Assembly: GCA_965223665.1 (NCBI GenBank)
Contig: OZ245011.1
Coordinates: forward strand, 3,072,001 to 3,136,000
From: Nitrospinaceae bacterium
GTDB taxonomy: Bacteria; Nitrospinota; Nitrospinia; Nitrospinales; Nitrospinaceae
Direction of reading: 5' to 3'
Length of the DNA: 64,000 nt
Shown here: piece by piece, positions 1-64,000 of the stretch
Layout: every line of letters begins with the position of its first letter
Position numbering within the stretch: the first letter of the stretch is position 1
Notes under the pieces: model-generated
Database searches by the model: none
What the model was told of the DNA's origin: nothing
What the model saw: the letters and a program-made list of their open reading frames with translations, nothing else
Made by a program: the position numbers and the translations under genes

Positions 1-503
1 TTTACCCATCCTTGGACTAAGTTGATTCCATCTGCATTTAAAATGACTGCATTTGTCCCAATAGTTCCGGGAGAAATTGTGCCTAAAATAATACTCCCAA
101 GGTTGGACGCAATATCACTATAAATCACTCCACTCTCAGTCCAAGCTGTGTCCACGGAATAGATTTCATAGGGACCAGAGCTGGTATCAAACAGGTCCAG
201 GGTGATAGTTGCAGATTGCACTGTTGCACCGGAAGGTATTGCTGAAATATCCCATTGGATCACAGAGACGACTTCACCAAATAGCCCATTGCTCGGATCT
301 TGGTCTACCCCATCAGCGCTCAAAAAAGTTTCGCTACCAAAGTTATTGGCGGGGGAGGTTTGTCGAAGAAAAGAATCCTGAGTTCCTGAGTAACTGCCAT
401 TTGGTAAAGCTCCATCCTGAAATTCCAAAGTGGTTTGAGCGAAACTTAATGAGTTTAAAAAAATAGAAAACAAAAAAAAGGATGCAGAAAGAATTTTCTT
501 CAC
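1..503 (-). CDS. Secreted protein with DNRLRE/CBM96-like domain (5' part only; runs off window start)
   Basis: Not in ORF track. Manual translation from GTG at 503 is open to the window edge: MKKILSASFFLFSIFLNSLSFA (signal peptide) QTTLEFQDGALPNGSYSGTQDSFLRQTSPANNFG...IQWDISAIPSGATVQSATITL...AWTESGV...NLVQGWV. Confidence 0.7.
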   Translation of the reverse strand, partial: MKKILSASFFLFSIFLNSLSFAQTTLEFQDGALPNGSYSGTQDSFLRQTSPANNFGSETFLSADGVDQDPSNGLFGEVVSVIQWDISAIPSGATVQSATITLDLFDTSSGPYEIYSVDTAWTESGVIYSDIASNLGSIILGTISPGTIGTNAVILNADGINLVQGWV

Positions 504-588
504 GAAACCCCCTTTTGGGTGAAATATTTTGCGTGGAGAATAGAATATTTAACCAACATTTGGAATAATAAATACCCCATATGGGCTA

Positions 589-616
589 AAAATAGCAAAA
601 TAGACTTTTATGTCAA
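589..616 (-). promoter_or_regulatory. Putative sigma-70 promoter for the DNRLRE-domain gene
   Basis: TTGACA-16nt-TATTTT with extended TG on the minus strand. Confidence 0.45.
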
Positions 617-889
617 GTAATTTTGTGTAAAAAATATTTCCTAAAAGTTGATGGAAAAGGGTTTATTATCCAAACTTTTTCCAAATAAAATTTTAAAGTT
701 TTTATTTATATGGAGTTAGGGATATGAAAGCCCTTTATACGAAACTATCTAATGAAAATTTTTTTTAAAAAAATTAGAATAATTTTCTAGGTCTCAATCA
801 TTCGAGAACAAGATGTAAAACGAGAAATTTCTTCAAATAGGTAAGCGTAGCTTGTTCAGGAAAAAACTTAGAATAGAAAGGGAGGATTG

Positions 890-2347
890 TTAGCGGAAAA
901 AATTTTCGCGATCAAAGGGTTGTTGTAAATCCATTTTTTGCAGGTATGCTTGAATTTCTTTTTTATAGGAAACAAAAGGATCGAGCATCAAAAATGGTTC
1001 TTCTTTATTGAGTCTGAAACCAATCCAATCAATTAAGTAACCTGTTTGACTTTGGAGTAAAGTTCTCACTAGTTCTCCACGTCCGTCGGCACGGGTTCCC
1101 TTGGGAGGAGTCGATTTGGAATAGTTAATTGCTGCATCTGTAGTAAGACGAAATGAATCTCCATTTTCTTCTAATCCCCAGTAGAGGCCTTGTGATTTAT
1201 TCAGGTTATGAAATTCTAGATCTAAACTTCTAATCCATGGATCCTTCCAGGATAAGTTTTCGTCTTTCATAAATTCCGAAAGCATCCAGTATTTACTAGC
1301 CCAATCCACTCGTCCTAACAATGCTTCGGGTCCTTTCGGAAGGTCGGTAAGGACAGATTCCCAAGCCTCTAATACCCAATTAATGTCACGGGATTTTCCT
1401 GTTAGATGTTCTTTCGCAGTATTTAATATATCCCATTGCAAGTCAAGAGCTGTTCCTGTATTCCCATCTCGAAATTCAACATTCCATTTAAAACTTTGAT
1501 CTCTGGAAATATCTCTCATAGTGGATACTGAATCGAGTAATATCCAATCGGGATTGGCAACACCCAATTCAATCAATTCCATCATCACTGCAGTGGATCC
1601 CATTTTTAATGCGTTTGCAAATTCACTCATATTGGAATCCCCTACCAGCAAATGTATGCGACGATATTTGCTTGGGTCTGATAACGGTTCATCCCGTGTA
1701 TTTACAATAGCCCGATTGTACTGAACCCATCGATAAAATTCATTTGGAATATGATCCGCGCGTTGAGAGATTTGGAAATTGACTTCTTCAGCATCCTTTC
1801 GAGCCTGATGGATATCGTCCCAATCTCTAAAAGGTTGAGGATTACAAGCTCCGGTTCTTCCGGCTCCTGCATATATTTGCCGAGTGACCAAAAACGCTGC
1901 AAGTAATCTTAAGTTTTCCCGGTTATCGAATTGAAATGCTCGGCTAACTAAATAATTTTCATGGCAGCCAAATGTGGCATTAGTTTCCAGGTCGACATTA
2001 TTTTTGATAAAAGCTACTTGATCCGCCCAACCTAATTCTTCTAATGCACATTGAATGATTTCATCACCTGCACGGTCTAAGGTCACTAAGTCCACCAGGT
2101 TAGAACATTCGGGGGAGGCGTATTCTAAATGTCCCATATCAAGATAAATCCGACCCCCATTTGCAAGAAACCCTCCATTACCAGGTGGTTCATCATTTGC
2201 ACGATAATGAAGATCAAGAACTCCTTGTTTTTGATCAAATATGTGGTTCTTTACCCGGACGGCTACATCTATTGCGCCATATTTAAAATCGTCTTCTTTA
2301 ATAAGAAGACCGTATTCCGTTTCAATTCCGTATATTCGTTTATCCAT
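890..2347 (-). CDS. pafA: Pup/UBact-protein ligase (PafA family)
   Basis: GIETEYG, NGGRIYLDMGHLEYASPEC, KNNVD, TFGCHENYL, SQRAD, NTRDEP, RRIHLLVGDSNMS motifs; last gene of the proteasome operon. Confidence 0.93.
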   Translation of the reverse strand: MDKRIYGIETEYGLLIKEDDFKYGAIDVAVRVKNHIFDQKQGVLDLHYRANDEPPGNGGFLANGGRIYLDMGHLEYASPECSNLVDLVTLDRAGDEIIQCALEELGWADQVAFIKNNVDLETNATFGCHENYLVSRAFQFDNRENLRLLAAFLVTRQIYAGAGRTGACNPQPFRDWDDIHQARKDAEEVNFQISQRADHIPNEFYRWVQYNRAIVNTRDEPLSDPSKYRRIHLLVGDSNMSEFANALKMGSTAVMMELIELGVANPDWILLDSVSTMRDISRDQSFKWNVEFRDGNTGTALDLQWDILNTAKEHLTGKSRDINWVLEAWESVLTDLPKGPEALLGRVDWASKYWMLSEFMKDENLSWKDPWIRSLDLEFHNLNKSQGLYWGLEENGDSFRLTTDAAINYSKSTPPKGTRADGRGELVRTLLQSQTGYLIDWIGFRLNKEEPFLMLDPFVSYKKEIQAYLQKMDLQQPFDRENFFR

Positions 2348-2356
2348 TTTAAAAAA

Positions 2357-3109
2357 CTAAAAAGCGGTTTTTAATTCATCGATTTCATTAGATGTAAGGG
2401 CTCGGTACAATGTTTTTCGTTGTGAACTGTAATTTAGGATTGCACCTTCAAATTCCCATTGTTTAAAAGCTTCTTTCAGAGTCGAGGGCAATTGGTCTTT
2501 ATCATCCTCTTCGTCTTCACTACTTTTGTTTTGTTGTTTTCCCTTTTCCCACAAAACGCATCCTTCTTGCAAGGCTTTTTTAAGAGAAAAAGAAGTAAAG
2601 TCCATTTCATTTATTTTCTCTTGAATAACTTTTGTCTCCGTTTCAATTCCGGAAATCACAGAACCTTTATGAAATGTCTCCCAGTGCCCATCATAATTGA
2701 GCCGAATAAATTGCGGTTTATTTTGAAAGTCAATTTCTACCAGTAGTAATTTCACCAAATAGGGAGCCCGCATCACTTCTTCAAAGTTTTGTTTCAAAGC
2801 TGGGGCAATTCCAAACTGTAAAAGACGAGTTAAAGTAACGTCTTTTTCTGATCTATTAAAACCTTCCAAGTGGGCTAAGTCCAATAAATTCATTCTTAAT
2901 CGTTCCACATCTGCAGGATGACCCATGCCACCTAAGGCAATACGATCATAAATTTCAAAGACTTTTCCTGGTTGGGGTGTGAATCCGAATATGACGGCGC
3001 CTTCATTAAAGGGAACAGCAATAACAGGCTGTCCTTTTGCTAGTTTTTCTTGAACATAACTATGACGGGTGGAAATTGCTTCCATCCAGCGGAATGGTTC
3101 TTCAAACAT
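2357..3109 (-). CDS. prcA: 20S proteasome alpha subunit
   Basis: KVFEIYDRIALGGMGHPADVERLR, PYLVKLLLVE, RLNYDG motifs of bacterial PrcA; directly follows prcB. Confidence 0.9.
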   Translation of the reverse strand: MFEEPFRWMEAISTRHSYVQEKLAKGQPVIAVPFNEGAVIFGFTPQPGKVFEIYDRIALGGMGHPADVERLRMNLLDLAHLEGFNRSEKDVTLTRLLQFGIAPALKQNFEEVMRAPYLVKLLLVEIDFQNKPQFIRLNYDGHWETFHKGSVISGIETETKVIQEKINEMDFTSFSLKKALQEGCVLWEKGKQQNKSSEDEEDDKDQLPSTLKEAFKQWEFEGAILNYSSQRKTLYRALTSNEIDELKTAF

Positions 3110-3110
3110 A

Positions 3111-3911
3111 TCAATTCCTTTGTACGGACTCGCGGTATAGATCTTCTAATTCAGTTTCAGTAAGAAATCGATATCCTTGGTCGGTAATACTGGCAATGAT
3201 GGGAAATATTTTTTCCTCAGGGCGAGCTTTTCCGGTTGCGGTATCGAATTGGGCTGCTGTTTGTAATAATCGAATAGCTAACTTGCAAGCATCAGGAAAT
3301 TCTCTTTCACTTAATTCCTTTTTCCCCCACAAGTTCTCGTGTTCCATGATTCCACGAATGATGGGGGAACCCGATCCGGTTGCAGTGTGAGTTTTTATTT
3401 CGAACTGTGCTCCTAAAATATCATAAAAGTAAATAAAAGGTTTTTGGGTTGCAATGTCAAATGCGGCAAAGATAGGACTCACCGTACCCACTCCTTGGAT
3501 AGCCAATCCCATGTTCTCCTTCAATAGTTTTGAAAGAGCGCGAATTTTTCCTTCAGTGCTCAAAGGTTGGAGCTGAGATCTGCGATAATATTCAAAATTA
3601 TGGGAAAGGACACGAGCCATTTCAAACGCAGTTGCCGGAACCCCGGCAATAGCCATTAATGAATAATCATCTATGGGAATTACCTTATCGCAATATTCGT
3701 ACATAATTGCATTGCCGGCAGTGGCACGTCGGTCTCCTGCAATTAAAACACCACCTTTAAAGTGAAATGCTAAAACGGTAGTTCCATGGATTAATTCAGA
3801 CTTATTTAATCCATTGGAATGGTCTACAAGGTTTGGCCATTGGTAACCTGATTTTTGCAGCAGGTCGATAAAATCTCCTGGACCGTAGTTTTCAAATGAA
3901 GGTTGGTTCAT
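3111..3911 (-). CDS. prcB: 20S proteasome beta subunit with propeptide
   Basis: Propeptide followed by HG/TTVLA catalytic Thr site, AGDRRATAGN, ATGSGS, DTATG. Confidence 0.95.
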   Translation of the reverse strand: MNQPSFENYGPGDFIDLLQKSGYQWPNLVDHSNGLNKSELIHGTTVLAFHFKGGVLIAGDRRATAGNAIMYEYCDKVIPIDDYSLMAIAGVPATAFEMARVLSHNFEYYRRSQLQPLSTEGKIRALSKLLKENMGLAIQGVGTVSPIFAAFDIATQKPFIYFYDILGAQFEIKTHTATGSGSPIIRGIMEHENLWGKKELSEREFPDACKLAIRLLQTAAQFDTATGKARPEEKIFPIIASITDQGYRFLTETELEDLYRESVQRN

Positions 3912-4084
3912 TGCCCGGTTCGTTGTTTATATTTTTCAGATTGTTTGGGATCCACGCGCTTCATTCGTTTTAAAATATTATCTTTTCCAGGGCGGGATAC
4001 ATCCGGCCGACTGGGTCCACTATCTTTTCGGTCAGGGGTCGAATCTTTTTTTTCCTCCCGCCGCATCGGATCATTCATTTCCAT
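3908..4084 (-). CDS. ubact: UBact (Pup-analogous bacterial ubiquitin-like modifier), 58 aa
   Basis: Not in ORF track. Manual translation: MEMNDPMRREEKKDSTPDRKDSGPSRPDVSRPGKDNILKRMKRVDPKQSEKYKQRTGQ*. AAGGAG SD upstream, start inside dop 3' end, stop overlaps prcB start (ATGA); occupies the pup position. Confidence 0.93.
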   Translation of the reverse strand: MEMNDPMRREEKKDSTPDRKDSGPSRPDVSRPGKDNILKRMKRVDPKQSEKYKQRTGQ

Positions 4085-5568
4085 GCGTATTGCTCCTTAT
4101 AAGAATCAAGGGTTTGATCAACATCTTTTTTTTCGATTACATCTGTTAAATCTAAATATTCACCGTTTAAAAATTCAATTTTGGTCCAATGGATTGATTG
4201 TACATTTTCTTTATCATTTTTTACAAAGTTTCCCCGAATTTTAGCTCGTGTGTTATTCGGAGGCTCTTGAATTGCTTTTTGAACTTCAGACTCTGGGATT
4301 AAGGATAGAATTTCATTTTGCTGCATCAAGCCGTAAAACAGGCCTCGTTCTGGATCTAAATTATGGTATTCCAAATCCAGACTTTGCATAATAGGATCTT
4401 CCCAGTTAACTCCCTCCGATTCCATAAAATCATTAAATATATTTCGCTTTATGGCCCAATCAATCCTGTTTGATAAGCGATCAGGATCTTCCTTTAAATC
4501 ATTTAAAGTCCTTGCCCATTCATCAGTGACCCATTTCCATTCTTCTGCATTTTCAAATAAACTTTTATGTTTAATAGCTTGTTCTAAATATGACTCCTGA
4601 ATTTCCAACGGTGTGATTGTGCCTCCTGTGATTTTCTTTAATGGAATGCTTCCTGAAATATCCCTTGAAACTTGTTTTACATCCCAAACCGGATCTTCCA
4701 ATTCTACAGGGGGAGGCAGTACCTCAGCTCCAATCATAGCTAATACTAAACGAGTTGTTCCTATTTTTAATGCGGTCGCGTAAGGGGACATATTGGCATC
4801 CCCCAGGATTAAATGCAAGCGTCTATATTTTTCCTGATTTGAATGTGGTTCGTCTCTTGTATTGATGATTGGCCGTTTAGTCATGGTTTCAATACTGAGA
4901 ATGGTTTCAACAAAATCTGCTCTTTGAGACAATTGAAATCCCTGGGATAAAGATTCTCCTGGAATTTCAGATCCTACTTTACCTGCTCCGGCAAATAATT
5001 GACGAGTGACTAAGAATGGAACTAAAAATTGAACCCAGTAATCAAATGGCTGTCTACGTGAAATTAAATAATTATCATGAGTCCCATAACTATGACCACT
5101 ATAGTCAGTATTATTCTTAAATACTTGTAGGTAATTACCCCCCAAATCTCTATTTCGTAATCGCACACATTCTGCAATAATCCGCTCACCTGCAAGGTCG
5201 TGTGTCACTAACTCAAAAACAGATTGGCATTCAGGGGTACTGTATTCGGGGTGGGTATGATCATTGTAAAATCGAGCTCCATTTGTTAATACTCTGTCAC
5301 ATTTCATTTCTCGATATGTATAAGGACGAATTTTATCCTGCTCACAAAACTCTTCCTCTTCCTCGTCTTGTGCCAATCGAGAAACTTGAAAACCGCGCAT
5401 ATCTGTATGGGTTCGCTCTTTATCATATGCCCAAGAATCTTGAACACTTTTTAATTCACAGCGACGTAAAAGTTCCATAGATTCTTCAACGGGATCCGAA
5501 GAATCTTGATCTTCCCTGATAATTCCAAACTCAGTTTCTATTCCCATTAAGGGAACAATTTTACTCAT
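4075..5568 (-). CDS. dop: Deamidase/depupylase Dop
   Basis: MGIETEFGI, LTNGARFYNDHTHPEYSTPEC, KNNTD..GHSYGTHDNYL, INTRDEPH, RRLHLILGDANMS. Confidence 0.92.
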   Translation of the reverse strand: MSKIVPLMGIETEFGIIREDQDSSDPVEESMELLRRCELKSVQDSWAYDKERTHTDMRGFQVSRLAQDEEEEEFCEQDKIRPYTYREMKCDRVLTNGARFYNDHTHPEYSTPECQSVFELVTHDLAGERIIAECVRLRNRDLGGNYLQVFKNNTDYSGHSYGTHDNYLISRRQPFDYWVQFLVPFLVTRQLFAGAGKVGSEIPGESLSQGFQLSQRADFVETILSIETMTKRPIINTRDEPHSNQEKYRRLHLILGDANMSPYATALKIGTTRLVLAMIGAEVLPPPVELEDPVWDVKQVSRDISGSIPLKKITGGTITPLEIQESYLEQAIKHKSLFENAEEWKWVTDEWARTLNDLKEDPDRLSNRIDWAIKRNIFNDFMESEGVNWEDPIMQSLDLEYHNLDPERGLFYGLMQQNEILSLIPESEVQKAIQEPPNNTRAKIRGNFVKNDKENVQSIHWTKIEFLNGEYLDLTDVIEKKDVDQTLDSYKEQYAWK

Positions 5569-7184
5569 ATAATCGACCGATTGATGGTATGAGAAGCAGC
5601 TTGATCTGAATCATTTGGACGACGTAATCTAGCAACATTTTTAGGATCAAAGTCCAATAATTGGAGCCAATCTTCCATATTTGAATCTGTAGGAAGGACA
5701 CTATTTTCCTTAAACTCTACTTTCAGAGCATTCATTAAATCATCTACCTTTAAAATTAGAGGTTCGCCTTTGATTGCCCTTTCAATGGCGATTTCTTTGG
5801 CTCGCAATACAATGCCCTCTAAAATAGCTCCGGATATAAAATCTTTCCAAAATAGTTTTTTAAGCTCTCCGCTGCGCATAGTCAAAATGACTGCTTCCTG
5901 TTCAGGATTTCGAGAAAATAATTGGTCGAGGAAGGGTTGAATAAATTCTTGTATATCTTCTTTTTCAAAGGGAAGACTTTCTTTAAGGTAAACTTTAAGA
6001 ATCGATTCACAATCTTCTCTATTAGGGCGGCTTACTTTAATTTTGCGGTCGATTCTGCCCGGTCGCAGAATTGCAGGATCAATTAGGTCAGGCCTGTTGG
6101 TTGCTAATATCACAACAGTATCTTGTATGGACTCAATTCCATCCATTTCAGCACAAAACATTGGAACTAGCGTATTTGAAATATTATTTCCGCGCCAGGC
6201 CTGCCGGGTACCTAAGACGGACTCCGCCTCATCAATAAAAATAAAGGGCATGTGGCCTTTTTCTTTATAATCTTTAGCTCGTTTAAAAATTTCTCTAACT
6301 TTACGTTCGGATTCTCCCAACCACATATTGAGAATTTCCGGACCCTTGACATGAATAAATTGCCCTTGTAAATCGCTATGTTTCCCCCCTTTTTCTTTAA
6401 GTTTGGCAATAATATCTGAAAGTATGGCTTTCCCTATCAAAGTTTTGCCACAACCTGGGGGTCCATAAAATAAGAATCCCTTGGGCATCCGGTATTCCAT
6501 TTTGTCGAGAATTTCTTGGTGAAGGATAGGATATTCAATAACCTTGCGGACTTCTTCAATGACATTGTCCTGACCTCCAACGCGGTCCCAAGTGATAGGA
6601 TTGAACTCATCCTCAACAGCAGACTTAGACTGTCTTTTGGGTAATCGCTTAAGAATGACTTTTTGGGTAGGATCAAGGATAACCTCATCTCCCTCCCGCA
6701 TGGGATCTTCTTTAAGCTCATCACATACCTGAACCATTGACTCAGAATTACTACCTGCAGAAACTAACCATTGACCATCGGCTAGTCGACAAACTATTTT
6801 TGCAAGGGGGCCTTGATCAGGACGCGGCAGTTTAGCAATGGCAACAAACCCTTCATTTACTGCAACTTGATCTCCTACCTTTAAAGGCTCATTTTCTATA
6901 ATTTCAGGAGAAACTGCTGCTTGATACTCGGTTCCTGCTACATTCAACCGAATTAAATCATCTTCTCCAGGGCCTAAAACCGTTCCGATCCGATGAGCGG
7001 GTAATTTTAGCTTACGGATCGTTTCTTCAAGGGTTTTCATTTTTAGGGCATACTGCTGTGCGGCCTGTTGGGATTGAAGCAGGGCATCCCTTATATCAAA
7101 AATTTTTTCTTGGAGTTCAGGTTTGTCAGACGTTTCATCTAATATCTGATCTATTAATTCTATAATATGGGTCGGATCTCCCAT
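5565..7184 (-). CDS. arc: Proteasome-associated AAA ATPase (ARC/Mpa)
   Basis: N-terminal coiled coil, two OB-like segments, Walker A GPPGCGKT, KGPEILNMWLGESER, Walker B IFIDEAE, ATNRPDLIDPAILRPGRIDRKI; ATGA overlap with dop. Confidence 0.93.
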   Translation of the reverse strand: MGDPTHIIELIDQILDETSDKPELQEKIFDIRDALLQSQQAAQQYALKMKTLEETIRKLKLPAHRIGTVLGPGEDDLIRLNVAGTEYQAAVSPEIIENEPLKVGDQVAVNEGFVAIAKLPRPDQGPLAKIVCRLADGQWLVSAGSNSESMVQVCDELKEDPMREGDEVILDPTQKVILKRLPKRQSKSAVEDEFNPITWDRVGGQDNVIEEVRKVIEYPILHQEILDKMEYRMPKGFLFYGPPGCGKTLIGKAILSDIIAKLKEKGGKHSDLQGQFIHVKGPEILNMWLGESERKVREIFKRAKDYKEKGHMPFIFIDEAESVLGTRQAWRGNNISNTLVPMFCAEMDGIESIQDTVVILATNRPDLIDPAILRPGRIDRKIKVSRPNREDCESILKVYLKESLPFEKEDIQEFIQPFLDQLFSRNPEQEAVILTMRSGELKKLFWKDFISGAILEGIVLRAKEIAIERAIKGEPLILKVDDLMNALKVEFKENSVLPTDSNMEDWLQLLDFDPKNVARLRRPNDSDQAASHTINRSII

Positions 7185-7214
7185 AATGAATCCTTTTTTA
7201 GTGGATAATTATCA

Positions 7215-7244
7215 ATTGTATGATTAATTTTTCGAATAAATCAA
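7215..7244 (-). promoter_or_regulatory. Putative sigma-70 promoter of the arc operon
   Basis: TTGATT-18nt-TACAAT about 30 nt upstream of arc ATG. Confidence 0.35.
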
Positions 7245-7480
7245 GTGGTTTCCCCATCGATTTATTGGCCGTAAACTCCCAAATTTTGGGATATTTCAAA
7301 ATTTATTAGGTTTAACCTTTTGTTCATAAGGGTTTGTAATGTTAGGATATATTATTCTACTCCGTCAAATATTTGGTGGCGGTTTGGTTAATTTTTCCGG
7401 ACAATTCTGTTCGTTTTTGCTACCAAATTAGGATACCAAAGTTTTGGCTAATCTGTGAATAATACCTAGAGAAAATATAA

Positions 7481-8773
7481 ATGAAGGTCAATAATAAATC
7501 GCTGATTGATAAGTGTATCATTAGCTTCAGTCATGACCAATATGAGTCACGGGTAGCCGCAGATCGATTTTCCATTGAAAAGGCCCAAAAAGAAATAGCG
7601 CAAAATAAAAAAGGAATCAGTCATTTAATTTTACGAGCGCGGGATGACAAAATTGATCGACTAAAATTCCTGTTTCTTATTCATGGTATTCCCCTCATGT
7701 GTTACTCCTTGGGAAATCTTATTTTATCTAGTCTTAAAGAAATTGTTGTTGTTGGTTCGCAAGAAGTAAAAACCATATTGGATTTATTCCTTCAATGTAT
7801 AGATACAAAAGGAAAAAAAATTCATTTTGTTCATGAAGACCCGGATAATTTAATGCTGATTAACACCATGATATTAGGAAGAAATGTATTATCACTTTCT
7901 CCTAATGAATTGGTCCTTTTCCAACCCGGCGACCTTCCTTTTATGTTCAATTTGGAAAAAGTAATTCAAGACAAAGATATTAAGAATCACAATCTCATTC
8001 TTTGGTTGAATTCAAGGGAAGAAATGTTTCCAAGATACCATGAAGATCCGAATAGAGAGTTTGTTCAAAGGAATTATCATTATCGAATTATTGATGAAAA
8101 GACGAATCGATTGCACGATTTAAAAGAACCGAACGTTTATCCTATTAATTTAGGTGCTATTGAAGAAGATATCATTGAGTTGTTACATCAAACTCGAAAA
8201 GATGGGAAAATTATATATGCCGGATTGAACAAAGCTTTGAAACAACCGGCTCGAATGTTACGGTTGTTACCTATTTTGGCAAATCATTTTAGACATTTTG
8301 AATCAGATTTAAAAAAATTCAGGATGAATGATGATTATAAATTTGGAATGCACAGAAAAAACTTTAATCAAGGAGCATCGATTTTGCTGGATACCAAATG
8401 TGTTGCCAAATTAAATGATGATCCTGCCTATGTTTCGGATGTAGATGCCTTGGAAGATTGGGAAGACTTTGAGTCATTGATTTCCTTTGCAAAAGACTTA
8501 CATGGGGAGGAGGGATTATGTTGGGTTCACCCATTTGGGAAAGAATTATTAAAGTTTAAAAAGGAAGCCATGCCCCAGCTTAAAAAACATATTCCAATGT
8601 ATAAAAACTTTTCTGAATATTTAGGGAATATTTATCGTTCTTTAGAAATGAAATACATTCCTTTTAATAGTAAAGAGCAATTCGATGTTCCTCACAAAAA
8701 TCAACATTCCATCGAAATGGCTTACCAATGGTACTCAGACCATACACGAAATTTTATGAGGAAATCGGCTTAA
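7481..8773 (+). CDS. Divergent nucleotidyltransferase-fold (MobA/NTP_transf_3-like) protein
   Basis: KFLFLIHGIPLMCYSL...KEIVVVG, LFQPGDLPF, DVDALED motifs; canonical LAAG motif not seen. Confidence 0.6.
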   Translation: MKVNNKSLIDKCIISFSHDQYESRVAADRFSIEKAQKEIAQNKKGISHLILRARDDKIDRLKFLFLIHGIPLMCYSLGNLILSSLKEIVVVGSQEVKTILDLFLQCIDTKGKKIHFVHEDPDNLMLINTMILGRNVLSLSPNELVLFQPGDLPFMFNLEKVIQDKDIKNHNLILWLNSREEMFPRYHEDPNREFVQRNYHYRIIDEKTNRLHDLKEPNVYPINLGAIEEDIIELLHQTRKDGKIIYAGLNKALKQPARMLRLLPILANHFRHFESDLKKFRMNDDYKFGMHRKNFNQGASILLDTKCVAKLNDDPAYVSDVDALEDWEDFESLISFAKDLHGEEGLCWVHPFGKELLKFKKEAMPQLKKHIPMYKNFSEYLGNIYRSLEMKYIPFNSKEQFDVPHKNQHSIEMAYQWYSDHTRNFMRKSA

Positions 8774-8828
8774 AGAAACCTGTTTGTATTAGTGAGTTGA
8801 TGGTCAAGAACTTGATGGCGAGATATTA

Positions 8829-9866
8829 ATGGAATTTTTGAAAAACATTCAAAAAATGATGATGCGGCTTAAACCTGGTTTTGCTTCTTCATCAGTATTT
8901 GCCACTCCCAAACATGTTGCGGTGCGTCCCCGGTTTTTTGAAATTGCTCAAAGTGCCAATTTAAAACCTTTTGTATTATTATCTATTGCTGTCCATCTTA
9001 TTGTAATAATCCTGCATTTATATGTCCCCCTCGATTCTGAAAAAAAGGAGGCTTCTCCACCTATCAAAGTTAAATATGTTCCGCCTCCCAAAGAAGAAAA
9101 CAAACCATCGACATTAATTGATGCCCCTAAACCCAAAAAAATTGAGAAACCGAGGTCGACCGAGTTATTGTCAAGTTTTGATAGCCGAGCGCATTCCAAC
9201 CGAAAGCCGTCCAGTAAAAAAGTCTATAGAAATAAAAAAACTATTGTTCCTAAGGTAAGTGGAATGACTCCGATTCCAAGAAAGAAAATAGAGATTCCTC
9301 AGAAAAAATATTATCCACCTCCTAAAAAGAAAACTATTAAAAAAGAATTTAAGCAGGCTAAAACAGGATTTATTACTTCCCCTCCACAAAAGGAGATTCC
9401 CAAGAAAAAGCCAATAACTAAAACAGTTCCAGGTGGAACGATGTCATTCTTGGATGGCTTTGACCCAGAAAAATATGCATCTTTAGATACGAAATCTCCA
9501 GAGGACCTGTTTCAGGATGACGACCAACCGATTTCATTGGATACAAAAGAAGAAAAGTATGCGAGTTATTTTGCCCGCATTAAACACCAAATAGAACGGG
9601 TTTGGGTTTATCCGGATCAAGCAGCCCGAAAGGGAATCAGTGGAAAATTATCTTTAAAATTTCGTATTAGCAGAGATGGAAATCTATTGGAAGTAAGATT
9701 AGTTGATTCATCTGGTTCCAACCTATTAGATGATGCGGCAATTAATGCTGTCAAAGGGGCTTCTCCCTATTATCCATTCCCTGTGACAATCGAAAGAGAC
9801 GATCTTTCCATTCTCGCTACCTTTATCTACAGTCCTTCATATAAAGCCCAATACCAAGCGCGCTAA
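8829..9866 (+). CDS. TonB family energy transducer
   Basis: TM segment with SIAVH motif, Pro/Lys-rich linker, C-terminal WVYPDQAARKGISG...FRISRDG...SSGSNLLDDAA. Confidence 0.88.
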   Translation: MEFLKNIQKMMMRLKPGFASSSVFATPKHVAVRPRFFEIAQSANLKPFVLLSIAVHLIVIILHLYVPLDSEKKEASPPIKVKYVPPPKEENKPSTLIDAPKPKKIEKPRSTELLSSFDSRAHSNRKPSSKKVYRNKKTIVPKVSGMTPIPRKKIEIPQKKYYPPPKKKTIKKEFKQAKTGFITSPPQKEIPKKKPITKTVPGGTMSFLDGFDPEKYASLDTKSPEDLFQDDDQPISLDTKEEKYASYFARIKHQIERVWVYPDQAARKGISGKLSLKFRISRDGNLLEVRLVDSSGSNLLDDAAINAVKGASPYYPFPVTIERDDLSILATFIYSPSYKAQYQAR

Positions 9867-10260
9867 AAATCTTTTTACGGTTACAGATGCAGTTAATTGT
9901 ACAAATAAAATTTGGTTCTCATTTGCTTTTTAAGGATTGAAAAAGAAGGAAAAACGATTTTTTAGAATTCCTGCTTGGAAAGAGTTTACTTTTTTAGTTC
10001 GTGAAAATGATTTATTCTCCGTTAGAAGAGCCGAAAAAAGAAAAAAATTCGAACCAACTATTTGAAATCTTAAATGAATGTAACCAGGCACTCAATGATT
10101 CAACGACCTTTTGCGAGAAAGGTTGAAAGACTACAGGCCAGTGTTAAGACTGGTGCTTGCGCAACGTTTACCTGTTTTCAGCCAATAGCTGTTGTTAAGG
10201 TAGGCAGATAAATAAAAAAAAGTGTAGTATCCTATATTCCAAAATAATAGAATCCGGTGC

Positions 10261-11046
10261 ATGAAAGCTATTAACCCTATTTTGATTCTACAATTGCGTC
10301 CTGAAGATTCTATTGCCGACAGCGAATATGCTTGCTTTCTTAAATATGGTGGTTTACAGGTTGAGGATACACACAGAATACGCATTGAAAAGTGTGGAAT
10401 CCCTGACAATCTGAACATAGATGATCACTCCGCTATCATTGTTGGTGGGAGCCCGTTTGACATCAGCACCCCGGAGAATAAGAAATCCCGGATACAGAAA
10501 AAAATTGAAGCTGACTTTAACAGACTATTGGAACAAGTGGTAACGCGGGATATCCCTTTTCTTGGTGCTTGTTCCGGCAATGGTTTACTAGGAAAATATC
10601 TTGGTACCAGAGTCTCCAGGACTTACGGTGAACCTGTGAGCCTTACCACATTGAATATCACAGAAGAGGGAAAGCGGGACAAATTACTTGCGGATTTTCC
10701 TGAGCGAATAGACGTTCTTCTCGGTCATAAGGAAGCCGTTGATAGCACCCCCGACGGTGCAACCTTACTTATGACCGGGAGCGATTGTCCTGTACAGATG
10801 TTCCGTATTGGAAAAAACGTATATGCCACCCAGTTCCACCCGGAAGGGGATGCAGAGGAATTCATATTGCGAATCGATACCTATCGGAATCATGGCTATT
10901 TTGAACCTCATGAAGCAGATGAACTAAAAAGGAGTGTTTGTCAAAGACCCACATCTCATGCACAGGAAATACTGAGACGCTTTGTCGAAAACTATTATAC
11001 CCGCTGTAACCCGCAGTTACCCGGCTCTACCCAAACAAATTGCTGA
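10261..11046 (+). CDS. Class I glutamine amidotransferase (GMP-synthase-like, stand-alone)
   Basis: IIVGGSP, PFLGACSG nucleophile elbow, TQFHPE catalytic His-Glu. Confidence 0.88.
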   Translation: MKAINPILILQLRPEDSIADSEYACFLKYGGLQVEDTHRIRIEKCGIPDNLNIDDHSAIIVGGSPFDISTPENKKSRIQKKIEADFNRLLEQVVTRDIPFLGACSGNGLLGKYLGTRVSRTYGEPVSLTTLNITEEGKRDKLLADFPERIDVLLGHKEAVDSTPDGATLLMTGSDCPVQMFRIGKNVYATQFHPEGDAEEFILRIDTYRNHGYFEPHEADELKRSVCQRPTSHAQEILRRFVENYYTRCNPQLPGSTQTNC

Positions 11047-11085
11047 CATTTTGCCACCAAATGAAAGGCGAAATCCTGCATGGAG

Positions 11086-11169
11086 TGCCGAAGAGAGGAT
11101 TTGAACCTCCACGGGATCGCTCCCACATGAACCTGAATCATGCGTGTCTACCAATTCCACCACTTCGGC
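11086..11169 (-). tRNA. tRNA-Leu(CAG)
   Basis: GCCGAAGTGGTGGAATTGGTAGACACG-CATGA TTCAGGT TCATG-long variable arm-GGAGGTTCAAATCCTC-TCTTCGGCA. Confidence 0.95.
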
Positions 11170-11334
11170 ATATGGGGTCACGGGAATAGGCCGATAAAAT
11201 AGCATAACTCCTCAAAATTTTGGAAAATTTTTGATTTTTCCCACAATATCCCCTCTTTTTTTTGAAAAATCCTCAGAAGTTGCTAAATGAATCATGACCA
11301 AAAGTGTCAAAAATTTAATTAGTTAGCTAAAATC

Positions 11335-11373
11335 GTGACAAAACCGTGACAATTTTGTAACATATTCTTAACA
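11335..11373. promoter_or_regulatory. Four tandem 11-bp-period hexamers (PhoB/PhoP/OmpR-family-like operator)
   Basis: GTGACA(11335) GTGACA(11346) GTAACA(11357) TTAACA(11368). Confidence 0.55.
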
Positions 11374-11415
11374 TAAATATGCGATGTTAACGCTTCATAA
11401 ATAAGATTTTTACAA

Positions 11416-11598
11416 GTGAATATTGAGATGAATGAGAGACGTGAAAATTCGACCCCGAATTTAGGGTTTTCGGGTTCTGAAGCAAATCCACAGGAAGTAT
11501 GCCGTTTGATTTATGATCATTTGGTCATGAGAAAGCTATTGGAGTTGCAGCAGGCTGTAACCCGACTCAATGCTTTAATTCGGCAAATTGCTAGTTAG
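11416..11598 (+). CDS. Small hypothetical protein (C-terminal amphipathic/coiled helix)
   Basis: 60-aa ORF filling the gap downstream of the tandem operator; no family recognised. Confidence 0.4.
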   Translation: MNIEMNERRENSTPNLGFSGSEANPQEVCRLIYDHLVMRKLLELQQAVTRLNALIRQIAS

Positions 11599-11635
11599 AT
11601 CCTGCATGCGGATACAAGGCTGAGGTAAGGTAACC

Positions 11636-12661
11636 TTAGCTTTCTTCGCTTATGTCCACCAGTTTGCTTATAGAAAGGTGGTCATGGAACAAGAAATAAA
11701 TCCCACCAATAAAAATTACAGCGAAATTCAAAGTCCAGGCGACAAAACCAAAACTTACGGTTGCCACTTCCGCTTCCCCCATTATTTTATGCAAAGCGAT
11801 CAGGACTCCTGCATTGAATGATCCTAAAAATCCCGGGGTAGGTAAAACTGTAATTAAAATACAAACCATTACTGTGAGTAATACTAGAGATTCCGCTGAT
11901 TTGTCATTCAATTCATAAGCCCAATACAAAGGATAATACTGGAGAACAATGAGTCCCCAAACCAACACGGTTGCTAACATAATATAAACAAGCGTTTTTA
12001 TGCTTTTTACAATCACCAATCCTTGACTGAATGTTTCTGTAAGTTGTACCACTTTATACTGCCATTTCTCAGGGAATGGTTTGACGAACCAGTGAACCAA
12101 AACCAAAGCTTTTTCATGGTGGAAAGCCAATAAGTAAATAAAGGCCATCAGTCCTGCCACAATCATTAAACTAAAAACACCAAAATTGAATGCTAAGTCT
12201 TTTATCGAAACACCAGACCAGGAAATATTGCTATCAAAAATATGACCATAAAAAACCAATAGTCCGGCAAACATAAGCAGCAACATTATCAAATCAAATA
12301 ATCGCTCAACCACAATGGTGGCAAATGAACTGGCAAATGATAATCCTACGCGCTTTCCTAATAAATAGGCTCTGATAAACTCTCCGGCTCGAGCCGGAAG
12401 CACTCCTGCCATAAATCCCACCATTAGTGGAGAATATAACTCTGAAGTGCAGACTTCTTTTAAGGGATTGAGTAAGACTCGCCAGCGAATCGCCCGAACG
12501 ATATAAGTCAATGCCATTAAAATAAAGGTAAGAAATAAATAGGAATAATTGATATGTTCAAATGAATCGATCAACTGTTGGACCGACACATTTCGCATCG
12601 TATACCATATGGCTACGGCGGCCACAATTAGGCCAATAATAAGTTGTCCGGATTTTTTCAA
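11636..12661 (-). CDS. Lysylphosphatidylglycerol synthase TM / flippase-like (UPF0104) membrane protein
   Basis: RAIRWRVLL, LPARAGEFIRAY, VVERLFD, PTPGFLG; many TM helices. Confidence 0.85.
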   Translation of the reverse strand: MKKSGQLIIGLIVAAVAIWYTMRNVSVQQLIDSFEHINYSYLFLTFILMALTYIVRAIRWRVLLNPLKEVCTSELYSPLMVGFMAGVLPARAGEFIRAYLLGKRVGLSFASSFATIVVERLFDLIMLLLMFAGLLVFYGHIFDSNISWSGVSIKDLAFNFGVFSLMIVAGLMAFIYLLAFHHEKALVLVHWFVKPFPEKWQYKVVQLTETFSQGLVIVKSIKTLVYIMLATVLVWGLIVLQYYPLYWAYELNDKSAESLVLLTVMVCILITVLPTPGFLGSFNAGVLIALHKIMGEAEVATVSFGFVAWTLNFAVIFIGGIYFLFHDHLSISKLVDISEES

Positions 12662-13590
12662 TCTTGAAGGTTCGTTAAAATGGATTGCGCTAATTCAATA
12701 TCTTTTTTGATTTGTGCGACGAGGGCATCTGCAGATTCAAATTCAATTTCTCCACGAATCCGTTGAATAAATTGAATTTCAATATCCTCTCCATATATTG
12801 TCGCATGAAAATCGAAAATGTGAACCTCCACACTCAATCGATCTCTATTAAAAGTGGGATTAAATCCAATATTGACGACCCCAGAATATTTTTTATCATG
12901 GTGAATTGCCCGAACGGCATAAACGCCGGTACCAGGGATTTGTACCTTGCTGGTATCTAAATTGGCTGTGGGGAAGCCAATTCCGCGACCGGTTTTATAG
13001 CCGTGCACGACGGGGCCCTGTATAGAATAATAACGGCCAAGATATTCCTTAGCCTTTTCAACGTTACCATCTTCTATCAATTCTCTTAGATAAGAACTGC
13101 TCACTCGATGTCCATTAATGGATACTGGATCAATCACATGTACCAAAAAATCAAACTCTTTCCCAAATTTTTTTAAATAAGCAACAGTGCCTTCCCGTCC
13201 TCGACCAAATGCGTAATCGAATCCAACAACCACTTCTTTGACCCCGATCGCATCCACTAGAATATTTTTGGCAAATTCTCTAGGACGTTGGTCTGCAAAC
13301 TTTTCATCGAATTTTGCACAAATAACCTGGTCCACCCCGCATTTTTCAATCAATTTCATTTTTTGTTTAAATGAGGTCAATAGTGGAGGGACTTTTTCCG
13401 GGGCGATGATTTTCAATGGATGTGGTTCAAAGGTAAATATAATGCCGGTCCCCTTTTTATTTTGTGCAATTTCAGCTACTTTGCGAAAAATAATTTGGTG
13501 GCCCATATGCGCCCCATCGAAATTTCCTAATGCCACGACAGGATAAGGTATGGGAGAGGGAATTTGCTTGGTTCCTCGAATGATTTTCAT
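12658..13590 (-). CDS. ribF: Bifunctional riboflavin kinase/FAD synthetase
   Basis: ALGNFDGAHMGHQ, TFEPHP, VSSSYLR, GRGIGFPTAN, NIGFNPTF, VEVHIFDF. Confidence 0.96.
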   Translation of the reverse strand: MKIIRGTKQIPSPIPYPVVALGNFDGAHMGHQIIFRKVAEIAQNKKGTGIIFTFEPHPLKIIAPEKVPPLLTSFKQKMKLIEKCGVDQVICAKFDEKFADQRPREFAKNILVDAIGVKEVVVGFDYAFGRGREGTVAYLKKFGKEFDFLVHVIDPVSINGHRVSSSYLRELIEDGNVEKAKEYLGRYYSIQGPVVHGYKTGRGIGFPTANLDTSKVQIPGTGVYAVRAIHHDKKYSGVVNIGFNPTFNRDRLSVEVHIFDFHATIYGEDIEIQFIQRIRGEIEFESADALVAQIKKDIELAQSILTNLQD

Positions 13591-13797
13591 TGTTTAAGGT
13601 TTAAAAATTATTTGCTATTTTTCAATGATAAGGCCTAAATGACCCATCAAAAATAAAAACAAAGAATATCCGAGGATGAGTATTTATTCAATGGTAGAGA
13701 AACAATAAATTGGATAGTCCAAGAGGGGTCTTGCTCCAGGAATATTTGTTTGATATGATCCTAGCATAAACCATTTATCTTTTAGGAATTTAGACCC

Positions 13798-14085
13798 ATG
13801 TTTGATATCGGGTTTTTTGAAATCATGATTCTGATGGCCATTGCAGTAGTGGTCATAGGACCTTCCAACCTTCCTAAATTGGCCAAAGCAGTTGGTCGAG
13901 GCTGGGGGGAATTCCAAAATACTTTCAACGAATTAAAACAAGACGTTCTTGATGAAACTGAGGGAGTGAAACAAACTGTCAATTTGGATCAGTTAGAGCA
14001 GGAAGTATCTGCTGCTACCAAGGTGGATGTTGACGTAAACCTCGACCTCAATTCCGAACCGGATATTAAACCTAAAGAAGATTGA
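13798..14085 (+). CDS. tatB: Twin-arginine translocase subunit TatB/TatA family
   Basis: MFDIGFFEIMILMAIAVVVIGPSNLPKLAKAVG. Confidence 0.85.
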   Translation: MFDIGFFEIMILMAIAVVVIGPSNLPKLAKAVGRGWGEFQNTFNELKQDVLDETEGVKQTVNLDQLEQEVSAATKVDVDVNLDLNSEPDIKPKED

Positions 14086-14170
14086 TCCGTCTTTAAAGAT
14101 TCAAAAATTTCTTTTTTCTTCACTTTATCTTAATTTACATAATTTACCCTTTATTATTGGAGGAAACATA

Positions 14171-14809
14171 ATGCCTTCGAACTTTCTAATAAATAGAAAA
14201 ACTCTCGTCTTTTGCCTGATTGGTTTGCTCATTATTTTTTTAACAGGCTCTGCCCCAGCTGAAATGGCTAAGGAAGAAGGGTCTAAAATGGAAATGGATG
14301 CTCAAGGCCAGGCGATGATGGAGAAATGGAAACAATTTGCCACCCCAAATGAGAACCATAAAGTACTTAATGTTATAGTGGGCCAATGGGATCATGTGGT
14401 TAAGTGGTGGATGGATCCTACGGCACCCCCAGAAGTTTCTAAAGGAACCAGTGACATTCAATGGATTATGGGAGGACGTTATATTAAACACAGTGTAAAA
14501 GGAACATCCATGGGTCAACCCTTCGAGGGAATGAGTATTATTGGATTTGATAATGGAAAGAAAAAATATCAACTGCTTTGGATTGATAATATGGGCACAG
14601 GTTTCATGAATGGAGAGTCTACTTTTGATCCCGCAAAAAACGAATTTCACGAGACGGGACGCTTTACAGATCCAATGATGGGAGAAACCCAGTACAGGGC
14701 GGTTTTGAAACTAATTGATAAAGATCATTATTCTTACGAAATGTTTACCAAAAATATGAAGGGCAAGGAATATCGCCTTGGAGAGATTCAATATACCCGG
14801 AAGCAGTAA
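14171..14809 (+). CDS. Exported DUF1579-family protein
   Basis: Signal peptide, then MMEKW..FATPNENHKVL..IVGQW, MGGRY, MGQPFEG, WIDNMGTG. Confidence 0.82.
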   Translation: MPSNFLINRKTLVFCLIGLLIIFLTGSAPAEMAKEEGSKMEMDAQGQAMMEKWKQFATPNENHKVLNVIVGQWDHVVKWWMDPTAPPEVSKGTSDIQWIMGGRYIKHSVKGTSMGQPFEGMSIIGFDNGKKKYQLLWIDNMGTGFMNGESTFDPAKNEFHETGRFTDPMMGETQYRAVLKLIDKDHYSYEMFTKNMKGKEYRLGEIQYTRKQ

Positions 14810-14871
14810 TATATTTAGTGGGTACGGATTTTCTATTTCAGTAAACCAACCTCAATCTTGCCAGGGGTCTC

Positions 14872-15264
14872 ATGCTCAGTACCCCCACATTACATCCATT
14901 TCTTTCCCATTTTCCAACGGCGTTATTCGTTGCAGGAATGGTTTTATTATTTCTCGGGAAAAAACGTAATAATGCGAAACTTATTCAAGCGGCCTCCTTG
15001 AACCTTAGTATTGGTTTATTAATGGCTGTGTTGGCCGCACTGTCTGGGATGTTCGCCGCGGATATTGGTCTCTGGCCCACTCCAAAAATTGAAGGACACC
15101 AAGGATATTCATTTGCCTTTGTGGCTCTTTTTGTAGTTACCGTTGTGTATTCTTATACGAAAACATTTTCACAAATGGCATTAATCATTTATTTTTTTAA
15201 TTTCGTTTTAATGTGTGCTACGGCTTGGTCAGGTTATTTATTGGTGTTTCATTCCAAGGGTTGA
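14872..15264 (+). CDS. DUF2231-like membrane protein
   Basis: LHPFLSHFPTALF motif, four TM segments, internal His. Confidence 0.75.
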   Translation: MLSTPTLHPFLSHFPTALFVAGMVLLFLGKKRNNAKLIQAASLNLSIGLLMAVLAALSGMFAADIGLWPTPKIEGHQGYSFAFVALFVVTVVYSYTKTFSQMALIIYFFNFVLMCATAWSGYLLVFHSKG

Positions 15265-15677
15265 AGAGTGGCTACCCCAAACCTGTGCACCAATTCTCCA
15301 CCAAAATAACCGGTAACAAGAGAAGTGATCATTCCCACTAACAGGCAAATATGGTACAAAAAAAAAGCCCATTTTTTTTTCCGTAATCGAAATAACCAAA
15401 GAGAATTCGCAAATAAAAATACGGTTGATATTGCAAAAAGAATATGAAAACTTAAAAAATTTCGAAATTCATCTTTCACTTCTAAACTTAGCACTCCTAA
15501 AAACCCTACTCCCATTGCAACCAAGGCCCACAAAAATCCAAATCGTATATTAAACCGTCCTGCAATCTCAACGATTTCTTCTTTTCTCATTCTTCCATAT
15601 ATTTCTAATAATGTACCGCTTGTGAACAAAGCCACAGGAAAATGAACCAGCAAAGGATGTATTTTTGAAAAAATCAT
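15249..15677 (-). CDS. DUF2231-like membrane protein
   Basis: IHPLLVHFPVALF...TGYFGGELVHRFGV motifs. Confidence 0.82.
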   Translation of the reverse strand: MIFSKIHPLLVHFPVALFTSGTLLEIYGRMRKEEIVEIAGRFNIRFGFLWALVAMGVGFLGVLSLEVKDEFRNFLSFHILFAISTVFLFANSLWLFRLRKKKWAFFLYHICLLVGMITSLVTGYFGGELVHRFGVATLQPLE

Positions 15678-15698
15678 CGGATTTAACCTTGAAAATTT

Positions 15699-16493
15699 TT
15701 ATTGCGCAAATTTTGCCAAAACTACACCTGCAGAAACAGAAACGTTGAGTGATTCAATAGGTTCTTGTCCTGGTATTCGAACTAAATTGTTGCACCGGCT
15801 TTTGACTGCCGATGAAAGCCCCTTTTGTTCATTGCCGAAAACCAATACACAAGGACGTTTTACTTTAACGTTATGCAATGATTGTTTTGCTTTAGAATCC
15901 AATCCTAAAATAAACACACCTTTGTTTTTTAAATCCCTTAAGGTTGAAGACATACTTTTGCAATTATAAATAGAAACCCACTCTAAAGCTCCTTCAGCGG
16001 TTCGGGCTAAAGAAGAAGAAATTAGAGAGCGGTTGGTTCCTGTGGGTAGAATTAATCCCTCACATCCAAAAAATGCACAAGACCGAAGAATGGCACCAAT
16101 GTTATGAGAGTTATCCACCCCATCCAAAGCAACCATTAAACTATTTTTGCTTAGGCCATTACGAGTGAGACTGTGGGCGGATAAGATCTTTAGCGGTCTT
16201 GCAACTATAACAATTCCTTCATGGTGAACTCCCGCAGCAACTTTATTCAATGATTCCGTATCTAACTGGCGATAGGGAAGCCTATTTTGACGGCACCAAT
16301 TTAAGATTTCCGGTATTTGAGCCTTGCGATCCTTATTAAAAAAGACCCGCAAGATATCTTGCGGTCTTTTTATAAAAATCTGCTGGCAGGCGTTCCAACC
16401 ATAAACGGTAAATTCCGTTTCTTTAAGCGAGGTTCTCTTTTGGGTAACCTTGGGATGATTTTTTTTATTTAAATCAGATTTAGGTTTTTGCAA
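15699..16493 (-). CDS. TrmH/SpoU family RNA 2'-O-methyltransferase (RlmB-like)
   Basis: HHEGI, LDGVDNSHNIGAILRS, VFGNEQKGL, ESLNVSVSAG. Confidence 0.9.
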   Translation of the reverse strand: MQKPKSDLNKKNHPKVTQKRTSLKETEFTVYGWNACQQIFIKRPQDILRVFFNKDRKAQIPEILNWCRQNRLPYRQLDTESLNKVAAGVHHEGIVIVARPLKILSAHSLTRNGLSKNSLMVALDGVDNSHNIGAILRSCAFFGCEGLILPTGTNRSLISSSLARTAEGALEWVSIYNCKSMSSTLRDLKNKGVFILGLDSKAKQSLHNVKVKRPCVLVFGNEQKGLSSAVKSRCNNLVRIPGQEPIESLNVSVSAGVVLAKFAQ

Positions 16494-16546
16494 TCAACAA
16501 TAATCTCCATGGCTGGGTTAAGTTGGAGACATTGTATCAATTGGTA

Positions 16547-16993
16547 TTAACGAATAAAAGTTCCAAGTTTGCGATTAACTTCATCCAAACGATTGATTAA
16601 CAAATCAATAATTTGATCCTTTACTTTTGACATAACTCTAGGTTCAATTTCACAGGCAGAATTTTGATCTACTTTTAAAGCCACTACTTCTTCATCAGCA
16701 ACGATGCTGCTGGTACGGATTCGTTTTCCTTTTAAGGTCACCTCACCAAAAATGGCACCTGGAACCAATTGTGCAAGTGTGACTGTGGTGGGTTGGGTAC
16801 GCACTACGCTAATTTTACCTTGGAGTAGGACAAAAAAACCAAGGTCCACTTCTCCCTCGGATAATAAGTTTTCACCAATTTTATAATCTTTAAAACAATC
16901 AGGGTGATTCCATAAAACTTCACGATCGTTAGAATCCATATCCTGAAAAAATGGAATCTCGTCCATTAACTTAAAGACGGCATCTTTATTCAT
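16547..16993 (-). CDS. Cyclic nucleotide-binding domain protein
   Basis: IPFFQDM, EGE, PGAIFGEV...RTSSIVA. Confidence 0.85.
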   Translation of the reverse strand: MNKDAVFKLMDEIPFFQDMDSNDREVLWNHPDCFKDYKIGENLLSEGEVDLGFFVLLQGKISVVRTQPTTVTLAQLVPGAIFGEVTLKGKRIRTSSIVADEEVVALKVDQNSACEIEPRVMSKVKDQIIDLLINRLDEVNRKLGTFIR

Positions 16994-17095
16994 TAGTTTG
17001 TTCCTGGATAATTAATAATGTCTATTATTCCAATATAACGCATCTATTTTTCAACTCAACAAATAGAGTAAAAAATAATTATAAATTGGAAAAGT

Positions 17096-18163
17096 TTAAC
17101 CGTGTCCACCCATCATGAAGGCCTCGGATTCTTCAAACCGTGGTGAGGGTAAATGAGCCACGCTATCGAAAAATTGCTGGGAGCAACTTAAAACATCAGA
17201 AGTGGTAGGTAATTGAAACGTTTTTCTGCGGAATGCTGCAGCTCCTGGATAACCAAAAGCCATCCAAACCGCTAATTTTCGCAAACTTAGAAGAGTTCTT
17301 CGAGTGTCATATTGAGGAATTAACAATTCTAAATATCTTTGTAAAAGTTCCATGGGAGAAGGGTTTATAGAGGGGTTATTTTCTCCAAGGCATTGTTGGA
17401 AAATCCAGGGGTTTCGCAGTGCCCCTCTTCCTATCATTACGGCATCAACCTCAGTTTCTTGTAAAAGATCTCGAGCTCGCTGAGCATCCCTAATGTCTCC
17501 GTTTCCAATAATAGGTAGGGTGGTATTTTTTTTAACATCACGAATTAAATCCCAATCTGCCTGCCCGCTGTAAGCCTGTAATCGAGTTCTACCATGAATA
17601 GCCACCCATTCACATCCGGAATTTTTGGCCGCCTCCACACACTCGTGAATCGTTAATTCTGCATCGCTCCATCCAGTCCTCATTTTCACAGTTAAAGGAA
17701 GTTCGATATTATTTTTAATTTTTGTTAAGAACTTTTCTAGAAAGATGGGGTCTCTCATTAATGCAGCTCCACAACCCTTTTTTACAACCTTTTTGACAGG
17801 ACAACCGAGATTTATATCTAGGAAATCCGCACCATTTTCTTTGACAAGAGGTGCTACCTTAATAAAATCCTCAGCGAGTTCTCCAAATAATTGAATTCCC
17901 ACCAAGGTGCCTCGATTTGTATGGGTTCGAATCATTCTTTTTGTTTTTTCAGAATTAAACATTAAACCTTTCGCGGAAACAAGTTCGGAAATTAAAACTC
18001 CAGCACCCATTTCATCCATTAATTGTCTGAAACAAACATCCGTTATTCCAGACATGGGGGCCATCCAAAATCCATTTCGCATACGGTTTATCAAACCTTT
18101 TGGTCCATTAGGTTTTAGTGTATTGTTTCTTTTGAGATTGGGATTTAATTCTGAATCAGACAT
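17096..18163 (-). CDS. dusB: tRNA dihydrouridine synthase
   Basis: MAPMSGITD, QLFG, DINLGCPVKKV, GAALM, TVKMRTGW, IHGRTR, IGNGDI, VMIGRGA. Confidence 0.92.
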   Translation of the reverse strand: MSDSELNPNLKRNNTLKPNGPKGLINRMRNGFWMAPMSGITDVCFRQLMDEMGAGVLISELVSAKGLMFNSEKTKRMIRTHTNRGTLVGIQLFGELAEDFIKVAPLVKENGADFLDINLGCPVKKVVKKGCGAALMRDPIFLEKFLTKIKNNIELPLTVKMRTGWSDAELTIHECVEAAKNSGCEWVAIHGRTRLQAYSGQADWDLIRDVKKNTTLPIIGNGDIRDAQRARDLLQETEVDAVMIGRGALRNPWIFQQCLGENNPSINPSPMELLQRYLELLIPQYDTRRTLLSLRKLAVWMAFGYPGAAAFRRKTFQLPTTSDVLSCSQQFFDSVAHLPSPRFEESEAFMMGGHG

Positions 18164-18173
18164 ATTTTGAAAA

Positions 18174-19082
18174 TTATTTTATTTTAAATTTTGCTTGCTT
18201 TAAGAACTCTTCAAAATGTGGGGGTAAAGAGGCTTTCAAATCAATAATGCGGTTTTTAAAATTAATTTTCAACTTATAAGCATGGAGACCTAAATTACCT
18301 TCTGAGGAATTACCGTATACTGGATCATGAGTTAATGGAGCCCCTTTCAAAGATAAATGGACTCGGATTTGATTGGTTCTCCCTGTGCGGGGTATTACCT
18401 TAAGTAAAGTTATTCCATTAAATGTAATCAACTTTTCAAAATCTGTAAGGGCGGGTTTGGGATTAATGGAATTTGGGCCTACTCCCCTTGCGGAACCTTT
18501 GATTTTTCCAATTGGAGCATCCACAGAAAATTGGTTTGGCAAGTCTTTGCAATCCACCAAAGCCAAATATTCTTTATATACTCTGTTGTTTGTGAATTCC
18601 TCTGTTAGTGCAGCTGCTGTTTCCGAAGTTTTTGCAAAAACCACCACACCTGTTGTTAAAGCATCTAGCCTTTGAACTGGTCGAGGGATTTCATTTTTAT
18701 AATGTTCTTTTAGAATTTCTGTCATGCTATTTTTAAAATAACGACCACTTGGATGGATAGGAAGGGGAGCTCCCTTGTTAAATACTCGAATATTGTCGTC
18801 TTCGTAAATAACAAACAATTTTCTATTGGCAGGAGGCTCCTGTCGAATTCCCATATTTGTAACAATAAAATCATGCTCTTTTAGTACGGTACCTAATCCA
18901 GCGGTTTTTCCATTGACTGAAATATCTCCTTTTTGAATTTTACTTTTCCACTCTTGAAAACTTAAGAAAGGAAACCGGTCAGTAAAATAGTTTTCAATAA
19001 AATATCCAATATATTTACCCGGTAAATAAGATTGATAAATTTGTTCAGCAGGTGGGGGACTTTCTAATCGAACGGAAGCCAT
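18174..19082 (-). CDS. RluA/RluD family pseudouridine synthase
   Basis: S4-like N-terminus, NKGAPLPIHPSG, QRLDALTTG, TGRTNQIRVHL, LHA. Confidence 0.9.
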   Translation of the reverse strand: MASVRLESPPPAEQIYQSYLPGKYIGYFIENYFTDRFPFLSFQEWKSKIQKGDISVNGKTAGLGTVLKEHDFIVTNMGIRQEPPANRKLFVIYEDDNIRVFNKGAPLPIHPSGRYFKNSMTEILKEHYKNEIPRPVQRLDALTTGVVVFAKTSETAAALTEEFTNNRVYKEYLALVDCKDLPNQFSVDAPIGKIKGSARGVGPNSINPKPALTDFEKLITFNGITLLKVIPRTGRTNQIRVHLSLKGAPLTHDPVYGNSSEGNLGLHAYKLKINFKNRIIDLKASLPPHFEEFLKQAKFKIK

Positions 19083-19290
19083 TGAATTAACACCATGGCA
19101 TTGAATAGAGAATTTTTTTGGTTTTTAAAGAGGACTTAGAGATCTCTGAATGGACTTGAGGACAAGAGTAAATTGAGTTTTTTAAAAAATTATATACTTT
19201 CATCAGCATAAAATATTTAATTCAAAATTCAATAAATCATTAGTTATTGTTTATTGATTTGGTTAAGTCCAATGTAGTTAAAAAAATTAT

Positions 19291-19857
19291 TTAATTTCTA
19301 CTTGGGTCTACCGGAGCGGTTAAAAGATATTCATATTCTTTACCTAGGGAACGTACCACCTTAGCCCAAACCAAAGGATCCGATGAATCAAATACGAAAT
19401 CTTCTGATGCATTACAAGTCAACCAACTTTTTTGCTTCATTTCATTGTTAAGTTGGCCAATTCCCCACCCGGAATATCCTAAATAAAATCGAATCTGTAC
19501 TAAAGGATTATCCATTTTAGGATAAATTTCTTCTAACACATCCCAACTCATTCCTAATTGCACACCAGGACAGACGGTTTCTAATTGTGGAATGGGTTCC
19601 GGTGTACGGCACAAATAAAATACCTGTGATTGAGAGACAGGGCCACCAATAAATACCTCTTGTTCATGATATTTTAAAAGTTTAGATTCCCCAAAAATTT
19701 CTGCTGCTGTCAGATCGGACTTACGGTTTACCACTAACCCAAATGATCCTTCATCATTATGATTACACAATAGGACAACTGTTCTAGAAAAGTTGGGATC
19801 CGGCAAGACCGGGTTGGCAATTAAGAATGATCCTTTTCCATATGGTTCACTAGTCAT
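19291..19857 (-). CDS. YqgE/AlgH (DUF179) family protein
   Basis: LIANPVLPDPNFSRTVVLLC, GGPV, FYLGYSGWGIGQL..E...SW. Confidence 0.92.
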   Translation of the reverse strand: MTSEPYGKGSFLIANPVLPDPNFSRTVVLLCNHNDEGSFGLVVNRKSDLTAAEIFGESKLLKYHEQEVFIGGPVSQSQVFYLCRTPEPIPQLETVCPGVQLGMSWDVLEEIYPKMDNPLVQIRFYLGYSGWGIGQLNNEMKQKSWLTCNASEDFVFDSSDPLVWAKVVRSLGKEYEYLLTAPVDPSRN

Positions 19858-19886
19858 GGTGAATCCTGAGAAAAGAGGAGTTCGAG

Positions 19887-20507
19887 TTATAGATTCAAAG
19901 ATTGCAATTTTTTAAATGCAGGTCCCTGTTTTGCAGAATCTTTACCTTCTCGGGAAGCGAAATTATTATCCATATAGAGAGCCACTAAGTTGGGCAATTT
20001 TTTGGAACAAGAAAGTGCTAATAAACCCTCATCCCCAATTTCATTTTGCGCCAGGTCGATTTCTTCGATCAACTCTAGGGTATTTTCATTTGCCAGGATT
20101 TTAGCACCTTCGTCTTTTAAATAATTTCTATAGAGGTTCAAAGTTTTTACTTTTTTAAGAATGGGTGATTTGACTACTGCCCGTATTCCATTGGGACCTA
20201 AATCATTTCCCCCAAGTTCTAACCAATTAATCTTGGCAAAAACTTCATTTTCAGAAAGAAAATGAGCCCCTGCATCCCCGATTTTGTTACCGCCTAAATT
20301 AAGTCGCTTTAAATTAACAATACGTTCATCTTCAGCAATGGTTTTTAATCCATTCACGCCTACGCAACAACCTTTTAAATTCAATTCCCGGCCATTTGGA
20401 GAAATTTGATCATCCACGATTTTTTTCATCGCTTCAATCAATCTTTCACCTGTATAATTACAGGGCTCAGCGGTGTCGTAAATGCGATACCCACTTAATG
20501 ACGGCAT
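19887..20507 (-). CDS. Leucine-rich repeat protein (RI-like/GALA-type)
   Basis: Repeats of LxxLxLxxNxIGDxG at about 28-aa period. Confidence 0.85.
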   Translation of the reverse strand: MPSLSGYRIYDTAEPCNYTGERLIEAMKKIVDDQISPNGRELNLKGCCVGVNGLKTIAEDERIVNLKRLNLGGNKIGDAGAHFLSENEVFAKINWLELGGNDLGPNGIRAVVKSPILKKVKTLNLYRNYLKDEGAKILANENTLELIEEIDLAQNEIGDEGLLALSCSKKLPNLVALYMDNNFASREGKDSAKQGPAFKKLQSLNL

Positions 20508-20653
20508 AACTCCCTCAATTTTTATAATAATAAAGGGCCATTTTGAACTCCACGAATAAACAAAAAACCTATAAGATATATGGAGTTATAGGTTGATGAT
20601 TGTAGAGGCTTGCTGTCTGGCCTAATTTATGATAAGCACAGGCTATTATAATG

Positions 20654-20681
20654 TTGACAGAAAATCAATATAATTTAAAAT
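20654..20681 (+). promoter_or_regulatory. Sigma-70 promoter of hisI-hisG
   Basis: TTGACA-16nt-TAAAAT, followed by AGGAG SD before hisI. Confidence 0.6.
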
Positions 20682-20708
20682 TCGCTCTTTCATTATATAG
20701 GAGATATT

Positions 20709-21086
20709 ATGCAATTGGATTTTGAAAAAATGGGAGGACTGGTTCCTGCAATTATTCAAGATGCCGAAACCGGAAAAGTTCTTATGTTGGCCTATATGAA
20801 TCAAGTGGCTTGGGAAAAAACGTTGGAAACTGGAAAAGCTTGGTTTTACAGCCGTTCACGAGACAAACAATGGATGAAGGGTGAAGAAAGTGGTAATGTT
20901 CAGGTCGTAAAAGAGGTTTTAGTAGACTGTGATGATGATACTGTTTTGTTGAAGGTCGAACAAGTTGGTAAAGCAGCTTGCCATAAGGGATATCAAAGTT
21001 GCTTTTTTCGAAAACTCAATGGGGAACTGACTACTGTTGAGGAGCAAATTTTTGACCCTAAAAAGGTCTACAAAAATCCAAAATAA
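20709..21086 (+). CDS. hisI: Phosphoribosyl-AMP cyclohydrolase
   Basis: [45 protein letters not shown]. Confidence 0.96.
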
Positions 21087-21116
21087 TTTTTAAATCTATT
21101 TTTCAGGTGAAATTTA

Positions 21117-21995
21117 ATGAGCGGTAATGTACTAAAACTGGGGATACCTAAAGGGAGCTTAGAAGAAGCAACTGTTAATCTTTTTGCTAAAGCTGGGTAT
21201 CAAATTAAAATTAAAAGTCGATCTTACTACCCAAGTATTGATGATGATGAAATTGAATGTATGCTGATCCGCGCTCAAGAAATTGCTCGTTACGTAGCCG
21301 ACGGTGTATTAGATGCGGGCCTCACAGGTAAAGATTGGGTCCAGGAAAATCGAGTGGATGTAGTAGAAATTGCGGACTTGGTTTATTCCAAAACATCAGC
21401 GCGTCCGGTGCGATGGGTGCTAGCGGTTCCCAATGACTCTCCTGTAAAAACTGTAAAGGATTTACAAGGGAAACGCGTTGCCACTGAAGCGGTCAACATG
21501 ACGGTCGACTTTTTGAAAAAACATGGTGTAACGGCTTCAGTTGAGTTCTCATGGGGTGCTACTGAAGTGAAACCTCCGAAACTTGCAGATGCAATTGTAG
21601 AAGTTACAGAAACGGGTAATTCTCTTCGAGCGAATAATCTTAGAATTGTGGATACCTTGATGGAGTCCAATACCAAATTCATTATGAATAAAGAAGCCCA
21701 TAAGGATGATTGGAAGAAAAATAAGGTAGACCGATTAGTTTTAATGTTAAAAGGGGCTATGGCGGCAAATAAAAAAGTTGGAATGTTGATGAACGTTCCA
21801 AAATCTTCCTTAGAAAAAATTCTCAAAATTTTGCCTCCAGAATTAAAACCTACAGTTGCTGAATTAACAGATAATAATTGGGTGGATTTGACAGTGATCT
21901 TAGAGGAGCATTTAGTTCGTGAAATTGTTCCTGATCTTAAAGCAGCAGGTGCTGAAGATATTGTCGAATTTCCATTGAATAAAATCATTCACTAA
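21117..21995 (+). CDS. hisG: ATP phosphoribosyltransferase (long form)
   Basis: [53 protein letters not shown]-terminal regulatory domain. Confidence 0.96.
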
Positions 21996-22007
21996 TTTTT
22001 TTTCGCC

Positions 22008-23189
22008 TTGACCGAAGACAACGAAAAATCTAAATCCGATTCTGAAGAAGAAAAATCGGAACCTTCATCAGAAGATTCATCGAAGGAGGCTTTTGAACCA
22101 GAAGATGCGGATCCTAATCCCTCATCTGAAGAACCAACCTCTCCTGTGGATGAGCCTGAAACCATCTATGAACCTCCCAGTAAAAAGTCAACACCTACCT
22201 CAAAGAAAAGATTAATACCAAAGGTAATTTGGGAGTTCTTACTCTTTTTAATAATTGTGGCTCTCTTGGGAGGTGGATATTTCCTTTTCAAAGAACAAAC
22301 TCGTTTTCAAAAAAGAGTTAATTCTAAAATATCTAATTTAGAGTCTGAAATTAGCAATTTAAAAACTCAGCAGCAGATTTTGCAAGGAAAAGCCAAAAGA
22401 TTGGACAGATTCCAACTGGATGTTTCAAGTTTAAAAAGTCAATCCAAACAAAATTTAAATGAACAACAAAAATCCTTAAATTCATTAAATTTAAAAATTA
22501 ATGAAATTGAAGATAAATTGTCTTCAATTAAAGAGCAAGCAACCGCGGAGACTTCAGAAGAAACAACTCAATCTCCATCCGCTGAAGATAATTCTGATAA
22601 TACTAATGTGGAGGAAGATAGTGGAGATGAAATAGATAGCTCAGCGATTTCTGACCCTGAAGGAAATGCAGAGAAATTGGAAAGTGATTCTGGCGAAACT
22701 ATAAAGGAAGAAAAGCCAGTTGCGGAAGAGACGAGTGCCGAAAGTGAAACCTCCCAAGAGGATTCTGATATAAACGAAGACTCAGCCGAGGAAGATGTTT
22801 CAAATTCGGTAGAGGAGGTGCCTGCATCTGAGATTGCCGAAGACCCAACTTTAACTAAAGAGTCCATTGAACCCCTATTATCAACCCCGAAAACCGAAGA
22901 TCAACCTCCACCACCCACAGAGGAAGTGGAAGAAGCTGAGTCTATTGAAGAACCTCAAGAGCCTGAGGAAGAAGAAACAGAGCTCTCTTCTGAGCCGGTA
23001 ACTTCTGAGGAATCCGAGTCAGAGCCAGAACCAATTCCTGTTTCACCCGACAATTCTCAAAAAAAAATAACGCACAATGATTTTATTGATTGGGTGGAAG
23101 AAACCATTAGTAAGCTATTTCAATGGATTGGGGAAGGACTTCAGAAAATTTGGGATTATATTTCCGCCAAAATTAAAGAGAATTTATAA
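22008..23189 (+). CDS. Acidic, membrane-anchored coiled-coil hypothetical protein
   Basis: Acidic N-tail, one TM helix, coiled coil, long Glu/Ser/Pro-rich region, Trp-periodic C-terminal helix. Confidence 0.7.
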   Translation: MTEDNEKSKSDSEEEKSEPSSEDSSKEAFEPEDADPNPSSEEPTSPVDEPETIYEPPSKKSTPTSKKRLIPKVIWEFLLFLIIVALLGGGYFLFKEQTRFQKRVNSKISNLESEISNLKTQQQILQGKAKRLDRFQLDVSSLKSQSKQNLNEQQKSLNSLNLKINEIEDKLSSIKEQATAETSEETTQSPSAEDNSDNTNVEEDSGDEIDSSAISDPEGNAEKLESDSGETIKEEKPVAEETSAESETSQEDSDINEDSAEEDVSNSVEEVPASEIAEDPTLTKESIEPLLSTPKTEDQPPPPTEEVEEAESIEEPQEPEEEETELSSEPVTSEESESEPEPIPVSPDNSQKKITHNDFIDWVEETISKLFQWIGEGLQKIWDYISAKIKENL

Positions 23190-23982
23190 TTTTTGTTTTG
23201 CTTAGAATTCCTGATTTGACACAAAGGTTTTGAAAACAAGTTAAACCCTCCATTTCATTTTTTCCTAAATCGTAAATTATTTTGTTTTGTAAATAATCCC
23301 GGCAAATATTTTCATCAATTCCAGTTAAAGCGGATTGGTGTTTAATAATATTTTCTATTTGTACTTCTCCATTTTTCTTGGCCTGCTGAACGATTTGTAG
23401 AAAATTTGAATCTATATTTACTTCATTACTAACAGCAACTACCGCGTGAACAAAAGTTTTTTGAGTTTTTTTGTACCATTCTTCGCTTAAATCAAAAACC
23501 TCATAGTTGGAATTTTTAATTAATTTAAAGGCTTGGTCACCTATTACAAGCATTGCGTCATAATTGAAAAAATCTTTTTCTTCGGGATAACAAGAATTAA
23601 ATTTTACGTCCTTGGAGAAACGACTCTGAAACAATAAGCGTAACAAAGTCACGGAAGTCCTAGAGCGACTGTCTAGCCCTACGGTTTTTATTTTTGATAA
23701 AGGTTTTTGAGTAATGAGAAGTACAGTTCCTACCGGGCCTTTGGAAGAAATGGATATGTTGGGAAATAATTTAAATTGATCCACATTTTTCAAAAACTCA
23801 ATGGACGGAATCATTGCTAAATCTAATTTGCCTTGAATCAAGCTATCCGCTAGGGAGGAAGGGGTATCTTGAATAACTTTGAAATTTCCCTTTTCACTTA
23901 ATTCAAGTAATGGAATCAGCAATGGTTGTGCATTTAAAAAATTATGGAAGCCAAACTTTAGAGGGTTAATAATTTTATTCAT
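23173..23982 (-). CDS. mqnA: Chorismate dehydratase MqnA (futalosine menaquinone pathway)
   Basis: FLNAQPL, PSSLA..L..G.LD.A.IPSIE, SRSRTSVTLL, LVIGDQA, DLSEEW, FVHAV. Confidence 0.85.
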   Translation of the reverse strand: MNKIINPLKFGFHNFLNAQPLLIPLLELSEKGNFKVIQDTPSSLADSLIQGKLDLAMIPSIEFLKNVDQFKLFPNISISSKGPVGTVLLITQKPLSKIKTVGLDSRSRTSVTLLRLLFQSRFSKDVKFNSCYPEEKDFFNYDAMLVIGDQAFKLIKNSNYEVFDLSEEWYKKTQKTFVHAVVAVSNEVNIDSNFLQIVQQAKKNGEVQIENIIKHQSALTGIDENICRDYLQNKIIYDLGKNEMEGLTCFQNLCVKSGILSKTKIINSL

Positions 23983-24073
23983 AATGGATGAAACTTTTAA
24001 GCTATTTCTTTACTAATTAAAGAAAAATAGGCAGCAACGTTTGAAAGAATATTAATATTACGAAATTCCAAAT

Positions 24074-24106
24074 AAAAAAACCGGGATGGAAATTTCCATC
24101 CCGGTT
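24074..24106 (-). terminator. Intrinsic terminator downstream of hppA
   Basis: Perfect inverted repeat AACCGGGATGGAAATTTCCATCCCGGTT running into a T tract on the minus strand. Confidence 0.85.
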
Positions 24107-24124
24107 AATAAGTTTATCTATTGT

Positions 24125-26203
24125 TTAAATAAATAAAGGAGCTAGTACCAATGAAACAATAGACATCAATTTAATTAAGATATTCATAGCAGGTCCTGAT
24201 GTATCTTTCAATGGATCTCCCACAGTATCACCCACTACAGTAGCTTTATGTGCATCGGAACCTTTACCTCCTAATGCCCCGCCTTCGACATATTTTTTTG
24301 CATTGTCCCAAGCACCACCACCATTGGACATGAAAAGGGCCAGCATTACTCCTGAAAGTGTTGCGCCTACCAACATTCCACCTAAAGACTCTTTACCTAA
24401 AAGAAAGCCAATAAGGATGGGTGTTACAAAAGCCGCAACACCTGGTAAAATCATTTCCCTTAATGCCGCCTGAGTGCTGATATCAATACATCGTGCTGTA
24501 TCAGGTTTTCCGGTTCCTTCCATCAGTCCTTCAATTTCTTTAAATTGCCGACGAATTTCTTCAACCATAAGAAAAGCGCCTTTTCCAACAGAAGTCATGG
24601 TGATTGCAGCTACTAAAAAGGGAACCATTCCCCCAATTAATACTCCAATGATTACGGTAGTTTTGGTTATATCGATGGAATCAATTCCTGCGGCTTGAGT
24701 GTATGCAGAAAACAAGGCTAAGGCGGTCAAAGCAGCAGATCCAATAGCAAAACCTTTACCGATAGCGGCAGTAGTGTTTCCTAAAGCATCCAATCCATCC
24801 GTAACTTTTCGAGTTTCTTCACCAAGTCCCGCCATTTCGGAAATTCCCCCTGCGTTGTCAGCAATGGGTCCGTAAGCGTCAACCGACATGGTGATACCAA
24901 CAGTTGCTAACATTCCAACAGCTGCTAACGCCACACCATATAATCCTGCGGCTTTCGCTGAAACAAAAATTGCAAGAGCAATGGTTAAAATAGGAATCGC
25001 ACAACTTTCCATGGCAACGGCTAAGCCAGTGATCATAACTGTAGCCACACCTGTTTTACTTGATTCTGCAATACGAATAACAGGTTTTCCCGCAGTATAA
25101 TATTCCGTTATAAGTCCAATAACAATTCCTGCAAAACAGCCAAATGCTAAAGCAGCAAAAACACCCATTGGCAGACCCATTACGGTGATTGCTATATAGG
25201 CTCCTAACAAAAGTGCGCCGGCACTAACAAAAGTAGAATAACGTAATACATCAGCGGGGTCTAAACTGGACATGGCTCTGATGGATCGAATTCCAATAAT
25301 GGAGGCTATCAATCCGATCATTGCAATAATTACCGGAAGTGACATATATTGAAAACGTAATCCGGCTTCCATGGTGGTGGCAATAGCAATGGTTGCTATC
25401 ATAGAACCTACATAAGACTCAAAAATATCAGCTCCTAATCCAGCAGTATCACCAACACAGTCACCTACGTTATCCGCAATAACCCCTGGGTTCCTTGGAT
25501 CGTCTTCCGGAATTCCTGCCTCCACTTTTCCTACCAAGTCAGAGCCAACATCTGCTATTTTGGTGTATATTCCACCGCCAACACGTGCAAACAAGGCAAT
25601 GGAGCTAGCTCCCATTGCAAATCCACTGATAACGCTTGCAGAGTCGCCTCTACCAAATAAAAGAAACAATCCGCCCACACCTAGAAGTCCCAGGCTTGCG
25701 ACGCAAAGTCCCATAACCGCACCACCGTTAAAAGCAACATCAAGTGCTTTTGCCTCTCCACCGTCGGTGGCCGCTTGAGAAGTTCTTACATTCGCTGTAG
25801 TTGCGGCATTCATTCCAAAAAATCCTGCCGCCATGGAACAAACAGCTCCTAAAATGTAAGAAACCCCAGTCCAAAATCCAATCCACAAACCTTTTTGTGA
25901 ACCAATAAAAATAACTAACAAGAGGAACACAGCTCCAACAAAATATGCCAAGATTCTATATTCTCTTGAGAGAAAAACCATGGCGCCCTCATGAATGGAC
26001 TCAGCGATTTCAGTCATTTTTTCATTGCCTTCAGGTTGGTCATCCACGTATTCATATACTTTCCACGCGATCACCAAACCAAAGAGTCCGAATAAGGGAC
26101 CAAAATACGCAAAATTTTGGGAAACGCCAAACGCGGAAAAGACCACATAAATCAAAAAGGCCAATCCGATAAAAATTAGCTCTCCCTTATATTCTTGCAT
26201 CAT
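24125..26203 (-). CDS. hppA: Membrane-bound K+-stimulated pyrophosphatase (probably Na+-pumping)
   Basis: [64 protein letters not shown]. Confidence 0.95.
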
Positions 26204-26205
26204 TC

Positions 26206-26769
26206 TTATTGTTCCTCCGTTTGATTAAGAGATTTTTCGTATAATTCTTTCAGTGTTGCTTCAATTCTGGCAACAGCTTGATCGATCATGTCATTTACTT
26301 GTGGCCACTCTTCCTCCTTAAAAGGAGTTAACACGTAGTCCACAATTTCTTCTTTATTGTCAGGCCGGTCTACCCCTAAGCGAAATCGGATAAATTGATC
26401 TGTACCTATTCTATCAATTATAGATCCAATCCCACGGTTTCCTGCGTCGCCCCCTTTAGTCTTACGTTTGATTTTCCCCAAGGCTAAATCAATTTCATCA
26501 TGAACAACTACCAATTGTTCGGGAAGTAAATCGAATGCTTTCAGAAACGAAAGAGCTGCTTTCCCACTTTCATTCATGTACGTCATGGGTTTAGAAACCA
26601 TGACGGGGCAACCATTAATCTTACCTTTTCCAAAAAGGGAAAAATACTTATGCTGGTCGAGTTGAATTTGATGCTTTTCGGCCAAAGCGTCAATTACTAA
26701 GAACCCAATGTTATGTCGGGTTAACTCATAGCGTGGCCCAGGATTACCTAACCCAAGAATTAAAAACAC
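26206..26769 (-). CDS. pth: Peptidyl-tRNA hydrolase
   Basis: [33 protein letters not shown]. Confidence 0.95.
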
Positions 26770-26792
26770 AAGCGTAAACGGTGTGAGCCGAT

Positions 26793-27443
26793 TTAAGACT
26801 CAGGTTTTTCTGCAGCTGGTTCAGGGGCAGCTGCGGGAGTTTCACCTTCAACACCTTCACCCTCTTCACCTTCTGGTTTTTCTTCCTTCGTTTTTACTTC
26901 ATGCACAGAAACTATAACTTCTTCAATGTTTGTTAAAACCTCTATATTATCAGGAATTTTAAGATCTGAAACGTGAAGAACCTGGTCTAATTGAACCTCT
27001 TCCATATTAACTTCAAACTTTTCTGGAATTTCATTGGGCAAACAGCGTATTTCCAAATTATGTAAACTATGTTCTACAATCCCACCTAATTTTTCACCTG
27101 GGGAATGGCCAACAAGAATGATTGGAGCGTTTACCTTGATTTTGTCTTTCATATCGATTTCCAAAAAATCCGCATGAACCCACCCCTCTTTAATGGGATG
27201 CTCTTGATGATCCTTTAAGAGAACAACTCGTTTATCTTTTGAATCTCCTTCAATTGAAAGCTCAATCAAAGCATTGATACCTTTTTGTTCTAATAGCTTT
27301 TTTAGTTCTTTCGGTTTAATGGTTAAAGCAACCGTAGAGTCTTTACCATATAGTACTGCAGGTAACATTCCATCGCCCCGCAAACGTCTGTTGGCACCTT
27401 TTCCACGACCTTCTCGAATTTTTCCTGATAATGCGTTACTCAT
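26793..27443 (-). CDS. rplY: 50S ribosomal protein L25/Ctc
   Basis: GKGANRRLR..G.LPAVLYG, HADF, LHVSDL; start moved to MSNAL (27443), removing the overlap with prs. Confidence 0.92.
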   Translation of the reverse strand: MSNALSGKIREGRGKGANRRLRGDGMLPAVLYGKDSTVALTIKPKELKKLLEQKGINALIELSIEGDSKDKRVVLLKDHQEHPIKEGWVHADFLEIDMKDKIKVNAPIILVGHSPGEKLGGIVEHSLHNLEIRCLPNEIPEKFEVNMEEVQLDQVLHVSDLKIPDNIEVLTNIEEVIVSVHEVKTKEEKPEGEEGEGVEGETPAAAPEPAAEKPES

Positions 27444-27444
27444 T

Positions 27445-28407
27445 TTATAAATCTTCCTTTGAATCAAATAATGAACTGATCGAGCTTTCACTATGAATTC
27501 TAATAATTGCCTCTCCTAATAAAGGAGCTACCGACAATATTTTTATTTTTCCTATCTTTTTTAACTCATCGTTAAGAGGAATTGTGTTAGTTGTGATAAT
27601 GGATTTAATTGGAGATTTTTCTATTCTTTCACCAGCAGGACCCGAGAGTACAGGATGGCTACAAGCAGCATGAACTTCCCCCGCTCCCGCGTCCAAAAGT
27701 GCGTTTGTAGCTTCTACCAAGGTTCCAGCTGTATCAATCATATCATCAATTATAACGGCAACTTTGCCTTTGACATCTCCAATAATATTCATCGCTTTGG
27801 CAACATTTGGACCTTCACGTCGTTTATCAATAATTGCCAGGGAGGTTTTCAAACGTTTCGCGAAAGCTCGTGATCTCTCCACACCCCCTGCGTCAGGAGA
27901 AATGATTACGAGGTCAGAAAGATTCATGCTCTTTATATAGTTAATTAAAACATTCATTGCGAACAAATGGTCTACAGGAATGTTGAAAAATCCTTGAATT
28001 TGTCCCGCATGAAGATCCACAGTTAATACACGGTCCGTCCCTGCTGTGTGCAGCAAATCAGCAACCAGTTTTGAAGTAATAGGAACACGGGGCTCACATT
28101 TGCGATCTTGACGTGCATAACCATAATAAGGAATTACCGCGGTGATCCGTTTTGCGGAAGACCGACGTAATGCATCAATCATGATTAGTAATTCCATTAA
28201 ATTGGTATTTCCTGGGGCACAAGTGGGCTGAATGACGAAAACATCTCCTCCTCTTACGTTTTCCTCAATTCGAACGTAAATTTCTCCATCAGAAAAATCT
28301 TTGACCACACTTTTTCCCAGATCGATATTCATATAGGAACAAATATCTTTGGAAAGGTCCAGATTGGCACGTCCTGAAAAAACTAAAACATTTCCGTTAT
28401 CACTCAT
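27445..28407 (-). CDS. prs: Ribose-phosphate pyrophosphokinase
   Basis: [44 protein letters not shown]. Confidence 0.97.
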
Positions 28408-28434
28408 CCACTTTTACCGAACTATATTAAAAAA

Positions 28435-28510
28435 TGGCTGGGGCGGGAGGACTCGAACCTCCGAATGCATGAACCAAAATCATGTGTCTTAGCCACTTGA
28501 CGACGCCCCA
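28435..28510 (-). tRNA. tRNA-Gln(TTG)
   Basis: TGGGGCGTCGTCAAGTGGCTAAGACA-CATGA TTTTGGT TCATG-...GGTTCGAGTCC-TCCCGCCCCAGCCA; conserved ispE-tRNA-Gln-prs synteny. Confidence 0.96.
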
Positions 28511-28697
28511 ATAAAAATATTTCCCAAATCGATCCACTCAAACACTATTAAATCCAAATCGAAACCTATAAAGATCTCCGAATACTTTATGAGTCACTTT
28601 GTAAGGTATTTCTTAACAAAGTGAAAAGTGAAAGGGTTGTATACTAGGGGAAAAAAAGATCCAATGGCGCAACCCCGCTCGTGGCTTTCTTCCTAGT

Positions 28698-29597
28698 TTA
28701 TGGGTAATTGAGCACATTTTCCGGCAGAAATTCCGAAAACTGCGATACCGTCTCTGTAAAAAATATATCCCAATCCCCATCACTACACTCAGCAAAAGCC
28801 CTATTTGCCGAGTTAAACTCTTGAAACATTCCGAAAACAGACGAACCGCTCCCTGAAACTAACAACCCCTGGGGTTGGAAGGAACGTAGTCGATCCTTGG
28901 CCATTTGGACAACCGGATATCGTTTTAAAACAACGGTTTCCAAGTCATTTACCAAATTGGCACCTAATTTAACGATATCCGACTGGGAAAAAAAATCGCT
29001 CAAAATGCTAATATTTTTTTGATTTTTTGTCAAATTTAAATTGAGATGTTGATATACCTCAGATGTAGAAACGAATATCTTTGGAAAAATCAGTATAACA
29101 TAGCATTTTTTAAAGGGTTGCAAGGGAGTGAGTTTTTCTCCACGACCTTGCCCTCTTGCTGCAGGTGAACATAAAAAAAAGGGTACATCTGAGCCAATTT
29201 GAGCAGATATTTCTATTAATTGTTTTCTTTTAAGACCAAGGTCCCAAAGGTAATTTAGCCCCAATAAAGCTCCAGCAGCATTCCCGCTTCCACCTCCTAG
29301 GCCTGCACCGACGGGAATCCTCTTTTTTAAATGTATTTTACAGCCTTTTTCCGAAATTTCAGGAAATTGCCTCTTCAGTAATTGGGCGGATTTGCAAATT
29401 AAATTAGAAGAATCTGTTGGGATATTAGGATCATTGCAAGTTAATGATATGTTACTGGGTTGGTTTTCGATTTCTAAGCAATCAAACAAATTGACCATTT
29501 GAAAGATGGTGTCCAATTCATGAAATCCATCTGGTCGTTTCCCTAAAATGGATAACCCAAGATTAATTTTAGCAGGAGTTTGAATACTTAGTTTCAT
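28698..29597 (-). CDS. ispE: 4-diphosphocytidyl-2-C-methyl-D-erythritol kinase
   Basis: PAKINLGL..LGKRPDGFHEL, KRIPVGAGLGGGSGNAA, GSDVPFF, NDLE, SGSGSSVF. Confidence 0.96.
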   Translation of the reverse strand: MKLSIQTPAKINLGLSILGKRPDGFHELDTIFQMVNLFDCLEIENQPSNISLTCNDPNIPTDSSNLICKSAQLLKRQFPEISEKGCKIHLKKRIPVGAGLGGGSGNAAGALLGLNYLWDLGLKRKQLIEISAQIGSDVPFFLCSPAARGQGRGEKLTPLQPFKKCYVILIFPKIFVSTSEVYQHLNLNLTKNQKNISILSDFFSQSDIVKLGANLVNDLETVVLKRYPVVQMAKDRLRSFQPQGLLVSGSGSSVFGMFQEFNSANRAFAECSDGDWDIFFTETVSQFSEFLPENVLNYP

Positions 29598-29613
29598 GGA
29601 ACTAAAGTTTTTT

Positions 29614-30393
29614 CTATGAACCGGGTAAATTTAATCGAAAGGATTCATCCGGAATTCCTTGGTTAATTTTTGGATCAAAATATTTTAATGAAACTTCTTC
29701 ACCCGTTGTATTTTTATTGATATGAATTTTATTAGGAAAAATGTATTCATCCTGGGTTCTATAATCTTGCCATTGAACTGTATAAGCAATTTTTTGATTT
29801 TTCCAATGTTCCATCCGGGTGGGAACCATTTTTAAAGGATCTATTTCAATTATTATTTGGTCTCCAATTTCGTTAGAAGTAGAAAGACTCACAAATGGAG
29901 ACCCCTCAAGTTTTTTTTCGTTTTTTACTTGCATGGACTCAATTCCTGGAATATTACCAGAAAAAATTTGCACATATTTCCGAAAATCAAATTGAGTCCC
30001 CAGCATTTGAAATAAAATATCCCAAACTTCTAATCCTTTATAAACTTTTTGATTGCTCACATCATATAGGAGTGAATTAGAATTGGAAACTAGTAATACA
30101 CCTAAGGGTTGACCAAATATATTTAAAGTATCCAGACGTACCATCGTGTTGTTACGAATCAGCAACGTTTGGCGGAAGGTTTGTTTGCTACTGGAAGATT
30201 GAATTGAGGTTTTTACAAAAGACTTTAAATCCTGAAAGCGTTTTTGTCTTTCTTTTAAATTGTTGAGTAATTCATGGGAAGAATATTGGAGTGAGTTATC
30301 CTGGATTTCAGGAGCAATAGTTTTTGTCTGGCACGCACAAAGTAACAATAAGCATAGACCAAACCACCTTCTTAAGGGTTGAAAATGGTGCAT
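29614..30393 (-). CDS. LolB-like / DUF4292-like outer-membrane lipoprotein
   Basis: Lipobox LLLLCAC, RLDTLNIFGQP motif, lolB position between TPR gene and ispE. Confidence 0.6.
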   Translation of the reverse strand: MHHFQPLRRWFGLCLLLLCACQTKTIAPEIQDNSLQYSSHELLNNLKERQKRFQDLKSFVKTSIQSSSSKQTFRQTLLIRNNTMVRLDTLNIFGQPLGVLLVSNSNSLLYDVSNQKVYKGLEVWDILFQMLGTQFDFRKYVQIFSGNIPGIESMQVKNEKKLEGSPFVSLSTSNEIGDQIIIEIDPLKMVPTRMEHWKNQKIAYTVQWQDYRTQDEYIFPNKIHINKNTTGEEVSLKYFDPKINQGIPDESFRLNLPGS

Positions 30394-30404
30394 GACTGAG
30401 AATA

Positions 30405-32672
30405 TTAATTAGAGTGAAGAAGGTCGGATGCTTTTTTTATTTTACTCCGTAGATCTTTAGGCGTCGGCAACTCCTCTGAAGGGGCTTTGAATTTTTGGAG
30501 AGTTAAAATCAAACTGGTTTTCCAAGCTTTAACGGCCTCAGTGAGATTATCCATTGAGAAATAAACATCTCCCAAATGATCGTATAGAACAGGATCAGGG
30601 TCTATATAAATCAGAGCTTTTTTAATTTGCGTCAAGGCTTTTTCGTGCTGACCTTTTTTATGATAAATCCAACCCAAGCTATCTAAAAAATAAGCGTTCT
30701 TTGGTTGAATGGTCAAAGCTTGCTCTAAATGGTCAACAGCTTCATCTAACGCTTCTCCCCGTTTGGCATAAGTATATCCAATAAAGTTATGAGCATTTGA
30801 ATTACTTGGATTAATGGCCAAAGTTTGTTTCATACTTTTGATGGCTTGAATGTCATTTCCAACACGGGAAAAAAGGGTTCCCTGCTCATAGAAATATGAA
30901 TCTTTTTGATCATTTAATGAAATGGCTTTATTAATATTACGGATGGCTTCTTCATTTTCGTCAAGAGACATGTGCGCTAATGCTAAAGCATGATAAAGAC
31001 GGTCATTCTCAGGCTCCAGAACTAAAGCTTTATTAAGATAATCCACCGAAACTTTCATTTCCCGATTTAAACCATGTAGTCGAGCCAACTGTAAAAGAAC
31101 ATCTACTGAATTTGGGTCTGGGCTATTGGCTCTTGATAATTCGACTTCTTTAATGGCCTTATCCATTCTTCCAAACAATTCGAAAATTTTTGCAATGGCT
31201 AATCGCAGTTCTCTATCTTCCTCATTGGCAAGTGCAAGTCGAAATTCATCTAAAGCCCCTAAGTATACAGCTTGTTCATAAAATATAGCCCCCAGCATTC
31301 TATGAATATTGGGTTCGTCCCAAGGAAAGGTTGCATCCTTGGAATTGATATTTAAGTTAGTACTTCCAGCATCGGCTTGATTTTTAAAATGCATACTTTC
31401 TAAATGGTTTTTAACTGTCTCGTTACTGGGATCCACTTTTAAAATGATTTGATATTGTTTTGCTGCTTCCTCATATTTTTGTTGTAACTCCAAAACCCTT
31501 GCTAAATTCTGTCGAGCTTCTAAAAGCCCAGGACGTAAATTTATCGATTTTTTAAATTTTTCTTCAGCGCTTTCCATTTCTCCTGACCTCGCTAAAGAGG
31601 TGCCTAAATAATGATAACCCAGAGGATTTCCAGGATCGACGATCGTTACTTTTTTGAACTGCTCTTTGGCTTGATCATATTCTTTAAGGGTTTTTAATAC
31701 ATAACCTGTCAATAACAAAGCTCTGGAGTTTGAGGGATCTATGTCGATTATTTTTTTATAATGTTGAAGGGCTTGTTGGTATTTCCCTTGAGTCGATAGT
31801 ATGTCAGCCATGATCATTCGAATTCTTAAATTGTTAGGGAAATGATTTAGGGCTTCAGTCCCCGATTCCAAGGCATCGTCCAACCGACCTGTTCTTAAAT
31901 ATAAGATAACGAGTTTTGTATAGTGTTTTTCTTGAGTAGAATCGTATCTTACGACTCTTGAAAAATGCAACGCGGCACCATCAAAATCTCCTTCACGTTC
32001 CAATTGCATTGCTTTCAAATAATGAAAATAAGCACGAGGATCGCGATATTCCTTATCAGGGTGTTTTTGTTTTAAAGCATGAATTCGTTTTGATACGAAT
32101 GCTTCTCCCATTTGGGAGGTTTCTGGGTCATGTTCAAAGTTTACTTTAGGAGTTGTAGAGCATCCGTAAAATAATATTACCGCTAAAATCCAAGTGCTGA
32201 ATCGAAATTTTGAGGCCAATCGAACCAAAGTTTTTTTCAGCTCGGGATCTTTAATATGTTTTGTGGATTCTTTTGTATTTGAGAAATTCATGGTTTTAAA
32301 CGGATGGGCTATTGGTTTGTTTTTCATTTGTAATTTAGGGTGATTTTCTTTTAAAGATTGTGGTTTTACGCGAAATCTGATTTTTTGAAAATTATATTTA
32401 TCTATGTTTCTATTGAGAGCTTCAAGAATTTTTTTTTCTAAAGATTTTAATGGTGTCAACCATTCTGGTCCTAAGACTTCAACAAAAAGGGCCGTGTCTG
32501 AAAAATGGTCCACTCGTGTTTGGCGAGAGATTTCCTTCCCAACAATTAAATTCCAATTTATAGAGATTAAATCAAATTCCCGTTCTGATAATTTAGGAAT
32601 TTTTTTAAGGCTATTTTGCAATGTGGAATTTATGTTGAACCAATGGGTTTTATTTTTTTTTTGAAATTCCAT
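30405..32672 (-). CDS. DciA(DUF721)-like domain fused to a TPR lipoprotein
   Basis: N-terminal NWNLIVGKEISRQTR...LFVEV...W...L..LEKKILEALN...KIRFRV...IKDPELKKTLVRL; lipobox-like ILFYGC at Cys171; many TPRs including NAHNFIGYTYA and YFLDSLGWIYHKKG. Confidence 0.75.
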   Translation of the reverse strand: MEFQKKNKTHWFNINSTLQNSLKKIPKLSEREFDLISINWNLIVGKEISRQTRVDHFSDTALFVEVLGPEWLTPLKSLEKKILEALNRNIDKYNFQKIRFRVKPQSLKENHPKLQMKNKPIAHPFKTMNFSNTKESTKHIKDPELKKTLVRLASKFRFSTWILAVILFYGCSTTPKVNFEHDPETSQMGEAFVSKRIHALKQKHPDKEYRDPRAYFHYLKAMQLEREGDFDGAALHFSRVVRYDSTQEKHYTKLVILYLRTGRLDDALESGTEALNHFPNNLRIRMIMADILSTQGKYQQALQHYKKIIDIDPSNSRALLLTGYVLKTLKEYDQAKEQFKKVTIVDPGNPLGYHYLGTSLARSGEMESAEEKFKKSINLRPGLLEARQNLARVLELQQKYEEAAKQYQIILKVDPSNETVKNHLESMHFKNQADAGSTNLNINSKDATFPWDEPNIHRMLGAIFYEQAVYLGALDEFRLALANEEDRELRLAIAKIFELFGRMDKAIKEVELSRANSPDPNSVDVLLQLARLHGLNREMKVSVDYLNKALVLEPENDRLYHALALAHMSLDENEEAIRNINKAISLNDQKDSYFYEQGTLFSRVGNDIQAIKSMKQTLAINPSNSNAHNFIGYTYAKRGEALDEAVDHLEQALTIQPKNAYFLDSLGWIYHKKGQHEKALTQIKKALIYIDPDPVLYDHLGDVYFSMDNLTEAVKAWKTSLILTLQKFKAPSEELPTPKDLRSKIKKASDLLHSN

Positions 32673-33061
32673 TTAATTCCTGAGGAAAAACCTCTTTAAA
32701 GGCTTACTCCTATTTTAAAAATTATCTGGCCTATTTAAAAGCCTTATTTTTCTATTTGCTTTTTCTTTCAAAATTTTAACCTTTTTGGCGATAATTATTG
32801 TTGAAATATGTGCAGAAATTAACGGGTTCGAGCTTTGGAGAATATTTTTAGGAATGAATACCATTAATAAACTTACCATTTCTAATAGTAGTCCAGAATC
32901 CTTTCATTTTTTAGGTGCACCAATTTTATTTATAGGGAATTTGTGTATTCATTGATGGGTTAAGTTAATATTTGTAGGGCATACCCTAATAGTGTGTGTA
33001 GCAAATTGAAACAACCCTAAATCACCTTTATCTAAATAATCAATACTGTATATTACGATCC

Positions 33062-34549
33062 ATGCGTTTAAAAACTTTTATAACAATATTGGGATTATTG
33101 AGTCTATTATTTTATTTTTGGATGTCGACTCTCTCTTTTGAATTTAATTGGGGAGAAGGCTATGAAAATCGTCCCATTCCTACTTACCTATTTCTCTATT
33201 TTTCTCTCTTTGTTATTTACGCAATTGCCGTTTGGGGGGTTCGGAAATATCCATTCCAAGGCCGTCATTTTTTTGTATGGATAATATTTGGCCTTTTATT
33301 CCGCATTACAATTTTACCAGCACAGCAAATTCAGGAGGATGATGTTTATCGATATTTATGGGATGGGAAAGTGTTTGCTAATGGTATCAATCCCTTTAAA
33401 TATGCTCCAGATGAGATTAACAGTTTTAAGGAATTTATGATAAAGGAACCGCAAAGATTTCAAAAAACTTATAATGAGAAAAGTATTCGCGAACTTACAC
33501 GTCTCTACCAATTAAAATGGGAAAATGAAACAAGCTTAATTTTTATGGAAAGGATCAATCATCCCCACGTGCCCACAATTTATCCTCCTATGGCGCAGTA
33601 TGTTTTCAGATTGGTGAACCACATTAAGTCAGATAGTATATTGGGAATGCGCTTAGCTTTTCTGTTTTTCGATTTCATTTGCCTATTTTTTATTATTGCC
33701 ATTTTAAATCGGTTGGGTTTGGATAGAAATTTGGCTCTTATATATTATTGGTGTCCACTTGTAATTAAAGAAACATTTAACTCAACCCATTTAGATATAA
33801 TTGGCATTGCCTTTTTATGCATTGCCCTCTATTACTTTGTTTGCAATAAGTTTTACCGAGCTCATAGTTTTTTAGCCTTTAGTGTTTTGGGAAAATTGTA
33901 TTCAATCATTCTTTTGCCACTTTATATAAAACAGATTTGGATAAGTAATAGAGGAACTTTTTCTTTGAAACCTATTGGGATTAGCCTAATTCTATTTTTT
34001 GGAGTCATCGGTTTTTTTTATACGCCTTTTCTGGATATAGGCCCAAAGGCGTTTGAGGGACTAAGAACTTTCAGTACTTATTGGGAAAGTAATGACAGTT
34101 TATTTTCAATTATGGTTTGGTATTTCCGGTCTATGGTGGAAATTGAATCTCGTGGTCCAGTGGGTTTATCGTATGATTTGCCTTCTTTGTTGAGTAAGAT
34201 TACGGTTGTTCTCATTTTAGGGGGCATATTATTTTACTTTTTATTCCGAAAAAGAAAAGAACCCTTATCTCCTATTCAGCCTATAAAAGAACAATTTATT
34301 ATTATGGCACTGGTTTTTTTATTGAGTCCGGTGCAAAACCCTTGGTACTTATGTTGGGTTCTCCCTTTTTTATGTATTTTCCCATACCGTTCATGGATTT
34401 TACTCACCGGGTTAGTTGGCCTTTATTATCTTGATTTTTATTTCGACTACCAGGAAATTCAACATTATACGAAATGGACACCCTGGTTGGAATACCTTCC
34501 TTTTTATTTACTTTTAGGATGGGAATTTTTAAAGAAGCGGACAAGTTAA
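33062..34549 (+). CDS. GT-C fold integral membrane glycosyltransferase (GT87/DUF2029-like)
   Basis: EDDVYRYLWDG, GINPFKYAP, INHP.VPTIYPP.AQ, YYWCPL, HLD, SPVQNPWY; many TM helices. Confidence 0.8.
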   Translation: MRLKTFITILGLLSLLFYFWMSTLSFEFNWGEGYENRPIPTYLFLYFSLFVIYAIAVWGVRKYPFQGRHFFVWIIFGLLFRITILPAQQIQEDDVYRYLWDGKVFANGINPFKYAPDEINSFKEFMIKEPQRFQKTYNEKSIRELTRLYQLKWENETSLIFMERINHPHVPTIYPPMAQYVFRLVNHIKSDSILGMRLAFLFFDFICLFFIIAILNRLGLDRNLALIYYWCPLVIKETFNSTHLDIIGIAFLCIALYYFVCNKFYRAHSFLAFSVLGKLYSIILLPLYIKQIWISNRGTFSLKPIGISLILFFGVIGFFYTPFLDIGPKAFEGLRTFSTYWESNDSLFSIMVWYFRSMVEIESRGPVGLSYDLPSLLSKITVVLILGGILFYFLFRKRKEPLSPIQPIKEQFIIMALVFLLSPVQNPWYLCWVLPFLCIFPYRSWILLTGLVGLYYLDFYFDYQEIQHYTKWTPWLEYLPFYLLLGWEFLKKRTS

Positions 34550-34651
34550 ATCTGAATTTATTAGAAGTAACTTTATATTTCAAACTCTTTTATTTATAGA
34601 GAATTTTTTCAAGAATAGAATGTTGTTTAGAAGAAATAAGTTCTAGATAGT

Positions 34652-35341
34652 TTAAATTAAATCTTCAAATGATTGGATTTTCGGAGAGAGGTTTTCATGG
34701 ATGCCTTTGCGGTCAATTAAAATGGAGTGTAGGCCTGCGTTACGCGCCCCCAGAAAATCTGCCTTTGGTTCATCTCCTATATGACAAGCTTCTTCCTTAG
34801 CTACGCCACTTTGTCGCAAAGCCTCCTTAAAAATTAGACTATCCGGTTTTGCAGAACCAACGACTGTAGACGCCAAAATAAAATCAAAATAGGAGGCCAA
34901 TCCTAAATTTTCTAAAATTAGAGGTAGACGTGAATCCCAATTAGAAATGACTCCCAATATAACTCCATTTTTTTTTAAACGTTTAAGGATTTGTGATTTC
35001 TCAACATCTTCAAAAACTCTCCAACTGTCTTTGCCTGAAAAGGCCTGGTACACTTGTTCAAAATATTTATCGAAATTTTCAAGTCCACCTAAGGGTTGGA
35101 AAACTCGATAAACCAAATCGTGCCAAAATTGTTGTTCTATGTCTGGCCCTTTTTGTCTTCCTAAACTTTCCATTCCCCCCATGGATTTCCATTCTTCAGC
35201 GAATCGCTTATTCAATTCAGAAGCGTCTCCCTTAAAACCAAAGCTTCGGGCATGGAGTGCATAAACCTCTCCCACTGAAGGATGCACATGAAGTAAAGTT
35301 CCCCCAACATCAAAAAAAACTGCCCTAAATTGTTGAACCAT
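34652..35341 (-). CDS. HAD-IA family hydrolase
   Basis: FFDVGGTL, ISNWDSRL, KPDSLIF, HIGDE..AD..GA..AG. Confidence 0.9.
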   Translation of the reverse strand: MVQQFRAVFFDVGGTLLHVHPSVGEVYALHARSFGFKGDASELNKRFAEEWKSMGGMESLGRQKGPDIEQQFWHDLVYRVFQPLGGLENFDKYFEQVYQAFSGKDSWRVFEDVEKSQILKRLKKNGVILGVISNWDSRLPLILENLGLASYFDFILASTVVGSAKPDSLIFKEALRQSGVAKEEACHIGDEPKADFLGARNAGLHSILIDRKGIHENLSPKIQSFEDLI

Positions 35342-35370
35342 AGTTTATAAGATAAATTATTGAAGTGTTG

Positions 35371-35401
35371 AAAGAGAAAAGCACACCGTCCTGGTGTGCT
35401 T
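35371..35401 (-). terminator. Intrinsic terminator-like hairpin
   Basis: AAGCACACC-AGGAC-GGTGTGCTT followed by TTCTCTTT on the minus strand. Confidence 0.65.
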
Positions 35402-35500
35402 AACTTTCGAGCTTTTCACTCTGGGCTAATTATAGCACCAGAGTGAAAGAAGGGTTAGGGTTTCAGAGGAACTACTCAAAAAAAAGAGTTTTGATAAATT

Positions 35501-35794
35501 TTATCGATTCATTTGCGTTAATCGTGAAATCACAAAAAACCCTGCAGTGGAAATAATTACAATTGGTACCATCATGTTCATTAAGCTATGAAATACTGGA
35601 TCTAAATTTGGGGTTCCCATTTGTGCCAGAGGACCAAATTTGACGGCATAAATCAAATAACCGGCTGCGACGATAACTCCAATTTGAAATTGACGCCAAA
35701 TCAAGGAAATTGCTGTTATTGCAAATAAAGTAGCCAAAAATTCCGCTTGGGCAACTACATGAAAACTCTCAAAAATTGCGAAGATTGTTTCCAT
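35501..35794 (-). CDS. Small membrane protein (about 3 TM helices), hypothetical
   Basis: 97-aa hydrophobic ORF with AGGT SD and an upstream sigma-54 site. Confidence 0.7.
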   Translation of the reverse strand: METIFAIFESFHVVAQAEFLATLFAITAISLIWRQFQIGVIVAAGYLIYAVKFGPLAQMGTPNLDPVFHSLMNMMVPIVIISTAGFFVISRLTQMNR

Positions 35795-35848
35795 AAATCT
35801 ACCTATAAAAATTCAGGGTTAATAAAATCTTTTAAACAACAATTCTTG

Positions 35849-35865
35849 AGCAATCTTTGTGCCAA
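35849..35865 (-). promoter_or_regulatory. Sigma-54 (-24/-12) promoter
   Basis: TTGGCAC-AAAGA-TTGCT on the minus strand, an exact TGGCAC-N5-TTGC consensus about 55 nt upstream of the ATG at 35794. Confidence 0.8.
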
Positions 35866-36044
35866 AAGTACACACTAATTTGGAAGATAAAAAAAATTGA
35901 AAAACGGAGAAATAAGTTTAAGGACAATTTAGGGAAGGTGAAAAAATAAAAAAATAGATAACTATTTTATAAACAAAAAAATAGTCTGTATCTTTTTAGT
36001 AACAGGTTTAGATGGAGAAATGAATTAATAAAAAGGAAGGTTTT

Positions 36045-36821
36045 TTAAAAGGATACTTTTAAATTGTAAATTTCCTTTTGAGATTCAAACAATTTGAGGG
36101 CTTGTTTATAGTCATCTTCAGTATCTATTTCCACACAATCATTACTACCAATATCATAGGTAGTTAGTTTTGTGTGCTTGGCCAAATTAGAAAAGGGAAT
36201 TTCCCATAATGTATGGATATATTCACTCTCATTTTTATCATACATTTCAATCAGAAGTTTTACAGCCACCTCACTCAATAAGAAAAAGCCTATGGCTTCC
36301 CCAGCAACTTTATATCGATTTTTTTCTTCTTCAGTAAGGTCGCGTTTAGTAATTAAACTGGATATTTTATTAGAACCATTCAAAAGCACTTTTGTTGCTT
36401 CGGTATCCTGAATTTCAACTGGAACCACTGCAAAGGAAGAGGGTTGACTTTTTTCGAAAAATTCTTTTAAAGCCTCGTGTGGATAGAAAACATCCCCATC
36501 CAAAATCAAGAAGTCACCTTTACGGCCCCGGAGACCCATTACCAAAGATAGGGTGTTTCCTGTGGTCCTGTATAGCTCGTTATCGACAAACTCAACAGGA
36601 ATTCGCAGATTTAATCCATAGACATAGTCTTTAACCGCTTTCCTATTATATCCTACGACTAAGATGACTTTTTCAATATTTAATTTTTGAAGAGATATCA
36701 AGTGGCGGGAAAGAAGTGTTTCTTTACCAATCGGTAACATACTTTTGTGGGGAATGTCATTCCGGTTCAACCTTGAACCATAACCGGCCAAAAGAATCAC
36801 GGCTTGCATATTTTTGTTCAA
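36045..36821 (-). CDS. Phosphocholine cytidylyltransferase-like (LicC family) NTP transferase
   Basis: AVILLAGYGSRL, PHKSML, VVGY, Y.TTGN..SL, ILDGDVF, EIDTEDD. Confidence 0.8.
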   Translation of the reverse strand: MNKNMQAVILLAGYGSRLNRNDIPHKSMLPIGKETLLSRHLISLQKLNIEKVILVVGYNRKAVKDYVYGLNLRIPVEFVDNELYRTTGNTLSLVMGLRGRKGDFLILDGDVFYPHEALKEFFEKSQPSSFAVVPVEIQDTEATKVLLNGSNKISSLITKRDLTEEEKNRYKVAGEAIGFFLLSEVAVKLLIEMYDKNESEYIHTLWEIPFSNLAKHTKLTTYDIGSNDCVEIDTEDDYKQALKLFESQKEIYNLKVSF

Positions 36822-36881
36822 CTCTCTTTAATTTCTAAAAGGATAATATAGCTTAAGCAGTTATTTATCCCTCTCCCCAGA

Positions 36882-38165
36882 CTAATTATCTCCTAAAAAC
36901 TCTAAGATATCAACCTCAGATGTTTTTTCACCTACAAGGGGAAGATTCGGCTCTTGGATAGGGTTAAGCCTTTTGGAAAACAATCTACTCACCCAACCCG
37001 TTTTTCCTTCTTTATACTCAATCTGAAACCAATTATCTTTTTCCTCTAAAAGAGGGCGCATTTCCCCATTTTTGAGTTTTCCAATGATTTTTCCTTTTGT
37101 TGTTGGGGCAGCGCGAACGTTTAGTTGAGATTTTTGATTTACTTCAATCAAAACATGCGGAATATTAACTTCCCCTTTTTCAATAGAATTCGTTCCATTG
37201 GGAATTAAGGAATTTACTTTTTCATCAGACTTCCTTATTTCTACAGAAGACGAATTTGCTTTTGGTGAGATTTTTTTCAAATTCGGATTAGGAATAGATT
37301 CCATTTCTTTATTTAGTACAGGTGGCGGCGGCTCAAAACTCGAGGGAGTTTCAGCAGAATTTTTGGTTACGTCTTGAGCAGTAATTTCTTCAACAAAGTC
37401 TTCTTCTGTTATCAGTGAGCGGGTTTCATCATCAGTCTCTGGCTCAAAACTACCAAAACTTGCAGCTTCAGGTTGGAAAGGTTTATCTTCTAACAGGTCT
37501 TGATCCAATGGATTCGCCCTTATTGGATTAGGTGAAGGCTTTTGATTTTGTTGCTCTAATTCCTGCAATCGTCTTTTAGCAGAAGCAGAATTAAAGCCGT
37601 TTGGATATTTTTCCAGAAATTTTTGATATCCTTCAACAGAATCTACACGTTGCACTTGGTGGTAAATCTTATCTTCCACCTTTTCTATTTTAAATTGAAT
37701 ATCTTCTTGTTCTAAGGGAGATGATATTGATTTTAAACGATTTAGCTCACTTATTACCCGGTCATACTCCCCGTTTTCGTTTAAAAGAGTAGAATGAAAT
37801 TTTAAGGCTTTTTTATAATTGTATTGAATTTTTTCGCTTATGGGTTCCAATTCATAAGCAATTGCGAATTCCTTAATAGCTTGTGAAATTTTATCCTGAA
37901 GATAATAAACTTCTCCTAAATTGTTATGGGCTTCATATGAATTATTCCGTCTCTCTAAAAACCGTTTCCACAAAGCTTCTGCTTTAGGTAATTGGCCTGC
38001 TCTTTGAGCACTTAAAGCCCTTTCAAATAGACCCTGGTCGGCAGTAGGAATCGCAGAAGGAGGGCTATCGAAATACTTTTCTTTTTTAGGGGTTGCACAC
38101 CCCATTAAGACCGAAATTAATACGGCCGTCCATATTAGGTAATAGTTTCTTATCATTGATGTCAT
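36882..38165 (-). CDS. Lipoprotein with TPR region and C-terminal SH3b domain
   Basis: Lipobox VLMGC, TPR (AHNNLGEVY), LNVRAAP...IIGKL..G...WFQI...GKTGWVS. Confidence 0.8.
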   Translation of the reverse strand: MTSMIRNYYLIWTAVLISVLMGCATPKKEKYFDSPPSAIPTADQGLFERALSAQRAGQLPKAEALWKRFLERRNNSYEAHNNLGEVYYLQDKISQAIKEFAIAYELEPISEKIQYNYKKALKFHSTLLNENGEYDRVISELNRLKSISSPLEQEDIQFKIEKVEDKIYHQVQRVDSVEGYQKFLEKYPNGFNSASAKRRLQELEQQNQKPSPNPIRANPLDQDLLEDKPFQPEAASFGSFEPETDDETRSLITEEDFVEEITAQDVTKNSAETPSSFEPPPPVLNKEMESIPNPNLKKISPKANSSSVEIRKSDEKVNSLIPNGTNSIEKGEVNIPHVLIEVNQKSQLNVRAAPTTKGKIIGKLKNGEMRPLLEEKDNWFQIEYKEGKTGWVSRLFSKRLNPIQEPNLPLVGEKTSEVDILEFLGDN

Positions 38166-38205
38166 ACTATCAGGATAACCAATAAATTTACTAGGTCAAT
38201 ATGCC

Positions 38206-38233
38206 TTGACTTAGTTTTTTTTTAAAGTAAGCT
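38206..38233 (+). promoter_or_regulatory. Putative sigma-70 promoter of the thi operon
   Basis: TTGACT-16nt-TAAGCT immediately upstream of the TPP aptamer. Confidence 0.5.
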
Positions 38234-38247
38234 TTACAGGTGAAATT

Positions 38248-38326
38248 GACTAGGGGTGTTGTAAAACTGAGAGTCCTTCGGACAACCCTTGGAACCTGAT
38301 CTGGCTAATACCAGCGAAGGGAAGTT
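38248..38326 (+). ncRNA. TPP (THI-box) riboswitch aptamer
   Basis: ACTAGGGGTG...CTGAGA...ACCCTTGGAACCTGATCTGGCTAATACCAGCGAAGGGAAGT upstream of thiS. Confidence 0.95.
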
Positions 38327-38355
38327 CCTTTATTTTATTCTTGTAATGAAAAAAA

Positions 38356-38391
38356 GCCGCTTTCCTTTTTTGGAAAAGTGGCATTTTTTTT
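38356..38391 (+). terminator. Riboswitch expression-platform terminator
   Basis: GCCGCTTTCC...GGAAAAGTGGC hairpin followed by a T8 tract, between aptamer and thiS. Confidence 0.75.
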
Positions 38392-38405
38392 AATTAAGGT
38401 ATTTC

Positions 38406-38606
38406 TTGAAACTCGTTGTAAATGGACAGGAAAAAGATACTTTCTCCAGCCAAAATTTGGATGATTTGCTGAAAGAACTTGAAATATCGGGAACTCATAT
38501 AGCTATTGCCTTAAATTCTCAAGTAATTTCTAGATCTGATTATAAGTCTACTCCTTTGCAGGAAGGCGATAAGGTTGAAATTGTCCATGCGGTGGGGGGA
38601 GGTTAA
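38406..38606 (+). CDS. thiS: Sulfur carrier protein ThiS
   Basis: 66 aa, VNG start, GDKVEIVHAVGGG C-terminal diglycine. Confidence 0.95.
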   Translation: MKLVVNGQEKDTFSSQNLDDLLKELEISGTHIAIALNSQVISRSDYKSTPLQEGDKVEIVHAVGGG

Positions 38607-38661
38607 GTTATAAGGTTACAATTTTTTTCAATCATTACTCCATTGGGGTTTATTTGTTGAT

Positions 38662-39452
38662 ATGGATACAGTTACAGAAACAAAGGCCAAACCACTAATA
38701 ATTGCTGATAAAGAATTTAAATCCAGGCTGATTGTGGGAACGGGCAAATACGAGTCTTTTGATCAAAATCGACAAGCACTGGAAATTTCCGGGGCTGAAA
38801 TGATCACCGTTGCTGTTCGTCGCATAGAATTAGATAAATCTAAGGAATCGATACTTAATTTTATTGATCCGGAAAAGTACACACTGCTTCCCAATACCGC
38901 GGGATGTTACAACGTTAAAGAAACCGTAATGACTGCTCAGTTGGCTCGTGAAGCCGGTTTGGGAAATTTTGTAAAAGTTGAAGTTATTGGGGATCAAAAA
39001 ACGCTCTTTCCGGACAATGAAGCAACATTGGAAGCTTCAAAAATTTTAGTTAAAGATGGTTTCCATGTTCTCCCATATTGCTCAGATGATGTTGTTCTTT
39101 GTAAAAAATTGGAAGACATAGGTTGTTCGGCCGTTATGCCACTGGCAGCACCTATTGGATCTGGATTAGGAGTTCGTAACCCATTTAATATTAAGCTTAT
39201 TTTAGAAGCGGTTCAGGTACCTGTCATTATTGATGCAGGTGTTGGGACAGCCTCTGATGCAGGGCGGGCTATGGAACTCGGGGTGGACGGACTACTAATG
39301 AACACAGCCATTGCCTGTGCAAAAGATCCTTTAAAGATGGCACAAGCTATGAAGTTGGGCGTGGAAAGTGGAAGACTGGCTTATGAAGCGGGGCGGATTC
39401 CAAAGAAACTTTATGCTTCTGCCAGTAGTCCCATAGATGGAATGATTGATGT

Positions 39453-39456
<4 letters not shown>
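38662..39456 (+). CDS. thiG: Thiazole synthase
   Basis: [47 protein letters not shown]. Confidence 0.97.
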
Positions 39457-42072
<2,616 letters not shown>

Positions 42073-42167
42073 AAAGTAATTACAAATATTATTTCTAAGG
42101 CTCTTTGAGCTTGGAACAACTCCCAAAAATCCAAGCTATTTCCGTAATTCAGTCCCCTAATTTCCGC

Positions 42168-42195
42168 TTGACAAAATGGGGGATGGGCCTAGAAT
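42168..42195 (+). promoter_or_regulatory. Sigma-70 promoter of tRNA-Val
   Basis: TTGACA-16nt-TAGAAT. Confidence 0.65.
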
Positions 42196-42223
42196 GAAAT
42201 TTCGTCATCGGACATTTTTATTC

Positions 42224-42295
42224 AGGCACGTAGCTCAGGGGTAGAGTACTTGCTTGACATGCAAGGGGTCGGCGGTTCGAAACCGCCCGTGCCTA
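42224..42295 (+). tRNA. tRNA-Val(GAC)
   Basis: AGGCACGTAGCTCAGGGGTAGAGTA-CTTGC TTGACAT GCAAG-GGGTC-GGCGGTTCGAAACCGCC-CGTGCCTA; CCA not encoded. Confidence 0.96.
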
Positions 42296-42487
42296 TTTTG
42301 CTCTTGAAGATTTGGTAAAATTCCTGATGGGTCCGATTCGCAAAAAATCCGCAGCAGGTGCTTTTTCCTACCAGGAACCACCTTTCGATTGGATTCATTG
42401 ACATTAATTTATATTTATCTGTAATGATTTTCAGGGTTACTGAACCGCTAAATTTCTCTAGTTTTACTAGAAGTTACTTTTAAACTT

Positions 42488-44242
42488 ATGAGCGATCAAC
42501 AAGAATCGAAATATGATTTAGAAACTTTGCGACATAGTTGTGCGCATTTAATGGCACAGGCAGTGAAGCAATTGTATCCAGAGACTCAGGTTACTATCGG
42601 CCCTGTGATTGAAGATGGTTTTTATTATGATTTTTTTCGTGAGGAACCGTTTCAGCCAGATGATTTGAAAAAAATCGAAAAACAAATGCAAAAATTGGCA
42701 AAAGAAGCTCAAGATGTTAAACGCTTAGAATTACCACGTCAGGATGCGATTGAACTTTTTAATAAAATGGGAGAACCGTTTAAAGTTGAAATCATAGAAG
42801 GTATCGATGGGGATGATGTGATTTCTGCATATTCTCAAGGAGATTTTACTGATTTGTGCCGAGGTCCACATGTTGAAAATACCAAGGACATAAAAGTATT
42901 TAAGTTGTTAAGTACTTCTTCTGCTTATTGGCGGGGTGATGAAAGAAATCCGGTATTGCAACGTATTTATGGGACTGCTTGGTTTACCAAAAAGGATTTG
43001 AAAGATTATTTAAATCGATTGGAGGAGGCAAAGAAAAGAGACCACCGAAAATTGGGAAAAGAATTAGACCTTTATACTATGACGGAGGAAATAGGTCCTG
43101 GTTTGATATTGTGGCATCCCAAAGGATCTCGCATTCGATATATCATAGAAGAATTTTGGAAACGAGAGCATTACAATAATGGCTATGAACTGGTGTATAC
43201 ACCGCATGCTGCAAAAATCGATCTATGGAAAACCAGTGGGCACATAGAATTTTATAAAGAAAATATTTTTTCCCCGATGGAAATTGAGGGCAAACAATAT
43301 GTTATGAAGCCCATGAATTGTCCCTTTCATATTCAAATTTATAAATCTAAATTACGAAGTTATCGTGATTTGCCATTACGTTGGGCTGAATTAGGTACAG
43401 TCTATCGTTATGAGCGGTCAGGTGTTATGCATGGATTGCTCCGAGTGCGAGGGTTCACCCAAGACGATGCTCATTTGTTCTGTGCTCAAGAGCAAATTGA
43501 AGAAGAAATCCTGAGAGTTCTAAAGTTCGTGCTTTATATTTTACAGGCCTTTGGTTTTTGTGAATATCAAGTGTATCTCAGTACTCGGCCTGAAAAATCG
43601 GTTGGTTCGGATGAGGATTGGGAAACTGCAACCGCAGCGTTAAAAAATGCTTTGGATCAATCCAATATTGAATATGAAATTGACCCTGGTGAGGGAGTAT
43701 TTTATGGTCCAAAAATTGATATAAAAATAAAAGATAGTTTAAATCGCCTTTGGCAGGTATCAACAATCCAAGTAGACTTTAATTTGCCCAATCGTTTCCA
43801 AATGTCTTACATTGGAGCCGACGGCCTATCTCATCCGCCGATTATGATTCATAGGGCTCTTATGGGATCATTAGAACGATTTTTTGGTTGTCTTATTGAA
43901 CATTATGCAGGGGCTTTTCCAGTTTGGTTGGCACCCGTACAGGTTGCAATTTTGACCATCACTGATAATCAGCATTCTTATGCCAACCAAATTGCAGAAC
44001 AATTAATTTCCGAAGGAATTCGGGTAGAAAAAGACTTGCGAAATGAAAAAATTGGGTTCAAGATAAGGGAAGCCCAACTCAATAAAATTCCTTATATGTT
44101 AGTATTAGGGGATAAAGAGGTTGAATCCAAAGTTATTGCAGTAAGGAAACGTCGCTCGAAAGAAACTAAAGTTATGGAATTAAATTTATTTCTTCGAGAT
44201 CTAAAAAATGAAATTGACACTAAGGCTGTCGATTTGGATTAA
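42488..44242 (+). CDS. thrS: Threonine--tRNA ligase (short form without TGS domain)
   Basis: LRHSCAHLMAQAV, DLCRGPH, KPMNCP, RYE.SG..HGLLRVRGFTQDDAH, FYGPKID. Confidence 0.98.
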   Translation: MSDQQESKYDLETLRHSCAHLMAQAVKQLYPETQVTIGPVIEDGFYYDFFREEPFQPDDLKKIEKQMQKLAKEAQDVKRLELPRQDAIELFNKMGEPFKVEIIEGIDGDDVISAYSQGDFTDLCRGPHVENTKDIKVFKLLSTSSAYWRGDERNPVLQRIYGTAWFTKKDLKDYLNRLEEAKKRDHRKLGKELDLYTMTEEIGPGLILWHPKGSRIRYIIEEFWKREHYNNGYELVYTPHAAKIDLWKTSGHIEFYKENIFSPMEIEGKQYVMKPMNCPFHIQIYKSKLRSYRDLPLRWAELGTVYRYERSGVMHGLLRVRGFTQDDAHLFCAQEQIEEEILRVLKFVLYILQAFGFCEYQVYLSTRPEKSVGSDEDWETATAALKNALDQSNIEYEIDPGEGVFYGPKIDIKIKDSLNRLWQVSTIQVDFNLPNRFQMSYIGADGLSHPPIMIHRALMGSLERFFGCLIEHYAGAFPVWLAPVQVAILTITDNQHSYANQIAEQLISEGIRVEKDLRNEKIGFKIREAQLNKIPYMLVLGDKEVESKVIAVRKRRSKETKVMELNLFLRDLKNEIDTKAVDLD

Positions 44243-44266
44243 TAACTTTTTATAGGAGGACCTTGT

Positions 44267-44812
44267 ATTAAGAAACAACGGATTAACCAAATGATCCGGG
44301 TCAAGGAAGTTTGCGTGATAGGCGTCAATGGGGATCAGTTAGGAACATTTCCCACATTTGAAGCTATTTCAATGGCCCAAGAAAACGATTTAGATTTAGT
44401 CGAAGTTGCTCCCAATGCCAACCCGCCTGTTTGTCGAATCATGGACTACGGCAAACATAAATATAAGCAAAATAAAAGGGCACACGAGGCAAAGAAGAAC
44501 CAGAAGGTCATTCATGTTAAAGAAGTCAAATTTAGACCGAATACGGATCAGCATGACTTTGACTTTAAAGTTAAACATGTAATTCGATTCCTAAAAGCGG
44601 GGGATAAGGTCAAGGTTGTAATATTCTTTAAAGGACGAGAAATTCTGCATCGTGAAGGTGGAGAAGAAATGCTTCAACGCATTGCAGAAGCCGTTGAGGA
44701 ATATGGAGTGATTGAACAAACTGCCAAACAAGAAGGACGGACGTTAACCATGATTTTTGTTCATAAACCCGCTAAAAAAGAGAGTAAAAGCCAGGCCAAT
44801 AATGAGGCTTGA
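44267..44812 (+). CDS. infC: Translation initiation factor IF-3 (AUU start)
   Basis: AGGAGG at 44254-44259, then in-frame ATT at 44267 giving (M)KKQRINQMIR..EV; LDLVEVAPNANPPVCRIMDYGK. Confidence 0.95.
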   Translation: MKKQRINQMIRVKEVCVIGVNGDQLGTFPTFEAISMAQENDLDLVEVAPNANPPVCRIMDYGKHKYKQNKRAHEAKKNQKVIHVKEVKFRPNTDQHDFDFKVKHVIRFLKAGDKVKVVIFFKGREILHREGGEEMLQRIAEAVEEYGVIEQTAKQEGRTLTMIFVHKPAKKESKSQANNEA

Positions 44813-44863
44813 TTTTTGTCCTAAAATTGGTAAACTTCGTGATTTCCTTGGAGAAGAGCAATA

Positions 44864-45058
44864 ATGCCTAAAATGAAAACCAATAAAGGAGCGGCTAAGC
44901 GTTTTCGCAAGACGGGAACCGGAAAAATTCGCCGAAATTCTGCGTTTACAAGCCACATCCTTACATCGAAAACTACAAAAAGAAAACGAAATTTACGGCA
45001 GAGTAGTATTTTAGTGGAATGTGATGCCAAACGACTGAAAACTCTGCTGCCCTACTGA
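44864..45058 (+). CDS. rpmI: 50S ribosomal protein L35
   Basis: [21 protein letters not shown]...HIL..K..KRKRNLR. Confidence 0.97.
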
Positions 45059-45084
45059 ATTAGATAGAATTTGGAGAAAGAAGT

Positions 45085-45447
45085 ATGTCCCGAGCAGTTA
45101 ACGGAACCATTTCAAGGTCCCGAAGAAAAAAAATATTAAAGTTGGCGAAAGGTTTTCGAAGTGTTCGTAGTAAAGCCTATCGAAAAGCCCGGGAAGCTGT
45201 TGAAAAAGCATTATCCTATTCTTATAGAGATCGGCGTGCTCGTAAGCGTGATTTTCGTCGCTTATGGATCGCAAGAATTAATGCAGCTGTCCGCCAAGAG
45301 GGATTGACCTATAGTCAATTTATGCACGGATTAAAAAAAGCCAATATTGAGATTGATAGAAAAGTATTGTCAGATATGGCAATCCATAATCAAAAATCAT
45401 TTAAAGCTTTAATGGAAACCGCACGTTCTCAAACGGGTGCGGCTTGA
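45085..45447 (+). CDS. rplT: 50S ribosomal protein L20
   Basis: [44 protein letters not shown]. Confidence 0.97.
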
Positions 45448-45471
45448 ATTAGTTTATTTTTTTTGAGAACG

Positions 45472-45505
45472 GCGGGGTAGGATTTTCCTATCTCGCTTTT
45501 TATTT
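45472..45505 (+). terminator. Intrinsic terminator after rplT
   Basis: GCGGGGTAGG-ATTTT-CCTATCTCGC followed by TTTTTATTT. Confidence 0.7.
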
Positions 45506-45521
45506 GCCCTCATTTATCATC

Positions 45522-46538
45522 GTGATCCAAAAAATACAAACCTACCAAGAAGAATTCAAAAAGCGCATTGAGTCAGTTACTCAATCGGAACAACTCCAAA
45601 AATTGCGTGTAGAATTTTTGGGAAAAAAAGGCATTGTGACCCAAGCCATGAAGGAGTTGCGCAGTCTCTCACCTGATAAAAAACGTGAAACAGGCAAGCT
45701 CATAAACGAATTCAAAAACCTTGTCGAAACTTCTTTAAAGGAATATGCGGATAAGTTTGGTAATCAATCGCCCAAATCCTCAGGAGAATCCGATTCATTT
45801 GACTATACTTTACCAGGTAGAAAGGAACCGATTGGAAATTTGCATCCCATTACCCAGGTGATGGAAGAAATCGTTTCAGTATTTATTAGCTTAGGGTTTC
45901 GTGTGGAGGAAGGTCCAGAAATTGAATCGGATTATTATAATTTTGAAGCACTGAATATTCCCAAAGACCATCCCGCACGAGATATGCAAGATACATTTTA
46001 TGTCGAAGATGAAACGGTTTTAAGAACTCATACCTCTCCTGTCCAAATTCATGTGATGGAGGCAAATCAACCTCCATTAAGAATTATTGCGCCTGGTAAG
46101 GTTTATCGTTGCGATTCCGATGTTTCTCATACCCCAATGTTTCACCAAATTGAAGGATTGATGGTTGATAAAAATGTGGCTTTTAGCGATTTAAAGGGAA
46201 TAATGAATATTTTTGTTCAACAAACATTTGGTCAATCTACTCAAGTAAGGTTCCGTCCCAGTTATTTCCCATTTACATGTCCAAGTGCAGAAGTGGATAT
46301 TCAGTGCGTTATTTGTACGGGCAAAGGATGCCGAGTCTGTTCACAAACGGGATGGTTGGAAATCTTGGGAGCGGGTATGGTGGATCCTGCGGTATTTAAG
46401 TCTGTCAATTATGATCCGGAACAATGGACTGGGTTTGCTTTTGGTATGGGCATAGAACGAATTGCTATGCTGAAATATGGAATCAATGACATTCGTTTAT
46501 TTTTTGAAAATGATGTTCGATTTCTCCAACAATTCTAA
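45522..46538 (+). CDS. pheS: Phenylalanine--tRNA ligase alpha subunit
   Basis: FLGKKG, GNLHPI, NFEALN.P.DHPARDMQDTFY, LRTHTSPVQ, FRPSYFPFT.PSAE, GFAFGMGIER; GTG at 45522 chosen over TTG 45504 (start uncertain). Confidence 0.96.
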   Translation: MIQKIQTYQEEFKKRIESVTQSEQLQKLRVEFLGKKGIVTQAMKELRSLSPDKKRETGKLINEFKNLVETSLKEYADKFGNQSPKSSGESDSFDYTLPGRKEPIGNLHPITQVMEEIVSVFISLGFRVEEGPEIESDYYNFEALNIPKDHPARDMQDTFYVEDETVLRTHTSPVQIHVMEANQPPLRIIAPGKVYRCDSDVSHTPMFHQIEGLMVDKNVAFSDLKGIMNIFVQQTFGQSTQVRFRPSYFPFTCPSAEVDIQCVICTGKGCRVCSQTGWLEILGAGMVDPAVFKSVNYDPEQWTGFAFGMGIERIAMLKYGINDIRLFFENDVRFLQQF

Positions 46539-46792
46539 TTTCAAAAGTCTCTCGTAAGTAATATTTAGAGGATGACTGTATTTGATGGTTTGCAATGAAG
46601 TCACTACAATAGCCATTCAAAAAAAATTTCCTCAACTTCCTTTAGGATTCAATTTTTTTCAAGTAGTAATATATTTTTTTTCCTATTGAAATTTAGGAAC
46701 CGGAAATAACAAATAAAATTATTGTAAAGATAGATATTGTTCTATAGTCCTGAAAAGATCTTCAAACAATCTCTCCAACTTTTTCCTAATTT

Positions 46793-47770
46793 ATGAATTA
46801 CAAAGGCTGGCTGGTTATTTTTGGATTTCTAATTATTTCCGCGATATTGGGAATTGCAATAATTTACACGCTAGTTAATTATACTCCCCAATTTATACCC
46901 TCATTTTTGATCGATTTGTCTCGGCAACCTGATCTTTTGAAAATGTCAGAAGCAAAAACATGTGGCGAATGTCACTCAGATATATTTGAAGATTGGAAAA
47001 AGAGTCGACATTCTGTTTCCTGGACTAGTGAGGGTTATATAAAGGATTCCAAAGACAGGACTAAAGAAAAATGTTTGCCGTGTCACATTCCCAACCAAGT
47101 AAGAGCAGGAGAAAAGCCCAGTCCACGGTCTTCCCACCGAGACCAAGGAATTTTTTGTTTTCCTTGTCACGTTAAGGAGGATGGAATGCATGGACCCTAT
47201 GAACTGCTGTCTCCACCACACCCGACAAAAAAGAATGAAGTTTACCGCTCTTCCAAATTTTGTGGTTCTTGTCATGAAAAAACATATAAGGAATGGAAAT
47301 CTTCTAAAAGTAAAGAGACATGTCAGAGTTGTCATATGAAATCCAAACGTGCGCGTTTGACCCAAAAGTTTCCGATGGGGTTATTTCATGCGCGACGGCA
47401 GGTGGCAAATCATTCATTTCCAAAAGGTGACCTTGATGAGGATAATCTAAACTTAGAAGCTGTATTTAAAGTAGATTCTCTAATAGTAACGCTTACCAAT
47501 ATGTCTATTCCTCATTTGATTCCTACTGCTGATAATGGAGATCCAAGATTATATATTTATGTAATCTTTTTGAATGCAGAGGGAAACGAAATTGATAATT
47601 TTAAGGAAATCCTAGCTCCTCAGCAAGATAGCGCTCTTCCTTATAAACAACCAATCCAATTCCAATATTTATCAAATGATAAAACCGATAAAGCCATCAT
47701 TACTTTGAAATATAAAGCCGCTTGGTCAAAAGAACGTCAGACCATTCAATCTGTCATTCTTCCAAAATAA
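46793..47770 (+). CDS. Membrane-anchored pentaheme cytochrome c
   Basis: N-terminal TM helix; five CxxCH motifs (CGECH, CLPCH, CFPCH, CGSCH, CQSCH). Confidence 0.88.
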   Translation: MNYKGWLVIFGFLIISAILGIAIIYTLVNYTPQFIPSFLIDLSRQPDLLKMSEAKTCGECHSDIFEDWKKSRHSVSWTSEGYIKDSKDRTKEKCLPCHIPNQVRAGEKPSPRSSHRDQGIFCFPCHVKEDGMHGPYELLSPPHPTKKNEVYRSSKFCGSCHEKTYKEWKSSKSKETCQSCHMKSKRARLTQKFPMGLFHARRQVANHSFPKGDLDEDNLNLEAVFKVDSLIVTLTNMSIPHLIPTADNGDPRLYIYVIFLNAEGNEIDNFKEILAPQQDSALPYKQPIQFQYLSNDKTDKAIITLKYKAAWSKERQTIQSVILPK

Positions 47771-47784
47771 AAAGTGAATAGATG

Positions 47785-47812
47785 TTGACTCAATTCCGAT
47801 TTATCATAAAAT
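47785..47812 (+). promoter_or_regulatory. Sigma-70 promoter of the triheme cytochrome
   Basis: TTGACT-16nt-TAAAAT. Confidence 0.55.
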
Positions 47813-47858
47813 CATTTTTAAAGGTTTAGATGTTATTTTATTCATTGTGGAGGTCCTC

Positions 47859-48707
47859 ATGAAAAACCGTTCCCGCCATTTAGTATTTCTCATATTATTA
47901 ATTGTTTTGATTCCTAGTTACCTTTTTGCAAAGGAACTTGTTGTAAAGTCTCCACCTGAGTCATTGATTAAACTATATCCTCCAAAATCAGAAAAACCAA
48001 AATGGATTCAACAAATGCACCAATTATCATCAAACTTTGGTGGGGTTTTTACAAATATGAAAGAAGGTGATTGGCCTAATGCGGAAAAAAGAGCTTCCAA
48101 TTTGGTGAAAGTCTATGAAGAAACCTCTAAATTAGTGCCAGAATGGAAAGATTATTTTGATGTTGACGCAGTCAAAAAATTTGCCGAAGCGGTCAAATCT
48201 CATGATCCAAAAGTCATTGGGCCTGCAGCAGGACCGGTTTCAAAAACCTGTGGTAAATGTCATAGTGAACAATATGTAGCAGTTTGGACTCGATTTCATT
48301 GGCCGCCTGTTTCGGACATTAAAATCACTGATCCAGTCACAGAAAAAGAATTTGAATACGGTAAGTATATGTTCCAAATCACGGGTGCTTTTAATGGAGT
48401 GACCGTTAATTTTGGAGAGGGTCAATATCCGCAAGCTGCCAAGTCGTTACGTTCTTTTGAAATGCGTTATAAGGAACTGAAATCTACCTGTGCTAAATGC
48501 CACACGACCGATGCAGTAAAACAATTTTTTGTGAGTGATGAAGTTTTGGGAGCTTTCGGAAACTTAAAAAAAATCTTGGCAGAGAAAAAACCAAATCCTG
48601 GAGAATTCTGGAAAAATATTGGAACTATTGGTAAGCAAGGCTGTAAAAAATGTCATTTAACCCACCGTGCTTATGCGATAATTCAGGGAGTTTGGGAGGA
48701 AGAATAA
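47859..48707 (+). CDS. Periplasmic triheme cytochrome c (helical)
   Basis: GGAGG SD then ATG 47859, signal peptide, three CxxCH motifs (CGKCH, CAKCH, CKKCH). Confidence 0.88.
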   Translation: MKNRSRHLVFLILLIVLIPSYLFAKELVVKSPPESLIKLYPPKSEKPKWIQQMHQLSSNFGGVFTNMKEGDWPNAEKRASNLVKVYEETSKLVPEWKDYFDVDAVKKFAEAVKSHDPKVIGPAAGPVSKTCGKCHSEQYVAVWTRFHWPPVSDIKITDPVTEKEFEYGKYMFQITGAFNGVTVNFGEGQYPQAAKSLRSFEMRYKELKSTCAKCHTTDAVKQFFVSDEVLGAFGNLKKILAEKKPNPGEFWKNIGTIGKQGCKKCHLTHRAYAIIQGVWEEE

Positions 48708-48741
48708 TATTAGGAGTTGAAAAAATTTGTTTGTCTAATTT

Positions 48742-49293
48742 TCAATCTAGTCCGTGATCTGATTCCATGAACTTATCATGGTATAAATCAATCGACTGTT
48801 GAAGTACTTCCAATGCGGCGGGTAGTGGTAGAAATTCTTCCACCGTAACAGTTTTATGTTCTAATTTTTTATAATCCTCAAAAAAACGCTTTATTTCTGT
48901 CATGCGGTGAGGTGGCAAGTCGTCCAGTAAATGGTAATGGGAATATTCTGGATCGTCTGCATGAACGGCAATGATTTTATCATCAACTTCTCCATGATCG
49001 ATCATTCGCATTAGGCCTATTGCCTTTGCCCGCATAATTGTTAGTGGATATACGGGCTCCTGACCTAATACTAAAACATCTAACGGATCATCGTCATCAC
49101 AATATGTGCGTGGAACGAACCCATAGTTAGCAGGATATTGGACAGAACTATATAAAATTCGATCTACGCGAATCATACCAGTTGCTTTATCAAGTTCATA
49201 TTTTGTTTTTGAACCTTTGGGAACTTCAATGATTGCCGGGAAAATATTAGGCATATCCTCGCCCAATTCAACATCATGCCAGGGGTTTAACAT
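48742..49293 (-). CDS. ppa: Soluble inorganic pyrophosphatase (family I)
   Basis: [43 protein letters not shown]. Confidence 0.95.
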
Positions 49294-49350
49294 TTAGTTT
49301 TCCTACTTTCGGGGATCAACAATTGTTCAAGAAAATCGTTAAAAGATTGA

Positions 49351-51765
49351 TTAATTGAGATGACTAACAGAAGGTTGTTTTCTTGCCCTAGATTTAGTTA
49401 ATGATTTTTTGGTTTTTTTTGTAGAAGATTTTTTCTTGAAAGTAAATTTTTTCGTAAAACTATTCTGGACTACTTCATCCATGGAGTTGACTTGAATAAA
49501 GTTTAGAGTTTTGCGAACATTAGCAGGAATGTCGGGAATATCTTTTTCGTTGTCTTTTGGAATCATGACATTCTTAATGTTAACTCGATGCGCAGCCAAC
49601 GCTTTTTCTTTTAATCCTCCAATTGGTAATACTTTTCCGGTGAGGGTCACTTCCCCAGTCATCGTAATATCGCTACGCACGGGATTTTTAGTTAAAGCGG
49701 AAATGATTGCCACCGCCATAGTAATTCCAGCGGAGGGCCCATCTTTAGGAATAGCTCCTTCGGGAATATGAATGTGAAGATCAATTTTTTGATAGAAGTC
49801 TTTAGGCAATCCCAGGGAATCTGAATGTTGTCGAACATAACTTAGCGCAGCTTGCGCCGACTCTTTCATGACATCACCTAACTTCCCAGTCAACGATAAC
49901 TGGCCTTTGCCAGGAGTGGTGATAACTTCAATTGAAAGTAGTTCCCCTCCAAACTCCGTCCAGGCTAAGCCGTTAGCTACGCCAATTTCTGATTCATTTC
50001 TTTCTTTATCAGGGGAAAATTTTTGTACACCTAAATATTTTTGAACAAGGGTTGGCGTAAGCGAGATAGAGGTTTTTTTCCCATTTTTAACTACTTCTTT
50101 CGCAACCTTTCTACAAATTCCTCCAATTTCTCTTTCCAGACTGCGCACACCGGCTTCACGCGTGTACTCTTTAATAACTTTACGCAAAATGATTTTAGAG
50201 AATTTTACATTTTTTGAAGTCAATCCATGTTCCTTAATTTTTTTAGGTACCAGAAACTTTTCCGCAATGGAAAGTTTTTCTTCTTCCGTATAACCCGGAA
50301 GCCGAATGACTTCCATTCGGTCTTGAAGGGGTTGCGGGATTGTATGCAATACATTTGCAGTGCAAATGAAAAGGACTTGGGATAAATCGTAGTCTACTTC
50401 TAGAAAATGATCGTTGAAGGCAAAATTTTGTTCGGGATCTAAAACTTCTAGCAAGGCGGAAGAAGGATCTCCACGAAAATCTGTACTCATTTTATCAACT
50501 TCATCTAAAAGAAAAACTGGGTTAAGAGATCCCGCCTTCTTCATGCTTTGAATGATTTTTCCCGGTAAGGCGCCAATATAGGTCCTTCGATGACCTCTAA
50601 TTTCTGCTTCGTCGCGTACGCCTCCTAAAGAAACTCTAACAAATTTACGTCCCATTGCCCGAGCAATAGACTGCCCTAAAGAGGTTTTACCTACACCCGG
50701 CGGACCCACTAGACAAAGGATGGGACCTTTCATTTTTTTTACTAACTTCATGACAGCAAGGTGTTCGACAATGCGTTCTTTAACTTTCTCTAAGCCAAAA
50801 TGATCGGAATCCAAAACTTTTTGAGCGTCATTTAAGTCAATGTTGTCGCCCCCCTGGCTCTTTTTCCAAGGCAATTCAACAAGCCACTCAATGTAATTGC
50901 GCACCACAGTTGCTTCTGCAGACATGGGTTGCATGGCTTCCAGTCGGCGGATTTCTTTGTTAGCTTTTTCAACAATATCCTTAGGCATTTTGGCTTTTTT
51001 GAGTTTTTGCGTCAACTCATCAATATCAGATTTAAACTCATCACGTTTGCCTAGTTCTTTCTGAATGGCCTTCATTTGTTCGTTGAGATAAAATTCTTTT
51101 TGGCTACGCTCCATTTGTTTGCGTACTCGGCCATGAACCCGCTTTTCTATTTTTAAAATTTCCATCTCGGACTTCAGAATGTTGACTAGCTTATTCAAAC
51201 GGTCCGAGGGATTATAGGTTTCCAGCAAACTTTGCTTGTCCGCAGTTTGAAAAATCATGTAAGAAGCAATCGTGTCTGCAAATCGATGTGGTTCAGTAAT
51301 GTTTGAAATTGCTGAAATGGCTTCTAACGGGATTTTTTGATTAAGTTTGACATATTGTTCAAATAACCCTTCAATACTTCGCATTAAAGCTTTAACGTCA
51401 GCAGTTAATTGAATATTTTCTTCAATTTTATCGATTTCAACTTCGTAATATCCTGATTGATTTTGAAATTTGGTAATGCGGCCACGTTGCATTCCTTCAA
51501 CTAAGACCTTCATCGTACCATCGGTGAGTTTAAGGATTTGAAGAATATTGGCTAGCGTACCGGTTTCAAAAATATCGTTTGGACTGGGATTATTATTATT
51601 GGCATTTCTTTGAGCAGAAAGAAAAATGTTTTTCTGCTCTGCCATGGATTTTTCCAAAGCCCGGACAGACTTATCCCTACCTACGAATAAAGGTATTACC
51701 ATGAAGGGAAAAACTACAATATCGCGCAGTGGGACTAAGGGTAATACTAACCTATCAGAAGACAT
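49351..51765 (-). CDS. lon: ATP-dependent protease Lon
   Basis: [39 protein letters not shown] catalytic Ser, IGGLKEK. Confidence 0.98.
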
Positions 51766-51768
51766 GGA

Positions 51769-53016
51769 TTAACTCGCCTGTTTTTGATTTTGGAAAACTA
51801 GAAGAGGCTGTTCATTGTGGATAACGACTTCTTCATTAATTACAACTTCCTCGACATCTTCTTTGGAGGGTAAATCAAACATGATGTCTAACATAATATC
51901 TTCTAATATGGAACGAAGACCGCGAGCACCTGTTTTTAGTTTAAGTGCTTTTTCTGCAATGGCACGAATGGCTCCGTCGGTGAATTTGAGTTTAACGTTT
52001 TCAAACTCGAAAAGTTTTTTGTATTGTTTTACAAGTGCATTTTTAGGTTCGGAAACAACTTTTACGAGTGCGTCAGCATCCAACTCATTTAGTGTAGCGG
52101 TAATAGATAAACGACCTACAAATTCTGGGATTAAACCATATTTCAAAAGGTCTTCAGGTTGTACCTGTTGTAAAAGAATTTCATCATTTTCTTTGGATCG
52201 AGAAACCAACTCTTGGCCAAACCCCATCGATTTCTTTCCAATTCTATTCCGAATTATTTTGTCAAGCCCGACAAACGCGCCACCACAAATGAATAAAATG
52301 TTGGTAGTATTGACTTGTAAGAATTCTTGGTGCGGGTGTTTTCTTCCTCCTTGAGGAGGCACACTGGCCATAGTTCCTTCAATTATTTTTAAAAGTGCCT
52401 GTTGAACACCTTCACCAGAAACGTCTCTTGTAATTGAGGGATTCTCAGATTTTCGACTGATTTTATCTACTTCATCAATATAGATTATCCCTCGCTCAGC
52501 TTTTTCTACATCGTAATCAGCAGCTTGTAATAATTTTAGGATAATATTTTCTACATCTTCACCTACATATCCCGCTTCAGTCAAAGTAGTCGCATCTACA
52601 ATAGTAAAAGGGACGTCGAGGATTTTTGCTAACGTTTGTGCCATTAGCGTTTTACCTGAACCCGTTGGTCCAATCAGCAAAACATTACTTTTTTGTAATT
52701 CAACATCTTCCAAATCTACATTTGAATCTACTCGTTTGTAATGATTATGAACAGCAACGGAAAGAATTCTTTTGCAGCGCTCTTGCCCAATGATGTACTG
52801 ATCCAGATGCTTAAAAATATCTTTAGGTTTTAGGAGGTGTCTAAAATCCTGGCTTTTTTCTTGAGCCCATTCTTCGACCATGATTTCATTACAAAGTTCA
52901 ATACACTCATCACAAATATAAACAGTGGGTCCAGCGATTAATTTTTTAACTTCTTCTTGGCTTTTCCCGCAAAAGGAACAACGGTAGTTTCCAGTGTTCG
53001 AACTTTTTTTAGCCAT
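51769..53016 (-). CDS. clpX: ATP-dependent Clp protease ATP-binding subunit ClpX
   Basis: CSFCGK...ICDECIELC zinc finger, [18 protein letters not shown]; start at MAKKS after GGAGG. Confidence 0.98.
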
Positions 53017-53063
53017 TAAATCCTCCAAGTCAATTAGATTAAAATATCAATCTAATCTTAGAT

Positions 53064-53705
53064 TTATTTCTTTTCTTCTTTTTTCATTACATCCATACGG
53101 TTGGTAATAACGTTATCAATGATTCCGTATTCTTTGGCCTCAATGCCTGTCATAAAATTATCTCGTTCCGTATCTACCCGGACCTTGTCTTTGGGTTGGC
53201 CGGTATGTTTAGCTAGAATATCATCTAAAGTATCGCGGATCTTAGATATCTCTTGTGCCTGAATTTGAATGTCAGTACTTTGCCCTTGGAAACCTCCAGA
53301 AGGTTGATGAATCATGACTCGCGAATTGGGTAAGGCAAAACGCTTTCCTTTTGCACCCGCGCCCAATAGCAAAGCTCCCATACTCGCAGCTTGCCCTAAA
53401 CAAATCGTTTGTACATCAGGTTTGATATATTGCATAGTATCATAAATTGCCAAACCAGACGACACCACTCCTCCTGGACTATTGATATATAAGTAAATAT
53501 CTTGATCCGGCTCATCAGACTCTAAAAATAGCAATTGCGCAATAATTAGATTGGCCATGTGGTCTTCCACAGCGGTACCGATGAAAATAATGCGATCTTT
53601 TAACAATCGCGAATAAATATCGTAAGAACGTTCTCCACGGCTGGTTTGCTCTACAACAATAGGAACTAATTGATTGGTAATTTGCTGATTATTTTCCTGC
53701 TTCAT
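53064..53705 (-). CDS. clpP: ATP-dependent Clp protease proteolytic subunit
   Basis: [40 protein letters not shown]. Confidence 0.98.
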
Positions 53706-53845
53706 AAGTCAATTTATCGCTTTCTTTTACAATGGGTGGAATAATTCTGGAAGGGAGGATTCCCCTGTTTGCACATTTAATTTTAACCGCAAGAATGGGG
53801 ATAAGTCCAAAAAAATTGGTTGTTTACAAGGCCAGCTCATCTTTA

Positions 53846-55213
53846 TTAATTATCGGATTTTATCTGATCTCTGTCAACCGTTTCTTCATTAACTTGGACT
53901 TTATCAAAGAGTTCATCTAATGTTTTTTCACGCCGCATTCGGCTGTGCAAACGCATTAATGCCCCTGATTGTGACCATTCTTTTTTCATTTGTTTTAAAT
54001 CGCCGCCCCCTAACATACTCATAAAATTATTTAACTCATTGTCAAGTTCTTGCTCCGTAATATTTATTTTAAAATCTTCTGCTAAATTTCCTATGAGTAA
54101 CTCTTGTTGTAGGATTTTTACCGCAGCCTCCCGGTGTTTTTCTTCATCTTCCGGTGTATAGGAATCTTCCTTTTCATGTTCATGGTCGTGGTCATGATCA
54201 TGTTCATGAGAATGCGTCTTTTCGGGTTGCGATGGATTTTCTTTTTGTTTTTCTTGCTTTACCATAAAAGCAATTTGCTCTTTAATTAATTTTTCGGGAA
54301 TATCAATTGGGTTTGCATTGGTCAAATTTTCAGCCAATTGTTTTTGAGACTTCTTCTTGGCTTGTTTTCGTTCATATTCTTCTAAACCCTTTCTTACTCC
54401 CTGTCGCATCTCCTCAACAGTTTGATAATTTTTGCTTGGATCGGCAATTTTTGCAAATTCATCATCTACCTCAGGCAATTCCTTGATTTGGATTCCCTTA
54501 AGGACTACCTTAAAATCAACTGCTTTTCCGGCAATTTCTTTATTGGGATGATCATCTGGCATGGGGAGGGAAAATGTTCTTTCTTCATCTATCATCATTC
54601 CTTCAATTTTTTTATCAAAGCCTTCAACCAAATTGTCAGAACCCATTTGAACAACATAATCGGTGGCAGAACTGCGATCAAATGGTTTTCCATCAATGGT
54701 GCTTTCGAAATCTAATTTAAGAAAGTCGTCTTTTTTGGCTCCGCGGTCAATTACGGGAATAGATTTAGAGTGTGTTTTTCTATAAGCTTCAATCACTTCG
54801 TCTATGTTTTCATCCGTCACTTTTGCAACCTGTAGGTCTACTTGGATATTTTTTAAATCGTTAATTGTAAAGTCCGGCACCACTTCCACGTTTGCGGTTA
54901 CGCTGATATCCGTTCCCTCTTCTGCTTGAATTTCAACAATATTGGGTTGCCCTACCGCACGTAGTTTATTTTCTTCAATTCCTTGGGTAATACTGTCCGA
55001 TACCATTTGGGTGAGAACTTCTTTTTTTACCTCTGGGCCAAATCGTTTTTCCATTATTGAAACAGGAACTTTACCTGGGCGAAAACCTGGTACTTTAACT
55101 TGTTTGCCTAATTTTTGGTAATACGCCTTAATTTGGGATTGATAATCTCCCAAAGGAATTTCTATTTTCAGTTTTTTATTGCATGAATCGATTTCTTCGA
55201 CTTCACATTTCAT
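53846..55213 (-). CDS. tig: Trigger factor
   Basis: VPGFRPGKVP ribosome-binding motif, FKBP domain; start reassigned to MKCEVEE (55213) because the longer ORF overlaps tRNA-Leu. Confidence 0.95.
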   Translation of the reverse strand: MKCEVEEIDSCNKKLKIEIPLGDYQSQIKAYYQKLGKQVKVPGFRPGKVPVSIMEKRFGPEVKKEVLTQMVSDSITQGIEENKLRAVGQPNIVEIQAEEGTDISVTANVEVVPDFTINDLKNIQVDLQVAKVTDENIDEVIEAYRKTHSKSIPVIDRGAKKDDFLKLDFESTIDGKPFDRSSATDYVVQMGSDNLVEGFDKKIEGMMIDEERTFSLPMPDDHPNKEIAGKAVDFKVVLKGIQIKELPEVDDEFAKIADPSKNYQTVEEMRQGVRKGLEEYERKQAKKKSQKQLAENLTNANPIDIPEKLIKEQIAFMVKQEKQKENPSQPEKTHSHEHDHDHDHEHEKEDSYTPEDEEKHREAAVKILQQELLIGNLAEDFKINITEQELDNELNNFMSMLGGGDLKQMKKEWSQSGALMRLHSRMRREKTLDELFDKVQVNEETVDRDQIKSDN

Positions 55214-55242
55214 AAAAGTGCAGAGGTTGAAGGTTAAACAAA

Positions 55243-55325
<83 letters not shown>

Positions 55326-55342
55326 GATATTGGGTATTCCCG

Positions 55343-55371
55343 ATTAAAGCACCTTTTATGAGCTCTGTCAA
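55343..55371 (-). promoter_or_regulatory. Sigma-70 promoter of tRNA-Leu/tig
   Basis: TTGACA-17nt-TTTAAT with extended TG. Confidence 0.55.
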
Positions 55372-55426
55372 TGAACGGCCCATTATCCAAAGGGTTTAGC
55401 CTATCCAGTCATTTAACCTTAAGGGG

Positions 55427-56254
55427 TCAAATAATGGTTTTTTTCGAAAAAATGGGAAGGCTGGATTCCAATTGAAAATACCGACTATCAAAAAAGTCGG
55501 GTAAACTTTCATGATTGCCCAAAACTAAAAGACCCTCTGGCCGGATAAGTTGGTCAATTTTAGATAGAATTTTTACCTGAGATTCAAAATCATAATAGGT
55601 GAATGCCAGGTTTCGGCAAAGAATAAGATCAAAGGGTCCTTCTAAATCGGTTTTTCTTATATCCTGTTTTATAAATTGAATATTATGTTTATATTTTTCT
55701 TTTAGAGTGAATTGTTTATTGTTGAAATCAAAAGCTTCAGAAACCCAGTGATTTGGTAATTCTTTAAGGCTGGATTGAGGGTATCGAGCTTGTTCGGCTC
55801 TTTTTAATAAATCCGCATCAATATCAGTTGCCAAAATTTCTAAGATCATTTTTCCTGGGAAAGGTTCCACTAAATGTTCCCAAGCCAACTTAAGAGAATA
55901 CGGTTCCTCTCCAGAAGCACATCCTGCGCTCCAACATTTAAATGAAAATATTTTTTGGTGAAGTAAATTTTGAATTAAGTAAGGAATCCCAACTTGCCCT
56001 AAATATTCGAAAGTTTTTTTATTTCGAAAAAATCTGGTAATGGTGACTCTGCATAAACTGTCTAAAATTTTCCACTCTTTCGGATTTTGATTTAAATATT
56101 TTTCGTAGGACTTTAAATCTTTTAATGATAATTCTGCGAGTCTTTTATTAATCCGTTTGCAAACTTGCTTGCGAACCTTTCGAAATCCATTCCATTGCAT
56201 ATTTATTTTCGGAAGCGTTTCTTGTAAAAACTTTATGCATTCAGTGTCCTTCAT
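55427..56254 (-). CDS. cheR: CheR-type protein-glutamate methyltransferase (solo)
   Basis: TITRFFRN, WSAGCASGEEPYSL, ATDID, FDLILCRN, GLLVLGNHE. Confidence 0.88.
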   Translation of the reverse strand: MKDTECIKFLQETLPKINMQWNGFRKVRKQVCKRINKRLAELSLKDLKSYEKYLNQNPKEWKILDSLCRVTITRFFRNKKTFEYLGQVGIPYLIQNLLHQKIFSFKCWSAGCASGEEPYSLKLAWEHLVEPFPGKMILEILATDIDADLLKRAEQARYPQSSLKELPNHWVSEAFDFNNKQFTLKEKYKHNIQFIKQDIRKTDLEGPFDLILCRNLAFTYYDFESQVKILSKIDQLIRPEGLLVLGNHESLPDFFDSRYFQLESSLPIFSKKTII

Positions 56255-56323
56255 TTTTTTTGAAAACGAGGTTAATGATTAAGAGGTGGAAGAGTGTTTT
56301 TGGAGAAAATAGCTTTTAGTATT

Positions 56324-57103
56324 TTATTTCGGTTTAATAATGTTTCCAGGAGAATAGGTTCCCTTGGCTACTGTAGTGTTGGGGTATACCCAGGATTCTT
56401 TACCTAAAAATGTTCCAGGGGATATAACGGAGTTGCACCCCAATTCACAATGATCTCCAATTAATGCTCCGAGTTTGGACATGCCGGATGGAGTTACTTT
56501 GTCTTCCCATCGTATGTTTATATCAGGAAAGTGGACCTTAAGCTTGTCCTCAGATTTTCGAAATTTTAAATTAGCAATTTTAGAACCTGCACCCATATTG
56601 ACATAGCTTCCAATAATGCTGTCACCAAGATAGTTAAAATGTCCGGCCTCTGTGTGGTTCATTATAATAGTATTTTTTATCTCGGTAGTGTGGCCAAGGA
56701 CACAATGATTTCCAGCAATCACATTTGTTCGAAGATAAGCACCCTGACGAATTTCGCATTGATCCCCAATAATAGCGGGTCCTTTGACAATAGCGGTTGG
56801 TTCTAAGAAAATTCCTGCACCCAATAAAACTTGAGCAGTTTTAATATAAACGGGAGCATCTGTTTGAAACCATTCTTCTACCACAAACCCGGGCTCCTTG
56901 AATCTGAAATTTTGATTGGAAGGAATAAATCGTATTTCTTTTAAGGAGTCAACCATTTGGATATTTTTAGGTAGATTTTTTAAAAAATTTTCCAAATAGG
57001 ACTTTAAGTGTAGAAGCGGATACCAGGGAGTGTCGGCACCTTCGATTAAATTTTTATGATCAAATTCTTTGATGTTGGGGAAAAAAGAATTTATGTCAAA
57101 CAT
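56324..57103 (-). CDS. Left-handed beta-helix acetyltransferase (GlmU C-terminal/archaeal-type-like, stand-alone)
   Basis: KGPAIIG..CEIRQGAYLR, GHTTEIKN, HFNYLGDSIIG..VNMGAG, KLGALIGD..ELGCNSV..PG. Confidence 0.8.
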   Translation of the reverse strand: MFDINSFFPNIKEFDHKNLIEGADTPWYPLLHLKSYLENFLKNLPKNIQMVDSLKEIRFIPSNQNFRFKEPGFVVEEWFQTDAPVYIKTAQVLLGAGIFLEPTAIVKGPAIIGDQCEIRQGAYLRTNVIAGNHCVLGHTTEIKNTIIMNHTEAGHFNYLGDSIIGSYVNMGAGSKIANLKFRKSEDKLKVHFPDINIRWEDKVTPSGMSKLGALIGDHCELGCNSVISPGTFLGKESWVYPNTTVAKGTYSPGNIIKPK

Positions 57104-57127
57104 TTGCTTCCTAAAAATTTTAATGGC

Positions 57128-59209
57128 TCATTTTAGTGAGGCGTACCAATTTCCTCGGTCAGTTAAACGATAACCTTGAACCGAGGGCTGTATTAAACCT
57201 TGTTTACGCATTTCCATTAACACTCGTTTTAAAGATGCCTCTTCTATTTTATCCTCAGGCAATGGGTTTGATTTGATTTTGTTGATCAAATCTTTTTCTA
57301 TAGCATAAAAATGATTTGATTCATCCTTCATGTTTAAAAATAGTAAGCGTATTGCTTCTTCTCCAATTTGGATCAATTCTTTTTTATTTTTGCGGTTTCC
57401 GCGGAGATTGATGCCGATCTTATTTTCAGTTCCCGAATTTCTAATAAAAATTCCCGCCCTAGAATTTTTAGAATCCGTTAAAGAAAAATAAAGCATATCC
57501 AGGTCTTCGCGAAAGGTTTCAATTTTACAATTGTAATTCAATGCCTTTGTTAATTTTGTGATTAACTGTTTTACCCGATTCCAAACCTTGGATTTATGGT
57601 AAAAAAGTTCCTTTTTGACATAGTAAGCATAAAGAGTTTCTTTGAATCCGGCAGTAAAAGGATTTTCTATCTGTGAAAAATATTTTTTTGTTTCCAGAGA
57701 AGATAATAGAGTTTGAGTGGCAGAAAAAGTATTTAAGGCACTTTTTAACCCGTTGCCATAAAATACGGGAATAGATGGCCCTTTTTCTGTTTTCATCCAT
57801 CCAATTGTAATGTTGTGACCTGTTTCTTCACTGCCCACCGCAAAAGGAATATTTATGGAATGATTTTCCGCATTTTCTTCCGAAGGAGTTTTTAGTTTCT
57901 CAATTTCTTTTTCTAAAGATTCAAATTGCTCGACATTAAAGGTTGTGGATTTTTTTAAAGCGTCAAATGATTTTTTTAACTTTTTTCTTTTTCGTTCATC
58001 TAAGCTTGAGATTAAATTTTCAAGCATAATAAGCGCTAATCTAAGTGAAATCCATTTATCTCCAACCGCTGAAAGCTGATGATTAAATCCTAATTTTTCT
58101 GCTGCAATCCCAGCGTTTAGATCACTTTCAACAGTATTAATGTATGCAGACTTTTGGTACAACTTGGAATTCTGCTTCATTAAATATTTAGCCTGAAGAA
58201 AAGCTGTTTCGTCTCCGCTTGAAACAATTAATCCATCTTTCTCTGGGTGGTAATCCAGTTTATAAAAACGGTCCCCATCTGCATCAAAAACGGCCCCGCA
58301 AACTTGTAATTTTCCTTGAGAAATTTTTTCCTTATTTCTTCTTCCTAATTCAAACAATTTGCGAATGGCAATATATTTTGAGAAAATTCCTACCCCTTTT
58401 TCAATGGTTTGTGATGAAATAAATGTATAACCTTCAATATCTCCAACCCCACTGTTGAGATTAACATCCCCTCCCAGGCTATTATTTACTTCTATTACTT
58501 TTCCAAAACCGGCTTGACGAAAAATTTGGGCCGCCAATCCGGATAATGATCCGCGGGCGGGGTCTACCACCAAGCATATATTTTTGAAAGAACAATCCTG
58601 AGCCCAGGAATTTTCCGGAGATAATGAAAAAGATGTGAAAAGGTCAAGTGCTTCCCTCCTGCGGTCTAGCCTTTGTCCTTTAATAGGAAGTTTTTTTATG
58701 GAACCCAATTTCATTAGGGCTTGGGTTAATTCAATATCATTCTCAGGAAGAAGCTTCATGCCGTGGTAGGCTAAAAACGTTTTAATGCCATTTTGGTCTT
58801 TTGGATTATGAGAGGCAGTTATCATAAATCCCCCAGCAGCATTTTTAAATAAAGAATACATTGGAACAAGGGGGGTTGGTACTACACCTAATGCAAGGGC
58901 ATTGGCTCCAGCTTTTCTTATCCCCCGAACCACCGATTCAGTAAAGTTTTCGTTAGGATCTCTTGGATCCCATCCCACTACAAAGGATTCTAAATTTTTA
59001 TTTTTTCTTTTTTCAATTTGGATTTTTACATGAGCGTAAACATACAACTCCATAAACTCTTCAGTAATGATCCCTTTTTCCTGAAAAGCTTTTAAAGGAG
59101 AAAGTCCTGCGACCATTGGGTGGGTGGATAGGGCGGTTTCCCGGCGAACCCCATCTGTGCCCTGTATTCGATATTTTGGGTTTTGGGCAAGTTCAGAAAT
59201 TGACGACAT
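57128..59209 (-). CDS. Phosphohexose/phosphoglucosamine mutase family protein with insertions and C-terminal extension
   Basis: GTDGVR, VGWDPR, VPTP, MITASHNP..QNGIK, FDADGDR, VGDKW, GSEETGH, RNSGTE. Confidence 0.85.
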   Translation of the reverse strand: MSSISELAQNPKYRIQGTDGVRRETALSTHPMVAGLSPLKAFQEKGIITEEFMELYVYAHVKIQIEKRKNKNLESFVVGWDPRDPNENFTESVVRGIRKAGANALALGVVPTPLVPMYSLFKNAAGGFMITASHNPKDQNGIKTFLAYHGMKLLPENDIELTQALMKLGSIKKLPIKGQRLDRRREALDLFTSFSLSPENSWAQDCSFKNICLVVDPARGSLSGLAAQIFRQAGFGKVIEVNNSLGGDVNLNSGVGDIEGYTFISSQTIEKGVGIFSKYIAIRKLFELGRRNKEKISQGKLQVCGAVFDADGDRFYKLDYHPEKDGLIVSSGDETAFLQAKYLMKQNSKLYQKSAYINTVESDLNAGIAAEKLGFNHQLSAVGDKWISLRLALIMLENLISSLDERKRKKLKKSFDALKKSTTFNVEQFESLEKEIEKLKTPSEENAENHSINIPFAVGSEETGHNITIGWMKTEKGPSIPVFYGNGLKSALNTFSATQTLLSSLETKKYFSQIENPFTAGFKETLYAYYVKKELFYHKSKVWNRVKQLITKLTKALNYNCKIETFREDLDMLYFSLTDSKNSRAGIFIRNSGTENKIGINLRGNRKNKKELIQIGEEAIRLLFLNMKDESNHFYAIEKDLINKIKSNPLPEDKIEEASLKRVLMEMRKQGLIQPSVQGYRLTDRGNWYASLK

Positions 59210-59396
59210 CCTTTAAATGAAACCAAGGTATGGTATTGGACAGAAAATTACGAATTTCCAATTTTAACACACATTTTATGCTTGACCAAATGGGTGGACC
59301 TTGCCTTTCTACCTTCAATAAAGGAGATATTATTGAGGACTTAAGTTAAAACAATGGATTAATATAAACTTTTACTATGATTTAAGACTACGACTA

Positions 59397-59705
59397 TTAG
59401 TTATAGCAAAAGTTAATTTTGTCGACTAACTTCTTTGCAAAGCTTTTTTCAGAGATGTAAGGCTCAGATTCTTCTTCACCTTCATTCAGAAAGTCATTAT
59501 TGGGTTCAATTCCACTTTTATCATTGAGTAAGTGATCCACTAATTTTTTTCCATCTAAAACATAATCGTGACCCTCCAAAAATTCGATCATGTCCATTTC
59601 TTTTAAAACTTCTAGGCAGTTCTTTACACCCTCGGAACCCAAAATTGCTTTATTTATTTCCATCCATAACAGTTCGGCCATTTCTCGTTTTTTGTAATCT
59701 TCCAT
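59397..59705 (-). CDS. Hypothetical protein
   Basis: 102-aa ORF with AAGGA SD; no family recognised. Confidence 0.65.
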   Translation of the reverse strand: MEDYKKREMAELLWMEINKAILGSEGVKNCLEVLKEMDMIEFLEGHDYVLDGKKLVDHLLNDKSGIEPNNDFLNEGEEESEPYISEKSFAKKLVDKINFCYN

Positions 59706-59865
59706 CTTCCATTCCTTTCAAAAATTCTCCAGTGTTTTAATATAAAAATATTCTAGAGCGGAAGAATTACAAAATGATCTGCAATAGGTTACAAAGTAGC
59801 AACATTGCTACAGTGTAAATCAAATGGAAATAGTTTTTAATGTTTTAAGCTTAAACCCAGCAACT

Positions 59866-60063
59866 TCAAGTAAAGTCATGGAATTTTTTTTGAATAATTT
59901 CAATGGGGTTTACATATTTGTTACAAAGGATTACAGCATCGAGGTTAAGAGATTCTTCGGAAATAATTTTAAATTGGGAAAGTTTAATAGGTTTGGCCTG
60001 GCAGGTAGAATTTTCTAATGCGCAAAAATCACACATGTTTAAGGATTTAAATTTATCAGTCAT
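59866..60063 (-). CDS. Small four-cysteine (putative metal-binding) protein
   Basis: AAGGA SD; NMCDFC-x6-C...DAVILCNKY. Confidence 0.65.
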   Translation of the reverse strand: MTDKFKSLNMCDFCALENSTCQAKPIKLSQFKIISEESLNLDAVILCNKYVNPIEIIQKKFHDFT

Positions 60064-60217
60064 TTAACTATCCTTTTATTAGTAACTAAGACCTTACTTT
60101 TTTTATATATAAAGGAAATTTTGAGGAAAAGGTACTGATCAATTAGATGTTGCTCTAAATCATTTTATTGAAAACAATATTTATTCTTTTAGAGAAATAA
60201 AATTTTGAGAAAGGTTT

Positions 60218-61132
60218 TTAATTTCCAATTTCGATTATAGCTTTACGGCCTTGGTAAGAAAATATGGCGCGTTCGGGATCAATTTGTTTGAGGGTTGCTC
60301 CCAAAACATTCTCCCCTACTCTTAACTTTTGGTTTCGTTCTGAAGATGTTGAATAAAAAATATAATTAGAGGGATTGTCTTCTCCAAAGAAAATAATTCC
60401 ACGTAATTGAAAGTCCGGCAGGGATGAAACTGCTTCCATATTTGGAAATGTTTCTTCTTCAACCTGCGCCATTCTTTTTGCTTTTTCAATTGCTTCATTT
60501 AATTCTTCATCAATTTCTTCTTCCACTTCTTCTTCTACCGGTAAAAGTTCAGACTCCACGGGTTGAACCGCTGCAACAATAGTTTCATTAGCTTCATTTT
60601 GATTTTGAATTGGGTCTTCCTCTGGGATTACGGGGACAGGTTTAGGGGTTTCCTGAACAATTTGAATAGGTTGGTTTTCTTCCTTAGGGGAAGTATCTAA
60701 AACTTTTTTCTGGTTTTCAGGAGATTTTGAAATTTCTTCTTTTTTTATAGGTTGAACTTTTTTAACCTGTGAACTTTTTAAGGGATATCCAGTTTCTTCT
60801 TCCTGGATACTGGACATAGCAATTCCATTGTAAATAGGTTTTGAAGAAAAGGTTTGTGGGATCTTTTTAATAATTGGTTTCATTGGAGTTAAAGTAAGTT
60901 CATTGGAGGGAAGGCTTTTGATTTTTGGTAGTATCCAAAAAAAGACGGATATTCCAATTACTATACTTCCGGAAATAAAACCTAAAACCCATATCCAACG
61001 TTTTACTTTATCCTTCGATAAATAATTTCCATCTCCACTATCGTGAACCAATAGGTCTTGCAGATCGAGATTTTTTTCCAAGAGGCTTTTTTCTTCCTCC
61101 AATTTTTTTAGTGATTTTAAAATAGTACTCAT
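60218..61132 (-). CDS. GspB/ExeB-like type II secretion accessory protein
   Basis: MSTILKSLKKLEEEK N-terminus, TM helix, disordered linker, C-terminal LRVGE...ATLKQIDPERAIF; ATGA-coupled to the ExeA gene. Confidence 0.75.
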   Translation of the reverse strand: MSTILKSLKKLEEEKSLLEKNLDLQDLLVHDSGDGNYLSKDKVKRWIWVLGFISGSIVIGISVFFWILPKIKSLPSNELTLTPMKPIIKKIPQTFSSKPIYNGIAMSSIQEEETGYPLKSSQVKKVQPIKKEEISKSPENQKKVLDTSPKEENQPIQIVQETPKPVPVIPEEDPIQNQNEANETIVAAVQPVESELLPVEEEVEEEIDEELNEAIEKAKRMAQVEEETFPNMEAVSSLPDFQLRGIIFFGEDNPSNYIFYSTSSERNQKLRVGENVLGATLKQIDPERAIFSYQGRKAIIEIGN

Positions 61133-63252
61133 CGACGTACTAATGTAGGGGTTGGATATATATTTAAAAGACTATACAACATTATTTTACTTTCAGTATT
61201 AAACCGACCATCATCTTTTATGTTATAGAATCGTTGGAATTTTGCAACGGCGTCCTTTGTTTTTTTTCCGTAATTAGTAGCTTCTCTTCCCTGAAAAAAT
61301 CCCAATAGCCTGAGGTTTTTTTGTAACCAAATGGATTCTTTCCCTTCATGACCTAATTCCAAAACTCCCGGTAGATTTTCAAAATCCTGCCATACAATTG
61401 AAACCCTATGATTCAATAATGGTTCAATAGTAGATAATGGAATTTCAAGTTTATCGACCGATCCAAAAATACCGTTTGAGCCCTGGATGGAGATTAAAGC
61501 CATGTACTTTGTCCCCTGAGCATTTGGTAAGTTTACCTCTAAAATAGCAGGGTAATTTAATGTAGTTAAATGCTTAATTGTTCCATTCATATCAAAAATG
61601 GAAAGCCCAAAAGCTTCCTCCAATTCGGAAGGATCTAAATTGGAAGCAGTGCGAATTTCCTCTGAAGCAATGTCCCAGCTTTGAAGAATCCATTTAAGAG
61701 CCTCCACTCGGCTCTCTTCTAATGTCAGACTGGATAAGTAGGTAACCAGTTTGTCGGTCTTGGATAAGCGCAAAAGGTCTAATGAAACTCTTTGCGCCGG
61801 GGTCCCCGGTTCCTTAGAAATTGTTTCAACGGCAGTAGGTGCTGGAACAAAGTTTTCTTTTTGAGGTTTGCTTTGAAATGCGTAAGATTTTGTTCCAGGT
61901 TTTTGGTCAGGGATTAATTCTTCATCTTTGTCTGACAGACCACTAGCTTGAACCAGTTGTTTTAGTTTTCTCCCAAAAAGCTCATCCGAAGAAAAGTTGA
62001 AATCCACCAAATAATGTAAGCCCACCAATACAATTGCGGCAGCTGCTACTGCAGAACCAATTACTTTTCCAAAAACTCCCCATCCATTTGGTTTGTAAGC
62101 GGTGCCTCCTATATCTTTTGCAGCAAGCTTTACAATTTTTGGTGTAATTCGTTTTGTGTTTTTTGTATATGCTATTAATAATGCCCGGTCTGCCAGGACG
62201 TTAATCATTCTAGGAATTCCCTGTGTCATTTTGTAAATCCAATCGCAAGCTGCGGGTTCAAAAAACACTCGTCCTTTGCCGCCAGCAACATTTAGTCTAT
62301 GCTGTACATATCCACGGGTCTCTCTTTTATTGAGAGGTAGTAATTTCCATTGAATGGTGATACGTTGCCGTAACTGTCGCAATTTGGTTTGGCGCAATAC
62401 ATCATCTAATTCAGGCTGTCCAATTAGAATGATATGAATTAATTTTTCAGTATCTGTTTCCAAATTTGAAAGTAACCTTAATTCCTCTAAAATAGAGGAA
62501 CTCAGGTTTTGAGCTTCGTCAATTATTACTGCGACCCGATGACCTAGTTTGCGTTTCTGTAGCAGGAACTGATTCAAATCATGTAAAAGATCTCTCTTGT
62601 TTCGTCGTTCACTTTTGAGCCCAAATTCAGAGTTTATGGACTGCAATAAATCAAGTGAACTGATGCATGGATGAAAAATATATGCGAAATGAAAATCGTC
62701 ACCCAGGTCTTTTAAAAAGCTTCGGCAGATAGTGGTTTTTCCAGTACCCACTTCGCCAACCACTTTCAAAAAACCATTGTTATGTTGGAGTCCAAAGACC
62801 AAGTGTGCCAATACTTCTTTGTGTTTTGCACTAAGATAAAGATATTTGGGGTCTGGGGTTAAATCAAAAGGTTTTTCTTTAAAACCAAAATAATCTAAAT
62901 ATACACTGTTATGGTTTTTCCTTTTAATTGTTTGTTCCACCTCACCTACTACTCTCTTTTTAACCTGCTTCAATGTTTCTAAAGATTCAGGAATTCCAGG
63001 TGGATCAGGAATACTCTGAGACCTGTGATAAGCCAACCGTTTGGAAGGGTTCGACAGTGTGTCATAGGCTTTTTGTATTTGTAAAATTTGTTCCCTGGAA
63101 TAATTGACCTTTTGTCCCGAGGGATTTTTTTTCTGGTCAATCGCTGAAATTCGATTTCTATAAGCAGTGGTGATTTCTTTTAATGATGATGAGGGAGGTA
63201 TCCCTAATAGATGGTAATAATCGGGATGTTGAACCTTATCCATGGTATGCAA
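61129..63252 (-). CDS. ExeA/GspA-family AAA ATPase with N-terminal J-like domain and C-terminal peptidoglycan-binding domain
   Basis: YLDYFGFKEKPFDLTPDPKYLY, GEVGTGKTT, IIDEAQNL, LIGQPEL, GIPRMIN, TM helix, WLQ..L...YG..T..AV..FQ....I..DG. Confidence 0.9.
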   Translation of the reverse strand: MHTMDKVQHPDYYHLLGIPPSSSLKEITTAYRNRISAIDQKKNPSGQKVNYSREQILQIQKAYDTLSNPSKRLAYHRSQSIPDPPGIPESLETLKQVKKRVVGEVEQTIKRKNHNSVYLDYFGFKEKPFDLTPDPKYLYLSAKHKEVLAHLVFGLQHNNGFLKVVGEVGTGKTTICRSFLKDLGDDFHFAYIFHPCISSLDLLQSINSEFGLKSERRNKRDLLHDLNQFLLQKRKLGHRVAVIIDEAQNLSSSILEELRLLSNLETDTEKLIHIILIGQPELDDVLRQTKLRQLRQRITIQWKLLPLNKRETRGYVQHRLNVAGGKGRVFFEPAACDWIYKMTQGIPRMINVLADRALLIAYTKNTKRITPKIVKLAAKDIGGTAYKPNGWGVFGKVIGSAVAAAAIVLVGLHYLVDFNFSSDELFGRKLKQLVQASGLSDKDEELIPDQKPGTKSYAFQSKPQKENFVPAPTAVETISKEPGTPAQRVSLDLLRLSKTDKLVTYLSSLTLEESRVEALKWILQSWDIASEEIRTASNLDPSELEEAFGLSIFDMNGTIKHLTTLNYPAILEVNLPNAQGTKYMALISIQGSNGIFGSVDKLEIPLSTIEPLLNHRVSIVWQDFENLPGVLELGHEGKESIWLQKNLRLLGFFQGREATNYGKKTKDAVAKFQRFYNIKDDGRFNTESKIMLYSLLNIYPTPTLVRR

Positions 63253-63308
63253 AAATCCTTAGTTAAGACTTTGCCTTGTTATTGACTTGAAATCGTTTGG
63301 GATAAATA

Positions 63309-63336
63309 ACTTTAAGGTTTTGGAGCAATGAATCAA
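63309..63336 (-). promoter_or_regulatory. Putative sigma-70 promoter of exeA-exeB
   Basis: TTGATT-16nt-TAAAGT. Confidence 0.4.
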
Positions 63337-63539
63337 GTCAGAAACTAACAACTGATAAAATGGGCTAAATTTAGGAACTTATGGTAATGCCTTACTATAC
63401 AATTAGTTGGCCCATAAGTAAATGAAAAATATTCCGATAACGCTTTAAAAATCAAACTGTTCTAAAAATTTTCATTAAAGCCAAATTTTAATCACCAAAC
63501 TAACTGTCATTTGGGGAGTTAAATTATTGTATCAACTTT

Positions 63540-64000
63540 TCATGTTAAATAAGAAACAGATCGATGGGTGAATTTTATGGATTGAGCTTTTATATAAGTA
63601 CTATCGACAAAATTTTCTCCAAAATAGTAAAACATATCGCGATAGTCATTGGTTTTTAGCACGACAAAATTTGCATCTTGTCTGGGAAGTAACCCTCCAT
63701 ATCTATCAGCATGGCCCAAGGCTTTGGCTGATCCATAAGTTGCTGCCGCCAGGGCCTGTTCAGGCGAAATCCGATATAAGGATGCTGCTAAATAAAGAAT
63801 GGTTTGCATATTATATGTGGGAGAACTACCTGGATTACAATCTGTTGCCAGGGCTAAGGGCACTCCTGCATCAATAAAAGAATGAACCAATGGATGTTTT
63901 TGGCCTCCTAAAAACAATGTAACTCCTGGCATTAGTACTGCAACTGTGCCCGAAGCTTGCATGGCTTGAATATCCTTTGGACCCGCAAATTCTAAATGAT
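63540..64000 (-). CDS. hutI: Imidazolonepropionase (3' part only; begins beyond window end)
   Basis: Frame is open to the window edge: (D)HLEF...SGTVAVLMPG...ALATDCNPGSSPT...ALAAAT..SAKALG. Confidence 0.88.
   Translation of the reverse strand, partial: HLEFAGPKDIQAMQASGTVAVLMPGVTLFLGGQKHPLVHSFIDAGVPLALATDCNPGSSPTYNMQTILYLAASLYRISPEQALAAATYGSAKALGHADRYGGLLPRQDANFVVLKTNDYRDMFYYFGENFVDSTYIKAQSIKFTHRSVSYLT

Follow-up and report, generated by a model that had tools for sequence, protein, structure and literature searches.

A complete UBact-proteasome locus, ordered like the actinobacterial Pup-proteasome genes, in a Nitrospinaceae bacterium

Results

Six tightly coupled genes encode a UBact-proteasome system

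The window analyzed here is a 64,000-nucleotide stretch of the genome of a Nitrospinaceae bacterium. Its ORF listing contains six intact minus-strand frames at positions 890-7184, in the order arc-dop-ubact-prcB-prcA-pafA, preceded by an intergenic region:

7185..7480, minus strand: intergenic region 5' of arc, A+T-rich, 296 nt, presumed promoter region (sequence read)
5565..7184, minus strand: arc, proteasomal AAA+ ATPase of the Arc/Mpa type (ARC), 539 aa
4075..5568, minus strand: dop, predicted UBact deamidase / de-conjugating enzyme (Dop-like), 497 aa
3908..4084, minus strand: ubact, ubiquitin-like modifier, 58 aa, C-terminus KYKQRTGQ
3111..3911, minus strand: prcB, 20S proteasome beta subunit, 266 aa
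2357..3109, minus strand: prcA, divergent 20S proteasome alpha subunit, 250 aa, with an acidic C-terminal stretch
890..2347, minus strand: pafA, predicted UBact-protein ligase (PafA-like), 485 aa

Consecutive genes overlap by 4 nt (arc/dop), 10 nt (dop/ubact), and 4 nt (ubact/prcB, read in the sequence as CAATGA) or are separated by 1 nt (prcB/prcA) and 9 nt (prcA/pafA). The original prediction had placed six minus-strand genes in this order, and all its coordinates, overlaps, and gaps were exact to the base. A second ATG, the third codon of ubact, forms an ATGA that overlaps the dop stop codon, and an AGGAG sequence is found ∼8 nt upstream of the first ATG; translation could possibly start at either codon. 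The 296-nt intergenic region also lies upstream of a divergent gene at 7481. In positions 1-8000, we counted 24 promoter-like sites (shuffle mean, 21.9) and 8 terminator-like sites (6.9 in shuffles). Neither kind of site was enriched over the shuffles, so no promoter or operon boundary was assigned. The six genes are presumably cotranscribed.

The profile searches that had been proposed as a check on the prediction matched all six products to the expected Pfam families. We identified at least 564 UBact loci in species-representative genomes, and the same six-gene order was found in 55 of the best 80, drawn from records of Nitrospinota, Nitrospirota, Latescibacterota, Armatimonadota, Planctomycetota, and Gemmatimonadota. 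The scan pattern, [AS][KER][RK]YRQR[TS]G[QE], misses the YKQR tail of the host genus, so Nitrospinota are undersampled among these loci, a phylum that is covered by the separate genome count given below. Together, the family matches and the recurring order show that the arrangement is not due to chance. The order is that of M. tuberculosis, mpa-dop-pup-prcB-prcA-pafA, as given in excerpts of PMC3511204, in agreement with the predicted likeness to the actinobacterial Pup-proteasome genes.

The window also encodes a TonB_C domain protein (8829-9866), as had been predicted. The assignment of the host to a Gram-negative (diderm) lineage holds, given this protein and the placement of its relatives in the Nitrospinaceae/Nitrospinota; the relatives that bear names are metagenome-assembled genomes of these taxa. 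At 61129-63252, we found a protein combining AAA_22 and peptidoglycan-binding domains, an architecture known from the type II secretion accessory protein ExeA/GspA.

The modifier belongs to the UBact family

The ubact product scored 73.3 bits against both Pfam UBact (PF20513; cut-off, 27.8) and NCBIfam NF033388 (cut-off, 35). UBact was its sole Pfam match at E ≤ 0.01, and the Pup family was not matched at this threshold. Thus, the modifier is UBact and not Pup, as anticipated: by sequence it falls outside the Pup family, though it most likely acts in a Pup-like manner. Pup ends in G-G-Q, whereas the window modifier ends in R-T-G-Q, its YKQRTGQ tail differing by one residue from the family consensus YRQRTGQ. 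An R[TS]G[EQ] C-terminus was present in 93 of the 103 relatives retrieved by phmmer. Among these 93 intact proteins, 30 end in Glu and 63 in Gln, and the latter therefore need a deamidase.

Synonymous change in ubact is nearly absent between congeneric genomes. A structured RNA element in this nucleotide-conserved region was considered and rejected, as the minus strand of 3900-4125 folded with a z score of +1.02 and 178 of 200 shuffles folded at least as well. No Rfam family reached its gathering score in positions 1-9000.

By homology with Pup, whose two-step chemistry we took from excerpts of PMC3511204, UBact would be synthesized with a C-terminal Gln58, which the Dop-like enzyme would deamidate to Glu. 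The PafA-like ligase would then use ATP to activate the Glu side-chain carboxylate and join it to lysines of target proteins. Hexameric ARC is expected to recognize and unfold the tagged protein and to feed it into the PrcA/PrcB 20S core, and the Dop-like enzyme would also remove the tag.

Functional residues of the ATPase and the 20S beta subunit are conserved, but the ATPase tail is not that of Mpa

ARC starts with a helical region, followed by two OB domains and an AAA domain, and its C-terminal tail ends in NRSII. It matched Pfam AAA (109 bits), Prot_ATP_ID_OB_N (33.8 bits), and Prot_ATP_ID_OB_C (39.1 bits); its best NCBIfam match was pup_AAA (389 bits, below the cut-off of 504.75), and its best PDB matches were Mpa structures 5kwa and 7px9 (1e-83). 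The Walker A motif (GPPGCGKT), the Walker B motif (IDE), and the M-W-[LV]-G pore loop were invariant in 65/65 aligned ARCs.

The prcB product scored 106.8 bits against Pfam Proteasome and matched the Rhodococcus beta subunit 2h6j (8e-32). The mature chains 1q5q_H and 2fhg_H align from residue 44, so the propeptide would span 43 residues and the mature chain is predicted to begin at Thr44, which by homology would serve as the N-terminal nucleophile once the propeptide is removed. Thr44, Asp60, and Lys76 (mature Thr1, Asp17, and Lys33) were invariant in 76/76 sequences. The prcA product gave a weak but specific match to Pfam Proteasome (23.5 bits; cut-off, 22.4). Its only NCBIfam match was 20S_bact_alpha (TIGR03691; 52.6 bits, below the cut-off of 139), and in the PDB it matched the alpha subunits of Rhodococcus (7e-9) and M. 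tuberculosis (2e-7). Its N-terminal segment was well conserved among 66 sequences. Overall, five of the six products of the locus fall below the NCBIfam cut-offs for the actinobacterial equivalogs.

Mpa needs its C-terminal GQYL motif to open the 20S gate (PMC8142254). This motif is absent from the window ARC, and none of the 66 related ARCs ends in YL. The absence of GQYL would fit an alternative in which UBact conjugation serves chiefly for reversible regulation, or ARC works mainly with Dop in tag removal, and proteolysis by the 20S core is for the most part independent of the tag. According to excerpts of PMC3511204, pupylation genes persist in some actinobacteria that have no proteasome genes, and depupylation is enhanced by Mpa. 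Even for mycobacteria, no robust degradation by wild-type Mpa and 20S has been reconstituted (PMC8142254). In addition, the window encodes Lon and ClpX, which makes bulk proteolysis independent of the proteasome. However, ubact sits between the Dop-like gene and prcB, with its 4-nt overlap running into the latter, in a locus that also holds arc, prcA, and the PafA-like gene, and the six genes stay together in the 55 same-order loci across several phyla. Moreover, the ARC tail is itself conserved, two aliphatic residues forming the C-terminal end in 63 of the 66 related ARCs, which suggests a retained docking function. We thus consider a mainly regulatory role unlikely and favor UBact-directed degradation by the 20S core.

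The two Pup-ligase paralogues are distinguishable as Dop-like and PafA-like

We assigned the two paralogues on the basis of scores, an insertion, and discriminating residues. The dop product scored 518 bits against Pfam Pup_ligase. Among NCBIfam models it scored higher with Dop (424.2 bits, below the TIGR03688 equivalog cut-off of 492.3) than with PafA (377 bits), and among PDB structures higher with Dop 4b0r (347 bits) than with PafA (252 bits). The spacer between its GxExE motif and catalytic Asp103 measures 83 residues, versus 52 in the pafA product; this Dop-loop-sized insertion was present in 64 of 70 Dop homologues and absent from the downstream PafA-like gene in 63/63. As in Dop, D103 is followed by a His (H104) and by an S-T-P motif (S110, T111, and P112); D103 and H104 were invariant in 70/70 homologues from UBact loci.

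The pafA product scored 418.6 bits against Pfam Pup_ligase. Its NCBIfam scores differ marginally between PafA (325.3 bits, below the TIGR03686 equivalog cut-off of 551.3) and Dop (304 bits), and its PDB scores were 232 bits with PafA 4b0t (residues 2-474) and 224 bits with Dop (59-426). The GxExE motif (G7-I-E9-T-E11) and catalytic D70 align to C. glutamicum PafA and were invariant in 63/63. We then compared this product with the residues that separate PafA of actinobacteria from Dop in the main-text Table 1 of Hecht et al. (PMC7947786). Near the catalytic Asp, it has the PafA-like residues Leu69, Gly72, and Ala77 but lacks Ser67, and it carries a Dop-like Pro79 in place of Ala74 of PafA. In the alpha-loop, a single discriminating residue out of nine is kept (His199), with positions mapped through the PDB-match alignment, a comparison that the supplementary conservation tables and alignments of that paper may refine. 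The UBact-locus alpha-loops are nevertheless conserved among themselves (W207 in 61/63, Q209 in 61/63, R212 in 63/63).

The small score margin of the downstream gene, its mixed residues near the Asp, and its unusual alpha-loop raise the question of whether the two paralogues divide the labor as in actinobacteria, or whether, for example, "PafA" also hydrolyzes or "Dop" also ligates; section 6 of Hecht et al. (PMC7947786) describes the conversion of Dop into a ligase by 20 substitutions. In contrast, the upstream gene is clearly Dop-like by its PDB scores, its insertion, and His104, Ser110, Thr111, and Pro112, and the downstream gene consistently lacks the insertion. The 63 UBacts that end in Gln need a deamidase, and both gene positions match those of actinobacterial dop and pafA in the excerpted PMC3511204. 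A different division of labor is therefore very improbable, and we retain the Dop-like and PafA-like assignments.

We also modeled the PafA-UBact complex. The complex scored 0.89 in three runs (best of three controls, 0.00). Of 80 solved complexes, 58 attained this mark, as did 2 of 110 mismatched pairs, but the score may reflect likeness to the solved PafA-Pup complex 4bjr. Contacts agreed by at least 75% between runs, with a partner pLDDT of at least 57. In the model, UBact residues 31-57 touch PafA, including PafA residues 11, 13-17, and 70-73 beside the GxExE motif and the catalytic Asp.

The locus is under purifying selection and near-universal in the host order

Compared with a genome of the same genus, dN/dS was 0.011 for pafA, 0.014 for arc, 0.052 for prcB, 0.054 for dop, 0.109 for prcA, and 0.129 for ubact; all six genes are under purifying selection. 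UBact was found in 94 of 120 genomes of the host phylum: it occurs in 93 of the 101 other genomes of the host order (families f1-f4, which make up every family of the order that was scored) and in none of the 18 genomes of families f5-f9. No second UBact, Pup-ligase, or locus was found elsewhere in the host's own genome (98.6% complete). The locus is thus a single, typical copy of a system that is near-universal in the host order. Horizontal transfer has been proposed by Hecht et al. (PMC7947786, main text) as the route by which the pathway entered Nitrospinae and other phyla, but the six intact frames, the low dN/dS values, the invariant catalytic residues, and the presence of the locus in nearly all other genomes of the order make it scarcely conceivable that it is an inactive relic of such a transfer.

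Discussion

We conclude that the locus is very probably a UBact-proteasome operon that is functional and was inherited vertically, in a Gram-negative bacterium of the Nitrospinota type. Judging from sequence comparison and modeling, it most likely works like the actinobacterial Pup-proteasome. The original prediction that UBact tags proteins for degradation by the 20S core is well supported, as far as can be inferred from homology, catalytic residues, purifying selection, and the modeled PafA-UBact complex.

UBact-proteasome loci of Gram-negative phyla were reportedly described by Lehmann, Udasin, Livneh, and Ciechanover in 2017 (BBRC 483:946). With such catalogued loci, the window shares the modifier family, the C-terminal R-T-G-Q, the gene order, and the ARC tail with two aliphatic residues. 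Beyond the single substitution in the UBact tail, we found no difference of substance, although the window genes are packed more tightly than in many Nitrospira loci. Our literature search found no experimental study of UBact, in line with the original remark that knowledge of the system comes mainly from bioinformatics.

The actinobacterial Pup-proteasome has the identical gene order (PMC3511204, excerpts) and homologous enzymes, PafA, Dop, Mpa, and the actinobacterial 20S subunits being the closest solved structures. Both systems have the same catalytic residues, a Dop-loop-sized insertion, a propeptide-bearing beta subunit, and a modifier with a C-terminal Gln that requires change to Glu. 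They differ in the modifier family and its tail, in the end of the ATPase (...RSII instead of the GQYL of Mpa; PMC8142254), at 8 of 9 discriminating alpha-loop positions of PafA (PMC7947786, main-text Table 1), and in the host, here a diderm in which Lon and ClpX are encoded as well. At the sequence level, the ARC-tail and alpha-loop departures are common to the UBact-linked loci sampled. Archaeal PAN-20S likewise combines an AAA+ unfoldase carrying an OB domain with a Thr-protease core, and NCBIfam PAN models matched ARC at 181-197 bits and the archaeal beta model matched PrcB at 88.9 bits. However, the archaeal system lacks Pup-ligase-family enzymes, and PAN docks via a hydrophobic-Tyr-X tail (PMC8142254), whereas the window ARC tail is free of tyrosine.

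The operon is real, complete, and already known. Dedicated UBact models exist in Pfam and NCBIfam, and the window raises no question beyond those of the UBact loci catalogued earlier. It contributes another clean and complete example, with tightly coupled genes, from a lineage in which the system is near-universal, and is a possible source of genes for reconstitution. More broadly, UBact-proteasome systems mean that, among bacteria, ubiquitin-like tagging for proteasomal degradation is not limited to actinobacteria.

The two departures from the Pup system can tentatively be read together, although we regard this joint reading as more speculative than likely. UBact-linked ARC may dock to the 20S core via a tyrosine-free [Q/S/R]-[I/V/M]-[I/V]-COOH tail, in place of the actinobacterial GQYL or the archaeal/eukaryotic hydrophobic-Tyr-X, and UBact-linked PafA may read the Arg-Thr-Gly-Glu tail of the tag via a redesigned alpha-loop, through the conserved Trp207, Gln209, Asn211, and Arg212. 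If so, the system of Gram-negative bacteria would differ in mechanism from pupylation and form a branch of its own instead of simply copying it, and the near absence of synonymous change in ubact could reflect a further level at which synthesis of the tag is controlled.

The UBact-proteasome operon is complete

The original prediction placed six tightly coupled genes on the minus strand, and an ORF listing gave identical coordinates:

5565-7184, minus strand, arc (539-aa ORF)
4075-5568, minus strand, dop (497-aa ORF)
3908-4084, minus strand, ubact, the modifier gene (58-aa ORF)
3111-3911, minus strand, prcB (266-aa ORF)
2357-3109, minus strand, prcA (250-aa ORF)
890-2347, minus strand, pafA (485-aa ORF)

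The predicted overlaps at arc/dop (4 nt), ubact/prcB (4 nt), and dop/ubact (10 nt) and the gaps of 1 and 9 nt were likewise recovered. Reading the DNA directly, we found a further ATG at the third codon of ubact, which forms an ATGA overlap with the stop codon of dop, and an AGGAG ∼8 nt upstream of the first ubact ATG. A+T-rich spacers flank the operon, 296 nt long on the upstream side and 386 nt long on the downstream side; consensus promoter and terminator scans at the operon scored no better than shuffles. The host genome (4.35 Mb, 98.6% complete) contains this single UBact-proteasome locus and no other.

HMM searches bore out the proposed gene identities. ARC matched the Pfam AAA family and both proteasomal-ATPase OB domains, Pup_ligase scored 518 bits for the upstream large enzyme and 419 bits for the downstream one, and the modifier matched UBact (PF20513, 73.3 bits) and no other family. 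The Proteasome family scored 107 bits for PrcB and 23.5 bits for PrcA, the latter barely over the cutoff. The best NCBIfam matches had the same six functions. Only the UBact model's curated cutoff was exceeded; the other five products fell under equivalog cutoffs of actinobacterium-trained models (ARC, 389 versus 505 bits; Dop, 424 versus 492; PrcB, 170 versus 192; PrcA, 53 versus 139; PafA, 325 versus 551). The closest solved structures are Corynebacterium glutamicum PafA, Acidothermus Dop, Mycobacterium tuberculosis Mpa, and the 20S subunits of Rhodococcus and M. tuberculosis.

Dop-like and PafA-like paralogues

The upstream Pup_ligase enzyme is clearly Dop-like. It scored 347 bits against Dop and 252 bits against PafA structures in the PDB, and it retains His104 and Ser110-Thr111-Pro112, as in Dop (PMC7947786, Table 1). 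Its GxExE motif and catalytic Asp are separated by 83 residues, versus 52 in the downstream enzyme, which lacks the insertion and aligns with PafA from end to end, although its margin for PafA over Dop is small (325 versus 304 bits and 232 versus 224 bits). Nine alpha-loop positions discriminate actinobacterial PafA (Hecht et al., PMC7947786), and the downstream enzyme keeps one of the nine, the His. The loop is, even so, strongly conserved among 63 PafAs from UBact loci (W207 and Q209 in 61 each, R212 in all 63); it is therefore a lineage-specific version rather than a decayed one.

The operon is widespread and near-universal in its lineage

When 1.84 billion cluster representatives were searched with the modifier by phmmer, 103 proteins matched at E ≤ 0.001, 93 of which end in R[TS]G[EQ] (63 with Gln and 30 with Glu). 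Pattern scanning of a single genome from each species confirmed at least 564 UBact loci. The best 80 of these come from Nitrospinaceae, many Nitrospira such as "Ca. Nitrospira defluvii," and records from Latescibacterota, Armatimonadota, Planctomycetota, and Gemmatimonadota. In tblastn searches with the six window proteins, 55 of these best 80 carried all six genes on a single strand in the order arc-dop-ubact-prcB-prcA-pafA; the remaining 25 were mostly shorter and ended by contig edges. Two full 16-kb loci (L066 and L079) lacked arc and pafA nearby, and L079 also lacked prcA. Within the host phylum, UBact occurred in 94 of 120 genomes: 93 of 101 genomes had it in f1-f4, the families that make up the host's order among those scored, and 0 of 18 had it in five other families (f5-f9). 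The named Dop relatives with 62 to 66% identity are Nitrospinaceae or Nitrospinota MAGs, and Dop/PafA homologues have been described in Nitrospinae (Hecht et al., PMC7947786).

In three Nitrospira-type loci (L025, L028, and L040), dop and ubact are spaced by ∼1.3 kb, versus an overlap in the window, which suggests an inserted gene. Single in-frame stops were present in extracted frames of pafA (L006, L018, L029, and L073), arc (L007), and prcB (L067); these may be real pseudogenes, sequencing errors, or ORF-extension artifacts.

Genomic neighborhood

Other window genes are as follows:

7481-8773, plus strand, 430-aa ORF divergent from arc
8829-9866, plus strand, TonB_C protein (domain match), next after the 430-aa ORF
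19887-20507, minus strand, 206-aa leucine-rich-repeat protein (LRR_6, LRR_4)
49351-51765, Lon protease
51769-53028, ClpX
61129-63252, protein with AAA_22 and peptidoglycan-binding domain matches

The TonB_C and AAA_22/peptidoglycan-binding proteins both fit the diderm host that had been proposed. As Lon and ClpX are encoded in the window, the usual bacterial ATP-dependent proteases exist besides the proteasome. The 430-aa ORF matched no Pfam family; it and the TonB_C gene are syntenic beside the operon in L004 and L005, both Nitrospinaceae/Nitrospinales loci, with 59 to 62% and 48 to 57% identity.

Catalytic residues and coding sequences are conserved

Homologues from related loci were aligned for residue checks. 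PrcB Thr44, Asp60, and Lys76 (mature Thr1, Asp17, and Lys33) were invariant in 76 of 76 sequences, as were the Walker A, Walker B, and M-W-[LV]-G pore loop of ARC (65/65), Asp103 and His104 of Dop (70/70), and GxExE and Asp70 of PafA (63/63). Against a same-genus genome (L084), dN/dS was 0.011 for pafA, 0.014 for arc, 0.052 for prcB, 0.054 for dop, 0.109 for prcA, and 0.129 for ubact. The operon is real and complete and is apparently functional.

Compared with L084-L086, evolutionary rates within the operon are uneven: PafA and ARC were 98% identical to the same-genus copy, Dop 92%, and PrcA 91%, and identity to other genera was 82 to 83% for PafA, 75 to 78% for ARC, and 63 to 66% for Dop and PrcA. 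At the nucleotide level, ubact and its junction with dop (3911-4120) were 98 to 100% identical to the same-genus genome, versus 77 to 93% for the flanking dop and prcB; further islands of high identity span 3011-3280 and 5771-5920. In the same comparison, ubact used the same codon at 51 of 53 identical amino acids, versus 67 to 79% in the other five genes, an effect that was weaker against one other genus (0.53 versus 0.33 to 0.41) and disappeared in comparisons with three loci that are more distant. In the conserved ubact region, folding indicated no RNA structure (z = +1.02) and Rfam gave no match. This conservation could reflect codon constraint, a recombination mosaic, or chance.

Predicted pathway and PafA-UBact model

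By homology with the pupylation steps described in PMC3511204, Dop would deamidate UBact Gln58, after which PafA would phosphorylate the side chain of the resulting Glu and attach it to lysines of substrates. Tagged proteins would then be unfolded by ARC into the 20S core, and tag removal would also fall to Dop.

We modeled the PafA-UBact complex with both partners supplied as alignments. The score was 0.89 in three runs and 0.00 in the best of three controls; among solved complexes, 58 of 80 attained that mark, as did 2 of 110 mismatched pairs. At least 75% of contacts were shared between runs, with a partner pLDDT of at least 57. UBact residues 31 to 57 sit on PafA in the model, and the tail adjoins PafA residues 11, 13 to 17, and 70 to 73, which form the active site. 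The model supports the predicted binding of UBact by PafA, although its pass may partly reflect likeness to the PafA-Pup complex already solved (4bjr).

Differences from the actinobacterial Pup system

The window ARC ends in NRSII, whereas actinobacterial Mpa ends in GQYL, which it needs for 20S gate opening (PMC8142254). Two aliphatic C-terminal residues were found in 63 of 66 ARCs from related loci (II, 37; VI, 12; IV, 12; MI, 1; VV, 1), and none of the 66 ended in Tyr-Leu. The tail of UBact-locus ARCs (window 5565-5585; L004-L083) reads [Q/S/R]-[I/V/M]-[I/V]. The PafA alpha-loop of UBact-linked loci and the R-T-G-[QE] tail of UBact also differ from the actinobacterial system. All three differences are common to the sampled UBact-linked loci and not specific to the window.

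Our literature search found no experimental study of UBact, and most of the papers containing the word use it in an unrelated sense. PMC11354881 mentions the UBact protein in passing only; in PMC12751074, UBact occurs only in the reference list, citing Lehmann et al. 2017; and the accessible text of PMC7203096 does not contain the word. The window operon is an unexceptional example of a system that is already known and catalogued and is near-universal in its lineage, and the remaining interest lies in the biochemistry of the UBact family as a whole.

Follow-up and report, generated by a model that had tools for sequence, protein, structure and literature searches.

A UBact-family modifier gene within a predicted Pup-like proteasome operon of a Nitrospinaceae bacterium

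The ubact gene and its operon

The DNA analysed is a stretch of 64,000 nt from a Nitrospinaceae bacterium (assembly GCA_965223665.1, contig OZ245011.1, positions 3,072,001–3,136,000 of the forward strand), designated here the window; coordinates are counted from its first nucleotide. Six genes of the minus strand, in the order mpa-dop-ubact-prcB-prcA-pafA, are closely packed, each overlapping the next or lying only a few bases from it (Table 1). The stop codon of the mpa-like gene overlaps the dop start by 4 nt, the 5′ end of ubact shares 10 nt with the dop stop region, and the ubact TGA overlaps the prcB ATG (CAATGA), the latter arrangement being kept in most relatives. Between positions 400 and 7600 the number of promoter-like sites (23 versus 20.1 ± 4.6 in shuffled sequences) and of terminator-like sites (8 versus 6.6 ± 2.9) was at chance level. 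A 430-aa ORF is found on the plus strand (7481–8773), divergent from the operon, and matches nothing in Pfam or NCBIfam at E ≤ 0.01. The window also carries the tRNA genes Leu-CAG (11085–11169), Gln-TTG (28435–28510), Val-GAC (42224–42295) and Leu-TAG (55243–55325).

Table 1. Position and basis of assignment of the operon features in the window.
Feature	Coordinates	Strand	Basis
mpa/arc-like proteasomal AAA ATPase, 539 aa	5565..7184	-	TIGR03689 pup_AAA; Pfam AAA and both proteasomal ATPase OB domains
dop ortholog, 497 aa, candidate deamidase/deconjugase	4075..5568	-	solved Dop structures; TIGR03688
Shine-Dalgarno sequence AAGGAG, within the 3′ end of dop	4093..4098	-	8 nt upstream of the UBact ATG
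ubact, 58 aa, ends RTGQ	3908..4084	-	PF20513 and NF033388 matches; pS/pN; single copy
Basic conserved C-terminal half, residues 33–58, predicted enzyme-binding segment	3911..3988	-	alignment and Dop-UBact model
CAA codon, terminal Gln58, proposed site of deamidation and isopeptide ligation	3911..3913	-	Q/E in homologs
prcB, 20S beta subunit with N-terminal propeptide	3111..3911	-	TIGR03690; Pfam Proteasome
prcA, divergent 20S alpha subunit	2357..3109	-	TIGR03691; Pfam Proteasome
pafA-like ligase paralog, 485 aa	890..2347	-	solved PafA structures; TIGR03686

The ubact ORF extends from the ATG at 4084–4082 to the TGA at 3910–3908 and its 58-aa product is MEMNDPMRREEKKDSTPDRKDSGPSRPDVSRPGKDNILKRMKRVDPKQSEKYKQRTGQ. 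The AAGGAG sequence and its spacing to the ATG are kept in all 27 relatives' loci that have upstream sequence. Ten of the 120 UBact homologs listed, out of 150 matches (see below), are called as proteins of 56 aa, two residues shorter. Initiation at the first ATG is likelier than at the ATG of the third codon because of the Shine-Dalgarno spacing and because some relatives have no second methionine (L029, starting by MDLNDP, and L009). The gene is present in a single copy in the genome (4.35 Mb, 98.6% complete).

Residues 1–34 of the protein include five prolines, nine K+R and eight D+E, while residues 35–58 hold eight K+R versus three D+E. The complete protein has a pI of 9.99 and a net charge of +5.5, and the residues preceding Gln58 are Thr-Gly; there is no Gly-Gly. 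A previous sequence-only reading of this DNA had proposed a 58-codon ORF preceded by AAGGAG and ending in RTGQ, whose product would be basic, devoid of a diglycine and rich in proline and charged residues in its N-terminal half. All these features are present as it described them, on the minus strand, which it had left unstated. The N-terminal half is likely disordered, judging from its composition and from the mean partner pLDDT of 57–59 in the complex model presented below. Comparison with 23 equally long relatives gives a median pS of 0.91 versus a median pN of 0.117, and the C-terminal half is tighter (pN 0.087); most invariant columns of the alignment of relatives fall in residues 33–58. 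By this measure the frame is under strong purifying selection and the 58-codon ORF is a genuine gene.

The mpa-like product scores 389 bits with TIGR03689, below the curated cut-off of 504.75. PrcB reaches 170 bits with TIGR03690, also below the curated value (191.9), and 106.8 bits with Pfam Proteasome. Its translation has Thr, Asp17 and Lys33 in place, counted from the start of the TTVLAF sequence, which we take to be the catalytic residues. PrcA gives 52.6 bits with TIGR03691 versus a cut-off of 139.05, and 23.5 bits with Pfam Proteasome versus 22.4.

Family membership and distribution

UBact is a known ubiquitin-like modifier that takes the role of Pup in several Gram-negative phyla; it was reportedly described by Lehmann, Udasin, Livneh and Ciechanover in BBRC in 2017 (PMID 28087277). 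The 58-aa protein matches PF20513 (UBact) with 73.3 bits (cut-off 27.8, E = 1.3e-20) and NF033388 (UBact equivalog) with 73.3 bits as well (cut-off 35), both alignments reaching the last column of the model. No other Pfam family, Pup included, matched it up to E = 10, and Pup chains were absent from the 9 PDB matches found at E ≤ 10 by HMMER with a profile built from UBact and its relatives. The RTGQ C-terminus has the family pattern R-[TS]-G-[QE], whereas the Gly-Gly-Gln/Glu end of Pup is replaced by Thr-Gly-Gln, and the gene is surrounded by dop/pafA-type enzymes, a proteasomal ATPase and 20S subunits. By these comparisons the protein belongs to the UBact family, of which it is an ordinary member. 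The sequence-only reading had assigned the ORF to UBact and not to Pup, which these scores bear out, but it had overstated the novelty of the gene: RTGQ is the commonest end of the family and Nitrospinota records are already named UBact. Public annotation already names the family in Pfam, NCBIfam and Nitrospinota records.

A word-indexed search with the UBact protein gave 150 matches. The 120 listed ones all contain PF20513, with 74–91% identity to the 58-aa protein; the named ones among them (74–88% identical) are recorded as “ubiquitin-like protein UBact” or as hypothetical proteins of Nitrospina, Nitrospinaceae or Nitrospinota, and the UBact of Nitrospina gracilis 3/211 is 80% identical. 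When 1.84 billion cluster representatives were searched exhaustively with a profile, 149 proteins were found at E ≤ 0.001. An R[TS]G[QE] end is present in 121 of these (RTGQ in 66, RTGE in 35, RSGE in 11 and RSGQ in 9) and RTAE, RVGE and RAGE are found once each, while the remaining 25 are fragments, read-throughs or unrelated proteins. An intact R-x-[GA]-[QE] end is therefore found in 124 representatives, 75 finishing with Q and 49 with E. As the commonest ending of the family, RTGQ is not peculiar to the copy studied here.

At least 587 stretches in species-representative genomes match the UBact C-terminal pattern, and for at least 564 the encoded product was verified to be a relative. The best 80 of these loci belong to Nitrospinota, Nitrospirota (including Candidatus Nitrospira defluvii), Latescibacterota, Gemmatimonadetes and Armatimonadota, the first in rank being from a Nitrospinaceae MAG of the same genus whose UBact is 98% identical. 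Of 120 genomes of the phylum Nitrospinota, 94 have UBact and 96 a Dop-family match. Among these genomes both are limited to the four families of a single order and do not occur in the remaining families of the phylum. A Dop fragment without UBact occurs in G034 and G055, which are 70% and 87% complete. One genome (G061), with a single Dop-family match, apparently had UBact without Dop and was discarded as a candidate, since its UBact lies 55 nt from a contig end.

A proteasome-type gene set surrounds UBact in all of the best 80 loci, genes being missing only at contig ends. Dop is found upstream of UBact in 74 of them and the six misses are all at contig ends. The order mpa-dop-prcA-ubact-prcB-pafA, with prcA between dop and ubact, is found in 11 of the 80, all from Nitrospinota (L063, L064, L065, L068–L071, L073, L074, L076 and L078). 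Open frames upstream of ubact that could suggest Dop-UBact fusions (404 aa in L012, 257 aa in L015) were rejected because they correspond to an out-of-frame reading of dop, which ends in its own frame. In two other loci a ligase-fold match is split into pieces, with a frameshift or an assembly error as possible origin: the PafA match of L077 (two adjacent pieces, 8713–10145) and the Dop match of L127 (two pieces, 5471–6908). L077 is also the sole locus with an RTGE end among the 28 Nitrospinota-like ones.

The two ligase-fold paralogs and the modelled Dop-UBact complex

The product of 4075–5568 scores 347 bits with solved Dop structures versus 252 with PafA, and 424.2 bits with TIGR03688 (cut-off 492.3) versus 377 with TIGR03686, both values being below the respective cut-offs; the TIGR03688 equivalog cut-off is reached in none of the 120 genomes of the phylum. 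It has about 39 N-terminal residues more than PafA, corresponding to the Dop-loop stretch, in which W46 aligns with the conserved Dop-loop Trp. Its catalytic Asp lies in the sequence N-D-H-T-H-P-E-Y-S-T-P, where D103 and H104 follow each other without insertion and are succeeded by S110-T111-P112. The product of 890–2347 aligns over its full length with solved PafA (232 bits) and over a partial stretch with Dop (224 bits), and scores 325.3 bits with TIGR03686 (cut-off 551.3) versus 304 with TIGR03688, again both below the cut-offs, as are all relatives of the two enzymes in the 120 genomes of the phylum. This paralog has no Dop-loop; its catalytic Asp is followed by an additional residue (L-D-M-G) and its alpha-loop opens with a His. 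It carries A-S-P at the place of A-T-A in PafA and of S-T-P in Dop.

Positions that discriminate Dop from PafA are given in Table 1 of PMC7947786, and the Dop states also in PMC8599861. They are Dop-like in 4075–5568, and in 890–2347 those near the catalytic Asp are for the most part of the PafA type. The alpha-loop of the latter departs from this description: only the His is PafA-like out of nine PafA-type positions, the other eight differing from the actinobacterial consensus of the same table. Judged from scores and diagnostic residues, 4075–5568 is a Dop ortholog, closer to Dop than to PafA, while 890–2347 appears PafA-like, being closer to PafA than to Dop by a narrow margin.

The structure model of Dop in complex with UBact obtained a score of 0.88, versus 0.00 for the best of three controls. 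Among solved complexes 58 of 80 attain the score mark that it passed, as do 2 of 110 mismatched pairs, counts that hold only roughly here because custom alignments (19 and 24 rows) were used. Three runs share at least 72% of the contacts, with a partner pLDDT of at least 57, and the confident contacts of UBact are restricted to residues 33–58. On the Dop side they involve E13 of the GhExE motif, D103–H106 of the catalytic loop, and Q67, D68, E70, E71 and F74. The last five belong to an acidic run of the Dop-loop (Dop residues 62–82; 5365–5385, minus strand; LAQDEEEEEFCEQD) that touches the basic tail of UBact in the model; 19 Nitrospinota Dop sequences all share L65, A66, Q67, D68, E70, E71, F74, C75 and D78. 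The modelled interface counts 13 acidic and one basic among 51 residues of Dop, and eight basic and two acidic among 24 residues of UBact, which fits a charge complementarity between tag and groove, opposite in sign to that of the acidic Pup. Since complexes of Dop with Pup have been solved (7OXY and others), the pass of the model may reflect likeness to them and does not establish binding by this UBact copy.

Proposed conjugation pathway and comparison with Pup tagging

In the Pup system, as presented in PMC7947786 and PMC3511204, Dop deamidates PupQ to PupE, and PafA phosphorylates its gamma-carboxylate and joins it to a lysine. According to the same articles PafA needs PupE and does not accept PupQ, and no conjugates are made when dop or pafA is absent from a strain. 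A corresponding route can be proposed for UBact. The gene would be translated as the third one of the coupled mpa-dop-ubact-prcB-prcA-pafA operon, and the last ~26 basic residues of its product would fold onto the groove in which Dop and PafA bind the tag. Dop would hydrolyse the side-chain amide of Gln58 to yield Glu58 (+0.98 Da), after which the PafA paralog, with ATP, would phosphorylate the Glu58 gamma-carboxylate and join it to a lysine of the target protein. The Mpa-like ATPase would then engage the Pro/charge-rich N-terminal half of UBact and feed the target to the 20S proteasome, while Dop might also strip the tag. This scheme fits the presence of orthologs of both enzymes in the operon, the exchange of Q and E at the end of UBact and the Dop-UBact model. 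We estimate at about 0.8 the probability that 3908–4084 encodes a UBact acting in this Pup-like manner within a coupled operon together with Dop, PafA, Mpa and the 20S subunits. In the literature searched, UBact comes up only where the 2017 description is cited, and no experimental study of its conjugation, its deamidation or the degradation it would direct was found.

The least improbable alternative, which we still consider unlikely, is that UBact is conjugated but serves mainly as a regulatory or non-degradative mark, or that it is a non-covalent adaptor of the ATPase, instead of a tag for delivery to the proteasome. A penultimate Tyr is required for docking of Mpa and PAN to the 20S particle. 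The C-terminus of the Mpa-like ATPase (5565–5600, minus strand) reads ...NRSII, and RS[IMV]I ends the protein in 17 of 18 relatives (L033–L050; the exception, L041, is read in another frame). The absence of the penultimate-Tyr motif means that 20S docking may differ, and together with the strong divergence of prcA (TIGR03691 score above) it is what speaks for a non-degradative function. The other components of the locus argue in the opposite direction: ubact is translationally coupled to prcB by the CAATGA overlap, it is embedded among proteasome genes in every one of the best 80 loci, and the PrcB catalytic residues appear intact.

Among the 120 UBact homologs listed out of 150, 113 end with Q (RTGQ) and seven with E (RTGE), while the best 80 loci are split into 45 Q and 35 E. 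The switch between the two residues is seen between UBact pairs that are 86% identical, as well as across phyla. Such an alternation would be expected with Glu as the reactive form and Gln as its precursor. A Dop-type gene lies upstream of 41 of the 45 Q-ending and of 33 of the 35 E-ending UBacts of the best 80 loci. Because Dop is kept equally beside the two forms, comparative data cannot show that the Q form needs it; its presence beside E-ending tags matches the second role of Dop, deconjugation. The proposal that Dop deamidates Gln58 before ligation by PafA, and that dop would hence be needed for conjugation, is supported by analogy with the Pup system.

It is conceivable instead that UBact-Gln is used directly, through an acyl-phosphate or acyl intermediate that one of the two ligase-fold enzymes would form and transfer to the target lysine, neither a distinct deamidation step nor free UBact-Glu being obligatory. 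An engineered Dop/PafA hybrid pupylates from PupQ and ATP in a “mixed Dop-PafA reaction” according to PMC7947786, so that this chemistry is within reach of the fold; the PafA-like alpha-loop of the locus deviates from the actinobacterial consensus at eight of nine positions, and Q is the majority ending of UBact. The same article describes natural PafA and Dop as devoid of such promiscuity. Moreover, two distinct paralogs are conserved in nearly all loci, and E-ending UBacts are common and closely related to the Q-ending ones, a pattern anticipated if Glu is the ligation-competent residue. We regard direct use of Gln as improbable, somewhat more so than a non-degradative role. A further view, in which the ORF arose by chance or is not translated and merely spans the junction of dop and prcB, could invoke its shortness (58 codons); it has a negligible probability and is refuted for practical purposes by the conservation pattern, namely the HMM E-value of 1.3e-20, the pS of 0.91 versus pN of 0.117, its presence in 94 of the 120 genomes of the phylum and the at least 564 confirmed relative-encoding stretches in species-representative genomes.

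Within the Pup-like reading, a more specific and tentative idea is that the UBact tag is recognised with charges inverted relative to Pup, its basic C-terminal segment lying in an acidic groove under a cap formed by the invariant poly-Glu stretch of the Dop-loop, and that the ATPase, with its conserved RSII end, docks to the 20S particle without a penultimate Tyr. We hold this version for possible, although doubtful: it builds on one structure model and on sequence conservation. If true, the UBact system would have a mechanism of its own and form a separate branch of Pup-like tagging, not a simple copy of it.

As a matter of annotation these results have little weight, the gene being labelled ubact and the two paralogs dop and pafA. 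Their interest lies in the whole UBact family, which is without a published experiment in the literature searched. Among the nitrite oxidisers of the sea, Nitrospinota are the main group. Arg55 does not vary among the close UBact homologs, and each of the 124 intact endings of the family has an Arg just before its final three residues. Trypsin is thus predicted to leave TGE on the modified lysine, as deduced in the sequence-only reading from the Arg at -4; the remnant adds +287.11 Da, and the arithmetic of this proposal holds. The Q-ending tag and its invariant Arg at -4 provide a clean mass-spectrometric handle, applicable family-wide, that could help to establish whether Pup-like tagging does take place in Gram-negative bacteria.

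Compared to the UBact family, the 58-aa protein shares the YKQRTGQ C-terminus, the basic C-terminal half and the position of its gene between dop and prcB. It has K in the Y[KR]QR motif, where R is found in most other phyla, and an N-terminal part shorter than in many Nitrospirota copies. With the Pup of Actinobacteria it has in common the small size, the terminal Gln/Glu and the gene neighbourhood (mpa, dop, prcBA, pafA), but there is no detectable sequence similarity between the two proteins. Pup is acidic, in contrast to UBact with its pI of 9.99. Pup ends with GGQ and the UBact of this locus with TGQ, so that the tryptic remnants differ (GGE, +243.09 Da, for Pup versus TGE for UBact). The last 27 residues of Pup bind PafA, and the last ~26 of UBact are predicted to bind the Dop groove. 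The two enzymes of the operon align over nearly their full length with actinobacterial Dop (4B0R, 7OXY) and PafA (4B0T, 4BJR) and share the catalytic Asp loop, while the Dop-loop with its conserved Trp is found only in the Dop ortholog. The latter differs from actinobacterial Dop by the invariant acidic run QDEEE.EF in this loop, and the alpha-loop of the PafA-like paralog is unlike that of actinobacterial PafA. In the model the Dop groove is acidic and faces a basic tag, unlike the situation in actinobacterial Dop and PafA.
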